Source of the DNA: an uncultured Actinomycetes bacterium
GTDB lineage: Bacteria > Actinomycetota > Acidimicrobiia > Spongiisociales > DATADW01
Direction: 5' to 3'
Assembly: GCA_963780745.1 (NCBI GenBank)
Contig: CAWACT010000001.1
Coordinates: forward strand, 148,737 to 212,736
Length of the DNA stretch: 64,000 nt
This document shows, one piece after another, positions 1 through 64,000 of this stretch (the stretch's first letter is position 1; every line of letters begins with the position of its first letter). A program made the translations under genes and the position numbers. Under the pieces are notes generated by a model. It worked only from the letters and a program-made list of their open reading frames with translations, was not told the origin of the DNA and made no database searches.

Positions 1-2
1 TC

Positions 3-374
3 AGGGCCGCGCTCGAAGCGAGCAGACTCGGCACCAACGGCGCCGCGCTGTGGGCGGCTCTCTCGCTGGACACGAGCTCATCGGCGTTGCCGCCGAGACC
101 CGTCTACGAGGACCTACGCAACGATGTGGCGCTCCTGGCCGCCCCGGATCTCATGGAGGCGCTGGAGAGGCTGAGCGAATCCGACCTGCAGGAGGGCATC
201 GGCTTGGTCGCAGAGCCCGAAGAAGTGATCTTCATCGACTTCATCGTTGGGCTCTGGTTCATGGCCGGCGAGATCGTCGACTTGATAGACGCGATGTCGG
301 GGACGAGGTTGGAGCGACCCGGGTCGGTGGCCGGGTCCGACGGACCTCACCGGGGCGGATCGGTGCTGCGGTGA
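3..374 (+). CDS. hypothetical protein, C-terminal part (gene begins upstream of window)
   Basis: Frame 3 is open from the window edge to TGA 372-374. The translation (..PDLMEALERLSESDLQEGIGLVAEPEEVIFIDFIVGLWFMAGEIVDLIDAM..) has ordinary acidic/hydrophobic composition, unlike the Arg/Gly/Pro-rich shadow frames. Its stop overlaps GTG 371 of the next ORF (GTGA). No family recognised. Confidence 0.4.
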   Translation, partial: RAALEASRLGTNGAALWAALSLDTSSSALPPRPVYEDLRNDVALLAAPDLMEALERLSESDLQEGIGLVAEPEEVIFIDFIVGLWFMAGEIVDLIDAMSGTRLERPGSVAGSDGPHRGGSVLR

Positions 375-1360
375 CGGTCATCGATCGTCTCCGGCGGCCG
401 CCCCCGCTCGATCTCATGGCGTCGGCCTATAAGGATTGGCTCCACGTCAACATCTTCGACCACTCCACCGGGCTGGTGGGGCTGTGCAACGTCTCGCTCC
501 ACGGCAACCCGGATGATCCCCGGTCGCTCGCCGTCGGCGCGGTCGTCCTCGCCGAGATGGACGGACTGCCACGGGCGCGCGTCGAGGTGGCCGACATGGC
601 TGCGGCGCATAGATCGATGACGTCGATCGAGATCGGCGACCTCGTCGCCATCTCACTCGCGCAAGGCGCGATCGACGTCGTAGCGCATGTCCCCGACGGG
701 ACGGCCGTCGACCTGTCCTGCACCGCAACCGCCCCGTGGATTGCGGCCGAGCGGCCGGAGCCATTCGGATCGGGGTGGATCGCCTGGCGGGCTCTTCCAC
801 GGCTCACGGTTACAGGGTCCATCGATCTCGGCGGCCGTCGTATCAGGCCCGACCGGGCGGTGGGGTATCACGATCACAACTGGGGGCGGTGGCATTGGGG
901 CGACGACGCCGGGTGGGCATGGGCCGTGCTCGCCGCCGAGGACGGCACCGTCATCGTCATGTCTCAGACGACCGATCGGTCCCACCGCACCGGCTCACCC
1001 AATGTCCATGTGGTGTGGGGATCGACCATCCGCCGTTTCTCTGGGCACTCGGTACGCATCACGCGGGCCGGGAGGTTCAAGGGCAGGCTGGGCAGGCATC
1101 CGGGCGCCATGGCTGCGCTTCACGGTGGCCGGACAACCCCTCTCCTCCCCGAGGTTGTTCGGATCGAAGCCGATGACGGGTTCGACCGGGTCGTGGCTGA
1201 GCTCCGCCCGATTCATGGCATCCAGTTGATAACCGCCGACCCGGTTGCGCCGGGATATGGGTTCATCCACGAAATGGCAGGGCCCTTCGAGTTCGAGAGC
1301 GCAATCGATGGCAGCACCACCGTTGGGTCGGGACTCGGGATCTTCGAGCATGTCGACTAG
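371..1360 (+). CDS. CrtC/AttH-like lipocalin-fold hydratase family protein (tentative)
   Basis: Part of ORF 50..1360. The first ~107 codons are Arg/Gly-rich read-through, so the start is placed at GTG 371 (alternative ATG 416, MASAYKDWLHV). Motif GYHDHNWGRWHWGDD resembles the DHxWG core of hydroxyneurosporene-synthase/AttH-type proteins. Confidence 0.5.
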   Translation: MTVIDRLRRPPPLDLMASAYKDWLHVNIFDHSTGLVGLCNVSLHGNPDDPRSLAVGAVVLAEMDGLPRARVEVADMAAAHRSMTSIEIGDLVAISLAQGAIDVVAHVPDGTAVDLSCTATAPWIAAERPEPFGSGWIAWRALPRLTVTGSIDLGGRRIRPDRAVGYHDHNWGRWHWGDDAGWAWAVLAAEDGTVIVMSQTTDRSHRTGSPNVHVVWGSTIRRFSGHSVRITRAGRFKGRLGRHPGAMAALHGGRTTPLLPEVVRIEADDGFDRVVAELRPIHGIQLITADPVAPGYGFIHEMAGPFEFESAIDGSTTVGSGLGIFEHVD

Positions 1361-1859
1361 AGAGCGCACCCGATTGGCTGCTTGGATCACCGAGTTGGTC
1401 GAGGCGCTCGACCGCGACCGGTTTGGCGCCGGCCGACGGCTCCGCCAGGTCGTCGATGGCTACCGGGCCCGGATCGTCCTCGATGGCGAGGCCGTGTTGG
1501 TGTCGATGGACCACGATGAGATTGCCATCGGCCCGGACGATCCCGACGCCGCCGTGGACGGGTGGGGGGCGACGACCACAGACGTCGTCCTCGCCATCCT
1601 CGCCGCCGACATCGAGGTGGCCGAAGCGGTGGAACGGGGCCAACTCCAGATCATGGGGGCCACCGAAGCCGTCGCCCGAATTCTCCATGCCATAGAGCTA
1701 CTCCTCGACGGCTCGGCGCGGGTGCCAGAGCTGCGTCACCTCGCAGCCCGGTTCATCGATGAGGCGGGGACGACGCCGCTCTCAGCGTCCGCACCAACCG
1801 ACGTGAGGGTGGTCGAGGAAGCGATGCTGGAACGACTCGGCCTGCTCAACGGGGAGTGA
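1350..1859 (+). CDS. SCP2 sterol-binding-domain protein
   Basis: In ORF 1245..1859, with the start set at ATG 1350 (MSTRERTRLAAW) overlapping the upstream stop. C-terminal ..ERGQLQIMGATEAVARILHAIELLL fits the SCP2 'G-l-i-G----a-kl' helix pattern. Confidence 0.6.
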   Translation: MSTRERTRLAAWITELVEALDRDRFGAGRRLRQVVDGYRARIVLDGEAVLVSMDHDEIAIGPDDPDAAVDGWGATTTDVVLAILAADIEVAEAVERGQLQIMGATEAVARILHAIELLLDGSARVPELRHLAARFIDEAGTTPLSASAPTDVRVVEEAMLERLGLLNGE

Positions 1860-3230
1860 CCATGGCGGAGCGGCTGAGCGGGCTCGATGTGACCTACCTG
1901 ACTTTCGACGGCGGGCCAATGCCGATGAACACCGGAGGTCTGGTTGTCCTCGGACCCGGCCCCAATGGAGAGACTCTCACCGCGCGGCGGCTGACCGAGC
2001 TCATTGCCGACCGCCTGCACCTGCTCCCCCGTTACCGCCAGGTCGTGCGTCCAGCCCCATCAGGGTTGATATGGACCGACGACCGCGGCTTCGAGCTGAT
2101 GCGCCATGTACGTCACCATCGCCTACCGGCACCCGGAGGCGCGGCCGAGCTGGCCGGGCTCGCCGGCAGGCTGCACGCCACGGCCCTCGACCCGCGTCGC
2201 CCGCTTTGGGAAGCTCACGCAATCGAGGGCTTGGTCGGTGGCAGGTCGGCGCTACTGATGCGGTGGCAACACGCCATGGTCGACGGGATGAGCGGGATCG
2301 AGGTGGCGCGCGTCCTGTTCGACGCCAAGCCCGACGTGCCCGCCAAAGGGCCACAACCGTGGGCGCCCGCTGATCCGCAGCCCATGGATGAGCTCATCGC
2401 TGAGGCCATCACAGCGAGGGAGGCGACGCGGCTGGCGAATGCGTCGGAGGCCATCGCCGACCTGGTCGACCCGATGCGAGCGCTCGATCGGGCGGCTGGC
2501 TTCCTCGACGGCTGGATCGCCCAGCTCGAGGCGACCCGAGGGGACAGACGGTTCAGGGAATCGTCGGACTCGGTGAGATATGGGCTCGCCACCATCCCCG
2601 ACTCACCGCTGCGGGTCGGTGGCGAGGACGCTGGGCGTCGGAATGGACCACATCGTGCTCACGCTCGCCGCCGGGGGTGTCGCTGATCTTCTCGAAGCAC
2701 GCGGCGATGGCGGACCCCATGAGGTCATCCGCACCGTGGTCCCGGTGGCGGTTCCGAAGCGCTCCCGCCGCGAGGTGCTCGGCAACTCGGCCTCGTATTA
2801 CATCGCTCCGTTACCCGTGTCGCCGATGCAGCCCCTCGACCGTCTGGCGGCCATCGTTGACACGGTGAGCGAGATCGAGACCCGTGCCCAGGTGGCGACG
2901 ATCTCGACGATGCTCGATGGGCTCGACCGGCTGCCGCCGTGGGTGGTGGCAAACGCCGCCAAGGCGGTATCGGGGAGCGGGTCGGTCGACCTGGTGGTCT
3001 CGTATGTCCGGGGTGCCCGGCGGCGACTGTGGATGGCGGGACTGCCCCATGAGGTGACCCACCCACTTCTTCCGGTGGGTCCATTCGTGCGGCTCATGGT
3101 CGGGGCAGTGAGCCTGGGCGGCGCACTCGGGCTGGGAGTGACCGCTGATCAGGCGGCCGTCCCCGAGCTCGATTTCCTCCTCCACGGGATCGAGCAGACG
3201 GCGGAGGAACTCGTCAGAGCAGCGAGGTGA
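1856..3230 (+). pseudogene. wax ester synthase/diacylglycerol acyltransferase (WS/DGAT), one frame change
   Basis: ORF 1856..2686 is the N-terminal acyltransferase half; its active-site motif reads QHAMVDG where the canonical form is HHxxxDG. ORF 2580..3230, in another frame, is the C-terminal half (..GMDHIVLTLAAGGVADLL..). Removing one G from GCGGGTC near 2612 joins them as ..DSPLRSVARTLGV... GTG 1856 overlaps the upstream stop (GTGA); alternative start ATG 1862. Confidence 0.8.
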
Positions 3231-3747
3231 CCTCGACCCCTGTGGCCACGGCCAGCGACTCTGGTAGCCAGGGCGTATAGGCACCAGGACGCTGGAGGAG
3301 GTCGACTGCAAGGTCGTCGAGATCGACCCACCGCCAATGTGAGACCTCATCGGGGTCGGGGTCAGGGTCACCTTGGTACTGGCCGACGAGGACGCTGTCG
3401 ATCTCGCTCTCCACCATTCCGGTCGCCGGATCCTCGGCCCGGTAGCGGAACGTGCCCACGGCATGCAGTTCGGCCTCGATCCCCATCTCCTCTTTCAACC
3501 GCCTCCGCCCAGCAGGTAGCGCGGCCTCCCCGGGACGAGGGTGGCTGCAGCAGGCGTTCGACCAAAGCCCGCGGAAGTGGTACTTGTCGAGCGATCTCCT
3601 CTGGAGCAACAGCCTCCGCTGGTTATCGAACAGGAACACCGAGATAGCGAGGTGGAGCATCCCGGGTGACCGATGTGCTTCGAGCTTCCCGGCAGTGCCT
3701 ATTGGGACCGCGTCCGTATCGACGAGAACCACCTGATCCAGCGTCAT
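3214..3747 (-). CDS. idi: isopentenyl-diphosphate delta-isomerase, type 1
   Basis: 177-aa ORF. LHLAISVFLFDNQRRLLLQRRSLDKYHFRGLWSNACCSHP and ..VESEIDSVLVG.. match the Nudix-type IDI-1 signatures. ATG 3747 overlaps the stop of the upstream gene (ATGA). Confidence 0.9.
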   Translation of the reverse strand: MTLDQVVLVDTDAVPIGTAGKLEAHRSPGMLHLAISVFLFDNQRRLLLQRRSLDKYHFRGLWSNACCSHPRPGEAALPAGRRRLKEEMGIEAELHAVGTFRYRAEDPATGMVESEIDSVLVGQYQGDPDPDPDEVSHWRWVDLDDLAVDLLQRPGAYTPWLPESLAVATGVEVTSLL

Positions 3748-5150
3748 CAGATCGACGGGTGTGAAGTGTTCGACGCCACGAACAGCCGCCAGGATCCGGG
3801 AACTCCCTTGAGTTCGTGATCTGAACGATCCTCGAATTCGATCTCGGACCCGGCGAGCAGGTCCTTGACCGTGCTCGAGACGAGCACGTCACTGTCGTCG
3901 GCGAGTGCCGCGACCCTGGCGGCGATGTGGACGGCGAGACCTCCGAGCTTTGGGCCGCGCACCTCGACTTCACCAGTGTGGACACCGGCGCGGATATGCA
4001 GGCCCAATTCGGGCATGGCATCCACCATCGCCAAGGCACATCGAACCGCGGCGACGGGACGATCGAACGAAGCGAAGAACCCGTCGCCGGTCGTTTCGAC
4101 CTCATGACCTCCGAAGCGCTCCAGGAGCGCTCGACCCGCATCGAAGTGCTGGTCGAGCAGATCCCGCCACCGGCGGTCGCCCAGCTGGGCGGCAAGAACA
4201 GTCGAGTTCACGATGTCGGTGAACAAAAGGGTGGTGAGGATGCGGTCGGGGTCTGATCCGGTCCGCGTCCCTACGAGGAACTCCTCGATCTCGTCTTGGA
4301 GACGGTCGATCCCTTCCGAGAACACCAGGTGATCTGTTCCGGGCAGCTCAACGTACCTCGCTCCCTCGATTGCCGCAGCGGCGCGACGCGAGTCCTTCGA
4401 GGGCACGATCTGGTTCCCTGCCCGGTTCAGGACAAGGGTGGGCTTGCTGATCGTCGGGAGGATGTCACCGACGTCGGCCTCCATGGTTTGTCTGTAGTAG
4501 TGCCCGAACACGCCAGGACGAAGGGCGTACCGTTGGAGCCTTGCCAAATGCCGGTCGAAAGCCGCATCACCCACCCGGCTTGGCGCCAACATCTGCACAC
4601 CACTCGCGCCGGTCACCGCGTCTCTCTCGATCAATTCGATCGCTGCGTCAATCGACTCCATGGGCATTCCGGCCGCCATGGTGTGGGCTTGGGTCAGCGT
4701 GAAGAGAATCAGGGACCTACACAAGTTTTGATGCTGTGAGGCGAGAAGTACGGCGATGATCGTGCCGTCATTGACGCCCACCACCACCGCTTCCTGTGAG
4801 CCTGCGGCCCGCATCACGGCGATGGCATCCCCGACCTGTACGTCGAGACTTGGGAGTTGACTCGGCGGCACCGGGTCGGACAGCCCGGTCCCCCGACGGT
4901 CGAAGTGGATGAGACGGCCGAAGGAGCTCAGCCTTCTCAGGAAACGGGCAAAGTCGGGGAAGTCCCAAACAGCCTCCACGTGATGTACCCACGTGTCGAT
5001 GAGGAGAAGGTCCAAGTCGCCTTCGCCCACGACCTGATAGGCCAGATGCAGGTCGCCGTTTTGGGCGTACTGGGTCTTCGGCGTTTCTCCCATCGACTCC
5101 AGCGTAGAAGCCACCTCGATCTGGAGGCTCGCCGCCCGGCTGCTTGGCAC
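3747..5150 (-). CDS. alpha/beta-hydrolase + class III adenylate/guanylate cyclase fusion (LipJ/Rv1900c-like architecture)
   Basis: 467-aa ORF. The N-terminal half is hydrolase-like (HFDRRGTGLSD). The C-terminal ~180 aa are cyclase (LLFTDIVNSTVLAAQLGD, ETTGDGFFASF, GVHTGEVEV, LGGLAVHIAARV). Alternative start ATG 5093 (MGETPKTQ). Confidence 0.85.
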   Translation of the reverse strand: MPSSRAASLQIEVASTLESMGETPKTQYAQNGDLHLAYQVVGEGDLDLLLIDTWVHHVEAVWDFPDFARFLRRLSSFGRLIHFDRRGTGLSDPVPPSQLPSLDVQVGDAIAVMRAAGSQEAVVVGVNDGTIIAVLLASQHQNLCRSLILFTLTQAHTMAAGMPMESIDAAIELIERDAVTGASGVQMLAPSRVGDAAFDRHLARLQRYALRPGVFGHYYRQTMEADVGDILPTISKPTLVLNRAGNQIVPSKDSRRAAAAIEGARYVELPGTDHLVFSEGIDRLQDEIEEFLVGTRTGSDPDRILTTLLFTDIVNSTVLAAQLGDRRWRDLLDQHFDAGRALLERFGGHEVETTGDGFFASFDRPVAAVRCALAMVDAMPELGLHIRAGVHTGEVEVRGPKLGGLAVHIAARVAALADDSDVLVSSTVKDLLAGSEIEFEDRSDHELKGVPGSWRLFVASNTSHPSI

Positions 5151-5204
5151 CAGTCGTCGATGCTGGGAAGTACCCCCGAACGAGTGGGCGCGTGGGCAAC
5201 GTAT

Positions 5205-5220
5205 GTAAGGAATACCTTAC
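5205..5220. promoter_or_regulatory. 16-bp palindrome GTAAGG-AATA-CCTTAC in divergent intergenic region
   Basis: Perfect 6+6 inverted repeat in the AT-richer gap between the cyclase gene (-) and the membrane-protein gene (+). TTGACA at 5241-5246 lies just downstream. Confidence 0.4.
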
Positions 5221-5262
5221 GTCACGTGAACGCGGCGGTGTTGACAGGGCGGCGGCCGACGG

Positions 5263-5934
5263 GTGTCATGCCCACCCGTGACCGGCAGGCTCGCCAGGAC
5301 CCTGATCGTCGCCGGCGGTGTCGGCCTCCTCTTGGGGTTGCTGTCGATCGCCGGAGACACACCATCGCCCTACCCGTGGTGGCGGGTATTCACCGTCCTC
5401 GGCAACATCGCCGCTCCATGGACCATTGCCGCCTTTCTAGTTGGGCGCAACGCCAGGGCACCGGGGCCGGGTGCACTCGCCGGTGGGGTGGCGATGGTGG
5501 TCGGGATCGTCGTCTACTTCCTCTATTACTTCTCTGGGGCGATCTCGGTGGCCTCCACCGCGAATATCGGCCTTGCGGCGTCGATCTGGCTGGGCGTCGC
5601 TTTGATATCCGGGCCCGTGCTGGGGCTCTGCGGCGGCCGGGTGAGCATGGGCGATGGCGGGCTGCCTCTGTGGGCGGTGGTGTTGCCCTCGGCGGTGCTC
5701 CTCGCCGAGGCGGTGTGGGTGGCCGTTACCTGGCGGGTCTGGGCAGTGCCCAATCCCCATGACGTCGTCGAGTTGGTGGTGGTGGTGCTCATGGTCTTGG
5801 CGGCGCTGGCGCTGCCCTTCCTAACGCTCCGCGGCACCGGCCGGCTCGCCGTCGCCTATATGGCCGTGCTCGCCCTGGGCGCCGCCGGGTTCGGGGCGCT
5901 GGCCGGCCTGCAGTGGCTCCTGCTCCAGCGCTAG
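5263..5934 (+). CDS. hypothetical polytopic membrane protein
   Basis: 223-aa ORF with about six hydrophobic segments (..LIVAGGVGLLLGLLSIAG.., ..GVAMVVGIVVYFLYYF.., ..LVVVVLMVLAALALPFL..). GTG 5263; alternative GTG 5278. Confidence 0.55.
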   Translation: MSCPPVTGRLARTLIVAGGVGLLLGLLSIAGDTPSPYPWWRVFTVLGNIAAPWTIAAFLVGRNARAPGPGALAGGVAMVVGIVVYFLYYFSGAISVASTANIGLAASIWLGVALISGPVLGLCGGRVSMGDGGLPLWAVVLPSAVLLAEAVWVAVTWRVWAVPNPHDVVELVVVVLMVLAALALPFLTLRGTGRLAVAYMAVLALGAAGFGALAGLQWLLLQR

Positions 5935-5978
5935 CGGAGGCCGGCCACCCCGAGGCCGCTCACCGGCGAACGCATGTC

Positions 5979-6823
5979 TCAACGTTCGGCGATGTGGTCC
6001 CGCCATGAGTTGCCGGGCCGATAACCCAGCAGGTCACGCGCCTTGTCGATGGAGAGCAGCGTCTCGTACCCATTGAGTGCCCGCCGCACCCGGACCTCCG
6101 GGTAGACCGCTTGGGCGAGTTCAGCACTGGGACGGTTCATGACCGTGTCCGCTGCCGCCACGATGAATATCTCCGCCTCCGAGGTCTCGGCTTCCAGAGC
6201 GAGCCGCGCCGCGGCGGCAACGTCACGGGCATCGACATAGCCCCACACGTTCCACTTCCGCAGGTAGGGGTCATCCCAGAATCCGGGGAACTGCCGGTAG
6301 TCGTCCTCTTCCATGATGTTGGAGAATCGCAGCCCGACGAAGGGCACTCCGAAGCGCCGACTGCATTGGGCGGCGATGCTCTCGCCGAGCAGCTTGGACA
6401 GTGCGTAGGAGGATTGCGGAAGGGGCGTCTGTCCCTCGTCCACCGGCAGGTAGTCGGGCTGCTCGCGTTCGAAGGGCAACCCGAGCACGGTCTCGCTGGA
6501 AGCCCACACGACCCGAGACAGGCCGAGCGAGCAAGCCGCCGAGAACATGTGATATGTGCTCATCGTGTTGATCTCGAAGGTCTCTGCCTCGGTACGGAGC
6601 CCGGGCGCCGGGATCGCTGCCAAGTGCACCACGGCATCGGCACCATCGAGGCACTCGAAGACCTCGCCGAGCTCGGTCAGGTCCACGGCGAGGAACGAGC
6701 GACACGGGATCGGAGCTGGGCACGAGGTCCACGTTGAGCACGTCGTAGCCCGGCATCGACCAAGTCCCGAATGACCGCCCGCCCCGCCTTCCCGGATCCG
6801 CCGGTCACCACAACCCTGCCCAT
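5979..6823 (-). pseudogene. NAD-dependent epimerase/dehydratase (extended SDR), two frame changes
   Basis: The C-terminal ~235 aa lie in ORF 5979..7049 (..VVHLAAIPAPG.., SSYALSKLLGE = YxxxK). The Rossmann N-terminus MGRVVVTGGSGKAGRAVIRDLVDAG starts at ATG 6823 in a second frame, and YDVLNVDLVPSSDP continues in a third (ORF 6271..6756). The junctions are near 6750 (extra G in GCCGGGCTAC on the coding strand) and ~6700. Confidence 0.8.
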
Positions 6824-6942
6824 TCGGCCTCCTCGCCGTATTCACCTTGGGAGGACAGACGCATGCTCCCCGGGGGGCATAACGCCGACACGTCGAAGCA
6901 TCCCCAACAGTCAGCCCGGGGACGATACTGCGGCACGTCGAG

Positions 6943-7869
6943 ATGCTGCTCCACCTGGACACGGACTTTGCCGGTGACACGGACGATGCCTGTGCACTCG
7001 CCATGGTCCTCGGATGGCCCGACACCGAGGTGGTGGGCATCACCACCACCGCCGATCCGGAGGGGCGCCGCGCCGGCTACGCGGCGCACTTCCTCGAGCT
7101 GGCTGGTCGCCCGGCAATCCCAGTTGCGGCCGGCGCTGCGGTATCTCTCACCACGGGCCGGCCAATGGGTGGCCTGCCCGATCACGACCGGTACTGGCAC
7201 CAGCCTGTGGCGGCTCTTCCATCCCGGCCGGGTGCAGCCATGGACCTTCTCGACCACAGCATCGAGCGCGGGGCGACCATCGTGGCGATCGGGCCCTACA
7301 CCAACTTGGCGCTTCTCGAGCAAGCTCGGCCCGGCCGCCTCGACCAGGTCTCCGTCGTCGTGATGGGAGGATGGGTCCGCCCGCCCCGGACCGGTCTGCC
7401 CCAGTGGGGACCCGACCAAGACTGGAATGTCCAGTGCGACACGCAGGCGGCGGTGATGGTGTCGGGCGTCAGCAGGTTGACGATGGTCACCCTCCCCGCC
7501 ACCCTCGATGCACATCTCCGCGCCCGAGACCTGCCGAGGCTCGCTGCGTCAGGTCCGATCGGTGAACTGCTCGCCCACCAAGGACGTGCCCACGCGGCGG
7601 AACACGACATGTCCGGACTCGGCCGCGCTCACCCGGCCCTGCCAGACGACCTTCTCAACTTCCACTTTGACCCCGTCGCCTGCGCCGTGGCTCTCGGATG
7701 GCAGGATGCCGAGATCGAAACGGTTCAGATCGAGCCGGTGTTCCGGGGCGAGGTGCTGCAATTCCGGGCCGCCGGCAAGGGCCCGACCCGACTTGTGGTC
7801 GGCGTCGACGGTGACGCTTTCGTCGAGACATGGCTCGTTGCGGTGGCGTTGGCCGAGCATCGGCGATGA
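6943..7869 (+). CDS. nucleoside hydrolase (inosine-uridine preferring family)
   Basis: 308-aa ORF. N-terminal LDTDFAGDTDDACAL is the DxDxxxDD aspartate cluster of the IUNH family. Confidence 0.85.
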   Translation: MLLHLDTDFAGDTDDACALAMVLGWPDTEVVGITTTADPEGRRAGYAAHFLELAGRPAIPVAAGAAVSLTTGRPMGGLPDHDRYWHQPVAALPSRPGAAMDLLDHSIERGATIVAIGPYTNLALLEQARPGRLDQVSVVVMGGWVRPPRTGLPQWGPDQDWNVQCDTQAAVMVSGVSRLTMVTLPATLDAHLRARDLPRLAASGPIGELLAHQGRAHAAEHDMSGLGRAHPALPDDLLNFHFDPVACAVALGWQDAEIETVQIEPVFRGEVLQFRAAGKGPTRLVVGVDGDAFVETWLVAVALAEHRR

Positions 7870-8786
7870 CCTCGCCGCACCCAGCCGAGGCGATTGCCTG
7901 CACGAGCGAGCAGATGATTTTGGGCGAGGGCCCCCGGTGGGACGCCCGTCGCGGCGAGCTGCTTCGGGTGGACATCCTGGCCGGCCGCGTGTACCGCGAC
8001 CGGGTCGACCACGACGGTGCCCTCATCCCGGTTGACACATATCAGGTGGCCGGGACCGTCGGGGCGGTCGCCCCGGTCGACGGTGACGAGGGCTGGCTTC
8101 TTGCCGCCGGGCGGCGCTTTCTCCACCTCTCCCCGGACGGCTCGCTGCGCCCGGTCAGCGACGATGTCGCTCCGACCGGAGTGCGGATGAACGATGCGGC
8201 GTGCGATCCGCAGGGCCGGTTCTGGGCCGGCACCAAGGCCGACCGAGCGGGCGGCGCGGCTCTCTACCGACTCGATGGGGACGGGCACGTCGAGGTGGTC
8301 CTCCAAGGGCTGACGATTTCGAACGGGCTCGACTGGAGCCCCGACGGCGCCACCATGTATCTAGCCGACAGCGGACCGCGCACCATCCGCGCCTTCACCT
8401 TCGACCCCGAGTTCGGCACCATCTCAGACGAGCGTGCCCTCGTCGAAGTGCCTGCGGAGATCGGCGCACCGGATGGCCTCACCGTTGACGTCGACGGCGA
8501 CCTCTGGGTGGCGATCTGGGGAGGTGGGCGGGTCCACCGCTATTCACCGGCAGGCGTGCTGGTTCAGGAACTGCTCGTTCCGGCCGTACAGACCTCGTCG
8601 TGCGCTTTCGCCGGGCCCGGGATGCACCGGCTGTACGTGACTACAGCAACGGAGGACTGGAACGACCAACAACGTCGCGCCGAGCCCGGGGCCGGGCTCG
8701 TCTACCGGTTCGACACCGACGCAATCGGCCGGCCCTCCAACCCATTCCGTCCCGACCCCACGTGGTTGGCGGCGGCGGACTCATGA
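7866..8786 (+). CDS. SMP-30/gluconolactonase/LRE family protein
   Basis: ORF 7830..8786, with the start set at ATG 7866 overlapping the upstream stop (ATGA). LGEGPRWD, NDAACDPQGRFWAGT, SNGLDWSPDG and PDGLTVDVDGDLWVA are the propeller repeats of this family. Confidence 0.85.
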   Translation: MTSPHPAEAIACTSEQMILGEGPRWDARRGELLRVDILAGRVYRDRVDHDGALIPVDTYQVAGTVGAVAPVDGDEGWLLAAGRRFLHLSPDGSLRPVSDDVAPTGVRMNDAACDPQGRFWAGTKADRAGGAALYRLDGDGHVEVVLQGLTISNGLDWSPDGATMYLADSGPRTIRAFTFDPEFGTISDERALVEVPAEIGAPDGLTVDVDGDLWVAIWGGGRVHRYSPAGVLVQELLVPAVQTSSCAFAGPGMHRLYVTTATEDWNDQQRRAEPGAGLVYRFDTDAIGRPSNPFRPDPTWLAAADS

Positions 8787-8916
8787 GACGGAGCCGAAGG
8801 TACCCACCTAGCACGGGCGGGTTCGGCGGAGGAGGAGGCACGACTTTCACGTGGTCCCCGCCCAACTCCGGAAGAAGGCCCGAGCCCGTCGCACTCTTCG
8901 GCGCTCGTTGGCTGGA

Positions 8917-11272
8917 CTACTGGCGCGCCATGGCGATCCGCAGCCGCTCCTCCGGCCCGATCAGGTGATCGACATCCTCGGCGGCCTCGTCGACGTCGAC
9001 CTGCACCCAGCGGACCCGCCCAGTGAAATGACTGTCCTTCGGCCCGTAGTCGTCGCTAACCGGCGTGGCGCTGTCGCTTCCCACATCGGTGGTCTCATCC
9101 GCGGAGAAGAGCATCGGCACGGTTGCCGTCACCCGACCCTCGCCGACCTGGTCTCCGTCGACGAAGAAGGAGATCGTGCCTCCCTTGCCGATGCCTCCCC
9201 CGTCGTAGGCGAACTCCATCCGCACCTGGTGCTCGCCCTCCGGGATCGGCGCCTCGCCGTAGACCTTGAACTGCTCCAGACCGAAGAGGTTGTAGCAATA
9301 GGCCGGCTTGCCCTCCTTGAGGTAGAGGCTGAAGCCGCCGAAGGCACCTCCCTGCGACACGATGACACCGTTGGCGCCACGCTCGGGAATGACTACCTGA
9401 GCGGTGATGGCGAATGACTTGTTCTTGGTCACCACGATCGAGTTCTCCGAGAGCCGGCCCATCCCGCCGAACAGCACCTGCGAATTGCCCTTGACCAACT
9501 GTGGACGGCCGGCAAGGTCGGGGTTGAACCGCTCGAAGCGGCGGTCGTCCAAAGGAAGCACGTTGTACTTCATCGCCTCCATCAGGAACAGCCGTTGCAG
9601 CTCGTGGAGCTTCTCGGGCTGCTCGTCGGCGAGGTTGTGTGCCTGCGTCCAGTCGTCGGGGCCATACAGCTCCCATACGTCGTCGTCGAAGGCCGGCATC
9701 TCGGTCGAGACCCAGGGGATGCTGTGCCGGGTCACCGCGGTCCATCCGTTGTGGTAGATGCCCCGATTGCAGAACATCTCGAAGTACTGGGTGGTGCGCC
9801 GTTCCTCGGCCCCGGCATCGTCGAACGAGTAGGCCATGCTGACGCCTTGGAGCGGCATCTGCTGGACGCCGTGGACGCTGACCGGCTCGGGAAGCCCGGC
9901 CGCCTCGAGCACGGTCGGGGCGACATCGATGACGTGGTGGAACTGCGGCCGGACCTCCCCCTTGGCGGTGACACCGTCCGGCCAGTGCACGATGGTGCCG
10001 TTCCGGGTGCCGCCCCAGTGGGAGGCGATCTGCTTGGTCCACTGGTAGGGGGTGTCCATGGCGTGGGCCCAGCCCACCGCGTAGTGGTTGTACGCCCGGG
10101 GGGTGCCGAAATCGTCGATGTGCTCCCTCATGAACTCGACGGTCTCGAGCCCGAACGCGCCGTTGAGGACGACCAACTCGTTGAAACAGCCGTTGGGGGT
10201 GCCCTCGGCCGAGGCGCCGTTGTCGCCGATGATGTAATAGACGAGAGTGTCGTCGAGGATCTCGAGGTCGGAGAGGGAATCGATCAGCCGCCCGACGTGG
10301 TGGTCGGTGTGCTCGAGGAACCCGGCGAAGACCTCCATCTGGCGGGCGAGCACCGGCTTCAGGTCGTCGGGCATGTCGTCCCACGCCGGGATCTCGGCGG
10401 GGCGGGCGGTCAACTCGGCATCCGCCGGAATGACGCCGATCTCCTTCTGGCGGGCGATGGTCTCCTCGCGGAGCCGGTCCCATCCCTGGTCGAACTTCCC
10501 CTTGTACTTGTCCGACCACTCCGGCGCCACATGGTGCGGGGCGTGGGTGGCACCGGGGGCGAAGTAGATGAAGAACGGCTTGTCGGGCATCAGCGCCTTC
10601 TGCTGGCGGATCCAGTCGATTGCCCGGTCGGTCATGTCCTCGGTGAAGTGGTATCCCTCCTCAGGAGTGCGATCGGGCTCGACCGGCACCGTGTCGCGGT
10701 AGATCGCCGGCGCCCACTGGTTGGTCTCGCCTCCGATGAACCCGTAGAAGTGCTCGAACCCGGACCCGGTGGGCCACTGGTGGAAGGGTCCCATCGGGCT
10801 TGTCTCCCATACCGGGACCTCGTGGCACTTGCCGAACTGGGCCGTGGCGTAGCCGTTGAGCTTGAGGATCTCGGCCAGCGGCGCCGCCGTGTTGGGCCGC
10901 ACCGAGTTGTACCCCGGCGCCGAGGTGGCGATCTCGGTGATCCCGCCCATGCCGACCGAATGGTGGTTGCGGCCCGGTCAGCAGCGCCTGTCGCGTTGGG
11001 GAGCAGAGTGCGGTGGTGTGGAAGCGGTTGTACCGCAACCCTCCCGCCGCCAGCCGATCGGCCGTCGGGGTGTTCACCGGACCGCCAAACGTGCTCGCGG
11101 CCCCGAAGCCGCAGTCGTCGATCAGGACGATTAGCACATTTGGCGCGCCCTCCGGCGGTCGCAGTGGCTCGATCGGCGGAAACGACGTATCCGGGTCCTT
11201 TGCGTCGTACGTCACCAGACCGGTGTAAGCACGGTCGGGAATGGGAAGAACGTCGCGTCCCAACTCAGTCAT
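8917..11272 (-). pseudogene. arylsulfatase (formylglycine-type), one frame change
   Basis: ORF 10661..11272 gives the N-terminus with LIVLIDDCGFGAASTFGG and the CxPxR site (HTTALCSPTRQALLTG). ORF 8917..10950 gives the remaining 677 aa. Reading ACCGGCCGC instead of ACCGGGCCGC (~10965) yields ..LLTGRNHHSVGMGGITEIA... A GGAGAG Shine-Dalgarno precedes ATG 11272. Confidence 0.85.
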
Positions 11273-11335
11273 CAGCTCTCTCCATATCTCCCCCGGTAGG
11301 GGCGATCAGCGTCTCGGTCCTCTGGGGTCGTGCGT

Positions 11336-11347
11336 GGGGTTAACCCC
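11336..11347. promoter_or_regulatory. palindrome GGGGTTAACCCC ~64 nt upstream of the arylsulfatase start
   Basis: Perfect 12-bp palindrome. Its core GGGTTAACCC recurs at 59875-59884, upstream of the two-component operon. Confidence 0.35.
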
Positions 11348-11442
11348 AGGAGCGTGCTTGGGGCCTCTGTCGTGGCTGCATCCTCCCCTGGGTCGATGGT
11401 AGGGCGAGGTCGCTCAGGCGAGGAGCTTCGCTTACCGGGGAG

Positions 11443-12744
11443 TCAATCGAGGCGGTCGACGTGCCCGGAGGTACGCTCGGTGATTCGAAGCTGCCTTGGT
11501 GGAGCCAGTTCGGGTGTCTCCGATGGGCTGTAGTGCTCTGCGACGCCATCGGCGACCGTCCGGCCATACCAAGAGGCGAGTGGACGGGCGGTGAGCCCAT
11601 GGGCGAGGATGGATAAGAGGATCGTCCATGTGGCGACCTCGACCAGCCACTCCGGCGCAATGTCGCCACCCTCGAGCGTCTCGAATGCGAGCAGGGTGAA
11701 CACCACGGACGCCAGCCCTCTCGGACCGAACCAGCCCATGAAGGCCACCGATGATCGCCGAAGCCCAGAGCCGATCAAGGCGAGGGCGACCGGAACCATA
11801 CGCACGAGGGTGAGGCTGACCACCGCGTAGACAACCGCCACCGGGTGAATGGTCTCCGTGACTAGAGGCACGACCAACAGCGCGCCGAAGAGCGCCCACA
11901 CGAGGAAAGACAGCAGGAGCCCGACGTCCTCGGTGAACGACGTCGCCTCGGTGAGCGCTCCACGCGACGCCGCGGCGAAGAGGAGCCCGGCGCCGAAGGC
12001 TGCCACGAATCCGTTCCCTCCGGCCGCTACCGACCCGGCGTAGGCCAACAGCGCCGTGGCCAGCACCGCCAGCCGGTCGGACGTCTCCGACGTCCAACCC
12101 CTTCGGCGGGCGGCGGCAACCAGGCGTCCTACCCCCGCACCCACGACGATGGCCACGACAACAGCCACTCCGAGCTCCGTGGCGGCCTCAGCGAGCCAGT
12201 CGGTCGGCCCCGCCCCCACCTCGGCAACCAAGATCGCAAGGAACAGCGTGACCAAGGGGGTGGCGAGGCCGTCGTTGAGGCCGCTCTCCACGTTGAGGGC
12301 CCGGCGAATACGCCCCGGGACCGATCGATCGGAGAACACCCCGAGCCCGAGGGCAGCGTCGGTCGGGGCGAGGATCGTGCCCACCAGAGCGGCGGCCGCC
12401 CATCCGACCTCGGGTCCGAGCAAGCCGGCAACGAGAGTGCCGGCCAGGACGGTGAGAGGGAACCCGATCAACAACAGCCGAAGCGGGAGGCTGGCATCGA
12501 GCCGGACTCGACTCCAACGCAGCGTCGATGCGTCCGCAAACAGGAGGATGGCCAAGGTGAGTTCGACCACGACCTTCACTGCCTCGGTATTCGAGGCGAT
12601 GTCGAGAATGCCGGCACCGTGTGGACCTATCACCGCACCGACCAACACGAAGACCATGGGTGCCGTGATCGACCACCGTTCCAGCCGCGCCGCGACAAGC
12701 GAGTAGGCAATGAACACGGCACCGAGAACCGCAAGCCCTATCAC
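11443..12744 (-). CDS. cation:proton antiporter (Na+/H+ exchanger, CPA1 family)
   Basis: 433-aa ORF with 10-12 hydrophobic segments. Motifs ..ILAPTDAALG.., ..LNVESGLNDGLATPL.. and ..FGPRGLASVVF.. are typical of NhaP-type exchangers. GTG 12744 is preceded by GGAGG. Confidence 0.85.
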   Translation of the reverse strand: MIGLAVLGAVFIAYSLVAARLERWSITAPMVFVLVGAVIGPHGAGILDIASNTEAVKVVVELTLAILLFADASTLRWSRVRLDASLPLRLLLIGFPLTVLAGTLVAGLLGPEVGWAAAALVGTILAPTDAALGLGVFSDRSVPGRIRRALNVESGLNDGLATPLVTLFLAILVAEVGAGPTDWLAEAATELGVAVVVAIVVGAGVGRLVAAARRRGWTSETSDRLAVLATALLAYAGSVAAGGNGFVAAFGAGLLFAAASRGALTEATSFTEDVGLLLSFLVWALFGALLVVPLVTETIHPVAVVYAVVSLTLVRMVPVALALIGSGLRRSSVAFMGWFGPRGLASVVFTLLAFETLEGGDIAPEWLVEVATWTILLSILAHGLTARPLASWYGRTVADGVAEHYSPSETPELAPPRQLRITERTSGHVDRLD

Positions 12745-12939
12745 CTCACCTCCTGAGCATGCAGTGTCGGATCACAGGCCTTGAAGCTATACGGCAACAA
12801 CCACGGGGAACAGGTACCACCCCTCAACCGGGTCTGGCGAACGGTGATAGGTTCGCCGCCTCTGACATCAGCCCATTGGGAATTCGAGTCGAGCTCGGAA
12901 GGCCGAGAGGATGGGCTCACCGTTGAACAGAGGAGGCCA

Positions 12940-13172
12940 ATGTCGGCCGAAGCAGATCCGCTCCCGTCCTGGAACGACACACCAACGAAGGCGGCGATCG
13001 TCGGTTTTCGTAAAGTCGCTCGCAATGGACGTCCCTGAAGAGGATCGGATTGCCGTCTTCGACAACGATGGCGGGAAGTCCTGCAACGTTTCGAGGAATC
13101 GACCAAGAGGCGCCGAGCTTCTCGGTGGACCAGGCCGTCGAGAAGATGAAGGAGGCGCTCGCCAGTCACTGA
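12940..13172 (+). pseudogene. HAD-family phosphatase remnant (N-terminal ~45 codons, one frame change, then an unrelated short tail)
   Basis: ATG 12940 follows AGGAGG. MSAEADPLPSWNDTPTKAAIVGF continues, after an extra C (~13006), as VKSLAMDVPEEDRIAVFDNDG, which is the DxDG nucleophile motif. The expected TLW... and the rest of a ~300-aa protein are missing. A different frame ends ..FSVDQAVEKMKEALASH at TGA 13170-13172. Confidence 0.5.
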
Positions 13173-13405
13173 CCTATAGCCGGGAACCTCTGAGTGCGGC
13201 GACGAGAGCACGGCTACAACCAACGGCTGTCCGAGCGCATGTTCATCACTGTCTTTGCGGTGGCCACTCGAACTCAATCGATGTGCTGGGCGCACTCACG
13301 ACCGCTCGGACCGTGCGAGGAAATCCACGATGATCGATCGCGGTCGGGCTCGAGGGATCAGAAGTGTCCCCGAGATGCCCGGAGCACAATCCATGGTGTC
13401 TGCTC

Positions 13406-14116
13406 TCAACGCCGTGTGGCACCCCGCCATCCACGACGACTCCTTAGAAAATGTAACCGAAGTGCGAAATCTCTCTGGCGCAAACACGCGCAAACTATGC
13501 TCTTCTCCTCTTCTCCCATTATCTCGCTGTAGTGGCGCGTGTCCACTCGGCAGCTCGCTTTGGTTCTGGGCAGCTCGACGCCGGGAGGCACGCCGAGCAA
13601 CGCCCTAATGTCTTCGATTTCCGACTTCAAGTCCTCATAGCGGCCTATATGGTCAACCGCGATCTCCCCCGCAATGCTGTAGATATCGAAATTCGACAGT
13701 GAGTCGGCGCTGATGGTGTGGAGGAAACTCAGAAGGGACGGACGAGGCTCCTGGCCGCGAGTCCGCCAGAAATAGAGCGACACTGCCTTGTCCCACGGGT
13801 TCCGTTCGAAGCAGAACTTGAAGTACTTGCGCCAAACTCCCCCGTCGATCAGAGATCGCATGTTCTCCGCTGTCATGTGGTTGTAGAAGAAGTCCGAGTG
13901 TCTGGAAGTAAGTCGGCCAATCCACCCCCGTGCCCCTCCAGACGGCCCTACCTTGAAGTTCTGTGGCCCTCGACATCGAAGGAGTTCGTCTTCGGGAGAG
14001 ATCGGCGTGATGATGTCTCCATCGCTGCAGAGCTCCGAAAGCGAGATCTCGAGACTCGTGCCGGCCGTCTTCCGAGTCTTCAAGAAGATGAACTGGTGTT
14101 CGTGGCAGACGATCAT
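13406..14116 (-). CDS. sulfotransferase family protein (lower-GC gene), 3' end altered by a 10-bp duplication
   Basis: 236-aa ORF. N-terminal FIFLKTRKTAGTSLE is the PAPS 5'-phosphosulfate-binding loop. Hand counts of 60-nt blocks give ~47-57% GC, against clearly higher flanks. Removing one copy of the 10-bp repeat at 13478-13497 restores ..EEKSIVCAREISHFGYIF, ending at TAA 13444-13446. Confidence 0.7.
   Translation of the reverse strand: MIVCHEHQFIFLKTRKTAGTSLEISLSELCSDGDIITPISPEDELLRCRGPQNFKVGPSGGARGWIGRLTSRHSDFFYNHMTAENMRSLIDGGVWRKYFKFCFERNPWDKAVSLYFWRTRGQEPRPSLLSFLHTISADSLSNFDIYSIAGEIAVDHIGRYEDLKSEIEDIRALLGVPPGVELPRTKASCRVDTRHYSEIMGEEEKSIVCACLRQRDFALRLHFLRSRRGWRGATRR
13478..13497. repeat. 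10-bp tandem duplication (gcgcaaacac/gcgcaaacta) inside the sulfotransferase 3' end
   Basis: Direct reading of the sequence; 8/10 positions are identical between the two units. It shifts the frame of the last ~17 codons. Confidence 0.8.
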
Positions 14117-14332
14117 CTCGTCCTACCGGAGAAGGACGTCACGGGAATCGGGGTACGGGTCGTGCTTGTCGGCCCAACGCCCCAGACTCCCTGCCCGAGG
14201 ATGTCGAAGCGGACAACCCGACCCGCGGCAGCGACCAACACCGCCAGCGCGGTTCGTTGCATTGGACCCCCTAAGCGGAACGGCTTGTCCCCCGCGGTGG
14301 CCTGTACCGGGCCCCGGGACCGCGAGGTCCAT
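14113..14332 (-). pseudogene. SARP/OmpR-type winged-helix regulator remnant (N-terminal ~70 codons, frame change)
   Basis: MDLAVPGP (ATG 14332) followed, in the next frame, by VQATAGDKPFRLGGPMQRTALAVLVAAAGRVVRFDILGQGVWGVGP fits the SARP N-terminal pattern M-f-vLGP--v---g--v-lgg-kqRalLa-Ll---g-vvs-d-Li--lWG--pP. The reading stops at the sulfotransferase start. Confidence 0.4.
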
Positions 14333-14571
14333 GACCAAACAATACGCGTCGGCGCCCATCGCTTGCTCCATGCCACCGACCGTAGGAAACGACACTCAAA
14401 GTTCGCTCAAAGGACGCCGGGTCGAATGAACGCGCCTCGTCGGCACAGCCATTCCACGGGTGGTTCCACAACGCTCGCAAGTCGAGCGGCCGCCGGGTTC
14501 ATTGGGAAACTGGCCTATCGTGGGCGAAGCCCGAATGGGTGGACGAACACTCCGAATGGGAGGAGAGCCAG

Positions 14572-14949
14572 ATGCGGAAGGTCGTGCACTTCGAGATTCC
14601 AGCCGACGACGTGGGGCGGGCCAAAGAGTTCTACGGGTCAGTATTCGAGTGGCAGCTGCAGGACATCGAGGGAATGGACTACACGTCGGTGACCACCGTC
14701 CCGGTCGATGACCAACAAATGCCATCCGAGCCGGGAGCGATCAATGGCGGACTGGTCGCTCGGTCGGAGGATGTCGCCGTCCCCGTGCTCACCGTCGACG
14801 TCAATTCGATCGACGAAACACTCAAGAGCGTCGAAGCCGCCGGCGGTAGCGTCGTTCGGAGTCGGAGCGAGATTCCCGGTATGGGCGCATATGCCTATCT
14901 GCGTGACACCGAGGGCAACGTCGTCGGGCTGTGGGAGACCCCGCAGTAG
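14572..14949 (+). CDS. VOC (glyoxalase/bleomycin-resistance) family protein
   Basis: ORF 14539..14949, with the start set at ATG 14572 (MRKVVHFEIPADD) after GGGAGGAG. ..AKEFYGSVFEWQL.. and ..YAYLRDTEGNVVGLWE.. are typical of VOC proteins. Confidence 0.8.
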   Translation: MRKVVHFEIPADDVGRAKEFYGSVFEWQLQDIEGMDYTSVTTVPVDDQQMPSEPGAINGGLVARSEDVAVPVLTVDVNSIDETLKSVEAAGGSVVRSRSEIPGMGAYAYLRDTEGNVVGLWETPQ

Positions 14950-15024
14950 GTACTCCGCAACCCAGGGTTCGAAGCGCGCCACAGCAGCCGCTCCAGCCCA
15001 CAGTCCGACTCGGCCGGCGAGTCC

Positions 15025-15819
15025 TCAGCGATAGAGGGCGGTACGGCGAAGCTGCAGCGTGGGCTCGTGCTCTCTCTCGGCGTCCATCACGGTGAAGTCG
15101 AGGTCAGCGATGACAAGTCCCTCTTCGTAGTCAGCCTCGGCCAGCACTTCGCCTCGAGGATCGGCTATGAGCGATCCACCGCAGAAACCGGGTCGGGTGA
15201 GGTTGGCCGCAACCACGAAGAGCTGATTGTCCTGCGCTCGGGCCCGCGACCGCAGGGTGAGCAGATGGCGGTAGCCATCGCCGACTGCGGAAGGGATGGC
15301 GATCACCACCGCACCGTCCAGCGCGAGGCTGGCGAAGATCTCCGGGAAGGCATGCTCGAAGCAGATCGCGACGCCGAGACGGCCGAACGAACAAGGGATG
15401 GTCATCAACTGATCACCGGCGGCGAAATGTCCCTCTTCCAACGGGTATAGGTGGGACTTCCGGTAGGCAGACACCGACCCATCCGGCTGCACCGCAACCA
15501 CCGTGTCGTAGATAAACCCATCGTCGCCCGCCTCGAGGATGCCCGCCATCAGCACCGCACCGTGATCGGCGGCGAGCGGTCGGAGTGCTGCCACCGTTGG
15601 ACCCTCCACCGGTTCGGCCAACTCGCGCCCGATGCGTTGGAGACCCTCGAGGTCGTAACCGGTTATCACCAACTCGGGGGCTACGACCAGGTCGAGATCC
15701 TCGTCCATCTCTTCGATGGCCTTGACCAGCCGTTCGCGATTCGCTTCGGCCTCGCCGAAGGGGGCGCCCAGTTGCAGGGCGGCGACACGCAGCGTCGACG
15801 GACGAGTGACGGTAGACAT
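15025..15819 (-). CDS. carbon-nitrogen hydrolase (nitrilase superfamily)
   Basis: ORF 15025..15981, with the start at ATG 15819 (MSTVTRPSTLRVAALQL). The Glu-Lys-Cys triad contexts are present (VVAPELVITGY, YRKSHLY, LGVAICFEHAFPE). Confidence 0.85.
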   Translation of the reverse strand: MSTVTRPSTLRVAALQLGAPFGEAEANRERLVKAIEEMDEDLDLVVAPELVITGYDLEGLQRIGRELAEPVEGPTVAALRPLAADHGAVLMAGILEAGDDGFIYDTVVAVQPDGSVSAYRKSHLYPLEEGHFAAGDQLMTIPCSFGRLGVAICFEHAFPEIFASLALDGAVVIAIPSAVGDGYRHLLTLRSRARAQDNQLFVVAANLTRPGFCGGSLIADPRGEVLAEADYEEGLVIADLDFTVMDAEREHEPTLQLRRTALYR

Positions 15820-15909
15820 ACTTCTCCGTTCTTGATCGCCATGAAAGGTACAGGGGAGTTGCGCAAGGGGGCGGACCACCACCGCGCAAACGGGCGCCCC
15901 GCGGCGATA

Positions 15910-17392
15910 ATGACGTCGTACCGACCGAAAGGTGCCGCGGGACCGAGCACGTTGGACCGGGGGACCAAGGTGAGCCATCAAGGCGTCGGCATTACGTTGG
16001 GGCCATCCGATGACCGACCACCGACTCCGAGGACAGTCGGGTGGCTCCCCGTCGTCCTCGTCATCGGGGTGGTGGCTCTCCTCTTAGGGATCCCGACCGC
16101 GCCGCTCCGGGTGAATCCAACAAACGAGGTTGATCGGCGGCTCCCCGGTGTCGAGGCTCCGACGATCGCGGTAGATCCCCAATCACCCGGGGCGACGATG
16201 TCGCCCGATTGGCAGTTGCTCGACAGGGGTCCTCTGTCTCCCCGCTGGCCGGCGGTGATCGCCCGGACCGACGAGGAACTCGTCATTTGGGGCGGGACCG
16301 TCTTCAGAGGGGCGGAGGGCCTCGGCGACGGGGCCGCCTACAACCCCACCACAGACTCCTGGCGGCGGCTTGGGCCGAGTCCGTTGGGAGCGGTCCGTGA
16401 GGCGCAGTGGCTGTGGACCGGCAGTGAGCTCGTGGTGCGATCGACCGACGGAGTGACGACCGAGGATGTGACAGCGGGCTGGGATCCGGCCGGGAACAGC
16501 TGGCGCCCGCTAGCGGAATGGCCATTGCGGGGCAGGTCTTCGGACGCGCTGGTTTGGACCGGCTCCACCATCATCGACGTAGCCACTTCCACGGCTATTG
16601 ACCTCGGCAGTGGCGACACCCGACCAATCGCCGGTTCGCAGTACCGGACGGGTAGTTCCGCGATATGGACCGGTGACGACGTCCTGGTGTTCCCCGGTGG
16701 GGCATACGACCCGATCGCGGACCGGTGGCGACCATTGTCCCGCGGTCCGCTGGGGGGTAGCGCGACCGCCGCCGCCTGGCTCGATAACCGCGCCGTCGTG
16801 GTCGACTCCGAGCTCAACTCCGCCGTGTACCACCCAGACACTGACTCCTGGTCGTCCCTGCCCGACCTCCCGCTGCCATCTCTGGGCTGTGACCCCCGCA
16901 TCCACACGGCCGGGCGAACGATCATCGCCGAGATTTGTGGCGACATTGCCCTGCTGGACACCGACGCCGGGACTTGGATGCCGTTGGCACCCCCAAGGTC
17001 GCTGGAGACCAATACGGTGGTGACCGGAGGAGACCAGCTCTACGCATGGGGTGAGGGGTTCTATCTCCTACGCGACCGGCTTCTGGCCGGCTCGCAGCCA
17101 ACGCGCCTCATGGTCGGCACGACGGCATTGGATGTCCCTAGCGGCTGGACAGTGGGTCGAAGCCGGCCTTGCCGCACCCGACCACATCGAGGTCCTACTG
17201 GGCGGTCCAGCGGGTGAGAACTGCACGGCGTCCTCGTTGCGGCGCGGTGCCGGGTACGAGTCCTCAAACGGCGGGACCGAAAGCGAGTCGATGACATGGC
17301 AGGTATCGGACCGAGAGGTCTTCGACCTCGCCTGCACTTCCGCATCAGCCGTCGAAATGGTCGCCGCAGGTGTCATCGTTCCCAGCCAATAG
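15910..17392 (+). pseudogene. membrane-anchored Kelch-like beta-propeller protein, one frame change near the 3' end
   Basis: ATG 15910 within ORF 15451..17217. One TM segment (WLPVVLVIGVVALLLGI), then repeats YNPTTDSWRRL / WDPAGNSWRPL / YDPIADRWRPL / YHPDTDSWSSL / DTDAGTWMPL. The tail continues in ORF 17051..17392 (..EAGLAAPDHIEVLLGGPAGEN..) if one G of GTGGGTC (~17156) is dropped. Confidence 0.7.
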
Positions 17393-17410
17393 CCGGACGA
17401 GCGAGGGATC

Positions 17411-17502
17411 TCCCCAGCCCTGGGTTGGCAGCCACCCCCTGGGTACTCCCCAGCCCAGGGTTGGCAGCTACCCCCTGGGTACTCCCCAACCCTGGGTTGG
17501 CG
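17411..17502. repeat. 36-bp tandem repeat, 2.5 copies, between convergent genes
   Basis: tccccagccctgggttggcagccaccccctgggtac / tccccagcccagggttggcagctaccccctgggtac / tccccaaccctgggttggcg. Each unit contains AACCC(W)GGGTT-type mini-hairpins. The repeat abuts the aldo/keto reductase stop at 17503. Confidence 0.9.
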
Positions 17503-18642
17503 TCAGACGACCAGCGGTGACGGCCCACCCCGGGTGCCGAGTTCCTCCCACAATCGGTAGGGCGCTGCGTCCTCGATGAACCCATACGGGTAGTCGGGAA
17601 GCCCAGGGGCGGCCACCACGTCGAGGCGTTGCGCCTCGTCCGATGTCAAGCTCCACTCGAGGGCGGCGAGATTCTCGTCTAACTGATCGACGGTGCGAGC
17701 ACCGAGAATCACCGAAGACACGCTCGGACGGCGCCGTAGCCAGTTGAGGGCGACTTGGGCGTGGCCTACCCCCCGCGCCGAGGCGATGGCTCCTACCTCG
17801 TCGAGTATCCGCCAGGTCCGCTCGGTGTTTCGGATGGCATAGGCCTCCACTCCCCGCGCCGGGTTGTCGCCGAGCCTGGTCGCACCGGACGGAAGCTGGT
17901 CGGGGCGGTATTTCCCGGCGAGCCAACCGCCGCCAAGAGGCGACCACGGCAGCAGGCCAATCCCCTCCTCAACACATTGCGGAATCAGTTCCCACTCGAT
18001 GTGACGGTCGAGCAGGTTGTACTGCGCCTGGTACGACACGATCGGTGGTGCTCCCATGTGGCGGGCGGTGAGCAGATACCGCTGGAGCTGCCACCCGGTG
18101 ACATTGGAAACACCGACGTAGCGCACCTTGCCCGCCCGGACCATGTCGCCGAGTGTCGCCAGGGTCTCTTCGAGCGGCGAGGACGAATCCCAGCAGTGGA
18201 TCTGGTAAAGGTCGATGACGTCGACCCCGAGACGATGGAGGCTGGCGTCCAATGCCCGCGTGAGATGGCGGCGACCCGCCCCCCTATCCGTGGGGTGAGG
18301 GCCAGTTCCGAAAAACGCCTTGGTGGCGATCACGAGATGGTCGAGGTCGGAGCGGGAAGCGAGCCATCTCCCGATGATCTGCTCGGACCGCCCCTGGGCA
18401 TAGGCATCGGCAGTGTCGATCAGGGTGCCCCCTGTTTCGACGAAGCGATCGAGCATGGCGTGCGACACCGCCTCCTCGGCCTCATCACCGAAGGTCATGG
18501 TTCCCATGGAGAACACACTCACCTCGAGCCCAGAGCCGCCCAGACGCCGCCGCTCCATTTCGTTCCCCCGCCGTTCTGGCGGTGCGCCGGCCGGATCCTC
18601 CGGATCTGTAGCGGCGTGTTCGGTAGTGGTGCCAGACGTCAT
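17503..18642 (-). CDS. aldo/keto reductase
   Basis: 379-aa ORF with ..GTMTFGDE.., LIDTADAYAQGRSEQIIG, IDLYQIHCWD and VILGARTVDQLDENL. Alternative start at MERRRLGGSG (~18558). Confidence 0.9.
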   Translation of the reverse strand: MTSGTTTEHAATDPEDPAGAPPERRGNEMERRRLGGSGLEVSVFSMGTMTFGDEAEEAVSHAMLDRFVETGGTLIDTADAYAQGRSEQIIGRWLASRSDLDHLVIATKAFFGTGPHPTDRGAGRRHLTRALDASLHRLGVDVIDLYQIHCWDSSSPLEETLATLGDMVRAGKVRYVGVSNVTGWQLQRYLLTARHMGAPPIVSYQAQYNLLDRHIEWELIPQCVEEGIGLLPWSPLGGGWLAGKYRPDQLPSGATRLGDNPARGVEAYAIRNTERTWRILDEVGAIASARGVGHAQVALNWLRRRPSVSSVILGARTVDQLDENLAALEWSLTSDEAQRLDVVAAPGLPDYPYGFIEDAAPYRLWEELGTRGGPSPLVV

Positions 18643-18657
18643 CGGATCACCTCCGGT

Positions 18658-19512
18658 TTAGTGACGGTGGAAGAAGTCGGGAAGTCGCGGGTCTCCGGGG
18701 TGCTCCCACCCCGGCTCGACCGAGGTCAGCGCCCGGCGCCTGCTCTCGATCCATGCCTCGAAGGCCCGGCCGCGTAGGTCGCTGAGCAGGTCGGCCTCGA
18801 TCTCGGAGCGCACCGCCTCGAACGGCTCCACGCCGGCGGGGATCACCGCCAGCACCACCGCAACATGCCAGCCGAACTCCGATTGGACAGGGCCGAGGAC
18901 GCTCCCCTCGGGGCAGGCGAAGACCGCATCCTCGAAGGGCCCAACCATCTCCCCGCGCCGCATCTCGCCGAGCCGGCCGCCACGATGCCGGGTCCCGAGA
19001 TCGATGGAGAGGGAGGCGGCCACGCTGGCGATGTCCTCGCCGGCGCCAAGCCGCTCTCGCGCCAAGAGCGCGCTCTCGGGATCGGCTGTCAGAACGTGGC
19101 TGACCACCCGCCACTCCTCGTGTCGGAAGCGATCGAGGTTGCGGTGGTAGTAGCCGGCAATGTCGTCTTCACTCACAACCACATTCGAGGTCACCCGGTC
19201 GAAAAGAGTTCGGGCGGCGGCCTCGAGCCGAGCCGCCTCATCTGGGTGCGAGCCGTTGCTGGTGGGCACGACGTCGTCGGGCAGGTAGGCGTTGTCGGGA
19301 TCGACCCCCGCCTCGATCCACACGAGGGCCTCGGTGACCAGCAGGTGCGCCATCCAGCGCCGCCAGCGGCGGTCCTCGACTCCGGCGGCGGGGAGCCAGT
19401 CGGCCATGGCGCCTCGGGCCACGGCGGCAAGCCGGGCCTCGACCATCTCCGCTTCGATGGCCCGCCCCGCCACCGTGGCGACGATGGGTCCGGGCGACGG
19501 CGAAGATGTCAT
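18658..19512 (-). CDS. peptidyl-prolyl cis-trans isomerase, parvulin (PpiC/PrsA-like) type
   Basis: 284-aa ORF. The C-terminal rotamase module is ..HVLTADPESA...GGRLGEMRRGEMVGPFEDAVFA...GPVQSEFGWHVAVV... ATG 19512 overlaps the GH38 stop (ATGA). Confidence 0.75.
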   Translation of the reverse strand: MTSSPSPGPIVATVAGRAIEAEMVEARLAAVARGAMADWLPAAGVEDRRWRRWMAHLLVTEALVWIEAGVDPDNAYLPDDVVPTSNGSHPDEAARLEAAARTLFDRVTSNVVVSEDDIAGYYHRNLDRFRHEEWRVVSHVLTADPESALLARERLGAGEDIASVAASLSIDLGTRHRGGRLGEMRRGEMVGPFEDAVFACPEGSVLGPVQSEFGWHVAVVLAVIPAGVEPFEAVRSEIEADLLSDLRGRAFEAWIESRRRALTSVEPGWEHPGDPRLPDFFHRH

Positions 19513-22500
19513 CCGCCTCCCCCGATTCGCACCCGAAGCGCCTCGGTGTAGTGGAGCCGGCCGAAGTACATGACCTTCACCAGCGCCCAGTACTCAGCCG
19601 GACGGGCGCCGTGAGGAGGGCTCACCGTCACCGTCAGGGTCGTCTCTTCTCCACCACCAATGGCGAAACCGGTGGTCCATGGGGTGATCATCTCCCAAGT
19701 GTCGTATGGGCTGATCACCTGGAGCTCGCCCCGCACCTCGTCGAGGGTGAGGTTGCGCAGCCCGACCACGATCTCGCCCTGCTGCCCGGGGCTGAGCTCA
19801 AGATCTCGGCTGGTCAGTTCGACCTCGAGATCGCCCCGCAACTCGGGAAGGTCCGGTTGCGACAACCCGACCATGGCCTTGCCGGTCGCCGGATCGATTC
19901 TCAACGCGCTCTCCGTCGCCGGGGATGCGTCCAAACCGTCGCGCCGGTATTCCACCGTGACGACGTCCTCGTGGATCTGCCCGCCCTCGTCCCCGATCCG
20001 GGCCGCCACGAAGTAGCGCCCCGACTCCGAATCGACAGCGGGGCTGACCTCTACCGTGAACTGGAGGTGCGCTCCAGGCGCCAGGCGAAACATCCGCTGT
20101 GCCGGCTCGGCAGACCATCCGGAAGGGAGTCGCAGCTCGACCTCCCCTGCCACTGGGACGTCGGTCCGCTCCGAGGCCACCGCCACGTCGACGCTGAAGG
20201 GCCCGCTGCACCACAGACCCCGCGGCGAGACGCGGACAGTCACCGGCTGGTAGCCGAGCGGCGCCGCCCCCTTGTTGTGCAACCAGTAGGCGGCGAAGAC
20301 CGGCTGAGCGGGCTCGGCCCGCGGCCCGAGCTGAACCCGGTCGGAGGCCGGGCCAGCTTGGGTCTGCCCGGGAATCGCCCCCACCCCGACGATCTCGAAC
20401 CCGCCCAGCGAGAGCGATGTCGCCCCTTCCGAAAGGGACGTGCGGGTCTCCTCGAGCACGTCGGTGCGAAAGCCGTCCGATAGCGGCCAATGGGCGCGGA
20501 CCGATGCCTCGGTGGGCCGGCCGCCCGACTCCTGGAGACGCACCAGCAGGCCCCGTCCCGCGTCGGCCTCGGTGCCGGCCTGGCTGGCCATGGGGTTGCC
20601 CAGCGGCTTGAGCGCGCTCAGTAGCACCGAGGAAGGCTGGATCTCGAGGAAGCTCACCTCCCCAGCCAGGTCGCCCGAATGGATGTCGACCTCCTTGGCG
20701 TGGAAGGGTCGGTTGTATCCCTGGGCCATGCTCGGGATGCCTGCGGATCGCCAATCGCCGGCAAAACCGGTCAAGGCGTACTCGAAGGTGTGGCTCCAGC
20801 GCTGGAACTGGAAGTTGCCGCCATCGGGCAGGGTGCGTCGCGGCGGGTCGATCCAAATACCCGACGGCCATCCACTGCACGACCGCATCAGCGAGAGATG
20901 GAGGGCCCCGTAGGGGTCGACGTTGAACCCGGGGTTCCCCCGGTTCATCACCGCAACTCCGTAGTCCTCGACCCGACCCGAGCCGGCACCGCCGTCACCC
21001 ACCTCGTCGACACTCACCATGCCATCGCCCAGGTCGTCCGACAGTTCTCGAATCGCAGCCACCGTCTCCTCTGGCGTGTCGCCCGAGATGATCAGGACTG
21101 GGAGCGCCCGCGGGTCGCGCAGATCCGGGTTGGCCGTCCACACCTTCTGCAGAGGAGCTTCGGCGGGTACCCAGACCCGCCTCGAGCCCCCGCCCGAGCC
21201 GCGCACCTCAGGCATCAGCCGACTCGAGCACGGCTGCGCTGAACTTGTTGAGCTCGGGCCCGCCAACGCTGATTCGGGCGTCGGGGAGGTTGGAGTCGAG
21301 GTCGATCAACCCATAGCGGCCGTCTTCGTCCGTGGAGACGGTCGACGTCACCCCCTGCTTGATCAGGGCCTCCGCCAGCTCGTCACCGACGTCACCCCAG
21401 TCCTGCCCGGTGGGTATCACCACCTCGGCCACCGATATGGCGCGTGCTTCGTTCTCGCCAAGCTCGACCCTTACGCACCGGCTCAGCCCGAACCAGTCGT
21501 ATGCGGGGTAGTCAAGGGTGAAGGGGACTTCGGCGACATCCACCGAGGGGAACCCGAACGTCCGCCCCACTACCGCCCCCGCCACGCCCGACACCGGCAT
21601 CGCCCCCTCGACGTCCACCGGGAAGCGGACTCGGAACAGCGTGTCCTCGCCGGAGAAACCGTCGAGGTGGGTGCGGAACTCGATGCGGTCGAGACCGTTC
21701 CACAGCACAGTCTCCTGGGTGTAGCGACAGCCGAGCGCCGTGCCCACCACGGTGACCCGTTCCCCGATGGCGCAACGCTCCACAGTGACCTCGGCATCGG
21801 AGGACGCGGTGCCATCGGCGCGACCGTCGGGGACCAGGTGCCACGGTCCCTCGCCGTAGTAGGGATGGGTGGGGTACTCGCCATAGGCCAACAGCTCGTT
21901 TCCCACCTCACCAGCGGAAAGCAGCTCGCGGCCGACACCCTTGTCATAGATGCGAACCAGGGCGCCCCCCCGCTTCGGATCGGCTTCCACCAGGTAGCGG
22001 TCGCTCTCGGCGATGCTGCCCTCCTTGGGGGACCAACCGGACTCGGGCCTGTCGGTGGGCAGCAGCCGGTAGATGCGGTAGCCGAGGGCGGGGACCTCCT
22101 TGGCGAGGAAGCTGACCGTCGCCTGCGCGACCGAGCCGTCGTCGTGGCGTGACAGCGAATCCATGACGAGCTCCACGGCCGCCCCGGCCCCATCGCGCAG
22201 CTCGACCCCCGACGCCACCCCAGGCTCGAAATCGACCCGGAGTCGGCGCCAGGTCGGTGCGACTCGAAGCGGTCGGGTTGAAGACCGCCACCGCCCTGCC
22301 CTCCCCGGTGGAGTCGATCCTGGCCCCGATGTGGGCCAGCGCGGCGTCGAGAACGCCCCGTCCCAGCTCCCACGCCTCACGCCATCCCCCGAGCAGATCG
22401 AGGTAAACCTGATCGGATTCGCTCCCGGTGATCCCGTCGTGGTGTGCGTTGAACAGGAGCTGCCGCCATGCCTTGTCGATCGCCTCGGTGGGATAGCGGG

Positions 22501-23869
22501 CGCCGACGAGGGAGGCAATGGTGGCGAAAGCCTCGGCGTCGAGCAGCACGTTCTCCGCCAGCCGGTTTGCCTGCTTGGTGTCGATGAACGAGACGTCCTT
22601 CCCGGTGTAGAGAGGGTTCATGTCCCGGGTCTGGACACGCAGGTGGATCCCCTCGCGCTCCGCCTCCTCCCGTACTGCGGCAAAGAACCGCCGCGGCGTG
22701 GTGACGACGTAGCGGGGCGACAGGTAGCGGCTGTTCCAGTCGTGGGCGATCTCGGTCACCCATTTGTTGGGCGGGGTGTAGTCGCTGCCGACCGGTAGCA
22801 ACACGTTCTTGGTGGCGGCCACCGCCTTGAGCCGGAGGTAGCAGGCATAGGTCTCCTCCTCCGCTTGCGCCAGGTCGGCAGCGGCGTCCATCCACCAGCC
22901 GGAGGAGTAGTGGTCTGCCATGTAACAGGTGAGCAGCTTGGCCCCGCTCGGCGCCATCCATTCGAACTCGCTGGGGAACTGGACGCGGGGAGGTTCATCT
23001 GACCGGGTCTCCGACCGGAGCAGCTCGGGGGTTGGCGGCATCCGGTAGGGACCCCAGGCATGAAACGGGCCGCGGGCCCATGAGCTCGAGGTGAGCCCGG
23101 CGGAAGCAGCGAGACCAGGGAACTGCGGGTCGTGCCCGAAGGCGTCGAGCTGCCAGGCGGTGGCAGGATCGCCGCCCATCACATCGCGCTGGTAGCCGAC
23201 GCCGTAGACCAGGTTGCGGATCGTGGTCTCGGAGGCGGTGAGGTTGGTGTTGGGCTCGTTGTAGGTGCCGCCGACCAGTTCCAGCCGACCTTCATCGAGC
23301 AGCTGCCTCATGTAGGCGCGGTCCTCGGGATGGGCGTCCCAGTAGGGCTTGAGGTAGTCGAGCTCGGCGAGAACGAACGCATAGTCGGGGTCGCGCCGGG
23401 CGGCATCGAGGTGGGCGGCCACCAGAGGGAACCCGGGCGACTGGAATCCCGCCTCCCATTCCCATTCACCCTTGACCCAGGTCTCGGTGTAGGCGGCCTG
23501 GGTGTTCCACCACACCGGGTCGTAATGGAAATGGGGGATCATGAACACGGTCCAGCCCGGCTCTTCGACCACGAAGGTCGAATTGATGCCGGACGACCTG
23601 ACCCGACGGCTCTCCAACACGGCCTCGGCGGCGAGCTGTCTCGCCCTTGGCGGCATCGGCATCGACCGCAACCGGCACCTCCACCACGACCTCTCCGCCA
23701 TCGCCGCCCGAAACGTCGACCGGCTGCGGCGTCGAGAGCCGATCCCCCTCCACCCGCAGACGGGCAGACTCCGACGCCGACGGTCGAAACCGTGACACGC
23801 ACCACCTGGAGCGGATCGTCCGGCTGAGCCGGTGAACAGGTCGGTGGACTGGGCGGCGGTGATCGTCAT
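19509..23869 (-). pseudogene. large GH38 alpha-mannosidase (~1450 aa), at least four frame changes
   Basis: The pieces are: the N-domain in the frame of ORF 21944..25321 (FMIPHFHYDPVWWNTQ, QLDAFGHDPQFPG, NAHHDGITGS), the middle in ORF 21208..22518, and the C-terminal third in ORF 19509..21266. Junctions are ~22247 (CC where C gives ..TDLARLRVDFEPG..), ~21211 (extra T; ..ESADAEVRGSG..), ~23645 (AAGGG) and at least one more in the first 25 codons. ATG 23869 has GGAGG 5 nt upstream; alternative GTG 23798. Confidence 0.85.
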
Positions 23870-23926
23870 CGAACCTCCTGGGTCATGGGCCCGGCACGCC
23901 GCTGCCTGCCGTACCATGGCCCGGAG

Positions 23927-24537
23927 ATGGACGTTCTCGAAAGCCGCCCCTACCGGGTGATGCTGGCCTTCACCAACCTGATCCTGCTCAACCTGGCCTG
24001 GGCGCTGACCTCGCTGCCCGTGATCACGCTCGTCCCGGCGACGGCGGCCATGTTCGGGGTGGTGCGCGATTGGCGACGCGGCGACGAGCCCAGCATCCTG
24101 CCCGCCTTCGTGCGCCACCTGCGGGCCAATTTCCGCCAGGCGTTCGGGATCGGCCTCCTGTGGCTGGTCACGCTCGCGGTGCTCTTCCTCGACTACCGAC
24201 TGGTACGGAGAGCTCCCCGCCGGGGCGCAGATCCCCGCCCTCGTCGTGCTGGCGCTGGGCACGCCGCCGCCTTCGCCGCCACCTCGGTGTATCTCTTCCC
24301 GGTGATGGTGGGCTACCACGCTCGCTGGTGGGCGGTGATCCGCAACTCGTTCCTCCTTGGCATCAGCCAACTGCACACCACCGTCGCCGCTCTCCTCGTC
24401 GTGGTCGCGGTGGCGTTCCTCGCCACTCGGATCCCGATCACCCTCATGGTGTCGGCGAGCGCCGCCGCCTATCTGATACACGCCATCTGCAGCCGAGGGC
24501 TGGACGCGGGTGGAGAGGATGAAGACCACGGCTACTT
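23927..24537 (+). pseudogene. DUF624 (YesL-like) membrane protein; compensating frameshift pair, 3' end unresolved
   Basis: ATG 23927 in ORF 23885..24715. MDVLESRPYRVMLAFTNLILLNLAWALTSLPVITLVPATAAMFGVVRDW is the DUF624 N-terminus. Codons ~24195-24265 read Arg-rich (RLVRRAPRRGADPRPRRAGAGH), whereas the +1 frame gives a plausible TM helix (DWYGELPAGAQIPALVVLALG). The listed ORF runs 180 nt antisense into the permease gene, so the true stop is probably hidden by another shift. Confidence 0.55.
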
Positions 24538-25416
24538 GATGCTTCCCAGCGTGATTCCCTCGACCAGGGCGCGCTGGAAGAAGAAGAAGATCGCGATCAC
24601 CGGCAGTACCATCATCGTGGAGGCGGCGAGCAGCAGGTTGTACTGGATGTCGTGCGCCGAACGGAAGAAGTTGAGCCCGATGGCAAGGGTGTACTTCTCC
24701 TCCACCTGGAGATAGATGAGCGGTCCCAAGAACTCGTTCCAAGCGTGCAAGGCGGCGAAGACCCCGACCACGGCGATGGCGGGCATGGCCAACGGCATGA
24801 TCACCCGGAAGAAGATGGCGAGCTCCGACGCCCCGTCGACACGGGCGGAATCCGATAGCTCCATCGGTATCTGCAGCAGGAACTGGCGCATCAGGAAGAT
24901 CCAGAAAGCATGCCCGAAGACGAAGGGCACGATCAGCGGCAGGTAGGTGTTGACCCATCCCAGCGAGGCGAATATGTCGAACAGTGCCACGAGCACCACC
25001 GGGAAGGGGATGAAGACCGTCGCCAGGACGACGTAGAAGACCTTGTCCCGCCCCGGCCAGTCGATTCGGGAGAAGCCATAGGCAATGAACGGGTTGGCGA
25101 TCACCGAGGCGAGAACGGTGAAAAACGGTGATGATCACCGTGTTGCGCAGGAAGGTCCAGAACGGGATGAAGTTGACCGCGTCGACGAAGTTCTGCCACA
25201 CGAGTTCGCTGGGCCACAACGTCGGGGGCAACGCGGCGCAGTCTCCTCGCTCGACTTGAGCGCGGTAACCGACCATCCAGTACAGCGGGAAGAGGTAGAG
25301 CAGCGAAAGCGGGATGAGCACGAGTCCGGGAGACCCATTTCGCCCGCGTCTTGCGCCGCGAGGTCGGGGTCACCGGCTCCAAGGACGGATGGTGCCTCGA
25401 CGCTGATGTCACTCAT
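24532..25416 (-). pseudogene. carbohydrate ABC transporter permease (MalG-type), about five frame changes
   Basis: The C-terminal 190 aa are intact (ORF 24532..25104; EAA-loop ELSDSARVDGASELAIFFRVIMPLAMP). The N-terminal 100 codons are split over three frames: MSDISVEAPSVL / EPVTPTSRRKTRAKW / LVLIPLSLLYLFPLYWMV / TALKSSEE / PPTLWPSELVWQNFVDAVNFIPFWTFLRNTVIIT. Confidence 0.8.
25114..25133. repeat. 10-bp insertion formed by a 7-bp direct repeat (aacggtg-aaa-aacggtg) inside the MalG-type permease
   Basis: Deleting 10 nt restores ..LRNTVIITVLASVIANPFIAYGFSRIDW.. in one frame. Confidence 0.7.
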
Positions 25417-25425
25417 CGGCCACCG

Positions 25426-26380
25426 TCACACCGTGTCGTAGTGGACCCAACCGCGGGACCACCGGAAGATTGCCAGCGCGATGAGGAAGGAGAGCACGAA
25501 CAGCACCACCGACATCGCCGCGGCGTATCCCATCTGGCTGTAGCGGAATGCGTTCAGGTAGAGATACACGACGTAGAACAGGGTCGAGTTGGCCGGATTG
25601 CCCACCCCGTTGCCGACGATGTAGGGCGTGACGAATGTCTGCAGTCCCAGGCTGAGCCCAAGGATGATGTCGTAGAGGATCACCGGCGTCATCATGGGCA
25701 GGGTGATGTTCCGGAACCTGCTGCCAGGCACCGGCTCCGTCGATCTCGGCCGCCTCGTAGAGGGTGAGCGGAATTCCCTTGAGCCCGGCGAGGAAGATGA
25801 TGGCGATCGCGCCCGCGCCCAACTGGGCGATCATCACCAATCCCAGCTTGGCGGTGGCGGGGTCACCCAGCCAGTTGATCGCCGGGATCCCGAACAGCCC
25901 GAGGAACTGGTTGAAGATCCCCCGCACCGGGTCGAGCATGGCGATGAAGACGAAGGTGGTAGCGCCACAGACGGCAGATACGACGGCATGACCAGCGACG
26001 ACCGGTACACCCCCACCTCGCGCAGTGGGCGGTTCATGGCCAGAGCCAGCACCATCGCCACCACCACCCCGATGGGAACCGCCAGCACCGTGTAATACAG
26101 GGTGTTGTACAGCGACATCCAGAACAGCGTCGTCGGTGAGCATCCGCTGGTAAGTTGGCCAACCCGATCCACATGCGGCTCGCCGAAGCCCGAGTACCGG
26201 GTGAAGCTGAGCCGCAGCGTGTAGTAGATCGGGTAGGCCGGTAAGGCGATGAACCCGAAGATCCAGGGACTGATGAACAGGAGCCCGAGTGCGCAGGTTC
26301 CGCCGCTCGGTCTTGGTGAGACGCCGCCGCCGCCGCGGCGTCGTGGGCGGGGTGATTGGGGTCTCGGTCGCTACGGCCAT
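25426..26380 (-). pseudogene. carbohydrate ABC transporter permease (MalF-type), at least five frame changes
   Basis: Fragments: MAVATETPITPPTTPRRRRRLTKTERRNL (ATG 26380); LYNTLYYTVLAVPIGVVVAMVLALAMNRPLREVGVY (ORF 25834..26172); FIAMLDPVRGIFNQFLGLFGIPAINWLGDPATAKLGLVMIAQLGAGAIAIIFLAGLKGIPLTLYEAAEIDGAGAWQ (ORF 25409..26380); FRNITLPMMTPVILYDIILGLSLGLQTF.. (ORF 25426..25731). Confidence 0.8.
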
Positions 26381-26471
26381 CTCTCCGTCCCCGGATCCAG
26401 AGGCAGGAGGCCGGGAGCCGTGACCGGCTCCCGGCCCTCGCCGATCAACCTGTTCCTGGTCGCCTCCTCGC

Positions 26472-27919
26472 TCAACCGCAGAACTGGTCTAGCTGCGGCT
26501 GCACCCGATCCTGCACCGTCTGCAGCAACTGATCGGGCGTTCCCTCGTTGAGGTAGGTGGCGTTCCATGCAGTGCTCAGCTCGTCCCAATAGAGGGCCCC
26601 GACCGGGAGCGGCGGCCGGCTCTGCGCATTGGGGAGCAGGTCGGCAAAGAACTGGTGCCGCTCGTCGAGCAGCCCCTCCTCACCCTGGAGCGCCTCCAAG
26701 GTGGGCAGGTGGGCAGTGTCTCGTGGCGTAGAGTCGCTGCCCCTCCTCGCCGGCCATGTATGACATGAACTCGAACCCGGCCTCCGGGTTCTGGGCGCCC
26801 TCGGGGATCACCAGCGACCATCCGCCCGCCCAGGTGGTGGACTCGGCACCCTCCTCGGTCACGGGCAGGTAGGTGATCCCATACTCGAGGTCCGGGGCAT
26901 AATCCGCCTGGTTGGCGATCATCCAATCGCCCGATATCAGGAAGCCGACCTGCTCGGTGACGAAGGGGAACTGCTCCTGGGGGAGGTTGGGATCCTGGGC
27001 GGCAGCGGTGAAGGCCTGCACCGCCTCCGGCCCCAGTTCTCCGGCCCAGTCGTAGACGTACTGGAAGGCCGCCACGTTGTTCGGATCGGTTGGCGTTACC
27101 GCACACCCTTCCTCGTCGTAGAAGTCGGCGCCAAAGGAGAACCCGTAGGTGTAGTGCCAGGACTGTCCGTTGGCCCAGGTCTGCCAGGGAACGATCCCGA
27201 GCCGGCTGTAGCCGTCGCCCTCCTCGACGTTGAGCTGGTTGGCCATCTCCTTGAGCTGGTCCCAGGTGATGGGGCCGTTGGCCGGGTCCAGCGGCGCCGG
27301 GTCGATCCCCGCCTCCTCGAGCATCCCAATGTTGTAGTAGAGCGCCCGGGTGTCGGTGTCGAAGGGGAGAGCGTAGGCGGTGTCGTTGAAGCTGGCCTCA
27401 TTGGCGGCGAACTCGATGTAGCCGGCCAGCGGGTCATCGCTGAACTGGGTCAGGTCCTCGAGGAGGCCGTCCGACGCCCTCTGGGCCACGGTGAAACGGT
27501 CCAGCATGTAGACGTCGGGCCCGGTCCCGCCGCGCACCGCGGTGATCAACTGGGTGGCGTCGGTCTCGGTCCCAGTCACCTGGACCAACTCGACCTGTGC
27601 TCCGCCCTGGGCATTGAAGTTGTCCGTGATGGCTGGAAGGCGCTGATGTCGGTGCCGGCGGTGTGGCTGGTCCAGAACGTCACATCGCCCCCAGCGGACT
27701 CACCAGTGGTGGTAGCGGCCCCTTCGGCCGTGGTCGTCTCCGTTCCTGCAGCCGTGGTAGCGGCTCCTGCCACCTGGCACCGACCGTGGTAGCGGCTCCT
27801 GCAGCCGTGGTGTCGGCCCCTGCAGCCGTGGTGTCCGCCGAGTCTGATGGGCCGCAGGCGACCACCAACAAGGCGAATACGGCCAGGAAAGCCCAGGCGC
27901 TTCGATTCCTTTTCGACAC
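26472..27919 (-). pseudogene. ABC transporter solute-binding lipoprotein (sugar-binding family), three frame changes
   Basis: Signal peptide with lipobox, MSKRNRSAWAFLAVFALLVVAC (ATG 27919). A Thr/Ala/Gly linker follows, then GDVTFWTSHTAG.. (ORF 27576..27773), the main body in ORF 26680..27588, and the C-terminus in ORF 26472..26699. Confidence 0.8.
27745..27839. repeat. 21-bp tandem repeat (4 units, one irregular 32-nt unit) encoding the lipoprotein linker
   Basis: Units: cctgcagccgtggtagcggct / cctgccacctggcaccgaccgtggtagcggct / cctgcagccgtggtgtcggcc / cctgcagccgtggtgtccgcc. The irregular unit (+11 nt) coincides with a frame change. Confidence 0.8.
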
Positions 27920-28215
27920 GTCGCCTCCTTCGCCGCTTTGGGCGCCCGGGGTGAGAGTCTCAGCCCGGTCCGCACACTTTCAATGGCGGCAAGCCCGGAG
28001 GCGAGGGCGATCGGCCAACCGGGGCGCTGTCCTCGCCCCGACCCCGCTATGCCGTCGACCATCGACCATACACGGTCGGTGAAACCAATGGCGCCGGTGA
28101 GTGCCCCCTTCTCGGCAGGGAGTGCTGTTGGCATCAGACGAGATGAGCTCCTTGCTGACTCATATCCCGATGGCCTTGCTTCCTGTGCGCGTCGTGCGGT
28201 AAGCAGGACCTGAAA

Positions 28216-29181
28216 ATGCACATCGGGGTCATCGGCGCCGGCGGGATGGGCGGCCGCCACATCGAGAATCTGCGATCGATCGGCGGCGTCGTGGTCACCG
28301 TCTTCGATCTCGACCGTGACCGCGCCTCGGAGGTGGCCGGCCCAGACTCGCATGTCTCGGATGACCCCTATCACCTGATCGCCGACCCTTCCATCGAGGG
28401 GATCGTCGTCGCCTCCCCCGACGACACCCACGCCGAATTTGCGCTCGCCTGTCTTCGATCGGGCAAGCGGGTACTGGTCGAGAAGCCCCTGGCGGAGACG
28501 ACCGAGGACGCCGAACTTGTCATGGTGGCCGAGGCTGCAACCGGGCACCGGCTCGTCCAGGTCGGCTTCATGCGCGAGTTCGACCCCGAGCACGAGGCGC
28601 TACGGGCAGAGGTGGCAAGCGGCGCCATCGGCCGCCCGATGCTGGTGCGCTGCACCCACGCCAACCCCGGCGCCGGGGTGCCGATTGGGGACGCATTCTC
28701 CGATCCGCCGTCCACGACTTGCACACCTTGCGGTTTCTCACCAACCAGGAGATCCGGGAAGTGATGGTCCACACCCTCGCTGCCGCAGGGAGACGACGCC
28801 TGATTCGGTTGGCCAGCAATCACATGCCGACTGGATTCAGTGCTGGGCAACATCACGCTGAACATGGCGTCCGGCTACGGCTACGACGTCCAGGTGGAGG
28901 TGACCGGCGAGAGCGGAGTGGTCCGGACCGGGGGCCCTCGCCTCTTCAGCGATGGGTCCGAGGTCGCCGCTCCGATCCGCGAACCACTGGCTCGACCGAT
29001 TCCAGACTGCCTACCAACGGGAGATCGAAGCGTGGGTCGCCTCGCTGTCCACACCTGGGGCCGTCGGACCGTCGTCTTGGGACGGCTACGCACGGTGGCG
29101 GCGGCAAACGCCTGTATCGAGTCGGCCGAGGTCGGCCGGCCAGTTTCGGTAGACCTCGTCCCGCGCCCAATCGTGAGCTAG
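28216..29181 (+). pseudogene. Gfo/Idh/MocA-family oxidoreductase, at least five frame changes
   Basis: The N-terminal Rossmann part is intact (MHIGVIGAGGMGGRHIENL.., ..VLVEKPLAET.., ORF 28216..28764). The C-terminal half is scattered: LHTLRFLTNQEIREVMVH (ORF 28719..), VLGNITLNMASGYGYDVQVEVTGESGVVRTG (ORF 28840..), HWLDRFQTAYQREIEAWVASL (ORF 28952..) and ..AAANACIESAEVGRPVSVDL. Confidence 0.8.
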
Positions 29182-29275
29182 TTGGTGCGCGGCTCTCGTC
29201 CCTTCGCAGCGGAGGGCGTCTACGAAGATCGTGCTCGCCTCGCCGCCGCCGCAAGCGCCTGCAAACCTACAGGCG

Positions 29276-29743
29276 ATGTCGCCAGAGCCAGCGCCCAAGC
29301 CTCGACTGCCACCACGCTGGTTTGTACGCACCGCATGGAAGGTCCACCGCGCCCTCTACACAGCCACCGGAGGTCGGTTCGGGCTTCGGAAAGCAACAGC
29401 TAGCCGTTGGGGGATGCTTCGTCTGACGACGACAGGGCGACGCACCGGGCAGGAGCGCTCGGCGATCCTCGGCTACGTCGAGGAGGGTCCGAACCTGATT
29501 CTCCTGGCCATGAATGGCTGGGCCGATCCCGATCCCGCGTGGTTGCTCAACCTGAAGGCACATCCCGCCGCCAAGGTCGACCTTGTCGAAGGGCCGCGTG
29601 CGGTCATCGCACACCTGGCCGCAGGCGACGAACGGTCACGGCTTTGGGAGAGATGGGCTGCACACGGAGAAAACCTCGCTAGCTACGCCGGTCTGAGGTC
29701 GCGGGATACCCAGGTCGTCATCTTGGAGCCACCTCCTCCCTGA
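29276..29743 (+). CDS. nitroreductase-family deazaflavin (F420H2)-dependent oxidoreductase (DDN/DUF385-like)
   Basis: ATG 29276 in ORF 29231..29743. ..WKVHRALYTATGGRFGL...MLRLTTTGRRTGQERSAILGY...NGWADPDPAWLLNLKAHP... is the typical DDN-family core. Confidence 0.8.
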   Translation: MSPEPAPKPRLPPRWFVRTAWKVHRALYTATGGRFGLRKATASRWGMLRLTTTGRRTGQERSAILGYVEEGPNLILLAMNGWADPDPAWLLNLKAHPAAKVDLVEGPRAVIAHLAAGDERSRLWERWAAHGENLASYAGLRSRDTQVVILEPPPP

Positions 29744-29778
29744 GCACTGTCGGCCAACGACACTCGATCGCAGCGCCG

Positions 29779-30213
29779 GTGAACGCGCCGGTCTATTCGG
29801 TCCGTGAGGCGCTGGAAGGTGTTGCGATGGAGGCGGTGCTGAAACAGCCCGTTGAGCACCGCGAGACATCCGCTCTCAGCCGGCTGTACGAGGCAATGCT
29901 CGATGCGGCCGACGCAAACGACGGGAGCCGGCTAGTGGAACTTGACATGCGCTTCCACAAAGAGGTCATCAAGCTGTCGCGGAACCAGGCTCTCCCCGAT
30001 GCCATCGGCCCGCTGCTCTCGCAAACCGCCGCCTTCATCTCGATCACCAATCTCGTGTACTTCGACTCCCTCCGCGAGGTGGCCGAAACCCACCTACCAC
30101 TGTTGGAGTTGGTCCAGACCGGCACGGACGTGTCACACGGCAAGTTGGCCGTGCGGGACCACCTGCAAAGGGTCTGGGAACGGGTCGAATCAGCCGACCG
30201 GGACGAGATCTGA
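29779..30213 (+). CDS. GntR-family FCD ligand-binding domain only (N-terminal wHTH missing; probable truncated gene)
   Basis: 144-aa ORF from GTG 29779. ..VYSVREALEGVAMEAV...DMRFHKEVIKLSRNQAL... is an FCD (FadR C-terminal) domain. There is no room for the ~65-aa DNA-binding domain, because the upstream gene ends at 29743. Confidence 0.55.
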   Translation: MNAPVYSVREALEGVAMEAVLKQPVEHRETSALSRLYEAMLDAADANDGSRLVELDMRFHKEVIKLSRNQALPDAIGPLLSQTAAFISITNLVYFDSLREVAETHLPLLELVQTGTDVSHGKLAVRDHLQRVWERVESADRDEI

Positions 30214-30465
30214 GAGAGGTTCCGGAATAGCTCGATATGGCCGTGGGCGGCTACGTGCGGGATTCGCGCCGTAGCAAGAGATGACGGCGGCGGCGCCCCT
30301 GTCGAGGACACCACATCGAGGGCTCGGGCGGATGCGGTCTGGCCCGCCGCACTGATCCGAGGCAGCGCGACACTGGCCTTATTCCCTACTTTCGCCTCTA
30401 GCCGATATGGCCGTGCCTACCCAGGATGGATGCGTGACCAGGAATCGAGGACTGGAGGCAACAAG

Positions 30466-30942
30466 ATGACAGATCCCATGACCGTCGATGTCCACCTCCC
30501 TGAGGACAAGCCGCCCGAATGGGTGAACACTCTGATGACATGGATGTTGACCACTCCCGGCATCCAGGCGATGGTGGGGAAAGGGGTCGCACTCCTTACC
30601 TTCACCGGCCGCAAGACCGGCAAGACCTACACGATCCCCGTCAGCTACCACCGGGAAGACGACACCGTCACCGTGATCACCAAGAGGGCGCGCAATTGGT
30701 GGCGCAACTTCCAATCCCCTATGGAGGTCGAACTGCGGCTCGCCGGCCACAACTTCCTCGGGCGGGCCGAGGTGGCGATCGGTGAGCCCGACGTGCTCGA
30801 GTTCATGGTCGACTATCTCGAGAAGCGACCCGTCGACGCCAAGGCCTACGGGCTTGGCCGCGATGAGATCACATCAGAGAAGGTGGCCAGGATCTTGCCC
30901 CACATCGTGCTCATCCACATCGCCATCACGCCGATCGAATAG
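30466..30942 (+). CDS. DDN/PPOX-like deazaflavin-dependent oxidoreductase family protein
   Basis: ATG 30466 (MTDPMTVDV) after GGAGG, in ORF 30430..30942. The core is ..VALLTFTGRKTGKTYTIPVSYHREDDTVTVITKRARNWWRNF... Confidence 0.65.
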   Translation: MTDPMTVDVHLPEDKPPEWVNTLMTWMLTTPGIQAMVGKGVALLTFTGRKTGKTYTIPVSYHREDDTVTVITKRARNWWRNFQSPMEVELRLAGHNFLGRAEVAIGEPDVLEFMVDYLEKRPVDAKAYGLGRDEITSEKVARILPHIVLIHIAITPIE

Positions 30943-30950
30943 CTGCCAAG

Positions 30951-30973
30951 CCGGCCAGGAACGCGTTGGCCGG
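30951..30973. terminator. hairpin CCGGCCA-N9-TGGCCGG, 9 nt after the stop at 30942
   Basis: 7-bp perfect stem read directly; no U-tract follows. Confidence 0.35.
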
Positions 30974-31095
30974 GCACAGGCAGGCCTGGGAACCAACCCA
31001 GGCAAGCTCGACCGCGAGCGAAGGCTCCGAGTGAGGTGGCTACGCTCCGAGTCACTTCATGGGCGCCGGTCGGCACCCCTCGACCAGGAGAAGAG

Positions 31096-31521
31096 ATGGC
31101 ACGTCGTATCGTCCTCGGCTCGGCACTGACCGCGGCGCTGCTCATCGGAGCGGCCTGCGGTGGCTCGGTGACCGACGCAGCACAGGAACTCTGCACCGAT
31201 CTGACTGCGCTCGACTCCACTGTGGATCAGATCGCTGGATCGGACGTGGACCCGGCAACCGTCACCGTGGGCGACGTTCAGGACGGGTTGTCCCAACTCG
31301 AGTCTCAGGTGGCGGCGGTGCAGGACTCCGAAGCGAACCTCGGGGATGAAGTCAGGTCGTCATTGCGGAGCGCTTTCGATGACTTCCAGAGTGCCGTCGC
31401 CGACATTCCGGCCGACTCGACCTTGGCCGATGCCGGAGCAGACGTGGAGCAAGCCCGTACCACGTTCCAGCAGGCCTGGACGAGTGTGCTCAGCGAGCTC
31501 AACTGCGAATCATCGGGATGA
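31096..31521 (+). CDS. hypothetical lipoprotein
   Basis: ATG 31096 after GGAGAAGAG. Signal peptide with lipobox, MARRIVLGSALTAALLIGAACGG. The mature part is acidic and helical. Confidence 0.65.
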   Translation: MARRIVLGSALTAALLIGAACGGSVTDAAQELCTDLTALDSTVDQIAGSDVDPATVTVGDVQDGLSQLESQVAAVQDSEANLGDEVRSSLRSAFDDFQSAVADIPADSTLADAGADVEQARTTFQQAWTSVLSELNCESSG

Positions 31522-32535
31522 GGCACGCCTGGGGTAGTTCGTCGCCGGGCTGAGACGCACCGACTTCGATCATGTCCTCCAGGCGACGGGTTGCCTCGTT
31601 GAGGGCGTCGACTTCTTCGGATGTCAGCGAGAAGGTCAGGGCGCCGGCGTTGGCGGTTGCCTGCTTGCCGTTCTTGGCGCCGGGGATGGGCAACACAACC
31701 GGGTTCTCGATCAGCCAGCGGAGGGCCACCTGACTCGGGGTCTTGGAATGGCGTTGGGCCGATCTCTTCGAGCAGTGCGACCACCGGTTGGATCGCCTCC
31801 AGTCCTTTGCGGCGGTAGCGGGGTAGCACCCGTCGGAAGAACCCGCCCGGTCGGTTCTTGGTGGAGTACTTGCCGGTCAGCAGACCTCCGGCCAAGGGGG
31901 TGTATGCGATGAGGGTGACCCCGAGCTCCCGGCAGGCGTCGAGAACACCGTTGGTCTCGGGCTGACGGTGGAGAAGCGAGTACTCGACCTGATTGGATGC
32001 AAGGGGGATCCCACGTTCCCCGAGTGCGGCGTGGGCTTGACGCATCTGGTCGGCTGAGTAGTTGCTGACCCCAGACCGCGGTCACTTTGCCTGCTTCGAC
32101 CGCATCCGCCAGATGCTCCATGAGTTCCCGGATCGACACCCCTCTCCTCGGGAAGTGATGTTGGTAGAGGTCGATGCTGGATCTCCCCAACCGGCTGAGA
32201 CTCGCTTCGAGCTCCTGAGGGAAATCCTCGACACGAAAGCGGAACCCGGCGGGGAACTTGGAGGCGATCAACACATCTCGACCCGCGGCCAGCTCACCGA
32301 GACGCCGCTCCGAGGCTCCCCCGCTGTACATGGCGGCGGTGTCGAACAGGTCGACCCCGGCCTCCAGGCTGGCCTCCACGGCGCGTTTCTCTTCTTCGTA
32401 TCCGTGGGCGCCGCCGTAGGCGATCTGGGCCGGATGGAGACGGGCGATCCCTCGTGCCTCCCCCCAGGTCATGGCCCCCACCCCGAGGCGGGGAACGCTC
32501 AGGCTGCTGCGACCCAAGGTCGTCCTGTCGTCCAT
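31499..32535 (-). pseudogene. aldo/keto reductase, two frame changes
   Basis: ORF 31711..32535 (..GVGAMTWG.., LFDTAAMYSGGASERRLG, IDLYQHHFP), ORF 31305..32045 (MRQAHAALGERGIPLASNQVEYSLL..) and ORF 31499..31729 (ALRWLIENPVVLPIPGAKNGKQA). The junctions are ~32070 (extra T; ..VTAVGVSNYSADQMR..) and ~31750 (CCC where CC gives ..EIGQRHSKTPSQVALRW..). Confidence 0.8.
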
Positions 32536-32824
32536 CCCTACCTCAAGGTGTCCGTTACGGTGCGGGCCATCGGTTGAAGGTACACGGCAACCCGATGACG
32601 ACGTGTGTCAACCCGCGGCAGCCCAGGCGACGGCGTCGTCGCGCTCGGAGAGCGGAAATGCCTGAGCTCGACTGGGGTCATCCACCCGAAGAGTTGGGTG
32701 AGGTGGATCATCCACTCGACATCGTCTACTGCACAACTGCCGGAGTCAGTCCCTACCCGTGTTCCCCGGCGGGCAAAGCCGATGCCGACGTAATCTCATG
32801 CCTCTGGTGACCTGAAAGGACGTC

Positions 32825-33801
32825 ATGGGTGATGCATTGACGAGGGCGTATCGCAAGGGTGCCCTCGACGCCGAGGGCTTCCCACTCGCCGACGTGTCCG
32901 ATTATCTCGAGGAGCCCGACACCGTGGTGTGGGTCGACTTCTGTGGTCCCTCCAAGGAACAGCTCCACGAACTCGCCGCCGAGCTCGGCCTCCACGAACT
33001 CGCCGTGGAAGACGCACTCGGACCCCATCAGCGCCCGAAGCTCGACCGCTACGCCACCCACCTGTTCCTGTCCAGCCATGCGGTACGGGTCGATGCGGAG
33101 GGTGGCCGCCTGGACGAGACCGAGATCGACGCCTTCGTCAGCAAGCGGTGGCTGGTCACCGTCCGCAAGGACGAAGGGTTCCCGATCGAGCCCGTACTCG
33201 AGCGCTGGGACCGCTCCCCCGACCTCGCCGCCCACGGGGTCGGGTTCCTGCTCTACGGACTGCTCGACGTGGTCGTGGACGGCTACTTCGACGCCATCCA
33301 AGCCTTCGATTACTACTACGAAGAGGTCAGCGACGCGATGTTCGCCGACCATCCTCTCGATCCCGCCCAGCAGCGGCACTGGTTCGACATGCGCCGCGCC
33401 ATGGTCCGTTTCCATCGCCTTGTTGTCCCCTGCGCGAAGCCGTGAGCAGCCTCATGCGCCGCGAACACCCGGCCGTCTCCGAGGAGCTTTACCCCTACTT
33501 CCAGGACGTCTACGACCACATCCTGCGGGTAAGCGAATCCTCCGACTCGCTCCGAGACCTGGTGAGCACCATCGTCGAGACCAACCTCAGCCTGCGCGAC
33601 TACAGGCAGAACCTCATCGTCAAGAAGGTCTCTAGCTGGGCCGCCATCATCGCGGTGCCCGCCCTCGTTACCGGCTACTACGGCATGAACGTCCCTTACC
33701 CCGGGTCCGGCAGAACATGGGGCGTCGTCGCCTCCACGGTCCTGATGGTCTCTGCGTCTTTTGTCCTTTACCGAGTCTTCCGTCGCCACGACTGGCTCTG
33801 A
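32825..33801 (+). pseudogene. corA: magnesium/cobalt transporter CorA, one frame change
   Basis: ORF 32825..33445 gives the N-terminal cytoplasmic domain. The frame of ORF 32929..33801 gives ..REAVSSLMRRE...YPYFQDVYDHILRV...ALVTGYYGMNVPYPG (GMN motif) plus two TM segments. They join if CCCC (~33430) is read as CCCCC (..RLVVPLREAVSSL..). Confidence 0.85.
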
Positions 33802-33865
33802 GAGATTCCCCTGCCCGAGTGTCACCCCCCTCTCATGCGCTCCGTCGTCGGTGACGCCTGCGTTG

Positions 33866-34572
33866 TCAGCTGATCTGACGACGACGGTCGAGGCCGTCGA
33901 GGATTAGGTCGAGCCCGAACTCGAACTCGGTCTGGTCGTCACACCATCCGATCGTCGTCTCTGGTCCCTCGTGGGTGATTTCAGCCATCATCTCGACGAG
34001 AAGAGGGAGCTCGGTGGCCATTTCCTCCAGCATCTCGTTGCTGATCTCCTCGTCGTCACTCCCCGGTGCCGGGTCGAACAACTCCTGCGGAGAACCCAAG
34101 GGCTCTGCTTCCCAGGGCATGCAACGCATGGTGGGCCAGGTCGTAGCTGATCCCTCCGGCACGGAAGACCTCCAACAGTCCGTGGAAGTACCGGAGGACG
34201 GCAGGGTTCGCGCGGTCCGCGACTCGAGCAGAGCCGGCGCCCACTTGTGCCGGAGCATGACGGTGCGCGCCGTCAGGATCCGGGTGCCGCATCACCTGCT
34301 TCCAATCCTCGGGGCCGGTCGCCGGATCGTGTTCGGAGACCACCTCGTTGATCTCCTCCACGACTCTCTGTGCAACGCCCGTCGAGTAGGGCTTCCTTGT
34401 TGACCACGTGGTGGTAGAGAGACATCGCCTCGACGTCCAACGACTCGGCGAGACCGCGCATGGTGAGGGACTCGAGGCCGGCCTGGTCGGCAATTCCCAC
34501 CGCGGCTGCCAGGATGCGCTCCCGACTAAGGGGGAGACGGGTCTTGGCCGGGCTCTCGGTCTCAGTGACCAT
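33866..34572 (-). pseudogene. TetR-family transcriptional regulator, about four frame changes
   Basis: The HTH half is MVTETESPAKTRLPLSRERILAAAVGIADQAGLESLTMRGLAESLDVEAMSLYHHVVNKEALLDG (ATG 34572). Then come VAQRVVEEINEVV..EDWKQVMRH, NPAVLRYFHGLLEVFRAGGISYDLAHHALHALGSRALGFS, and the C-terminus ..QTEFEFGLDLILDGL, in alternating frames. Confidence 0.75.
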
Positions 34573-34600
34573 CGCCCGATCGTACAACGTAAGAATTGCC

Positions 34601-34629
34601 TTGACAGCCTTACGGCGTATGGATATCGT
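34601..34629 (+). promoter_or_regulatory. candidate sigma-70-type promoter of the oxidoreductase operon (-35 TTGACA, 17 nt, -10 TATCGT)
   Basis: TTGACA at 34601-34606 and TATCGT at 34624-34629, about 28 nt upstream of ATG 34657. The site is flanked by GTAAG/CTTAC pentamers at 34589-93 and 34609-13. Confidence 0.5.
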
Positions 34630-34631
34630 CG

Positions 34632-34644
34632 CTTACAGCGTAAG
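34632..34644. promoter_or_regulatory. operator-like palindrome CTTAC-AGC-GTAAG just downstream of the -10
   Basis: Perfect 5+5 inverted repeat between the divergent TetR and oxidoreductase genes. Confidence 0.5.
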
Positions 34645-34656
34645 AGAGAAGGAGCG

Positions 34657-35679
34657 ATGCACACACCGACCACGCCGCAAACCCGACTGACCACCCAGAC
34701 GATGCGGGCCACGGTCTACACCGACTACGGGCTGCCCCGAGACGTGCTCCGCATGACCGAGGTCGAGCGGCCTGTCCCCGATGCTGATGGTCTCCTGATC
34801 AGGGTGCACGCCGCATCGGTCAACGCCCTCGACTGGCGTCTCATCACCGGCACGCCGTTCCTCGCCCGCATCTCGGACGGAATTCGCAAGCCATCGCGCC
34901 ATATCCCCGGTGCCGACATTTCAGGCACCATCGAGGCGGTAGGCGGAGACGTGGACGGGTTCTCGCCGGGTGACGAGGTCTTCGCCGAGATCCCGGGCGG
35001 CGGATTCGCCGAGTACGTCGCGGTTGCGGCCGACAAGGTGGCACCCAAGCCGACCAACCTCGGGTTCGAAGAGTCGGCAACGCTGGGTGTCGCCGCTCTG
35101 ACCGCACTACAGGGCTTGAGAGACTGGGGGAACCTGCAACCTGGTCAGAGCGTGCTGATCAACGGAGCCTCGGGTGGCGTGGGCACCTTCGCAATTCAGA
35201 TCGCCAGAGCCCTGGGAGCGTCGGAGATAACCGCGGTTTGCAGCACGGACAAGGTGGAGATCGCCCGAACGCTGGGAGCCGACCATGTCATCGACTACAC
35301 CCGGGAAGACTTCACCAGGGTGGCTGGCGCCCACGACCTCCTGTTCGACAACGCCGGCATGCGTCCCTACGCCGAGTGTCGCCGGGTGATCGCTGCCGAC
35401 GGCACCCACGTGATGATCACGGGGCCGATGAACAAATGGTTCGGCCCGGTGCGACGAATCCTCTGGTCGGCTATGCGGGCGATACCGGAACGGCGCACCG
35501 TCGTCGGTGGCAAGACCGCCCAGCAGAGCACCGACGACCTCCTCACCCTCAAACAGATGGTCGAAGCGGGGACTGTGAGACCCGTGATGGATCGCAGATT
35601 CTCCTTGGACGAAGCCGTCGAGGCCCTGCACTATCAGGGTGAGGGACACGCTCGGGGCAAGTCGGTGGTGATCCCCTGA
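34657..35679 (+). CDS. NADPH:quinone oxidoreductase / zinc-type alcohol dehydrogenase superfamily (MDR)
   Basis: ATG 34657 after GAAGGAG, in ORF 34408..35679. Motifs: ..LLIRVHAASVNALDW.., GADISGTIEAVG, VLINGASGGVGTFAIQIA (nucleotide-binding). Confidence 0.85.
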   Translation: MHTPTTPQTRLTTQTMRATVYTDYGLPRDVLRMTEVERPVPDADGLLIRVHAASVNALDWRLITGTPFLARISDGIRKPSRHIPGADISGTIEAVGGDVDGFSPGDEVFAEIPGGGFAEYVAVAADKVAPKPTNLGFEESATLGVAALTALQGLRDWGNLQPGQSVLINGASGGVGTFAIQIARALGASEITAVCSTDKVEIARTLGADHVIDYTREDFTRVAGAHDLLFDNAGMRPYAECRRVIAADGTHVMITGPMNKWFGPVRRILWSAMRAIPERRTVVGGKTAQQSTDDLLTLKQMVEAGTVRPVMDRRFSLDEAVEALHYQGEGHARGKSVVIP

Positions 35680-36059
35680 TGTCGCTGCCCAAATGGCTGG
35701 GAAGGATCAACAAGAGAATCTTCAATCCCCTCGAGATCAGGCGAGGAAAGCGGCCGGTGTTGACCCATGTGGGGCGCAGATCGGGCAACCTCTACAAGAC
35801 CCCGTTGGACGCCCACTCCGTCGAGAACGGCTACGTCTTCATCGTCAACTACGGAGTCGGTTGCGACTGGGTGCAGAACATCCTGGCCGCCGGGAAGGCA
35901 GGCCTCACCATCGGTGACCAGACCTACGATTTGGAGCGACCAAGACTCATCTCGAATGAGGAGGCGGCCCGATCCCTCCCGCCCGGCACAAAGCGCCCGC
36001 CCGCATTTCTCGGGATCGACGACTATCTGCGGATGAATCTGGTGACGTCCAATACGTGA
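35679..36059 (+). CDS. nitroreductase-family deazaflavin-dependent oxidoreductase (DUF385/DDN-like)
   Basis: 126-aa ORF; the start overlaps the upstream stop (TGATG). The core is ..RIFNPLEIRRGKRPVLTHVGRRSGNLYKTPLDAH...VNYGVGCDWVQNILAAG... Confidence 0.75.
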   Translation: MSLPKWLGRINKRIFNPLEIRRGKRPVLTHVGRRSGNLYKTPLDAHSVENGYVFIVNYGVGCDWVQNILAAGKAGLTIGDQTYDLERPRLISNEEAARSLPPGTKRPPAFLGIDDYLRMNLVTSNT

Positions 36060-36252
36060 TCAGCGTGCCCTGGCCCATGATCTGAACCAGATCCTTTGAC
36101 CGGCAGCGCGGCTAATCCGACGGCGGGGCGTCGAGGTGCCACCCACGGCCCGTGCTGCCCCGAATTGGCCGTCGACCTAGCCGGCGAAGGCGATAACAGG
36201 TGTGTGTGGGGGTGTAAGGCGGCGTGCCGGGCCGGACACATAGCATTTCAGA

Positions 36253-36825
36253 GTGGCCGAGCTGTCAAACGATACGCAGGTCGGAGGGACAGATCCGCAA
36301 TTGCGGTTCGATTCGCTGTTCCAAGAACATCATGACGCCATCTACCGCTACTGCGTGCGGCGGCTGGGACGATCTGACGCTGAGGATGCAGCCGCCGATG
36401 TGTTTGCCGTGGCGTGGCGCCGCCTCGACGAGATGCCGACGGGTGAGCGAAGCCGGGCGTGGCTGTTCGGCGTCGCCTACCGGGTGGTTGGGAACCAGTT
36501 CCGGAGTCGACGGCGGCGGACCAGTCTGTCGACCCGGCTCGCTGCCTTGGGAACGGGCCGCGACCAGCGGGTCGAGCCGGGTCCAGTCGGGGAGGTCGAG
36601 TTGCTGCTGCTGGCGCTCGACCAGTTGAGCTTGGCCGACCGCGAACTGCTTCGGCTGACGTCCTGGGATGGTCTGACACGAAGCGACATCGCTTACGTGC
36701 TTGGCATCAAGGAGAACGCCGTGGACCAGCGGCTACATCGTGCCAGATCCCGGCTGAAGCGCCGATTCGATCTGCTGAACAATGCGTCGCCGTCACCAAC
36801 CGAAGCAGAGGAAGCCCCGACATGA
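36253..36825 (+). CDS. ECF-type RNA polymerase sigma factor
   Basis: 190-aa ORF (GTG start). Region 2 is ..FQEHHDAIYRYCVRRLGRSDAEDAAADVFAVAWRR..; region 4 is ..LSLADRELLRLTSWDGLTRSDIAYVLGIKENAVDQRLHRARSRL... Confidence 0.85.
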   Translation: MAELSNDTQVGGTDPQLRFDSLFQEHHDAIYRYCVRRLGRSDAEDAAADVFAVAWRRLDEMPTGERSRAWLFGVAYRVVGNQFRSRRRRTSLSTRLAALGTGRDQRVEPGPVGEVELLLLALDQLSLADRELLRLTSWDGLTRSDIAYVLGIKENAVDQRLHRARSRLKRRFDLLNNASPSPTEAEEAPT

Positions 36826-38677
36826 TCGAACTATTGGAACGAGCCGACCCGGCGAGCGGCGTCGAGCCCGATGCGTTGCGACTCCGCGCCAAGGTGGACG
36901 AGAGGATTGGGCTGTATCCACCGCTGGTGCCTGCTCCCAGGCGCGCGGGCCGCCCCTGGCTCATCGCCGTGGCCTCGGTGGCGGTGGTGGCCGTGATCGC
37001 GCTGCCGGTCCTGTTGCGCCAGGAATCTCCGTCGGTGTTCGACCCCCGCTTCGATGGCATCGCCGAGCTGCCCGGTGTTGATGCTGTGGTGCCGCTGGCG
37101 TCGGGCGGTATCCAGACCCTCGCCGTCGATGGCGACACCATCTGGGTGATGACCGGATTGGCAAATGAGCTGCAGCGAATCTCCGCCGTCTCGGGTGAAG
37201 TGGAGGAGAGCTTTGCTATCGACCGCTACGTCGAGGGCGTTGTGGTCGGGTCCGGATACGTCTGGTTGATGAGCTACGACAACGGCGGCGAGCTGTTGCG
37301 GTTCGACCCGGTCGCCGGTGCTGTCGACAAAGTGATACCGATCGGCGGGCTACCCGGTTGCGGAGCGTGGCTCGGGGACAATCTCTGGATCAACAATGAT
37401 CAGGGAGAGCTCTATCGGGTCTCCGCCGACGGCGAGATCGAGGCAGCCGGCACCGGCGAGATCAAAGGCGAAGGTCTGGGATACCTGTGGGTGAACGATC
37501 CGGAGACTGGTCTGATATCCAGCCTCGCCGAGGACGGAACACGCGGGCAGGTCGTAATCCCCACGGAATCTGGACTTGACACCGCCGACGGTTGGGGGGT
37601 TCGCAGCGTCACCGAGGCTGGTGGTCGGCTATGGCTGATGGATGGCGACTTACCCGTGGGGTACCAATCTGAGCACCTTCGACCCGAATACGGGCGAGCT
37701 GAGCTCGTTTGGGGGTCTCACCTTCGGTCTTCACTCGATGACCACGTTCGACGGATCATTGTGGGTCAGCTCGCACACCGATCACCTCGTGTTCCGGGTG
37801 GATCCGGTCACCGGCGAGACGCACACCTACCCGATGCCGGGCAAGGCCGGTGGCCTTGTCGAAGCAGACGGATCGCTGTGGGTTGTCCTCAACCACCCGG
37901 GGGTGCTGGTGCGGCTCGACCCGTCCGCCGGGCTGATCGAGCAAGCGGAGATCGTCTATGACGACTGGAACAGGTTCCCTCACCGTCTCCTCTGCACCGG
38001 CAGTGGTGAGGCCGAAGCGCCCACCATCATTCTCGAGCCATCCGACTGGATCGACTACGGCTCGTGGTCGGTGATCCAGGCGCAATTGTCCAGCAGCCAC
38101 GTGGTCTGTGTGAATGGATATGTGGAAGGTGAGGCGACACCGGCGAAGCGAGCCGCTGACCTCGATGAGGCATTGACCTCGAGCGGGATCCAGGGGCCCT
38201 ACGTACTGGTCGCCTCCGTTGACGGGGTTCACTCCACCCGCCTGTTCGCATCCGGAAGAGAGGACGTTGCTGGTGTGGTGTTGGTCGACCCGATGCCGAT
38301 CGGCTTCGCCGCACATCTCGATTCCTCGCTCGCCGAAGCAGGTCTCGAAGCGGGCGGCCATCCGACATGGCTCGACTTGGACCCGACGGTCTCCGCGTCC
38401 CTTGACGGTTTCGGCGACCTGCCGATGACCGTCATCGGGCAGGACCCCAGATTCGGTATATCTCAACCCCAGATTCGTTCAGTACGCCGGTGCCGCAACC
38501 GCCCAGTCGATCAACGACTACTGGCAGGACGGGCTCGAGTTCTACGCCGGGCTCTCCACCGATACCCGCACCGTCGTCGCCGAGGGGACCGGAATGGATT
38601 ATGTGCTCTGGGACCGGCCCGACCTGGTGGTGCACGAAGTGCTCGAACTGGTACGCCGCGCCAACAGCAGCGGATGA
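36822..38677 (+). pseudogene. putative anti-sigma-type membrane protein with beta-propeller-like repeats and a C-terminal alpha/beta-hydrolase-like domain; two frame changes
   Basis: ATG 36822 overlaps the sigma stop (ATGA). MIELLERADP.. is followed by a TM segment (WLIAVASVAVVAVIALPVLL) and repeats (..GDTIWVM.., ..GYVWLM.., ..DNLWIN.., ..GYLWVN.., ..GRLWLM.., ..GSLWVS.., ..GSLWVV..). It continues in ORF 37642.. after TT (~37650), then in a third frame after the 22-bp insertion at 38445-38477 (..QDPRFVQYAGAATAQSINDYW...VLELVRRANSSG, TGA 38675-38677). Confidence 0.65.
38445..38477. repeat. 11-bp direct repeat (ccccagattcg) flanking an 11-bp AT-rich filler (gtatatctcaa): a 22-bp insertion in coding sequence
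   Basis: Read directly from the sequence. Removing 22 nt restores one frame across ..TVIGQDPRFVQYAGAAT... Confidence 0.8.
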
Positions 38678-38741
38678 TGGCGAACCCGGTTAATGCGGCG
38701 GAAGCCACCGGATTTTGCGAGGGTCGCTGAGCCTGTCCGAT

Positions 38742-38903
38742 CGTGACGCCGCCGAGGTTGAAGCACCGCAGAGGAGTGTTGAGCGGACCACGCCGGAAGT
38801 ACCCGAGAAAGGCAGTTGTCGACGTCGAGACCCCGACGATCGTCCGCACCCCACTGGGTATCCCCTCGATGTAGACACCGGGGAACGTTGGCGTTACCGG
38901 CAT
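38742..38903 (-). pseudogene. contractile-tail (phage/eCIS-type) sheath protein remnant: first ~54 codons only
   Basis: ATG 38903 lies 6 nt after GGGAGG. MPVTPTFPGVYIEGIPSGVRTIVGVSTSTTAFLGYFRRGPLNTP matches the conserved sheath N-terminus (M--Y--PGVY[IV]EE--SG-r-I-GV-TS-aAFvG---rGP-n-P). The ORF then runs antisense into the neighbouring gene without further similarity. Confidence 0.5.
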
Positions 38904-39149
38904 TGGCGACCTCCCTCGGGATCGTGATCGGTATCAAGGTGCGGGCTGAACGAGTCATGCGCGGTCGAGGACCGCCACGGTGACCGGTCGTGGAAGCCGA
39001 GTTCCACGGACTATGTGATCCTCTCCGCCATAGTCATCCCCTCTTCAATGGCCGAACGGAGGGCCGACTCCCAGTGGAATCGGGTTGCGCGGCGAACCCT
39101 ACCCATTGTCGGGCGAGGCTGACCCGGAGCGTTCACTACCGTTCGCACG

Positions 39150-40526
39150 ATGTCTGCGCTGCCGCTTGGTAGCCGTCCCCAGACCCATTACGTCGAGACC
39201 CCACTCGGCTTCCTCGCCTACCAGGTCTTCGGCTCCGGCGAGCGCGACGTCATGTTCGTCAACGGCGGGATCTCCAACATCGACGCCGTCTGGGACGAGC
39301 CGTCGGCGGTCCGTTTCTACGACCGGCTCGCCAGCTTGGGTCGGGTCATCCAGTACGACATGCGGGGCTCCGGAGTGTCGGACCCCATACCGGGGAACAA
39401 CACGTGGCTCCCGCTCGAGGGCAACATGGACGACGTCCGAGCCGTGATGGACGCCGCCGGGTCCGACCGGGCGGTCGTCTACGGTGACACCGAGGGCGGA
39501 CTGTCGGCCATGATGCTCGCCGCCACCCACCCGGAGCGGGTCAGCGCCCTCATCCTGGTCAACGCCGTGCCGCGCATCCTGCGGGCCGACGACTACCCGA
39601 TCGGGGCGCCACACCATGTGGCCGATGCCCTATCCGAGCAGTACATCGCCCAGCACGGCACCACGGGTGACTTGTTGCGGCTAACGGCTCCAAGCGTCGC
39701 CGACGACCCGCGGTTTCGGGCGTGGTTTACGAGGTATCAGCGTCTGGCCAACTCGCACGGGTTGGTCAAACGCACGTTCGAGTGGTTCTACCAGGTAGAC
39801 GCCAGGGCGACGCTGCCTCTCATCCACGCACCCACCCTCGTCGTGGCCCGACGCGATGCCCGCTACCACCGGCCGGAGTACGGGGAGTACATCGCCCAGC
39901 ACATCGAGGGCGCCGAGCTGCGCCTGGTTGACGGCGCCGACACTCTCCCGTTCTTCGCCGGAGACTTCGGGCCGACCCTCGACCAAGTGGAGGAGTTCCT
40001 CACGGGCCGACGCGAGTCGACGCGCATCGAGCGTGTCCTCTCGACGGTGTTGTTCACCGACATCGTCGACTCCACGTCCAAGGCGGCCTCGCTCGGCGAC
40101 GAACGCTGGCTCGACCTTCGTGGCGAGCACGACCGCATCGTCCGCGCCCAAGTGGAGCGTTTCCGGGGTCGGGAAATCGGCATGACCGGCGACGGTTGCG
40201 TCGCCACCTTCGACGGACCGGCTCGTGCCATTCTCTGCGCGGTCGCCATAACCGAAGCGCTGTCCGCGATCGGTATCGCGGTGCGGGCAGGCATCCACAC
40301 CGGGGAAATCGAGGTAAGGAACGGCGAGGTCGGTGGTCTCGGGCTTCACATCGCCTCCCGGGTGATGGACCAGGCCAAACAAGGAGGCGTTCTCGTTTCG
40401 GCGACGGTGAAAGACCTGGTCGCCGGGTCGCAAATCGAATTCTCTTCCTTCGGTACTTTCGCGCTGAAGGGCGTGCCCGGAGAGTGGCAGCTCTACGAGG
40501 TAGGCGGCCTGGCTAGAGACTCTTGA
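39150..40526 (+). CDS. alpha/beta-hydrolase + class III adenylate/guanylate cyclase fusion (LipJ-like), paralogue of 3747..5150
   Basis: 458-aa intact ORF. Hydrolase part: ..QYDMRGSGVSD... Cyclase part: VLFTDIVDSTSKAASLGD, MTGDGCVATF, GIHTGEIEVRNGEVGGLGLHIASRV. Confidence 0.85.
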   Translation: MSALPLGSRPQTHYVETPLGFLAYQVFGSGERDVMFVNGGISNIDAVWDEPSAVRFYDRLASLGRVIQYDMRGSGVSDPIPGNNTWLPLEGNMDDVRAVMDAAGSDRAVVYGDTEGGLSAMMLAATHPERVSALILVNAVPRILRADDYPIGAPHHVADALSEQYIAQHGTTGDLLRLTAPSVADDPRFRAWFTRYQRLANSHGLVKRTFEWFYQVDARATLPLIHAPTLVVARRDARYHRPEYGEYIAQHIEGAELRLVDGADTLPFFAGDFGPTLDQVEEFLTGRRESTRIERVLSTVLFTDIVDSTSKAASLGDERWLDLRGEHDRIVRAQVERFRGREIGMTGDGCVATFDGPARAILCAVAITEALSAIGIAVRAGIHTGEIEVRNGEVGGLGLHIASRVMDQAKQGGVLVSATVKDLVAGSQIEFSSFGTFALKGVPGEWQLYEVGGLARDS

Positions 40527-40539
40527 CACCCGGTTGGGG

Positions 40540-40576
40540 GGAGGGGTGACAGTTGCGAGGAGGCATCACCCCCTCC
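40540..40576. terminator. GC-rich hairpin (GGAGGGGTGA-N16-TCACCCCCTCC) after the cyclase gene
   Basis: ~10-bp stem with one bulged C, starting 14 nt after the stop at 40526, between convergent genes. Confidence 0.45.
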
Positions 40577-40590
40577 TCTCGCTCCGCTCA

Positions 40591-40615
40591 CGCCTCCCCC
40601 TCACCGGGGGAGGCG
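40591..40615. terminator. GC-rich hairpin CGCCTCCCC(C)-TCACC-(G)GGGGAGGCG after the minus-strand gene
   Basis: 9-10-bp perfect stem read directly. It lies immediately 3' of the corrected stop (40617) of the prenyltransferase-like gene. Confidence 0.45.
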
Positions 40616-40623
40616 ATCACCTG

Positions 40624-41556
40624 CTACCTGCCCAATCCAGTACACGGATTGCGCGCAGTGGTGTTCCAGCGGCTGGGGAAGCCGTCAGGTCCTTCCATCT
40701 CGAAGTGCGTCGGGCCCTGGTGTGTGTTCTCCAGCGGCCATCGGCCGGTGACATCGCGCTTGGCTGCAACCAGGTCGATCGCCTCGACGGACCGATCGTC
40801 GAGCGCCGCGCCGGTCAACCGGAGGTAGTCCAGGCCGCGGAGCACGTCGTAGTACCAACGGATCGGAAACGAGAACATGGTGAATCTCGGGTCGATGATC
40901 TGCCCCGTCGAGCGAGCACGGAATAGACCTCGCTCAAGGAGGTACTCTTCGCCCCTCGAGCGAGCGGCCGCCACCGCCTCCGACGATCCCTCGGCGTGTT
41001 CCCACGCCAGAAGCCCCTCGAGCACACAAATCAGCGTGTGGAACGACGAAACCGTCGCCCCGTACTCGGTCCAGCAGTTCCAGCCCCCATCGTCGAGCTG
41101 CTCGCTGAGGAGGCGATCGACGATTCCGTCGACGGTCTCCCCGAAGTAGGCACCGTTGGCAAGTGCTATTCCGTTGATGCACGGCTCGGTCTCGCCGTCG
41201 AAATAGAGGGCGTCGTTGGCGTCCCACCTGACGTTCTCGCGAACCAGCGACAGGGCGTGGCGGGCCTCAGCGCTGTCGGGGTCCAGACCAAAGTCACGCA
41301 GAAGTTGAAGGGAGAAGTGTGTCGCCGTCCACACGTCGAAGAACGGCTTCGACTCATCGACCCAACCCGGCCGATAGGTACCGCCGTCCCACCTGCCGTC
41401 AGTTCCTTGAAGCACGAGTAGCTCTGCCCCCCAGCCCTCGACTGCGACGCGTTCACGCTGGGCAGTCACCACGTCCATTGGCTCGCCAGTCAGGTCGCGC
41501 ATCACCTGCCAACGAATCGCCGGATCCGAGTCGAGAAGCCAGTCCGTGACACTCAT
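40624..41556 (-). CDS. prenyltransferase/squalene-oxidase-repeat (terpenoid-cyclase-fold) family protein; last ~12 codons frame-shifted
   Basis: ATG 41556 (MSVTDWLLDSDPAIRW) in ORF 40624..41667, with repeats such as ..LQGTDGRWDGG.. and ..EQLDDGGWNCW... Dropping one A (~40650) changes the tail from ..SRWNTTARNPCTGLGR to ..SRWNTLRAIRVLDWAGSR, ending at TGA 40617-40619. Confidence 0.65.
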   Translation of the reverse strand: MSVTDWLLDSDPAIRWQVMRDLTGEPMDVVTAQRERVAVEGWGAELLVLQGTDGRWDGGTYRPGWVDESKPFFDVWTATHFSLQLLRDFGLDPDSAEARHALSLVRENVRWDANDALYFDGETEPCINGIALANGAYFGETVDGIVDRLLSEQLDDGGWNCWTEYGATVSSFHTLICVLEGLLAWEHAEGSSEAVAAARSRGEEYLLERGLFRARSTGQIIDPRFTMFSFPIRWYYDVLRGLDYLRLTGAALDDRSVEAIDLVAAKRDVTGRWPLENTHQGPTHFEMEGPDGFPSRWNTTARNPCTGLGR

Positions 41557-41775
41557 CGAGTCAAAGGTCCTTCCTCGTCTAGTCGATGGCATGCTGTCAG
41601 CGGTATTTGACCCTGGTCCGTACCCCGCTAGTTCACCGAAGCTGGTCGAAGTACTCGGCGGCGCCAACCCCGAGACGATAGGGTGTGCGGGGTTTGGAGC
41701 ACGACCCCGTCACTTCGTCGGGCTCGTGGGGGGACCGGTCCGTGACAAGCGCGCGCTAGCGGTAGAGGAATCCAG

Positions 41776-43368
41776 ATGTCCGAAGAAGCTGAGGGGAGCA
41801 GGCCCGGCGATATCCCGGTGTCCGACCGTGATCTGGGATTGGTCCCGGGTTTCTTGCGCCCGTCGGTTGACCTGGTGGCACGGCTCAAGACCACCGTACA
41901 TCTCAAGCTGCTTGCCGGTTTCCTCGTCATCGCCCTCCTGCTGCTTCTGATGGGGATCCTGAGCATCGTCGTGATCGCTCGGATGAACCAGCAGGTCGAC
42001 CAGTTGGTCGCCCTCCAGACGCAGACCGACCTGGCTCGCCAGGCCATCTACTCGGTCACGGCGCAGAGTCACCAACGCGCCATGGCGCTGATCACCGAGG
42101 TGGACTCTTGGAACGACTCGGTGGATGCCACCAAGGTCACCTTCGCTGAGGTTGTCGATCAGATCGATGCGCTCGGTGCGCCGATCGATCCCGGAGTCAC
42201 CGATCGCCTTCGCAGCATCGACGTCCGCTTTACCGCCGCCGGAGAAGAGGTACGGGCGCTATACGAGGCGGGAGATCTGGACCAGGCACTCGACGTCCAT
42301 ATCAATGCCGAGCACGCAATCTCCCATGAGCTTGAGACCGAGCTCAAGGCGCTAATCGATGCTTCCTCCCAGCGGATGGCGGCGCAGCTGGACAACTTTC
42401 GAGACAACCGCCAGCTGCTCACCATCGTCGTCGCCATCTTCGCCGCGGTGAGCCTGCTGACCGCCCTCGCCCTCGGGGCGGTCCTCTCCTGGTCGGTGAT
42501 CCGTCCCGTCCGCAAGATCGATGTGGCGCTGGCCCGGATCGCCGACGGCGACTTCGACCAACAAGTCGACGTACCAAACCGCGACGAGTTCGGCCGGCTC
42601 ACCACGAACCTCAACCGGACGAGCTCCCGGCTGGCCACCCTGTACAACGAGCTGACCGCGCTCAACCAGGATCTGGAGAAGACCATCGAGGAGCAGCTCA
42701 ACCAGCTGCGCCGCAGCGAGGAGCTGCGCCGCTACGTCTCGCCCCAGGTTGCCGACGCCATCCTCACCGAGGGGTCGCGGGTGACCCTCACTCCCACCAG
42801 GCGCAACCTCTCGATTCTGGTATCAGACATCCGTGGGTTCACCGAGATGTCCGAGCGCATGGAGCCCGAGGAGTTGGTCGACGCCCTCAACCAGTATTTC
42901 GGGGCCATGACCGACGTCGTCTTCAGCAACGGGGGGACCCTGGACAAGTACCTGGGGGATGGGATCCTCGCCTTCTTCGGTGACCCCATCCCATTCGAGG
43001 ACCACGCCGAGCGGGCGGTCGCCTCCGCCTTCGAGATGCAGCGAGGTCTCGACCGGCTCCGGGACATGTGGATGGTCCAATACGAGGAGGACCTGACCAT
43101 CGGGATCGGTATCAGCACCGGTTATGTCACCGTGGGCAACATCGGGTCCTCGAACCGGATCGAGTACACCGTCATCGGCAACCACGTCAACGTTGCCTCA
43201 CGGTTGGCGATGGTGGCGTCGGCGGGTCAGGTCCTGGTCACCGATCGGACCTTGGCCCCGATGCGCAACCTGGTCGAAGCCACCGAGGTGGAGACACTGA
43301 CTTTGAAAGGCGTCCAGCGACCGATCCGGGTCTTCGACATCGTCGAGAAGGCGGCGGCCGACGTCTGA
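41776..43368 (+). CDS. membrane receptor-type class III adenylate/guanylate cyclase (2 TM sensor + HAMP + cyclase)
   Basis: 530-aa intact ORF. TM1 is LLAGFLVIALLLLLMGILSIVVIA and TM2 is LLTIVVAIFAAVSLLTALALGAVL. HAMP region: ..IRPVRKIDVALARIADGDFDQQVDVPNRDEFGRL... Cyclase part: ILVSDIRGFTEMSE, KYLGDGILAFFG, GISTGYVTVGNIGS..YTVIGNHVNVASRL. Confidence 0.9.
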   Translation: MSEEAEGSRPGDIPVSDRDLGLVPGFLRPSVDLVARLKTTVHLKLLAGFLVIALLLLLMGILSIVVIARMNQQVDQLVALQTQTDLARQAIYSVTAQSHQRAMALITEVDSWNDSVDATKVTFAEVVDQIDALGAPIDPGVTDRLRSIDVRFTAAGEEVRALYEAGDLDQALDVHINAEHAISHELETELKALIDASSQRMAAQLDNFRDNRQLLTIVVAIFAAVSLLTALALGAVLSWSVIRPVRKIDVALARIADGDFDQQVDVPNRDEFGRLTTNLNRTSSRLATLYNELTALNQDLEKTIEEQLNQLRRSEELRRYVSPQVADAILTEGSRVTLTPTRRNLSILVSDIRGFTEMSERMEPEELVDALNQYFGAMTDVVFSNGGTLDKYLGDGILAFFGDPIPFEDHAERAVASAFEMQRGLDRLRDMWMVQYEEDLTIGIGISTGYVTVGNIGSSNRIEYTVIGNHVNVASRLAMVASAGQVLVTDRTLAPMRNLVEATEVETLTLKGVQRPIRVFDIVEKAAADV

Positions 43369-43431
43369 GCCGCGATTCTGAGGACAGAACGGCGCGCTGG
43401 GGCGCATATCGCCCATGCCCATCGCCACTAC

Positions 43432-44305
43432 TCAAGAGGTCCGGCTGAGCCTCATCTCTTCCCCGAGCCGGGCCAGCTTGTGTGGGTTGCGGACCGCGTA
43501 GATCCGGGAGATCCGCCCGTCTTCGATGACCAGGCTGACCGCGGTGTCGAGCTCACCGTCGATGTCGATCCACACCGCGGGCGCCCCGTTGAGCCACACG
43601 ATCCTGACGTCGGCACGCGGGGCGATCCGGGCGAAGCCGGACAGGAATTCGACGACCCGGTCTGCGCCCTCGATCGGGTGGCGGGCCGCGGCGACGCTGA
43701 CCGCCTCCGTCGGCGACCAGCACCACGTCGGGGGCGAGCACCTCGAGCAGACCCTGGATGTCACCCGAGTTGAGTATCGCCAGGAACCGCTCCACCGCTG
43801 CCCGCTGCTCGGCCGGGCTCACCTGCACCCGTGGTCGCCGCGCCGCCACGTGCTCGCGGGCGCGGTGGTTGATCTGACGCACCGCGGCCGATGTCTTGCC
43901 CACGGCCTCCGCGATCTCGTCGTACGGCGTGTCGAAGACCTCGCGCAGCACGAACACCGCGCGCTCAGTGGGTTCGAGGGTCTCCAACACGGTGAGCATC
44001 GCCATCGAGACGCTCTCGGCGAGCACCACGTCGTCGGCGACGTCGGGGCTGGTCAGCAGCGGCTCGGGCAGCCACTCCCCCACGTAGTCCTCCCGCCGGC
44101 GGGCCAGCGTGCGCAGCCGGTTGAGCGCCTGCCGGGTGACGACCCGCACCAGGTAGGCGCGCGGGTCGCGCACCTCGGCCTGGTCGACGTCGTCCCACCG
44201 CAGCCAGGTCTCCTGCACGACGTCCTCGGCGTCGGCCGCCGAGCCGAGCATCTCGTAGGCGACCGTGAAGAGCAGGCTGCGGTGGGTGACGAACGGGTCG
44301 GTCAC
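43432..44305 (-). pseudogene. ECF sigma factor of the SigJ type (sigma-70 regions 2/4 + SnoaL-like C-terminal domain), one frame change
   Basis: GTG 44305 overlaps the upstream stop (GTGA). VTDPFVTHRSLLFTVAYEMLGSAADAEDVVQETWLRW... and ..LEPTERAVFVLREVFDTPYDEIAEAVGKTSAAVRQINHRAREHV.. are followed by ..APDVVLVADGGG. After dropping one C (~43700) this continues as SVAAARHPIEGADRVVEFLSGFARI...IYAVRNPHKL (ORF 43432..43764). Confidence 0.8.
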
Positions 44306-44896
44306 GAAGCCGAAGCTACGTTCCGCGACGGCTCTGCCAGCGGCTTCAGCCCGCAGGCCGCGGCGAACCCCTGCGCTTCGATGCCGAAGGCGACGTTGGT
44401 CCGGGTGTACACGTTGCGCGAGCGCGATGAAGGCGGACAGTTCCACCAGCGCCGGCGCACCGAGCGCCTTCAGCAGCCGCGCCGACAGCTCGTCGGTGAC
44501 CGTCGGCGGGGTCTGGCTCATCGCCTCGGCGTACTCCATCACATCCCGTTCCAGCGGGGTGAAGACGTCGGACTCACGCCACCGCGGCACCTCGCGGGCC
44601 TTTGCCTCGTCGAGGCCCTCGTTGTGCGCCGTGAAGTACCCGAAGTCCAGGCACCAGGTGCAGCCGACCAGCGAAGCGACCGCCATGTGGGCGAACGACT
44701 TCAGGTTCTCGTCGCACTCGTGCCATTTCTTGGACTTCTGACCGAGGCCGAAGGCGAACTTGAGCACTTGGGGGTTGTGCCAGTACACCCCCACGGCCTC
44801 GGGCACGTCGCCGAGCATCTTCTTGCTGAACCGCTTCACCATCGCCCCGTAGAGGCCGGTGATCTCGGCCTTCGGGATCCGGGTGTTGCTGGCCAT
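44302..44896 (-). pseudogene. carboxymuconolactone decarboxylase (AhpD-like) family protein, one frame change
   Basis: ATG 44896 after GGAGGACAC. Motifs: ..HMAVASLVGCTWCLDFGYF.. (CxxC-type context) and ..VFTPLERDVMEYAEAM... Dropping one C in GCGCAACGTG (~44430) gives ..SAFIALANVYTRTNVAFGIEAQGF..., ending at TGA 44302-44304. As listed, the ORF falsely fuses this gene to the sigma gene. Confidence 0.75.
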
Positions 44897-44973
44897 GTGT
44901 CCTCCTGTCGTCGGTTAGACATTGAGACACCGGCCAGGGCCCGGTTGTGACACGCGGTCAGTCGGGACCGCAA

Positions 44974-45453
44974 TCAGACATAGAAACCGTCGCGCAGCGT
45001 GATCCCATCCTCCAGCCAGGCCTTCATGCAGCACAGTGCCTGGGTCCATCCTTCGCAGTTGCCGTAGGAGGCCTTCAATCCCTCCTCGGTCGGGCGCCAG
45101 CCCTCCTCGGCGATGCTCACCAGCGTGCGGCCGTCGTCAAGCGGCTCGAACTCAATGGTCACGGTCGTCTTGTAAGCGGCGGGTTCCGCGGCAGCCGCAT
45201 TTTCGTCTGGCTCACCCTCGGCTGCGTCCCATCGCAGGACGATCCGTCGATCGTTCTCCACTTCGACGACCTCCACGGGGAAGGCGCCCGGAAAGTCAGC
45301 GAAATCCCAGTACACCGTCGCTCCGGTCTCGAGGCGACCCTTGGCGCCGCCGGTCGTGAAGTAATTGGAGAGCTGTCCGGGATCGGCGACAGCCTCGAAC
45401 ACCTCGTGAAGCGGCCGAGCGATGCGCCCTGAGACTTTGAAACGCAGTTCCAT
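44974..45453 (-). CDS. SRPBCC superfamily, AHSA1 (Aha1-like) domain protein
   Basis: ATG 45453 (MELRFKVSGRIARPLHEVFEAV) lies 7 nt after GGAGGAGG. The tail ..YGNCEGWTQALCCMKAWLE.. is typical of this family. It is divergent from an ArsR gene. Confidence 0.75.
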   Translation of the reverse strand: MELRFKVSGRIARPLHEVFEAVADPGQLSNYFTTGGAKGRLETGATVYWDFADFPGAFPVEVVEVENDRRIVLRWDAAEGEPDENAAAAEPAAYKTTVTIEFEPLDDGRTLVSIAEEGWRPTEEGLKASYGNCEGWTQALCCMKAWLEDGITLRDGFYV

Positions 45454-45486
45454 CGATGTTCCTCCTCCTTGTCTCTGCTTCATGTT

Positions 45487-45506
45487 ATGTTATAGAAATA
45501 TAACAT
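45487..45506. promoter_or_regulatory. 20-bp AT-rich palindrome ATGTTATA-GAAA-TATAACAT overlapping the ArsR start codon
   Basis: Perfect 8+8 inverted repeat in the 51-nt gap between divergent genes. It is an AT island in a GC-rich context. Confidence 0.6.
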
Positions 45507-45873
45507 GTCAACCGACTTCGACGAGGACAAGGTCTTCAAGGCGCTGGCCGCCCCGACTCGGCGTCGGATTCTCGACGGCCTGAAAGACCGGCCCCGCACC
45601 ACGGGCGAGCTCTGTGCGGAGTTTCCCGATTTAGACCGGTGCACCGTCATGCAGCATCTACGTGTGTTGCAGGAGGCCGACCTGGTAATCGCGCAGAGGA
45701 ACGGCCGGCGGCGATGGAACCATCTCAACCCTCTGCCGATCAAGGCGATCCACGATCGCTGGATCAGTGGCTATGCCACCTTCGCGGTCGACATGCTCGC
45801 CAGGTTGAAGTCCGACCTCGAGGCGGCACCCGGCGACCCGCCCAACACGGCGAGTCGCGCACCACACGGTTGA
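45505..45873 (+). CDS. ArsR/SmtB-family transcriptional regulator
   Basis: 122-aa ORF with wHTH ..FKALAAPTRRRILDGLKDRPRTTGELCAEFPDLDRCTVMQHLRVLQEADLV... Confidence 0.85.
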   Translation: MSTDFDEDKVFKALAAPTRRRILDGLKDRPRTTGELCAEFPDLDRCTVMQHLRVLQEADLVIAQRNGRRRWNHLNPLPIKAIHDRWISGYATFAVDMLARLKSDLEAAPGDPPNTASRAPHG

Positions 45874-45939
45874 GGTTTCTACGGCAAGACCGGTCGCCTT
45901 TGCCGCGACCAGCACCCCCCCAGTTTCGATAGTCCCGGC

Positions 45940-46020
45940 ATGGTCTCCCCGGAGCTGGAGGCGTGGATACGCGAACACGCCGAAGAGCCCCGGGAGATGG
46001 TCATGGGGCGGCGTACGTAC
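45940..46020 (+). pseudogene. possible RibD_C/dihydrofolate-reductase-family fragment (~27 codons)
   Basis: ..SPELEAWIREHAEEPREMVMGRRTYE resembles the '--d-llLGRrTYE' segment of that family. The reading then degenerates where the 187-bp repeat begins. Weak. Confidence 0.25.
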
Positions 46021-46043
46021 GAGTGCCTACCCAGTACGCCACG

Positions 46044-46230
46044 TCGTCTGCTCTTGCTGAACGTTTTCTTGCTCGCCGGGGTTTATTGGGTAGCGCCTGG
46101 GGAGGGTGATGGAGGACCTAGCGGTGAGCGCCGATGTGGTGCGGTTGAGCCAGACCAACTTCGCCGATTTCTTTCGGCATCGTCGGGAGCCGGTGTTTCG
46201 TGCCCTTGCTTTGGTCTTGCGAAACGAGGA
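46044..46230 (+). repeat. 187-bp direct repeat, copy 1 (promoter + first 42 codons of an ECF sigma gene)
   Basis: Ungapped hand alignment to 47871-48057 gives 173/187 identical positions. Confidence 0.9.
46058..46083 (+). promoter_or_regulatory. ECF-type promoter candidate TGAAC-N18-GTT (copy 1)
   Basis: TGAAC at 46058-62 and GTT at 46081-83. The motif is conserved in both repeat copies, ~25 nt upstream of the start codon, and is similar to the GGAAC-N16-17-GTT class of autoregulated ECF promoters. Confidence 0.45.
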
Positions 46231-46237
46231 AGTGTGA
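46109..46237 (+). pseudogene. ECF sigma factor stub (42 codons, region 2.1 only)
   Basis: MEDLAVSADVVRLSQTNFADFFRHRREPVFRALALVLRNEEV-stop, compared with the full-length paralogue MEDLAASADVARLTQTNFADFYRHRREPVFRALALTLRNEDLAAD... Confidence 0.8.
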
Positions 46238-46369
46238 CATGGGAGTCGATATCGAACTGAGAGTTTGGCGGGCGAATCTGATCGCCCAGAACCACCAGCT
46301 TGAGCAACTGTTCGATGACGACCTGAGCGCATCTCCTCCTCGACTTCTACGCCAAAAAGGGAGTGTCGT

Positions 46370-47077
46370 ATGCCTGATATGACAGGGCGGCAGCAATCGC
46401 CAGTCGAAGTGACCTCACCCGGTGAGTCCACCGCACTAGACCAAGGACAAGAATCCACGAGGAAGGAAAAGCGACCTTTACGCCCTTGGGCTCTGGCCAC
46501 GTTGGGGGTACTGGCGGCGGCCGGGATCGGATGGGCGATCGTGGCCGCCGGTGATGAGCCGGATGCAGCCGCGCCGCTCGACACCGCCGAGAGCTTCATG
46601 AATGCTCTCAACGCACACGACGTCGACGCCATGCTGGCCTTCACCGAAGAGGAGGTACTTGCCAGTCAGACCGATGCCCGGACCATCGAGTGGTTCCGCT
46701 CGGAGATCGAGCAGGAGGGAGTGCTGGGATGGACCTACCACTTCACCTGCGACATCGCCGATGCGGGCGCGGAGGCGACGGTCGTTCGATGCCCTTACTC
46801 GTTCACGAACCACATAACCGAGGTGTTCGGCCTCGACCCCTATGAGGGGAGCGACGTCACCGTGCGTATCGCCGACGGTGAAGTGACCTCTTATCAGAAC
46901 AATGAGTACGGCGATGAGTGGGAGGATGGGGGACTCGATATGTTCTACGTCTGGGCGATCGCCAACCACCCCGATGACTTCGACGGCGCCTATTACAACT
47001 ACAGGGGTGATCTCAATCTGGACGTCTGGAAGAAGTACATCCCGTTGCTCCTCGCCAGCGAGGAGGCCGCCGGCTGA
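46370..47077 (+). CDS. membrane-anchored NTF2/SnoaL-like domain protein
   Basis: 235-aa ORF; ATG 46370 follows GGGAG. TM segment WALATLGVLAAAGIGWAIVAAG, then ..AESFMNALNAHDVDAMLAFTEEEV... The 5' part is of lower GC. Confidence 0.6.
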   Translation: MPDMTGRQQSPVEVTSPGESTALDQGQESTRKEKRPLRPWALATLGVLAAAGIGWAIVAAGDEPDAAAPLDTAESFMNALNAHDVDAMLAFTEEEVLASQTDARTIEWFRSEIEQEGVLGWTYHFTCDIADAGAEATVVRCPYSFTNHITEVFGLDPYEGSDVTVRIADGEVTSYQNNEYGDEWEDGGLDMFYVWAIANHPDDFDGAYYNYRGDLNLDVWKKYIPLLLASEEAAG

Positions 47078-47115
47078 CGAACACGGCCGAAAAGTCTTGT
47101 CTGTAAGGAGGAGAA

Positions 47116-47604
47116 ATGAGATCGAAATGGGCCGTGGCCGTAGTCGTCGGCGTCCTCGCAATCGCCGTGACCGCGGCAAGCGTGTTGGCAACCCCCGGAT
47201 CGGGGTTCACGCCCGTTCAGCAGTGGAAGGGCGTCTTCGACGAGATCGACGTGACAGCGAAGGCCGATGGCTACAAAGCGAAGCTCGAGACGAAGGGCAC
47301 GTCGGACGTGTGGGTCACGCGAAACGCGATCGATCCCGGCGGGCAGAGCGGGTGGCATACGCATCCGGGCCCGAGCCTGATCACTGTGACCGTTGGAGAA
47401 GTCACGGCCTACGACAGCGACGACCCCACCTGCACGGGAACGGTCTACAAGGCGGGCGAGGGCTTCGTCGATCCGGGCAGTGGCCACGTCCACCTGCTGC
47501 GCAACGAGACTGACGACCCCGCAGAGACGGTCGCCGTCCAGATCTTGCCGAAGGATGCGGCGAGGCGAATCGACGCACCGGCTCCCGGAAACTGCCCCTT
47601 CTGA
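47116..47604 (+). CDS. secreted cupin-domain protein
   Basis: ATG 47116 after AGGAGGAG. Signal peptide MRSKWAVAVVVGVLAIAVTAASVLA. Cupin motifs: GGQSGWHTHPGPSLITV and ..GHVHLLRNE... Confidence 0.7.
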   Translation: MRSKWAVAVVVGVLAIAVTAASVLATPGSGFTPVQQWKGVFDEIDVTAKADGYKAKLETKGTSDVWVTRNAIDPGGQSGWHTHPGPSLITVTVGEVTAYDSDDPTCTGTVYKAGEGFVDPGSGHVHLLRNETDDPAETVAVQILPKDAARRIDAPAPGNCPF

Positions 47605-47870
47605 GAGTGCGAGCGGGTTCTCGGCTCGGATCGAGCACCAGCTCGGAGATCGGGCCCGTCGGGGAAGTGGTCCCGACTGACGGCTTGACGGTATCGCTAC
47701 GACCCTGGGAGGAACATCGATCGTTCGGGCTGGCATTCGGAAGGCGCGTAGGCCCGCCTACGACAGTGAATCGTCCCTGCCGACGAGCTCCGAACTGAGA
47801 CAACCTACAACTGACCCCCCGGGGTAAGTTCGGTGACGAGCGGCGGTGGGCATCGGGGCCGTACACGGAC

Positions 47871-48057
47871 TCGTCTGCTCTTGCTGAACGTTTTCCTGCT
47901 TGTCGGGGTTTATTGGGTAACGCCTCGGGAGGGTGATGGAGGACCTGGCGGCGAGCGCCGATGTGGCGCGGCTGACCCAGACCAACTTCGCCGATTTCTA
48001 TCGGCATCGTCGGGAGCCGGTGTTTCGTGCCCTTGCTTTGACCTTGCGCAACGAGGA
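47871..48057 (+). repeat. 187-bp direct repeat, copy 2 (promoter + 5' end of the intact ECF sigma gene)
   Basis: See copy 1; 173/187 identical, ungapped. Confidence 0.9.
47885..47910 (+). promoter_or_regulatory. ECF-type promoter candidate TGAAC-N18-GTT (copy 2)
   Basis: TGAAC at 47885-89 and GTT at 47908-10, at the same position relative to the start codon as in copy 1. Confidence 0.45.
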
Positions 48058-48439
48058 CCTGGCCGCCGATGCGGTCGAGGAGGCGATGGCCCGGGCGTAT
48101 GAGAGGTGGCGTGCCGTATCGGGATATGTCAACCAGGAGGGCTGGATCTTCCGGGTCGGGCTCAATTGGGCGCGAACCCGGGCACGAAAGGTCAGACGTG
48201 AGGTGTCCACCGGGTCGCCACCGGAGGCTTCCCGGCCGGACAGTCTGCCCGACCCCGACCTGGCTAAGGCATTGGGTGCCCTGACTCTGGAAGCCCGGAC
48301 AGTTGTGGTGCTCCGTCACTACCTCGACATGAGCTACGACCAGATCGCGGCTGCGCTCGACATACCGCCGGGGACGGCCAAGAGCCGACTCCACTACGCC
48401 ATGCGGGAGTTGCGGCGATACCTCGAGGTCGAACCGTGA
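47936..48439 (+). CDS. ECF-type RNA polymerase sigma factor
   Basis: ORF 47933..48439 (ATG 47936). Region 2: ..EPVFRALALTLRNEDLAADAVEEAMARAYERW... Region 4: ..LTLEARTVVVLRHYLDMSYDQIAAALDIPPGTAKSRLHYAMREL... Confidence 0.85.
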   Translation: MEDLAASADVARLTQTNFADFYRHRREPVFRALALTLRNEDLAADAVEEAMARAYERWRAVSGYVNQEGWIFRVGLNWARTRARKVRREVSTGSPPEASRPDSLPDPDLAKALGALTLEARTVVVLRHYLDMSYDQIAAALDIPPGTAKSRLHYAMRELRRYLEVEP

Positions 48440-49239
48440 GCCTCGAAACCGAGCTAAGAGATCACCTGCGACGAGCCGCCGCAGAGATGACGGTGCGTGA
48501 ACCCGACTATGCCGGTGTCGTCTCCCGCGGTCGGTGGCGAAGGGCGATCAGGTACCTCGCCACCGCTGCCGTCGCGTCCATGGTGGTGGTCGTCGCTGTG
48601 GTGCTCGCCCCGAGCGTCGGCAGTGAACGGGCCGAGCAGACGACGTCGCCCACGCCGACCATCCAGCCGGCCAAACTCGACGAACAATATGGGGAATTGG
48701 TACCTGGGCCCTACGTGATCACGTCCGTCCCCCCCTTCAACATCACGATCACGGTGCCCGACGGCTGGGAGAGACTCCTAGTCCCGGCTGTGATTTGGGC
48801 GGCTCCCAACAACGCCACCAACCTGGGGTTCGGGACGCCAGACAACCTCTATGCCGACCCGTGCGCAATCGATCTCGGCATGCTCGACCCGCCCCCGGGT
48901 CCCAGTGTCGATGACCTCGTCGCCGCTTATGCCGCGCTCCCTGGAATGGAAGCCACCGTACCGCAAGAGGTGACGGTTGACGGCTATGACGCCAAGTACA
49001 TCGAACTCACCGGACCGGAAGGCCGGGATGAGTGCGTCGACGGAGAAGCATTCATCGGGCCCGCGCCCAACGGCGAGTCGGTGCCCGCTCCCGGTGCCGA
49101 CGCCCGAGATCGGTTGTGGATCGTTGACGTCGCCGGGAATCGTCTGGTAATCAGCTCGAACCTCCGTGACTACGCCTCGCCGGAACAAAACGCCGAGCTG
49201 GAACAGATCATCGAATCGATCCAGATCGAATTGCCCTGA
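48436..49239 (+). CDS. single-pass membrane protein downstream of the ECF sigma (possible anti-sigma/partner)
   Basis: GTG 48436 overlaps the sigma stop (GTGA). A short cytoplasmic segment is followed by a TM segment (YLATAAVASMVVVVAVVLAPS) and a ~200-aa extracytoplasmic domain. No family recognised. Confidence 0.6.
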   Translation: MSLETELRDHLRRAAAEMTVREPDYAGVVSRGRWRRAIRYLATAAVASMVVVVAVVLAPSVGSERAEQTTSPTPTIQPAKLDEQYGELVPGPYVITSVPPFNITITVPDGWERLLVPAVIWAAPNNATNLGFGTPDNLYADPCAIDLGMLDPPPGPSVDDLVAAYAALPGMEATVPQEVTVDGYDAKYIELTGPEGRDECVDGEAFIGPAPNGESVPAPGADARDRLWIVDVAGNRLVISSNLRDYASPEQNAELEQIIESIQIELP

Positions 49240-49241
49240 GC

Positions 49242-49266
49242 GTGCCCGCCAGCCCGAGGAGGGCAC
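49242..49266. terminator. hairpin GTGCCC-N13-GGGCAC, 3 nt after the stop at 49239
   Basis: 6-bp stem read directly; weak. Confidence 0.3.
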
Positions 49267-49371
49267 AGGCGCGAGCGGAGGCTGTCATTGCTAGGTCGGG
49301 GGATTAGAGGGGTTCGGTTTCGATAGTCCCGGCCTCGTGATTTCCAGCCAGGGCCGCGCCATGATGCGACG

Positions 49372-50043
49372 GTGAGGAGCGTAACCGGGCTCACCCTGCT
49401 GCTCGTGGCGGTGGCCACGGCGTGCTCGGGTGTGGCCGAGCCGGTAACGATGTCCGGACGAGCCGCACCGACCACGACGGTCCTCGATTCCTCGGGTTGT
49501 CCGGTGGCGGACGAGTCGTTCTGCGCGGTCGCCGCCGACGTGGGCAACGCCCTGGCCGCCGGAGACGTCGACCAGCTGCTCGCGCTTAGCCGGGTAGACA
49601 GGATCGTTTGTGCGGAGGTCGCCGTCGAGTACTTCCCGGGATGCACCACCGGAGGCGTCCTCGAGGGCCACGGGGTGAGCGACGCCAGCCAGCTCGTGGA
49701 GCTGGTCGGCGACACCGAGTATCGGGCCTCGCTGGAAGAGGAGATCGGCGCCCTCGACCCGACGTACTCAGACGAGCACGGGGCAGGTGTCGTGCGTCTG
49801 CTCGGGGTGGGAACGTGCGGGCCGGACCAGCCCGGCCGCCGCTCCTACCACGTGGCGTGGACCGCGGCCATGGACCTCGACGGAGGCACCAGGCGGGTAG
49901 TGGGCAGCTTCGAGCTCACGTTCCGGGACGACTGGCGGATCGCTTTGTCGTACCTCGACACCTTGGAACGGTGGGAGCAGGAGAACCAGGAACCGTTCAC
50001 CGATGCCTTCTGCGCAGCCGGTCGCAACCCCTGGGAAAGCTGA
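49372..50043 (+). CDS. hypothetical lipoprotein
   Basis: GTG 49372. Signal peptide with lipobox, MRSVTGLTLLLVAVATAC. The mature domain is Cys-rich. Confidence 0.6.
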   Translation: MRSVTGLTLLLVAVATACSGVAEPVTMSGRAAPTTTVLDSSGCPVADESFCAVAADVGNALAAGDVDQLLALSRVDRIVCAEVAVEYFPGCTTGGVLEGHGVSDASQLVELVGDTEYRASLEEEIGALDPTYSDEHGAGVVRLLGVGTCGPDQPGRRSYHVAWTAAMDLDGGTRRVVGSFELTFRDDWRIALSYLDTLERWEQENQEPFTDAFCAAGRNPWES

Positions 50044-50097
50044 AGCACACGACCGAGGTCGGCCCGGTGCGGGTGTGACAATGGAATGGATCGCCTA

Positions 50098-50140
50098 CGT
50101 TTCGCGAGTCTGGGCGCCGCAACCAGCGGCGTGCGAAACG
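50098..50140. terminator. compound hairpin (CGTTTCGC...GCGAAACG with inner CGCCGC-AACCA-GCGGCG) between convergent genes
   Basis: 8-bp outer and 6-bp inner stems read directly. It lies between the stops at 50043 (+) and 50156 (-). Confidence 0.45.
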
Positions 50141-50155
50141 AAGATGCCGGCGCGG

Positions 50156-51499
50156 TCACCGAGGTGGGCGATCGTCGCCTGAATCTGACCAGCCACGATC
50201 TCGCGTCGTGAGGCGCTTCAACCACGAGGCACGCCCGGCGAGGGACGCCGACGCTCCACCGACGACTCTCCGGGTGGCGACCGCCCCTGCCATGAGCAGC
50301 GAGCCGCAGAGGACACCGACGGCGACTGCAAAGATCGACACGATCGTCGCTACGAGGTCCTCGGTCCCCGCCGCCCGCACATCGCCGGCAAGCTGGGTGA
50401 GACCGATCAGCCCGAGAGCCCCCGGGACGAGCAGCCAGAATCCCGGGATGAACAGAGCGTGCGCGGGCATGGCCGATGGAAGTCGTGAGACCAAGACGGC
50501 AACAATCGTCATCACTATGGCGCCGATGAACGCACTGACGTATCCACCGAGAAGCGCGTTCCCCAACACTTGGCCGCCCCACGCCGCGTAGAGGACGATG
50601 AGCATGCCACCCAGCGACTTCGCCGGTGCGGAGTTGGCGACTGTCACACCGACCGCGAAGACGAGCACGCCGACCCACGGAGCCCAGTCGCCGATGGCCT
50701 CAGCCGAGCTCGTGAACACCTGCGCCGCGGGTATGCCGACGGCGTCGATACCGGCGAGTATGCCGAACGCGAGCAACGCCAGCTGCATGACCCCTGAGAC
50801 GAGTCGGCTCGACCCAGACACCATCTGTCCGGCCGCCAGCTCGAGCACCGCGGTCGTCAGCGCGGCGCCGGGCAAGAAAACCACCAGCGACGCGACCATG
50901 GCGTGCAGCCCCGAGTCGGCGAGACCGCTCTTTACCGCGATAGCGCCGAGCGCGGCGACGGTGAAGGCGGCGATGACCGGCATCAGGATCCGGAGCGGCG
51001 ACTGGCCCCGTCCGATGGTGAGCAGCAACCCCACCAGCGCGCCGAGCACCGCTGCCGCCGCCACCTCGCGGGCGGCGGGTTGCAGGATCAGACAGAGGCC
51101 CACAGTGAGCACCGAATAGCCGGCGATGCTCTGAAATCGCCCGAAACGAGGAGCCATTTCGCGGATCTCGTCGAGTATCCGGAGACCGTCGGCCGGCGGC
51201 ACGGCGCCTCGCTCCGCCTTCTCGAGCAGTCGGTCGACCGCGGCGATCTGGTCGAGCCGGGGCGGACCGGCAAGTGGAGCGGTGAGCTCGACGGTCGTCG
51301 GTTCGCCGCGCCCCATCGCGACCATCAGATACGTTGGGAACGCGGAAACGGTGGCGGCGTCGGCGCCATACGCCCGCGTCACGCGGGTGAGTCGCTCCTG
51401 CACCACGGTCACGGTCTCGCCGGTCGCGCTCACCGCCGCCCCGAGCTCGACGACAAAAGCCTGCAAGTCCCGCGTTTCGTCGCGTGCCGGCTCGGTCAC
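50156..51499 (-). CDS. threonine/serine exporter (ThrE) family membrane protein
   Basis: 447-aa intact ORF (GTG start). A soluble N-terminal ~120 aa (..ELGAAVSATGETVTVVQERLTRVTRAYG..) is followed by ~10 TM segments, the arrangement typical of DUF1212+DUF3815 ThrE-type proteins. Confidence 0.7.
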   Translation of the reverse strand: MTEPARDETRDLQAFVVELGAAVSATGETVTVVQERLTRVTRAYGADAATVSAFPTYLMVAMGRGEPTTVELTAPLAGPPRLDQIAAVDRLLEKAERGAVPPADGLRILDEIREMAPRFGRFQSIAGYSVLTVGLCLILQPAAREVAAAAVLGALVGLLLTIGRGQSPLRILMPVIAAFTVAALGAIAVKSGLADSGLHAMVASLVVFLPGAALTTAVLELAAGQMVSGSSRLVSGVMQLALLAFGILAGIDAVGIPAAQVFTSSAEAIGDWAPWVGVLVFAVGVTVANSAPAKSLGGMLIVLYAAWGGQVLGNALLGGYVSAFIGAIVMTIVAVLVSRLPSAMPAHALFIPGFWLLVPGALGLIGLTQLAGDVRAAGTEDLVATIVSIFAVAVGVLCGSLLMAGAVATRRVVGGASASLAGRASWLKRLTTRDRGWSDSGDDRPPR

Positions 51500-51588
51500 G
51501 TCAGCGAGCCCGGTCGCCTCTGATCATCGCGCCACTCGTGTCGGTGGGTACCTGTGCCGGAAGGAGCGCCTGAACGGTTGCCATGTTC

Positions 51589-51783
51589 TCAGTCTCGCTC
51601 GTGTCTGGGCCGGCCGCCAGGTTCGATCTCCTCACCGATCCAGTCGCCCTTGTCCAGCAATCGTCCTTGACAACGGCGTTCGATGAAGAGCGTTCTCGCC
51701 GGTCCCGCAGCCCGCATCGAGCACCGCCCCGCATCGAGCACCGCCCTGGCGGCGGGTCGAAGCTGGGCTAGGCGGGGGTGCAT
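51589..51783 (-). pseudogene. class I SAM-dependent methyltransferase remnant (motif I split by a 17-bp tandem duplication, then truncated)
   Basis: ATG 51783: MHPRLAQLRPAARAVLDAG|RCSMRAAG... Deleting one 17-bp unit gives ..AVLDAGCGTGENAL.., the GxGxG SAM-binding loop. Only ~60 codons remain. Confidence 0.5.
51712..51745. repeat. perfect 17-bp tandem duplication (ccgcatcgagcaccgcc x2)
   Basis: Read directly from the sequence. Confidence 0.9.
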
Positions 51784-51794
51784 CGGTCGCCCGG

Positions 51795-51829
51795 TTGACA
51801 AGGGGTGATATACAACCGTATGGTTGTAT
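51795..51829 (+). promoter_or_regulatory. TTGACA (-35) plus 20-bp palindrome ATACAACC-GTAT-GGTTGTAT immediately upstream of the ArsR start
   Basis: TTGACA at 51795-800. Perfect 8+8 inverted repeat at 51810-51829. TATGGT (51819-24) could serve as a -10, which would place the transcript start at or near ATG 51833 (leaderless). Confidence 0.55.
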
Positions 51830-51832
51830 TCA

Positions 51833-52169
51833 ATGCAGACCAAGCCGCTTCGGGTCGACCAGCTCTTCGGCGCCCTCGCCGATGCCACCCGCCGCGACAT
51901 CGTTCGCCGTGCGATCGACGAGCAGGAGGGGACTGCCGAACTGGCGAAGCCACTACCCGATGAGCTTCGCCGCGGTGCAGAAGCACGTAGCGATCCTGGA
52001 GCGGACCGGCCTGGTGACAAAGTCTCATCGGGCGCCGCAGGGTCGTCTGCACAATGTGGAAGGACTGCGCGTGGTTCGCCGCCCGCTCGACCAATACGGG
52101 GAGCTGTGGCGCGGTCAGGTTGACCGCATGACCAAGCTCGTCGCTGACACCAAGGAGACGGACCTATGA
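51833..52169 (+). pseudogene. ArsR/SmtB-family transcriptional regulator, one frame change
   Basis: MQTKPLRVDQLFGALADATRRDIVRRAIDEQEGTAELAK continues, after an extra C at ~51950 (AAGCCAC), as HYPMSFAAVQKHVAILERTGLVTKSH...LDQYGELWRGQVDRM.. (ORF 51795..52169). The stop overlaps the next start (ATGA). Confidence 0.75.
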
Positions 52170-52672
52170 CCGTAACCGCCGTCCGCAAGGACCCCGATAC
52201 CCTGACGATGACGCTGGACGCCGAGTTCGACGCCTCGCCGAAGCGGGTCTGGCAGCTGTGGGCTGACCCGCGCCAGCTAGAGCGCTGGTGGGGCCCGCCG
52301 ACCTACCCCGCCACCTTCACCAAGCACGACCTGACGCCCGGAAGTCGCGTCGAATATCACATGACCGGCCCCGAGGGAGACCAGCCGCGGGGGTGGTGGG
52401 AAGTCCTCGAGGCCGATGCGCCGCACCGGCTCGTCTTCCGCGACGGCTTCGCCAACGACGACGGCACGCCGAACGATGACCTTCCGGTGACCATCGGCCG
52501 GGTGACGATCGAGGAGATCGGCGAACAGCGGACGCGGATGTCCATCGAGAGCGTGTTCCCGAGCGTCGAGGCGATGGAACAGGTCCTGGCCATGGGTGCC
52601 GAAGAGGGCTTGAGTCAAGCGATCGGCCAGATCGACGCCATCCTCGCTGCGGATGCCCCTGGTCCAGCATGA
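52166..52672 (+). CDS. SRPBCC superfamily, AHSA1 (Aha1-like) domain protein
   Basis: 168-aa intact ORF with ..FDASPKRVWQLWADPRQLERWWGP... Confidence 0.8.
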   Translation: MTVTAVRKDPDTLTMTLDAEFDASPKRVWQLWADPRQLERWWGPPTYPATFTKHDLTPGSRVEYHMTGPEGDQPRGWWEVLEADAPHRLVFRDGFANDDGTPNDDLPVTIGRVTIEEIGEQRTRMSIESVFPSVEAMEQVLAMGAEEGLSQAIGQIDAILAADAPGPA

Positions 52673-52733
52673 CCGGCTTGCCGATGAGATCCACACGCAA
52701 CGTCTGTCCTTGACGAACACGGCTGCCGAGCTT

Positions 52734-52749
52734 CGAGGAGTGATCCTCG
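52734..52749. terminator. hairpin CGAGGA-GTGA-TCCTCG between convergent genes
   Basis: 6-bp stem with a GNRA-like loop, between the stops at 52672 (+) and 52779 (-). Confidence 0.4.
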
Positions 52750-52778
52750 GAACGGCATCGCATTGATCGCTTGACAGG

Positions 52779-54032
52779 TCAGTCGATTCGGTGAGCCTCG
52801 TGGAGACGAACCGTGCCCGACACGCCCTTCAGCTCGACGTCACCGACCTCGGAGAACGCCACCGGCGCTCCTTCGGCCGCTTCGACCACTTCCTGGCTCA
52901 CGAGAACTTCTCCTGGCCTGGCGTAGTCCGCGATCCGGGCGGCAACATTCACCGTGCGGCCGAAGTAGTCGCCGAGGTGGATGACGACAGGCCCGGCGTG
53001 GATTCCGACGTGGGCGGGCGGAAGGGCGTGCATCTCCATCGCTTCGCTCATGTCCAGGGCGGCGACGACACTGGCCCCAGGATCTGGGAAGAAGAACATC
53101 ACCCCGTCCCCCAGCCACTTCACCGGCTGCCCCCCGTGTTCCTGGGAGGCGCGCCTCACCAGGGTGGCGAGTCTCGCCGCGATATCGGCCGCCGCCTCGT
53201 CCCCTCGCTCTTCGGTGAGCCGCGTGTAGCCGGTTACGTCGAGGAAGCACACCGCGGGAGGACGATGCAATCGGGTATGGAGGCCGGCTCCTTCCAGGGC
53301 AGCCTCGACCTCCTCGACAAAGCTCGTGCTCCATGCGTGCTCCTGCTGACCGTGGTAGATGGCGAGTAGCGCCTGCTCGGTTAGGGGTGCCAGGCGGGAC
53401 CCGAGGTCGGCTTGTTCCGTCAGCACCTCGCCTTCATTCATGCCGGTGTCGAGGAGTGGCTGCACGACTTCGGTCCGATACCACTCGGTTTCGGTCTCGG
53501 CGATCCGGCGCAAGCTATCCCCACAGGCTCGGAGCCATCGCTCGATGACGACAGGCTCAAAGCCGACCGATAGCTGAAGCTCGATCACCGGAACCACCGA
53601 AAGCTCATCTTCGCGAACCGGATCTTCCGGTCGTGGCTCGGCGAAGCCGAGGGCCTCGCGGACCACTGTCAGGAGCTCGAGGGGGATGCCGGTCCGAGCG
53701 CTCAGATCGCGAAAGGTGGTGGAACTCAGCCCGCCAAATCGATCGAACGCATTCGCCTCCAGAAACGAGAACGAGAGGGCTCCGCGTCGCACCGCCGCCC
53801 CCATCCCGTCGAGCGGCACCCCGGCCAGCTCCAAGCCGTGCACCCAACGCACCTTCCGTGCATCAGCCGCTAACTGTCCCACTCCCCTGCCCGACCCCAG
53901 TATCCCGATCGCAACCAACCGGTCGACATACTCTGGTTCGACTCCGGCCCTTCGGGCCACCTGCTGGCGCCATTCCTCGACCACGGGAGGCCTGATCCTA
54001 GGTGCGAAGCCGGCACCAACACCCAAGCCCAC
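52779..54032 (-). CDS. class III adenylate cyclase with N-terminal helical regulatory domain (Rv1264-like architecture)
   Basis: 417-aa intact ORF. The C-terminal cyclase has VCFLDVTGYTRLTEERGD, KWLGDGVMFFFPDP and GIHAGPVVIHLGDYFGRTVNVAARI. The N-terminal ~200 aa are helical, with ..TGIPLELLTVVREALGF... Confidence 0.8.
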   Translation of the reverse strand: MGLGVGAGFAPRIRPPVVEEWRQQVARRAGVEPEYVDRLVAIGILGSGRGVGQLAADARKVRWVHGLELAGVPLDGMGAAVRRGALSFSFLEANAFDRFGGLSSTTFRDLSARTGIPLELLTVVREALGFAEPRPEDPVREDELSVVPVIELQLSVGFEPVVIERWLRACGDSLRRIAETETEWYRTEVVQPLLDTGMNEGEVLTEQADLGSRLAPLTEQALLAIYHGQQEHAWSTSFVEEVEAALEGAGLHTRLHRPPAVCFLDVTGYTRLTEERGDEAAADIAARLATLVRRASQEHGGQPVKWLGDGVMFFFPDPGASVVAALDMSEAMEMHALPPAHVGIHAGPVVIHLGDYFGRTVNVAARIADYARPGEVLVSQEVVEAAEGAPVAFSEVGDVELKGVSGTVRLHEAHRID

Positions 54033-54094
54033 GACTACGAATCGCGCCGCTCAGACCCCGGGTTGAGACCAGCCGGTTGTCGGTGCTCCGTGGG

Positions 54095-55384
54095 TTAGAG
54101 GACCCAGAGCGACCGGAACACGAACGAGGCCATCTGGTCGCGCTGGACCGCTTCGCTGGGACAGAACTCGGTTTCGGTGCATCCCTCGGTGATCCCGGCG
54201 GTGGCCAGGGCGTCAATGGCAGCCTCGTGGATGTTGCCGTCATCGTCGGTGAACAGGTCGTCGCCGGCGCCCTCGGTAAGGCCCAGAGCGCGGGCGAGGA
54301 AGGAGGCCATCTGGTCGCGCCGCACCGGATCGTTGGGACAGAACTCGGTAGTGGTGCACCCTTGAGTTATGCCCACTGCTGCGATGGCGTTGATGTCTTC
54401 CTCGAAGACGGACCCGGTGTCATCTGTGAAGAAGTCCTGGTCGGATTCGGGAAGGTTCAATCCTCTGCGAAGAAAGGCTGCCATTTGCCCGCGCCGGACG
54501 TCTTCCAGCGGGCAGAACAGGTTGTTGTCGGGAGGGTTGCAGCCCAGGGTGACGCCGTCGGCGGCGATCACCAGGATCGCCTCCCCATGTGGCGGAACCA
54601 GCTCGACATCGTCGAATCGCTCGACCACGACGGTCAGCTCAGGGGGGATCTGGCCGCGGATCTCCCCTGCCGGATAGGCCGTGGTGTGCACATTGAAGTA
54701 GGCCTCGCCGTCCTGGATGGCGTCGCCTACGTCAATGATGTCTTGCCAGCCGCATTCGTTGCCCGGGTCCGGTTCGATTTCGTTCGTGTCCACGAGGATT
54801 CCGTCGTGAGTCACGGGATCGCCACTGAAGAGTGTGACTCCCACAGGACCGTCTTCGCCCGCCCCGGCACAGTGGATGTGGGCAGCGACGATCTCCTCGA
54901 GGTTGTAGGTGATGACCCGCACTCCAATTGTCGTCTCGAGAAAGGTGACAGTGGCCACCCCGACGCCGTCGCTTTCGACCGCCTCGGTCTCCTGGCCGGG
55001 ATCCATCGGAGCTGAGTAGTAGGCGTTGGAACCCTCGCCCTGCATCGCCGCCGCCGGCAGCGGCGCGATCACCAGACAGAGCACCACGACTACGAGTGTC
55101 TTGCGCACGTCCTGTACCCCCATCTTCCCTGCGTCTCGTCCCGATAGTACGCGATCGAAGGCAGGGGTGAGTCCTGAACGAAGGGTGGCTTCCCGCCGGA
55201 GCAGTAGATCGTTCGCCGACGCAACCCTGCCCCGGCGCGACCTCATGAGGAGGCGGGTTCCCAACCAGGCGAGCACCGCGGCGACCACCAACCCGGCAAT
55301 GGCGATGGGGAGGGTCTGCCCAGCAACGGTGCCCGCGCCCTCGCTTGCTCTGTACTCCCCCACCGCCTGCACCACGAAGAGCAC
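54095..55384 (-). CDS. CHRD-domain protein with three C-terminal SLH-like repeats; start uncertain
   Basis: CHRD signatures AAHIHCAGAGEDGPVGVTLF and GEAYFNVHTTAYPAGEIRGQI. Repeats: ..FCPLEDVRRGQMAAFLRRGL / FTDDTGSVFEEDINAIAAVGITQGCTTTEFCPNDPVRRDQMASFLARAL / FTDDDGNIHEAAIDALATAGITEGCTETEFCPSEAVQRDQMASFVFRSL. The likely start is ATG 55123 (MGVQDVRKTLVVVVLCLVIAPLPAAA signal peptide). The ORF stays open upstream to GTG 55384 through a further hydrophobic segment. Confidence 0.7.
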   Translation of the reverse strand: MLFVVQAVGEYRASEGAGTVAGQTLPIAIAGLVVAAVLAWLGTRLLMRSRRGRVASANDLLLRREATLRSGLTPAFDRVLSGRDAGKMGVQDVRKTLVVVVLCLVIAPLPAAAMQGEGSNAYYSAPMDPGQETEAVESDGVGVATVTFLETTIGVRVITYNLEEIVAAHIHCAGAGEDGPVGVTLFSGDPVTHDGILVDTNEIEPDPGNECGWQDIIDVGDAIQDGEAYFNVHTTAYPAGEIRGQIPPELTVVVERFDDVELVPPHGEAILVIAADGVTLGCNPPDNNLFCPLEDVRRGQMAAFLRRGLNLPESDQDFFTDDTGSVFEEDINAIAAVGITQGCTTTEFCPNDPVRRDQMASFLARALGLTEGAGDDLFTDDDGNIHEAAIDALATAGITEGCTETEFCPSEAVQRDQMASFVFRSLWVL

Positions 55385-55507
55385 GCCGGCGATGGCGATA
55401 CCGGCGGCGAGGACGAAGCAGACGATGGCGCCAACGAAGCCGGTCCACGTGGCCTCGATTCCCTCTCAGTCTCTCTCCTTGTTCTCGGCGCCCTTGTCGA
55501 GTTGGCT

Positions 55508-55939
55508 CTATGACCTGTCCCATGCCGAGCTGACCGTGCGGTTCACCGGTCGCACCATCCAGGCCAGCACGGCCATCGCCGCCGACAGGACGATGCTGAC
55601 CAGCACAAGGGGCGACTCCAACCGATCCCATCCGTCCCGGCTCAAGAGTCGCTGCCCATGTCGCTCGCTGAGGTAGCCGGGCACCATCAGCGCCCCGAGC
55701 ACCCCTAGCACCCGCGCCCAGCCAGTGCTGGGGCGCCGCGCCACCGCGGCGGTCGCCACACCCTGCAGACTGAGCATGGTGACCGGTGCGGAGAGGGCGG
55801 TCCCGTTGAAGAGCGAGTCCTGGAGTATCCGATCCGGTGAGCCCCGCATGTTCACCAGCGGGACATCGAAGAACCTACGGCGGCGCAGCGCCACCGCCAT
55901 GCCGGTCAGTCCGCACGCCAGCTGAGCGACAGACGCCAC
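55508..55939 (-). CDS. hypothetical small membrane protein
   Basis: 143-aa ORF (GTG start) with 3-4 hydrophobic segments, codirectional with and between the response-regulator and CHRD genes. No family recognised. Confidence 0.45.
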   Translation of the reverse strand: MASVAQLACGLTGMAVALRRRRFFDVPLVNMRGSPDRILQDSLFNGTALSAPVTMLSLQGVATAAVARRPSTGWARVLGVLGALMVPGYLSERHGQRLLSRDGWDRLESPLVLVSIVLSAAMAVLAWMVRPVNRTVSSAWDRS

Positions 55940-56016
55940 GAGCGAGCCGACGTGCTGGGGTCACCCCGGCGACCGTAGCGAGTCGATTCCCGAAATGGAC
56001 TGTCTCCCAAGCGGTG

Positions 56017-57252
56017 TCAGGACCGGAGGAAAGCGAGAACCGCGAGTACCCGCCGATGGTCGTCGGGGGCGGGAAGCAGGTCGAGCTTGGTGAAGATGCT
56101 GCGAACGTGCCCTTCCACCGTCTTCGGGTTGAGAAATATTCGATCGGATATCGCCTGATTCGACCGTCCCTCGGCCATGAGGGCGAGCACCTCCCGCTCC
56201 CGGTCGGTGAGCGTCTCCAGCGGGCTCGACTCTCGCGCCCGCCCCACCAGGCTGGCGACGACCTCGGGATCGATCACCGACCCCCCGGCTCCGACCCGGC
56301 GCACCGCGTCGGTGAACTCACGCACATCGGCGACCCGGTCTTTGAGCAGGTAGCCGAGCCCAGCCGCCCCCCCGGCAAACAACTCGATGGCGTAAGAGGT
56401 TTCGACGTACTGGGAGAGGACCATCACGCCGACCTCGGGGTGCTCCGATCGGATCTCGTGGGCGGCGCGCAGGCCTTCGTCGGTGAAGGTAGGGGGCATG
56501 CGCACGTCCACCACCGCCACGTCGGGAGGATCCCTCCGGATCACCTCCAGCAGCTCATCCGCGGTTCCTGTTTGGGCCACTACATGGAACCCTGTGTCCG
56601 AGAGCAGACGGGCGACGCCTTCGCGGAGGAGGATCGAGTCGTCAGCCAGGGCGACCCGCATGGAAGGGGCCGACGCTGCGCTGGTCCGGGTGAGCAGCTG
56701 TGCGGGGTCGTCGGCCGGAACCACCCTGATCACCTTGACCGGTTCGGCCAGCCCCTTCACCCGCGTCTCGCCGTGGGCGGCGTAGTGCACGTCGTCGATG
56801 ACCCCGGCAAAATGGACCACCTCGGGTGACGCCAAGATCTCCCCCGGACCCGCCAGGCTGCAAAGGCGAGCTGCCAGGTTGAGGGCACCGCCCCGGTACC
56901 CGCCCTCCACCGTCACCGCCTCTCCCGCGTCCAAGCCCATTCCGACGTAGAGCGGAAGCTCGGGTTGCTCGATGGCGCATTGCACGAGTCGGCCTTGCAG
57001 CGCCACCGCGGCCAGGATCGCTTGACGAGGCGAGTCGAACCCCACCAGCACTTCATCGCCCTTGAGATCGATCACCGCGCCGTAATGCGCCACCGCTACT
57101 TCACCGGTCAGGTCGGCGAAGGTCGTGGTCAGGCGGGCCGCAGCCTCGTCGCCGTGTTCCTGCGTGAACGACGTGTAGCCGCGGATATCGGCGAGCAAGA
57201 AGATCTTGACGGCCGAGGGCGGCGCCGCCGGTGGGCCGGCCGCACTCGTCAT
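56017..57252 (-). CDS. NarL/LuxR-type response regulator with an N-terminal class III cyclase homology domain (CYC-REC-HTH)
   Basis: 411-aa uninterrupted ORF. Cyclase part: IFLLADIRGYTSF, DLKGDEVLVGF, GGALNLAARL. Receiver part: MRVALADDSILLREG, VAVVDVRMPP, GYLLKD. HTH part: LTDREREVLALMAEGRSNQAISDRIFLNPKTVEGHVRSIF. ATG 57252 overlaps the kinase stop (ATGA). Confidence 0.8.
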   Translation of the reverse strand: MTSAAGPPAAPPSAVKIFLLADIRGYTSFTQEHGDEAAARLTTTFADLTGEVAVAHYGAVIDLKGDEVLVGFDSPRQAILAAVALQGRLVQCAIEQPELPLYVGMGLDAGEAVTVEGGYRGGALNLAARLCSLAGPGEILASPEVVHFAGVIDDVHYAAHGETRVKGLAEPVKVIRVVPADDPAQLLTRTSAASAPSMRVALADDSILLREGVARLLSDTGFHVVAQTGTADELLEVIRRDPPDVAVVDVRMPPTFTDEGLRAAHEIRSEHPEVGVMVLSQYVETSYAIELFAGGAAGLGYLLKDRVADVREFTDAVRRVGAGGSVIDPEVVASLVGRARESSPLETLTDREREVLALMAEGRSNQAISDRIFLNPKTVEGHVRSIFTKLDLLPAPDDHRRVLAVLAFLRS

Positions 57253-59386
57253 CGCACTCCGGACCGCGCCATGGCTGCTGCGCCTGCAGCGACCCGCTCA
57301 GCCGCGACGGCTTCCGACGCTCCGACGGGGATGCGGCAACGGAGGGTGGTCCCCTCGCCCGGTGGGCTGTCGACCTCGATGGTGCCGCCCACGGCCTCCA
57401 CTCGGTCGTTGAGCCCGCGCAACCCCGACCCGCGCCCGGGGTCGGCCCCACCCACGCCATTGTCGGAGACCTCCACCCGAAGCCACTCGTCGTCATCCTC
57501 GACCCGAACCCGGACTGCGGTCGCTGCGGAGTACTTCGCCGCGTTCGGCCAGCCCCTCGGCCACCACGAAGTAGGCAGTGGCCTCCACCGCAGCAGGGAG
57601 GCGACGATCGAGTGTCGACTCCACCGTCGCCGGGACGACGCTGCGATCGGTGAGCGAGGCGAGCGCCGGGATCAACCCACGCTCGGTCAGGATCGCAGGG
57701 TGAATCCCCCGAGCGAGGTCACGCAGCTCGCTCAGGGCGAGCGTCAACTCCTCCGAGGCCTGATCTAGCCGCTCTCCGAGTCCGTTCTCGGAATCGTCCA
57801 CCATGCTCCGTGCCATCCGCAGCGCCAGGGCGATGGAAACCAGCCGCTGCTGGGCACCATCGTGGAGATTGCGCTCCAGGCGACGCCGCTCCTCGTCTTG
57901 CGCGGTCACCAGCCGCTGGCGCGAGCTGCGCAGTTCCTCGACCAGGCGGACATTGCGCAGCACCAGCCCGGCCTGCGAGGCCAGATCCTCCAGCAGCTTG
58001 GCTTCCGCGGTGTTGAGTGGGTCTCCGCGGGGCTTGGCCACGCTGATCACGCCGAGGAGCTCGCCCTGGTGCCGGACCGGGATGGCGGCGTCGGCGCCCG
58101 GAACCGACACATCCTGCCCGGTGACGATCGGCGGCTCCAGGGGGGCACTGGGTGGGTCGGACCAGGCCGCTTCGCGCACCAGATCGGATCCAACCCGGAG
58201 CCAGACCTCAACCCGGGCGGCACCGATCCCTTCCGCCACCATGGCCGCGACCCGGGGCAGTAGCTCCTCAGTGGCGGTCGAGCGAGCCATCCTCCCCGAG
58301 AGGTCCGACAGCACCTCGTAGGGCGTCGCCCGGCGACCGTAGACGATGCGGTTGGCGAAACGCTGCACCCGCTCCCGCACCGGTTGAAACGCCACCGCCA
58401 CCACCGCGGTGGCCACTATCGACAACACCAGGTTCCCGGAACCGCCGACCAGGGTGCCGACACCCACCACCAACGCCACGTACACCGCAGTGAAGAACAG
58501 GGCCAGAGCCCCGTACACCAGCGTCTTGTTGATCACGACATCGACGTCGTAGAGCCGGTAGCGGAGAATGGCGATCGCCGCCGAAACTGGGATCCCGGCC
58601 AGCAGCACGGCGAAGACCGCTGTCGCCCCCCTCCCATTCCTCGAGCGGGGGCACCACGATGAGTGCGACTAACCAGGCGACCAGCAGCGCCACGGCGTAG
58701 AGGAGCCACTTCAGCTGAGCTCGTAGCTGGATATCGGCCCTGCGGTACCGCACCATCAGCGAGACCAGCGACAACACGGCCAGCACACCCAGCACCACGT
58801 AGGCAGCCCCGGCCAGCAGGCCTTCCTCGTGATCGGGTATCCCTTGGATGCCGATCGGGTTGGGCACCGTGATCGGCTGGCCGGTGACGTCGACGGAGTT
58901 GAACTCGGGCTGCAGCCCAGTGAGAACCATGAACCCGACCGAGAGCACGATGGCCGCCCAGCCCACGAGGGCCCACCGGCGACTCAGAGGACGTCCCGTG
59001 GGAAAGAGCAGCGCGGGGAAGACCAGAGCGAGGACCAGGGTCGGGGCCCAGAAGATCTCCCCGAACATGGCTGCGATCCCCGCCCACCCTGACCCGGGTT
59101 CGGCGAAGCGCAAACCTAGAAGCGACGTCGCGGCGCCCAGCATCGGCGCCAGGCCGATGAAGGCGAACAGCGGTCCCAGCCTGTGCCCGGGCACCCGCAT
59201 CATCAGCAGCCCGCCCACTACCCCGAAGGAGAAGAAGGCGAACGCCAGCGGGACCTCTTCGAGGCTGAGGTCATTCACCAGGTAGTCGCTGACGAGGAGT
59301 AAGGCAGCCAGCAGCGCGCCCAGAGCGATCACCGCCCATCCTGCGATCGTCCAACGACGCTTCCGAGCGTGATCGGCTTCGGTCAT
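57249..59386 (-). pseudogene. sensor histidine kinase (multi-TM N-terminus + GAF-like + HisKA_3 + HATPase_c), two frame changes
   Basis: ORF 58268..59386 gives ~8 TM segments. ORF 57493..58608 gives ..ILRYRLYDVDV.., the GAF-like part and ERRRLERNLHDGAQQRL. ORF 57249..57476 gives EVSDNGVGGADPGRGSGLRGLNDRVEAVGGTIEV. The junctions are in a G6 run (~58630; ..EWEGATAVFAVLLAG..) and at ~57546 (..AEGLANAAKYSAATAV..). Confidence 0.8.
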
Positions 59387-59802
59387 GAGGGCTTCTCCTC
59401 GAAGCGAAGCGCGGCCGTCTTCGGGCTCGTTTGAACCGGATCGTCGCTCACCAGCTCCTCCACCAGATGGCGGATGCGGGCGCCGGACAGTTCCGCCTTT
59501 GGCACGAAGCCAACCGCCCCGAACGACTCTATGTCGTCGCCGTAGTCCGATTCGTCTCTGGTCGACACCAGGACCACCTTCGCCTCAATTTGGGTGAGGA
59601 GGCGCCGGGTCACCTCGAATCCGGACAGATCGGGGAGCTGGACGTCCATGAGCACTACATCGGGTCGCAAAGAAAGCGCCGCCCGCAGGCCGGAATCTCC
59701 GTCCTCCGATTCGCCGACCACGACGAACCCCTCGCTCTCGAGGAGGTCACGAGCAAAGGCTCGGAAGCTCGGATGATCGTCAACGATGAGGACCTTCACC
59801 AT
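59383..59802 (-). CDS. stand-alone response-regulator receiver (REC-only) protein
   Basis: ATG 59802 in ORF 59383..59874. Motifs: MVKVLIVDDHPSFR, VVLMDVQLPDLSG, GFVPKAEL. The stop overlaps the kinase start (ATGA at 59383-59386). Confidence 0.8.
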   Translation of the reverse strand: MVKVLIVDDHPSFRAFARDLLESEGFVVVGESEDGDSGLRAALSLRPDVVLMDVQLPDLSGFEVTRRLLTQIEAKVVLVSTRDESDYGDDIESFGAVGFVPKAELSGARIRHLVEELVSDDPVQTSPKTAALRFEEKPS

Positions 59803-59873
59803 GGTCGTATCGTGCCACCCGACCCGTCGCCTCCGCCAGAGTGCTGGCACTTGATTTCGATCCAAGTCTTCCA

Positions 59874-59885
59874 AGGGTTAACCCT
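59874..59885. promoter_or_regulatory. palindrome AGGGTTAACCCT ~72 nt upstream of the REC-kinase-regulator operon
   Basis: Perfect 12-bp palindrome that shares the 10-bp core GGGTTAACCC with 11337-11346. Confidence 0.4.
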
Positions 59886-60040
59886 GGATGTGATGGCAGC
59901 AGCCGTCCGACCGATCAACGGACCATGATGTCAGCGAACCTGCCCTGCATGATGTGGGTTTCGGCGCCGGGCACCACCGGCCCGCCGGTCTCCAGGTCCA
60001 AGCCCCCGACCGGGAGTAGCAACCCGTGTTCGGTCGAACG

Positions 60041-61462
60041 TCAGTTGAGCTCGGCGAGGACCTCGGCGGCGACGCGGCGCCCGGAGCGCACTGCTCCATC
60101 CATGTATCCGTTCCACACGTCCGACGTCTCGGATCCGGCCCAATGGATACGGCCGACCGGCTCGGCAAGGGCCCGGCCGTACTGGGTCCATACACCGGCA
60201 CCGAGCCTGCCGCCGTAGCAACCGCGGGTGAATTCCTCGGCGCTCCAGTCCAACTCGAGGACGTCGAAGGGCTGTCCCGCTTCGGGGCCGAGAAACTTGA
60301 CCAAGGTGTTCACGACGAGGTCCCGCCGCCCGGCAGAGCTCAACTGGCTGGCGGCACGAGCGTGCGCACCCTCGATGAACCCGGCCAGCACCCCACACGA
60401 TGCGTCAGGCGGCGAATTGTCGATCACAAAGCTCAAGGCGTCGTCGAGGCTGAGAACCAGCCCGCTCAAGCCACGTTCCCGCCAGAAAGGGGTCTCGAAG
60501 CCGACCTGCACCTTGATCAGCGACCCGGCCGGGATCTGTTGGGTGAGCCCGTCACGAAGCACCGGCAGGGCGGGGACATAGCGCAACCGGCCGGCCAAGG
60601 TCGGCGGAATGGCGACGACGGCTCGCCGCCCGGTCACCTCACCACTCTCGTAGGTCACGCGCACACCCTGCTCGTCTTGGGTGATGGTGCGGACCACCGA
60701 GTTGAGACGAACTCGCCCTCCGAGCTGCTCCGCCATCCGCTCGGAGATCTGGTGTGCACCCCCCAGGACGCGGGCTTCCTGGGCGCCACCCGTGGTGGAG
60801 GCGAGGCGGGTGAGCCCGTTGCCCGACTTCACGTAGAACAAGAAGTGCAGCAGCGACATCATCGGTGTCTCGGCGCTGAACAGGACCGGCACGAGCATCC
60901 TGAAGAACCGCAGCGCGACGGCGTCGACGGTGTTCATTGCCAGCCACGTGTCCAGAGTCTGGGCATCGAACTCCTCGGCTCCCGGGGACTCCCACGGGGA
61001 AGCCGTCGACACCGTCGAGGCAAGGGTCTCGATCATCTCCCAGAGGCGGCCCACCTCGGCGGCGCTGTCCGGCGGAAGTCCGATCGACTCGTCGGCCCAG
61101 CGGGTGATCTGACCGTCGATCACGGTGAGGGCATCACCCTCGTCGTAGGTGAGGAAGGTCTCCAGGCCGAGCTCTTCGATGAGGTCGAGAACCGCATCCT
61201 GGGTCGCGCCGACCCACTGCCCGCCCATCTCAACCGGCACCCCGTTGCTCAACACGCCGCCGCAGTTGCGACCGGCCACTCGCCCACGCGCCTCGAGGAC
61301 CGTGACAGCGTTGCCAGCCTCGACGAGTGCTCGTGCCGCGGTCAACCCGGCGAGACCCGCCCCGACGATCACGACATCGGTGACATCTCCTGGCACGGCT
61401 CCTCCCACGATGTGCTGGCGTGAGACAGGACCGGGCCAGTCATCACCCCACCGGTCGAGCAA
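60041..61462 (-). CDS. FAD-dependent amine oxidase (flavin monoamine/putrescine oxidase family)
   Basis: Intact ORF with VVIVGAGLAGLTAARAL (GxGxxG), ..VLEARGRVAGR.. and the C-terminal ..HWAGSETSDVWNGYMDGAVRSG... The likely true start is GTG 61396, just after GGGAGGAG; the listed ORF starts at TTG 61462. Confidence 0.85.
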   Translation of the reverse strand: MLDRWGDDWPGPVSRQHIVGGAVPGDVTDVVIVGAGLAGLTAARALVEAGNAVTVLEARGRVAGRNCGGVLSNGVPVEMGGQWVGATQDAVLDLIEELGLETFLTYDEGDALTVIDGQITRWADESIGLPPDSAAEVGRLWEMIETLASTVSTASPWESPGAEEFDAQTLDTWLAMNTVDAVALRFFRMLVPVLFSAETPMMSLLHFLFYVKSGNGLTRLASTTGGAQEARVLGGAHQISERMAEQLGGRVRLNSVVRTITQDEQGVRVTYESGEVTGRRAVVAIPPTLAGRLRYVPALPVLRDGLTQQIPAGSLIKVQVGFETPFWRERGLSGLVLSLDDALSFVIDNSPPDASCGVLAGFIEGAHARAASQLSSAGRRDLVVNTLVKFLGPEAGQPFDVLELDWSAEEFTRGCYGGRLGAGVWTQYGRALAEPVGRIHWAGSETSDVWNGYMDGAVRSGRRVAAEVLAELN

Positions 61463-61545
61463 AGCAGATTGTCAAGCCCTGCGGGTAAGACAGCAACTTC
61501 GCTGACGGCGCCGAGCCGCCGTGCTCGTGCGAGGCCCGGTGCTTC

Positions 61546-61561
61546 GCCGACTCGCGTCGGC
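61546..61561. terminator. hairpin GCCGAC-TCGC-GTCGGC abutting the methyltransferase stop
   Basis: 6-bp perfect stem read directly. Confidence 0.35.
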
Positions 61562-62218
61562 TCAGAGAGGACCGGTGGCCGTGAATTGAGCTGTCGAGCC
61601 CACCACGTCGATCTCAACGTTCTGGAACGACTCCTCCAGGATCTGGCGCAGCCCCACTTCGGTGTCCCCAAGGTTGTCGAAGGCTCCTTGCCAGTTGAAG
61701 GCTCGGAGGACTGCCCGAGCGGGAAGCGTGTGGTTGGTGGAGCCTCCCAGAACGGTCCCTCCGAAAAAGACACCGTCCGGTGCGAGCACGGTGGCGAGGT
61801 TCTTGATGGCCACAGCCTTGTGGCGCTGCGGACCAGGAAGACAATGGAGCACGAAATTGAGCGCCACTGAGTCGAACGGACCCGCCACCGGCAACGGCTT
61901 CAACACATCAGCTTCGACGGCGCTCACTTCCAGCGGAGCGAGTCGACGCGAGGCGTGAGCGAGGACGTTGGGGTTCGGGTCCAGCAGGGTCACCTCCGCC
62001 TCAGGAGGTAGCCCGGCCTTTTCGAGAAAGTATCCAGTTCCGGGCCCAACATCGAGATGTCTGCGTCCCAGGTGTTGGCGGTATAGCTCCACTACGGGCG
62101 CGGTTGGGCACCGCCATACGACTCGGGCCATGAAGCCGAGAACAAAGGAGTCGTAGATGGCCAATAGAAAAGGTGTGTATCCCGCCTGGCCGCGATAGGC
62201 AGGATCGTCAGGGTCCAT
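61562..62218 (-). CDS. class I SAM-dependent methyltransferase
   Basis: ATG 62218 (MDPDDPAYRG) in ORF 61562..62815. Motif I is HLDVGPGTGYFL, and ..FDSVALNFVLHCLPG.. follows. The start lies 2 nt after the upstream stop. Confidence 0.8.
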   Translation of the reverse strand: MDPDDPAYRGQAGYTPFLLAIYDSFVLGFMARVVWRCPTAPVVELYRQHLGRRHLDVGPGTGYFLEKAGLPPEAEVTLLDPNPNVLAHASRRLAPLEVSAVEADVLKPLPVAGPFDSVALNFVLHCLPGPQRHKAVAIKNLATVLAPDGVFFGGTVLGGSTNHTLPARAVLRAFNWQGAFDNLGDTEVGLRQILEESFQNVEIDVVGSTAQFTATGPL

Positions 62219-62220
62219 CG

Positions 62221-63794
62221 CTACGGCACGTCGAACGGCCCGAAGTCCACCGCACATGTGGCGCCCTCGGGTGGGGTGACCCCCTCCAGCAGGTATCGAG
62301 AGACGACATCCTTGGTGCACTTGGACGGGATCTCGGCGGAGGTGTGGCCCCACCCCTCCACCGTGAGCAGGGCCGAGTCCGGCATCAGGTCGTCCACCAC
62401 TACTGCGTTCTCGTAGGCCGACGCCGGATCGAAGCGGATCCCCACCAATAGCACCGGGTTGGCGGTGGGGCGGTTGAAGGGACCGGTGTAGCGGTCGGTA
62501 TCGAAGCCCTCCCACACTGCGCACGGGCTGGAGAACCAGGTCCACATCCGACCGAAGTAGCCGAAGCGGCGGTCGGCCTCGGCGCCCGCCGCCGACCAGG
62601 AGCGGTGGTCGTCGGGGTTGTCGCTGTCGGTGCAGAGCACGCCGTATTGGCCCTCGACGATGTTGGGATACGGAGGCGTTGTCGGGCGAAGTCGGGTGCC
62701 TTCCTCGAGCGCGTCCAGCGCCGCAGTCTCTACTGCAGGGTCCAGCGACGCTTCCAGCTCGGCGAGGAATTCGGCCAGACCGGGCCAATCGGACGCGGTG
62801 TTCATGGCGTCCCACGTGGTCTTGATCAAGTGGGAGTAGGTGAAGACGACCGTCTCCCCGGTCTCGGGGTCGACGTACTCGAACGGCTCCGACCGCAGCC
62901 GCTCGGCAAGGGCGGCGAAGCGGTCAGCGGCGTTCCCGGCGAAGGCGCAGCCTTCGGGCCCGGCGGCGTCGCACAGCCGGAAGAACTCCTCCAGGGTCGC
63001 CTGGGCGCCGGCGGGGTTGCCCAGGCGGTTGTAGACGGGTTCGGTCTCCGCCTCGTCGCCCCGGCCCGTGGTCCAGGCGATGGGGTCCACCACACTGTCG
63101 AGCACCAAGGCCCGCACCCGGTGCGGGAAGAGGTTGGCGTAGGTGATCCCGAGGAAGGAGCCGTAGGAGTATCCGGCATAGGTGAGCTGGCGGTCGCCCA
63201 CCGCCTGCCGCAGCAGGTCGAGGTCCCGGGCCACGTTGCCGGTGGCCATATGGTCGACGATGGGGCCGCCCCGCCGCTGGCAGGCCCGGTTGAGCGCCCG
63301 GTCGGCCCGCTCGAACATCGCCTCCTCCTCAGCAGTCACCGGGAAGGGAACCGGTGGGACGACGCCGAGCGCCTGCTCGAGCGATCGGAAGCAGAGCAGC
63401 GGGGTGCTCTGGTGGATTCCCCTCGGATCGAACCCGACCCAATCGAAGCGAGCCCTCACCTCCTCGGAGTAGGGAGAGTCATCTGACCTCGCAACCCTCA
63501 GGACCATGTCTACCCCCGAGGTGCCCGGGCCCCCCGGGTTGAGGAAGAGCGACCCAATTCTCCGCTCGGGATCGCCCGCCGGAATCCGGATCAGCGCCAG
63601 GCTGATCTTGGACCTCGCGGCCGGTCATGGTCGAGAGGTACTCGCAACGTGGCGCACTCCAGATCGGGCGCGACGTCGGAGTGGCACGCCTGCCAGCGCA
63701 GCCTCGGCTGGCGGGGGCCCGCCTCTGCGGCGGGCAGCGGGGCGGCAACCCCCAACACGAGCGCTACGGCGAGGAAAGCGGTGGTCCTTCTCAT
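62221..63794 (-). pseudogene. secreted alpha/beta hydrolase of the tripeptidyl-aminopeptidase (TAP-like) type, one frame change
   Basis: ATG 63794 after GGGAGGG. Signal peptide MRRTTAFLAVALVLGVAAPLPAAEA, then ..LECATLRVPLDHDRPRG. After a shift at ~63610 it continues as KISLALIRIPAGDPERRIGSLFLNPGGPGTSGVDMV.. into ORF 62221..63507 (nucleophile elbow GYSYGSFLG; ..VEGWGHT..). Confidence 0.8.
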
Positions 63795-63883
63795 CGTCCC
63801 TCCCAGTCGCCGCCCCGGGCTGCCTCGTGACACCATGAGATCCGGGATCTCCGCTTAGCAGGGAGATTACGCCTCGCACGAGG

Positions 63884-64000
63884 CTAGGGAAGGTCGTCGA
63901 GCTGGCCCGTGAGGTGGAGCGAGTATGCGACGCGGTAGAGGTAACTGCCTGGGTCGCGGACGGCCAGATTGCAGGTGACGTTCGCCACCGTAATGACGGG
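63884..64000 (-). CDS. hypothetical protein, C-terminal 38 codons (gene starts beyond the window)
   Basis: The minus frame is open from the window edge to TAG 63884-63886 (..VANVTCNLAVRDPGSYLYRVAYSLHLTGQLDDLP). Too short to classify. Confidence 0.3.
   Translation of the reverse strand, partial: PVITVANVTCNLAVRDPGSYLYRVAYSLHLTGQLDDLP

Follow-up and report, generated by a model that had tools for sequence, protein, structure and literature searches.

Response regulators normally have a single output. Receiver (REC), cyclic-nucleotide enzyme and helix-turn-helix (HTH) are united in VieA (REC-EAL-HTH), and in PleD and WspR (REC-GGDEF) phosphorylation-driven oligomerisation activates a cyclase whose function requires a dimer, a mechanism like the one proposed here for a regulator with a class III cyclase homology domain (CHD); VieA, PleD and WspR differ from this regulator in enzymatic fold, in domain order and in their messenger, c-di-GMP. 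Class III cyclases need a head-to-tail dimer to form two active sites. A class III cyclase at the N-terminus is likewise combined with a LuxR-type HTH at the C-terminus in Rv0386, Rv1358 and Rv2488c of Mycobacterium tuberculosis; these proteins, of about 1,000 amino acids, have an NTPase/TPR module in the middle and lack a receiver, and their substrate-specifying residues are, like those described below, non-canonical. The regulators DevR/DosR, VraR, LiaR and DesR share the REC-HTH part of the present protein, but none of them carries an N-terminal enzymatic domain. Response-regulator cyclases of the REC-CHD type (P0226, 54 % CHD identity) also combine a receiver with a class III cyclase; in these the receiver comes first and no DNA-binding domain is present, whereas here the CHD comes first and an HTH is added, which would provide two outputs. 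A survey of actinobacterial LuxR proteins from 2012 encountered the CHD and LuxR combination only in Mycobacterium and contained no CHD-REC-LuxR class (PMC3466318).

The protein considered here is encoded by an intact gene of 411 codons plus stop (56017..57252, minus strand) within a stretch of 64,000 nucleotides from an uncultured Actinomycetes bacterium, referred to below as the window. A preliminary description, made from the letters of this stretch, had proposed one unbroken 411-codon ORF with the order cyclase-receiver-HTH, an Ala/Ser/Pro linker after the cyclase part, a complete NarL-type receiver followed by a LuxR HTH, and a protein distinct from the CHD-ATPase-LuxR type of Rv0386. All of this was borne out by the ORF list, Pfam, PDB sequence matches and fold comparison: the ORF was uninterrupted, the presence of three modules (class III CHD, NarL-type receiver and LuxR HTH) in a single polypeptide was confirmed, and CHD, linker, REC and HTH together covered the entire 411 residues. 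Membership of the Rv0386 type was rejected, as neither Pfam nor NCBIfam returned an ATPase or TPR match in these 411 residues; unlike members of that type, the protein is short, displays a phospho-receiver between CHD and HTH and belongs to a two-component operon.

The CHD occupied residues ~14-180 (56713..57213, minus strand), as delimited by alignment with Ma1120, Foldseek, conservation and dN/dS. Pfam Guanylate_cyc (PF00211) spanned residues 19-167 but remained sub-threshold (E 0.044, 13.8 bits, for a gathering score of 21.9 bits) and was recorded for just 14 of the 120 listed relatives, which identified the domain as divergent. Among the three Pfam families suggested beforehand for verification, Response_reg and GerE were recovered, and Guanylate_cyc below its threshold. 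The weak Pfam score was not read as absence, because sequence searches against the PDB and fold searches were decisive. With phmmer, the best cyclase among PDB chains was Ma1120, an adenylyl cyclase of Mycobacterium avium (E 2.4e-12), and other matches included 3mr7 (3e-11), CyaB and Cya2 (~2e-8), Rv1900c (2.5e-6) and Rv1264; the LipJ cyclase region of NCBIfam was matched at 1e-6. The AlphaFold2 monomer model reached a mean pLDDT of 82.8, with 81-96 over most of the CHD, and a pTM of 0.47, its inter-domain geometry being without confidence. Foldseek placed residues ~14-180 onto Ma1120, which at about 170 residues is a minimal CHD and is the closest solved structure, with a target-normalised TM of 0.93 and an rmsd of 1.4-1.8 Å over ~167 columns (TM 0.89-0.94 and rmsd 1.4-2.5 Å across the Ma1120 chains), and further matched Cya2 (E 4e-13), Rv1264, Rv1900c, CyaC and CyaB. 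By sequence and predicted fold, the N-terminal domain is a genuine class III CHD. This agreed with the cyclase announced for the N-terminal part in the preliminary description, which had named failure of profile searches to find one as evidence to the contrary; a cyclase was found, though not at the Pfam threshold.

Residues were assigned from a residue-by-residue alignment with Ma1120, numbered as in PMC4215837. D22 and D66 aligned with the metal Asp residues of Ma1120, N125 stood at the canonical Asn position (A164 in Ma1120) and R129 aligned with R168, in accordance with the two metal Asp motifs and the Asn/Arg pair of the NLAAR stretch pointed out earlier. Conservation was almost complete among listed relatives: D66 and R129 were kept in 120 out of 120, N125 and the KG lysine K166 in 119 out of 120, and D22 in 117 out of 119. 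A purine-specifying Gly had also been recognised, which was correct as to the residue but not as to the exact site; the residue concerned is G118 of EGGYRG, which lies a little ahead of the Gly then named, stands at the position of Ma1120 D157 and was present in 120 of the 120 listed relatives. The first substrate-specifying position, equivalent to Ma1120 K101, had been overlooked in that description. It is Asp62 in the window protein, while Glu was displayed by 115 of the 120 listed relatives (96 %), P0008 and P0023 among them, and Asp by four, the window protein included. The Lys/Asp pair of the adenylate cyclase type was therefore absent, with Asp62 (Glu in relatives) and Gly118 in its place; according to its translation and Pfam, a canonical cyclase in the same window (52779-54032) keeps it.

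Ma1120 displays Lys101/Asp157 and an Ala at the Asn position, whereas Asp62 (family Glu), Gly118 and a canonical Asn125 are found here; the CHD therefore resembles the engineered Ma1120 K101E/D157G, whose guanylate cyclase activity rose about five-fold while its preference for ATP was retained (PMC4215837). The Glu/Gly pair of the family consensus is that of the Synechocystis guanylate cyclase Cya2 (PDB 2w01; PMC4215837). Cya2 differs in having a Tyr that boosts guanylate cyclase activity, where Ala128 is encountered here, as well as Glu where the window protein has Asp, and its domain context is wholly unlike CHD-REC-HTH. Judged from these residues, the combination of Glu or Asp with Gly appears guanylate-cyclase-like, and since the pair is not Lys/Asp (Glu/Gly in 96 %, Asp/Gly here) the predicted product may be cGMP or a mixture of cAMP and cGMP rather than cAMP alone. 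Considering the Ma1120 double mutant and Ala128, the Glu-Gly pair would nonetheless be no guarantee of a preference for GTP.

Residues ~181-197 (56662..56712, minus strand) formed the Ala/Ser/Pro-rich linker, delimited by pLDDT, dN/dS and alignments. It appeared flexible, with a pLDDT below 50 at residues 188-195, a near neutral dN/dS (~0.8) at residues 186-197, and both sequence and length differing between aligned relatives. The receiver followed at residues 198-320 (56293..56661, minus strand) and was recognised by Pfam Response_reg (residues 200-305, E 1.1e-15), by its solved relatives and by conservation; D204/D205, the phospho-acceptor D249, S280, Y301 and K304 were each kept in 115-120 of the 120 listed relatives. 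Residues ~342-411 (56020..56229, minus strand) comprised the LuxR/GerE HTH (Pfam GerE at residues 347-391, E 8e-14) and a C-terminal tail, PDDHRRVLAVL, conserved in the alignment, in which the recognition-helix residues were invariant. DevR, VraR and LiaR were the closest solved relatives of the receiver, and the REC-HTH half aligned over its full length with DevR (E 3e-26), VraR, LiaR and NarL.

The CHD-REC-HTH fusion was found in at least 120 clusters (90 % identity), which were 61-99 % identical to the query (99 % for P0001, the nearest to the window protein), and with the same boundaries in 34 genome loci. Grouped at 50 % identity, the family comprises roughly 21 clusters. Genome matches were all metagenome-assembled genomes (MAGs), chiefly of Actinomycetota, and the nearest genome relatives were long-read MAGs. 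The CHD is under purifying selection, with dN/dS values of 0.08 against locus L001 and 0.21-0.23 against L003 and L004. The fusion is thus a conserved family in uncultured soil Actinomycetota and not a one-off. As to whether the architecture is an already characterised, common family, as the preliminary description had considered, it proved common in metagenomes while no characterised member emerged: a full-text literature search returned no description of CHD-REC-HTH, and mention in subscription literature or domain-architecture databases is possible. The same CHD subtype (54-58 % identity, ELRGDE...GGYRGxALNxAAR) was present in the REC-CHD protein P0226 and also in the receptor-like CHD-TM-beta-propeller-SBP_bac_5 proteins P0262, P0263 and P0268. 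In these four proteins the CHD is the sole enzymatic domain, which argues for a role as output enzyme.

The regulator gene is the last of an operon, preceded by a palindrome, a solo receiver gene and a HisKA_3 kinase gene, in this order. The solo receiver (139 amino acids; 59383..59802, minus strand; Pfam Response_reg E 4e-22) is the first gene of the operon and occupied the same position in L001, L002 and most related loci. The cognate sensor histidine kinase (57255..59386, minus strand), delineated by tblastn, DNA alignment, codon phase and Pfam, was distributed over three frames; Pfam on the fragments, together with a multi-TM N-terminus, indicated GAF, HisKA_3 and HATPase_c domains. DevS and DosT, the partners of DevR, are also HisKA_3 kinases with GAF. 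The kinase gene lies directly upstream of the regulator gene, whose ATG overlaps the kinase stop codon as ATGA, and at the level of sequence this showed the two genes to be translationally coupled. The operon was kept in L001, L002 and about 25 genome loci. Orthologous operons without the CHD also exist (L035 and L038), so that the core pathway can do without the CHD.

The palindrome, AGGGTTAACCCT (59874..59885), is a perfect 12-bp sequence that precedes the start of the solo receiver by 84 nt and occurs once in the window. It was invariant across five aligned upstream regions and was found exactly in 17 of 82 loci, each time upstream of the solo receiver; with at most one mismatch it was detected in 39 of 64 loci, Chloroflexota orthologues among them. 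Its distance to the gene was fixed across phyla, and variants of the palindrome tracked variants of the recognition helix, which carries R384 in the window protein, a hint of covariation. We infer that AGGGTTAACCCT is a putative operator for the HTH. DevR boxes are palindromes of the same GGG...CCC type; the sequence of AGGGTTAACCCT is specific to the CHD-regulator operon family, unlike the sites of DevR, VraR, LiaR and DesR. Between 55400 and 60300, a scan for sigma-70 promoters revealed no promoter-like site and a terminator scan revealed terminator-like hairpins only at chance level.

These features are best accommodated by a dual-output regulator whose dimerisation upon phosphorylation would turn on both DNA binding and synthesis of a cyclic nucleotide (cGMP or cAMP); a probability of roughly 45 % is assigned to this reading. 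The membrane kinase would phosphorylate D249 and thereby drive dimerisation of the receiver, as in other regulators of the NarL/VraR/DesR type. Dimerisation would free and pair the HTHs, which could then bind AGGGTTAACCCT upstream of their own operon (autoregulation) and probably other sites as well, and would at the same time join two CHDs, tethered by flexible linkers of ~17 residues, into the head-to-tail dimer and so switch on cyclic nucleotide synthesis. The solo receiver would probably act as a phosphate sink or as a competitor for the shared kinase. If true, a single phosphorylation event couples local transcription to a cell-wide second messenger. The narrower version, in which phosphorylation of one Asp gates a guanylate or dual-specificity cyclase and thereby yields cGMP together with autoregulation through AGGGTTAACCCT, is rather improbable when taken as a whole.

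Several other readings have to be weighed against a dual-output regulator. Only the REC-HTH part, a product of ~23 kDa, might be made, from the internal in-frame ATG at 56661 (MRVALADD). The first 197 codons would then be a remnant that is decaying or is left untranslated, or else the fusion would be an artefact of the assembly or of a frameshift. The internal ATG is located precisely where the receiver begins, and frameshifted genes do occur in the window; yet it is preceded by CCCCTTCC, with no purine-rich stretch upstream, whereas the annotated ATG displays GGAG four bases upstream in addition to the ATGA overlap. The codon-phase signal was moreover unbroken along the whole ORF, the CHD showed the low dN/dS values given above, and the fusion recurred with the same boundaries in independent clusters and genome loci. 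An exclusive start at 56661, which the preliminary description had envisaged as a refutation, is already contradicted by these observations, and both the internal-start and the artefact readings were rejected as very improbable. A CHD that is translated but non-catalytic, a pseudo-cyclase that binds nucleotides or dimerises and serves as an additional input or clamp on DNA binding, is more plausible, although still unlikely. The divergence of the domain from its Pfam profile and its non-canonical substrate pair are compatible with such a role, as are the CHD-less orthologues in the same operon context and the tolerance of this regulator subfamily for varied N-terminal modules (Ser/Thr kinase, PAS-kinase or an extra receiver). 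The transition-state Asn is gone from CHD-REC-HTH lineages at a greater distance (38-50 % identity), where E, H or L takes its place; a metal Asp is missing as well from some of them, so that a non-catalytic role is viable there at least. In the clade of the window protein, however, the near-total retention of both Asp residues, Asn, Arg and the KG lysine (117-120 of about 120 listed relatives) would be hard to explain by a mere clamp, and in REC-CHD and receptor-type proteins the same subtype stands as the only enzyme.

A catalytically active CHD could also escape control by receiver phosphorylation, being constitutive or responsive to another cue, with the fusion serving for co-expression or co-localisation, or with the cyclic nucleotide feeding back. 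The linker is long, flexible and near neutral, so that nothing in it pointed to rigid allosteric coupling, and the CHD precedes the receiver, opposite to the usual order from REC to output; but dimerisation by proximity requires no rigid link, and the fact that fusion to a phosphorylatable receiver is so tightly conserved suggests functional coupling. The kinase does contain a GAF domain, a fold that binds cyclic nucleotides in some proteins; against feedback by this route, inspection by eye of the translated GAF segment of the kinase showed no NKFDE-type cyclic nucleotide motif. Lack of gating is accordingly regarded as improbable. The kinase itself raises a separate issue, namely that the module is being lost in this genome, in which case its frameshifts would be real and the CHD regulator orphaned, remaining unphosphorylated, dependent on cross-talk or degenerating towards a pseudogene. 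Compared with the intact 711-aa orthologue of L001, whose residues 1-710 were recovered by tblastn across frames -1, -2 and -3, the frame changed at ~58613-58629 and at 57544-57554, the latter with an extra G at 57546 within the ATP-binding N-box (DNA alignment); another multi-domain gene, that of the GH38 mannosidase around 22000-22350, was also divided among frames. On the other hand, the kinase pieces were 91-93 % (the two C-terminal ones) and 69 % (the N-terminal one) identical to the orthologue, contained no in-frame stops and displayed strong codon periodicity, which fits recent events or indel errors in the assembly. The kinase was intact in L001 and L002, long-read MAGs were the nearest relatives, and regulator and solo receiver were both intact here. 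Either the regulator is orphaned in this genome or the assembly contains indel errors, and actual loss of the module is a doubtful, though not negligible, prospect. When the entire window was segmented by GC3 codon phase, the result outside the kinase region was too noisy for frameshifts to be counted.

A Pycsar defence cyclase was also considered and rejected. PADLOC matches to PycC were weak and generic (36 bits) and were equally given by the canonical adenylate cyclase of the window; the neighbouring genes were two-component genes, with no effector gene among the neighbours of the CHD regulator. Should the dual-output regulator make cGMP, it would represent a branch of cGMP signalling in uncultured soil Actinomycetota, and the ELRGDE/GGYRGxALN subtype would form a widespread, unrecognised clade of bacterial guanylate cyclases, extending to REC-CHD and receptor-type proteins. 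Its conserved Glu-Gly pair in several architectures offers a new place to seek bacterial cGMP signalling. That bacterial guanylate cyclases are rare is conveyed by the title of a 2004 review, 'a dearth of guanylylcyclases' (cited in PMC4215837). The family offers a ready experimental system, with an operon that is defined, a putative operator and orthologues that naturally lack the CHD. Pipelines based on Pfam overlook its cyclase domain; NCBI names were limited to 'response regulator' or 'LuxR C-terminal-related transcriptional regulator', leaving the cyclase unnamed, while IMG annotated CHD-REC-HTH automatically.

The gene at 56017-57252 (minus strand) was an intact ORF encoding a regulator of 411 aa, in agreement with the one unbroken, three-module ORF of the preliminary description. 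A receiver (REC; residues 200-305, E 1.1e-15) and a GerE/LuxR helix-turn-helix (HTH; residues 347-391, E 8e-14) were identified with Pfam; residues 198-392 grouped with NarL-family regulators MadR, MctR and NarL (NCBIfam), and this half resembled LiaR, VraR, DesR and DevR (phmmer against PDB sequences and Foldseek). Guanylate_cyc matched residues 19-167 below the Pfam gathering score (E 0.044; 13.8 versus 21.9 bits), and residues 18-170 weakly matched the cyclase part of LipJ (NCBIfam). The same domain matched the Mycobacterium avium adenylyl cyclase Ma1120 at E 2.4e-12, and also 3mr7, CyaB, the Synechocystis guanylate cyclase Cya2, Rv1900c and Rv1264 (phmmer against PDB sequences). An AlphaFold2 model obtained from 44 family sequences had a mean pLDDT of 82.8 (81-96 over most of this domain), and its N-terminal part fitted Ma1120 with a target-normalised TM of 0.93 and an rmsd of 1.4-1.8 Å (Foldseek), followed by Cya2, Rv1264, Rv1900c, CyaC and CyaB. 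Judged by these sequence and model matches, the N-terminal domain noticed earlier is a true cyclase homology domain (CHD) of class III despite its sub-threshold Pfam score.

Residues were aligned one by one to Ma1120 and its KDA-to-EGY mutant (numbering from PMC4215837), and conservation was counted over 120 sequences (119 full-length relatives plus the protein of the window). D22 and D66 aligned with the metal-binding Asp residues, N125 with the canonical Asn position (Ala164 in Ma1120) and R129 with R168, as the motifs first read from the sequence had implied; A128 corresponded to A167, which is Tyr in Cya2. D66 and R129 were kept in 120/120 sequences, N125 and K166 in 119/120 and D22 in 117/119. 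The two substrate-specifying positions were D62 (Ma1120 K101) and G118 (D157), the latter lying slightly upstream of the previously reported Gly and present in 120/120. Position 62 was Glu in 115, Asp in four (window protein among them) and Gln in one. As these residues were near-invariant, the family carries a complete catalytic kit and a Glu-Gly substrate pair, not the Lys-Asp of adenylate cyclases.

Ma1120 displays Lys101/Asp157/Ala164 where the regulator displays D62/G118/N125. Glu occupies the first position in guanylate cyclases, and bacterial Cya2 has an E-G pair (PMC4215837), as in the family consensus, while its Tyr differs from A128 of the regulator. The K101E/D157G mutant of Ma1120 was the best cGMP producer, yet still preferred ATP; with the Cya2 Tyr added, both substrates were used equally (PMC4215837). 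Given the Glu-Gly pair and the behavior of this mutant, the product may be cGMP, cAMP or both. A second, Rv1264-like cyclase gene (Ad_Cy_reg regulatory domain and CHD in Pfam; 52779-54032, minus strand) lies ~2 kb downstream. Its translation retained canonical K...GD and D..G..VN.AAR motifs, and this Lys/Asp pair sharpens the contrast with the regulator CHD.

At least 120 protein database clusters (90% identity; 400-415 aa) were 61-99% identical to the regulator over its full length, and both query halves were covered in 21 of the best 150 clusters of an exhaustive search of 50%-identity representatives. Among species-representative genomes, the CHD fusion was found at 34 loci, every one in a MAG. 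The nearest belonged to Acidimicrobiia (79% identity); further hosts were Nocardioidaceae, Propionibacteriales, Microlunatus and Mycobacteriales, and a few bins carried Chloroflexota or Acidobacteriota labels. By its sequence distribution, the CHD-REC-HTH fusion is a conserved family and no accident. Against the loci of three relatives (L001, L003 and L004), the CHD had a Nei-Gojobori dN/dS of 0.08-0.23, REC and HTH had 0.03-0.10 and the linker reached about 0.8; the CHD is therefore translated and constrained. The regulator ATG overlapped the stop of the preceding kinase gene (ATGA) and had GGAG four bases upstream, whereas the internal ATG at 56661 was preceded by CCCCTTCC. Production of REC-HTH alone from this internal ATG, raised earlier as a refuting case, was contradicted by the constraint on the CHD and by the start-site context, and is effectively excluded.

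The regulator gene closed a conserved operon, after a solo receiver (59383-59802, minus strand) and the cognate HisKA_3 sensor kinase (multi-TM, GAF, HisKA_3, HATPase_c). The same order was found in L001, L002 and about 25 genome loci; outside these three genes synteny was not conserved. Some relatives displayed two tandem paralogous kinases (728-737 aa each) between solo receiver and regulator (L007 1692-5968 and L008 1611-6007). Downstream of the regulator were a 143-aa ORF without Pfam match (55508-55939, minus strand), mostly within ~330 bp (55580-55907) missing from the otherwise collinear L001, and a CHRD and SLH-domain protein (54095-55384, minus strand). Solo receiver and regulator were both intact. 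The intact 711-aa L001 kinase could be aligned to the window over its own full length, yet in three frames (59386-58613, 58629-57544 and 57554-57255, minus strand), with shifts near 58613-58629 and 57544-57554, the latter an extra G at 57546 in the ATP-binding N-box EGLANAAKY. DNA identity to L001 was 89% over the shared 4 kb. Since the fragments kept 69-93% identity to the L001 orthologue and unbroken codon periodicity within each piece, the shifts may be either real lesions of a recent pseudogene or assembly indels.

Orthologous operons lacking the CHD were encountered in Actinomycetota (L035 and L038, with kinase-regulator gaps of only 68-90 nt) and in all Chloroflexota orthologues, so the CHD is an accessory module, gained or lost. 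The tail PDDHRRVLAVL marked a regulator subfamily whose N-terminal fusions also included a Ser/Thr protein kinase (proteins P0154 and P0172), a PAS-HisKA_3-HATPase kinase (P0198) and an extra receiver (P0125 and P0135), together with a CHD-REC-REC-HTH form (P0201). The REC-HTH core with this tail acquires N-terminal signalling modules repeatedly.

A perfect palindrome, AGGGTTAACCCT, was located at 59874-59885, 84 nt 5' of the start of the solo-receiver gene, as a single copy within the 64-kb window. It was invariant in five aligned upstream regions with diverged flanks, and exact in 17/82 fetched loci, every time upstream of the solo receiver (including L001 3537-3548 and L002 5359-5370); with at most one mismatch, it was found in 39/64 loci that include the upstream region. 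Its distance to the start was 81-86 nt in Actinomycetota, and its position about -50, -66 or -124 in Chloroflexota, where near-identical palindromes accompany orthologues without cyclase domain. Recognition helix EGHVR was associated with AGGG..CCCT, ETHVG or ESHVA with GGGG..CCCC and EAHIA with (A/C)GGG..CCCT. Because palindrome variants track recognition-helix variants, in a comparison that is phylogenetically confounded, direct binding of the HTH to this putative operator, and hence autoregulation, would fit. The stretch between palindrome and start codon (about 110 nt), including block GGTGGCACGATAC, was unusually conserved at the DNA level.

Active sites of class III cyclases arise across a head-to-tail dimer, and phosphorylation of NarL-family receivers leads to dimerisation. 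In the most economical model that we infer, phosphorylation of D249 would dimerise the regulator, setting the HTH pair on the palindrome, and the flexible linker would let the two CHDs join and produce cNMP. Alternatively, the CHD could be non-catalytic, serving as a sensor or clamp; some distant CHD-REC-HTH lineages lacked the Asn or one metal Asp. In the REC-CHD protein P0226 and in receptor-like P0262, P0263 and P0268 (CHD-TM-beta-propeller-SBP_bac_5), the sole enzymatic domain is a CHD of this Glu-Gly subtype (54-58% identity), which argues for the CHD as an enzymatic output. The cyclase could also be active while ungated by the receiver; the linker (~181-197) was modelled with low confidence and inter-domain geometry was undefined (pTM 0.47). 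The large receptor-like proteins, P0267 included, had the CHD at a cytoplasmic N-terminus, followed by a hydrophobic segment, beta-propeller repeats and a solute-binding domain (SBP_bac_5), and seem to represent a further uncharacterised cyclase architecture.

In a survey from 2012 that covered LuxR proteins of actinobacteria, CHD and LuxR occurred together in Mycobacterium only, as the Rv0386 type, and no CHD-REC-LuxR class was listed (PMC3466318). Full-text literature searches returned no description of the architecture. NCBI names of relatives were only 'response regulator' or 'LuxR C-terminal-related transcriptional regulator'; JGI used 'DNA-binding NarL/FixJ family response regulator/class 3 adenylate cyclase'. 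Since such automatic IMG names already show both halves, the combination is visible in databases though uncharacterised. It sits among known kinds, namely response regulators with enzymatic outputs and class III cyclases, and its interest would be greater if the guanylate-cyclase reading were true.

In keeping with the frame damage described earlier for many large genes of this region, a GH38 alpha-mannosidase appeared to be split across frames (19509-25321, minus strand): N-terminal and middle domains in ORF 21944-25321, C-terminal domain in overlapping ORF 21208-22518 and NPCBM_assoc in ORF 19509-21266. An ECF-type sigma factor fragment (Sigma70_r4_2) was followed by an overlapping 267-aa ORF without Pfam match, possibly an anti-sigma factor (47921-49239, plus strand). 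A cupin gene (47107-47604) and a ThrE exporter (50156-51499, minus strand) were also present.
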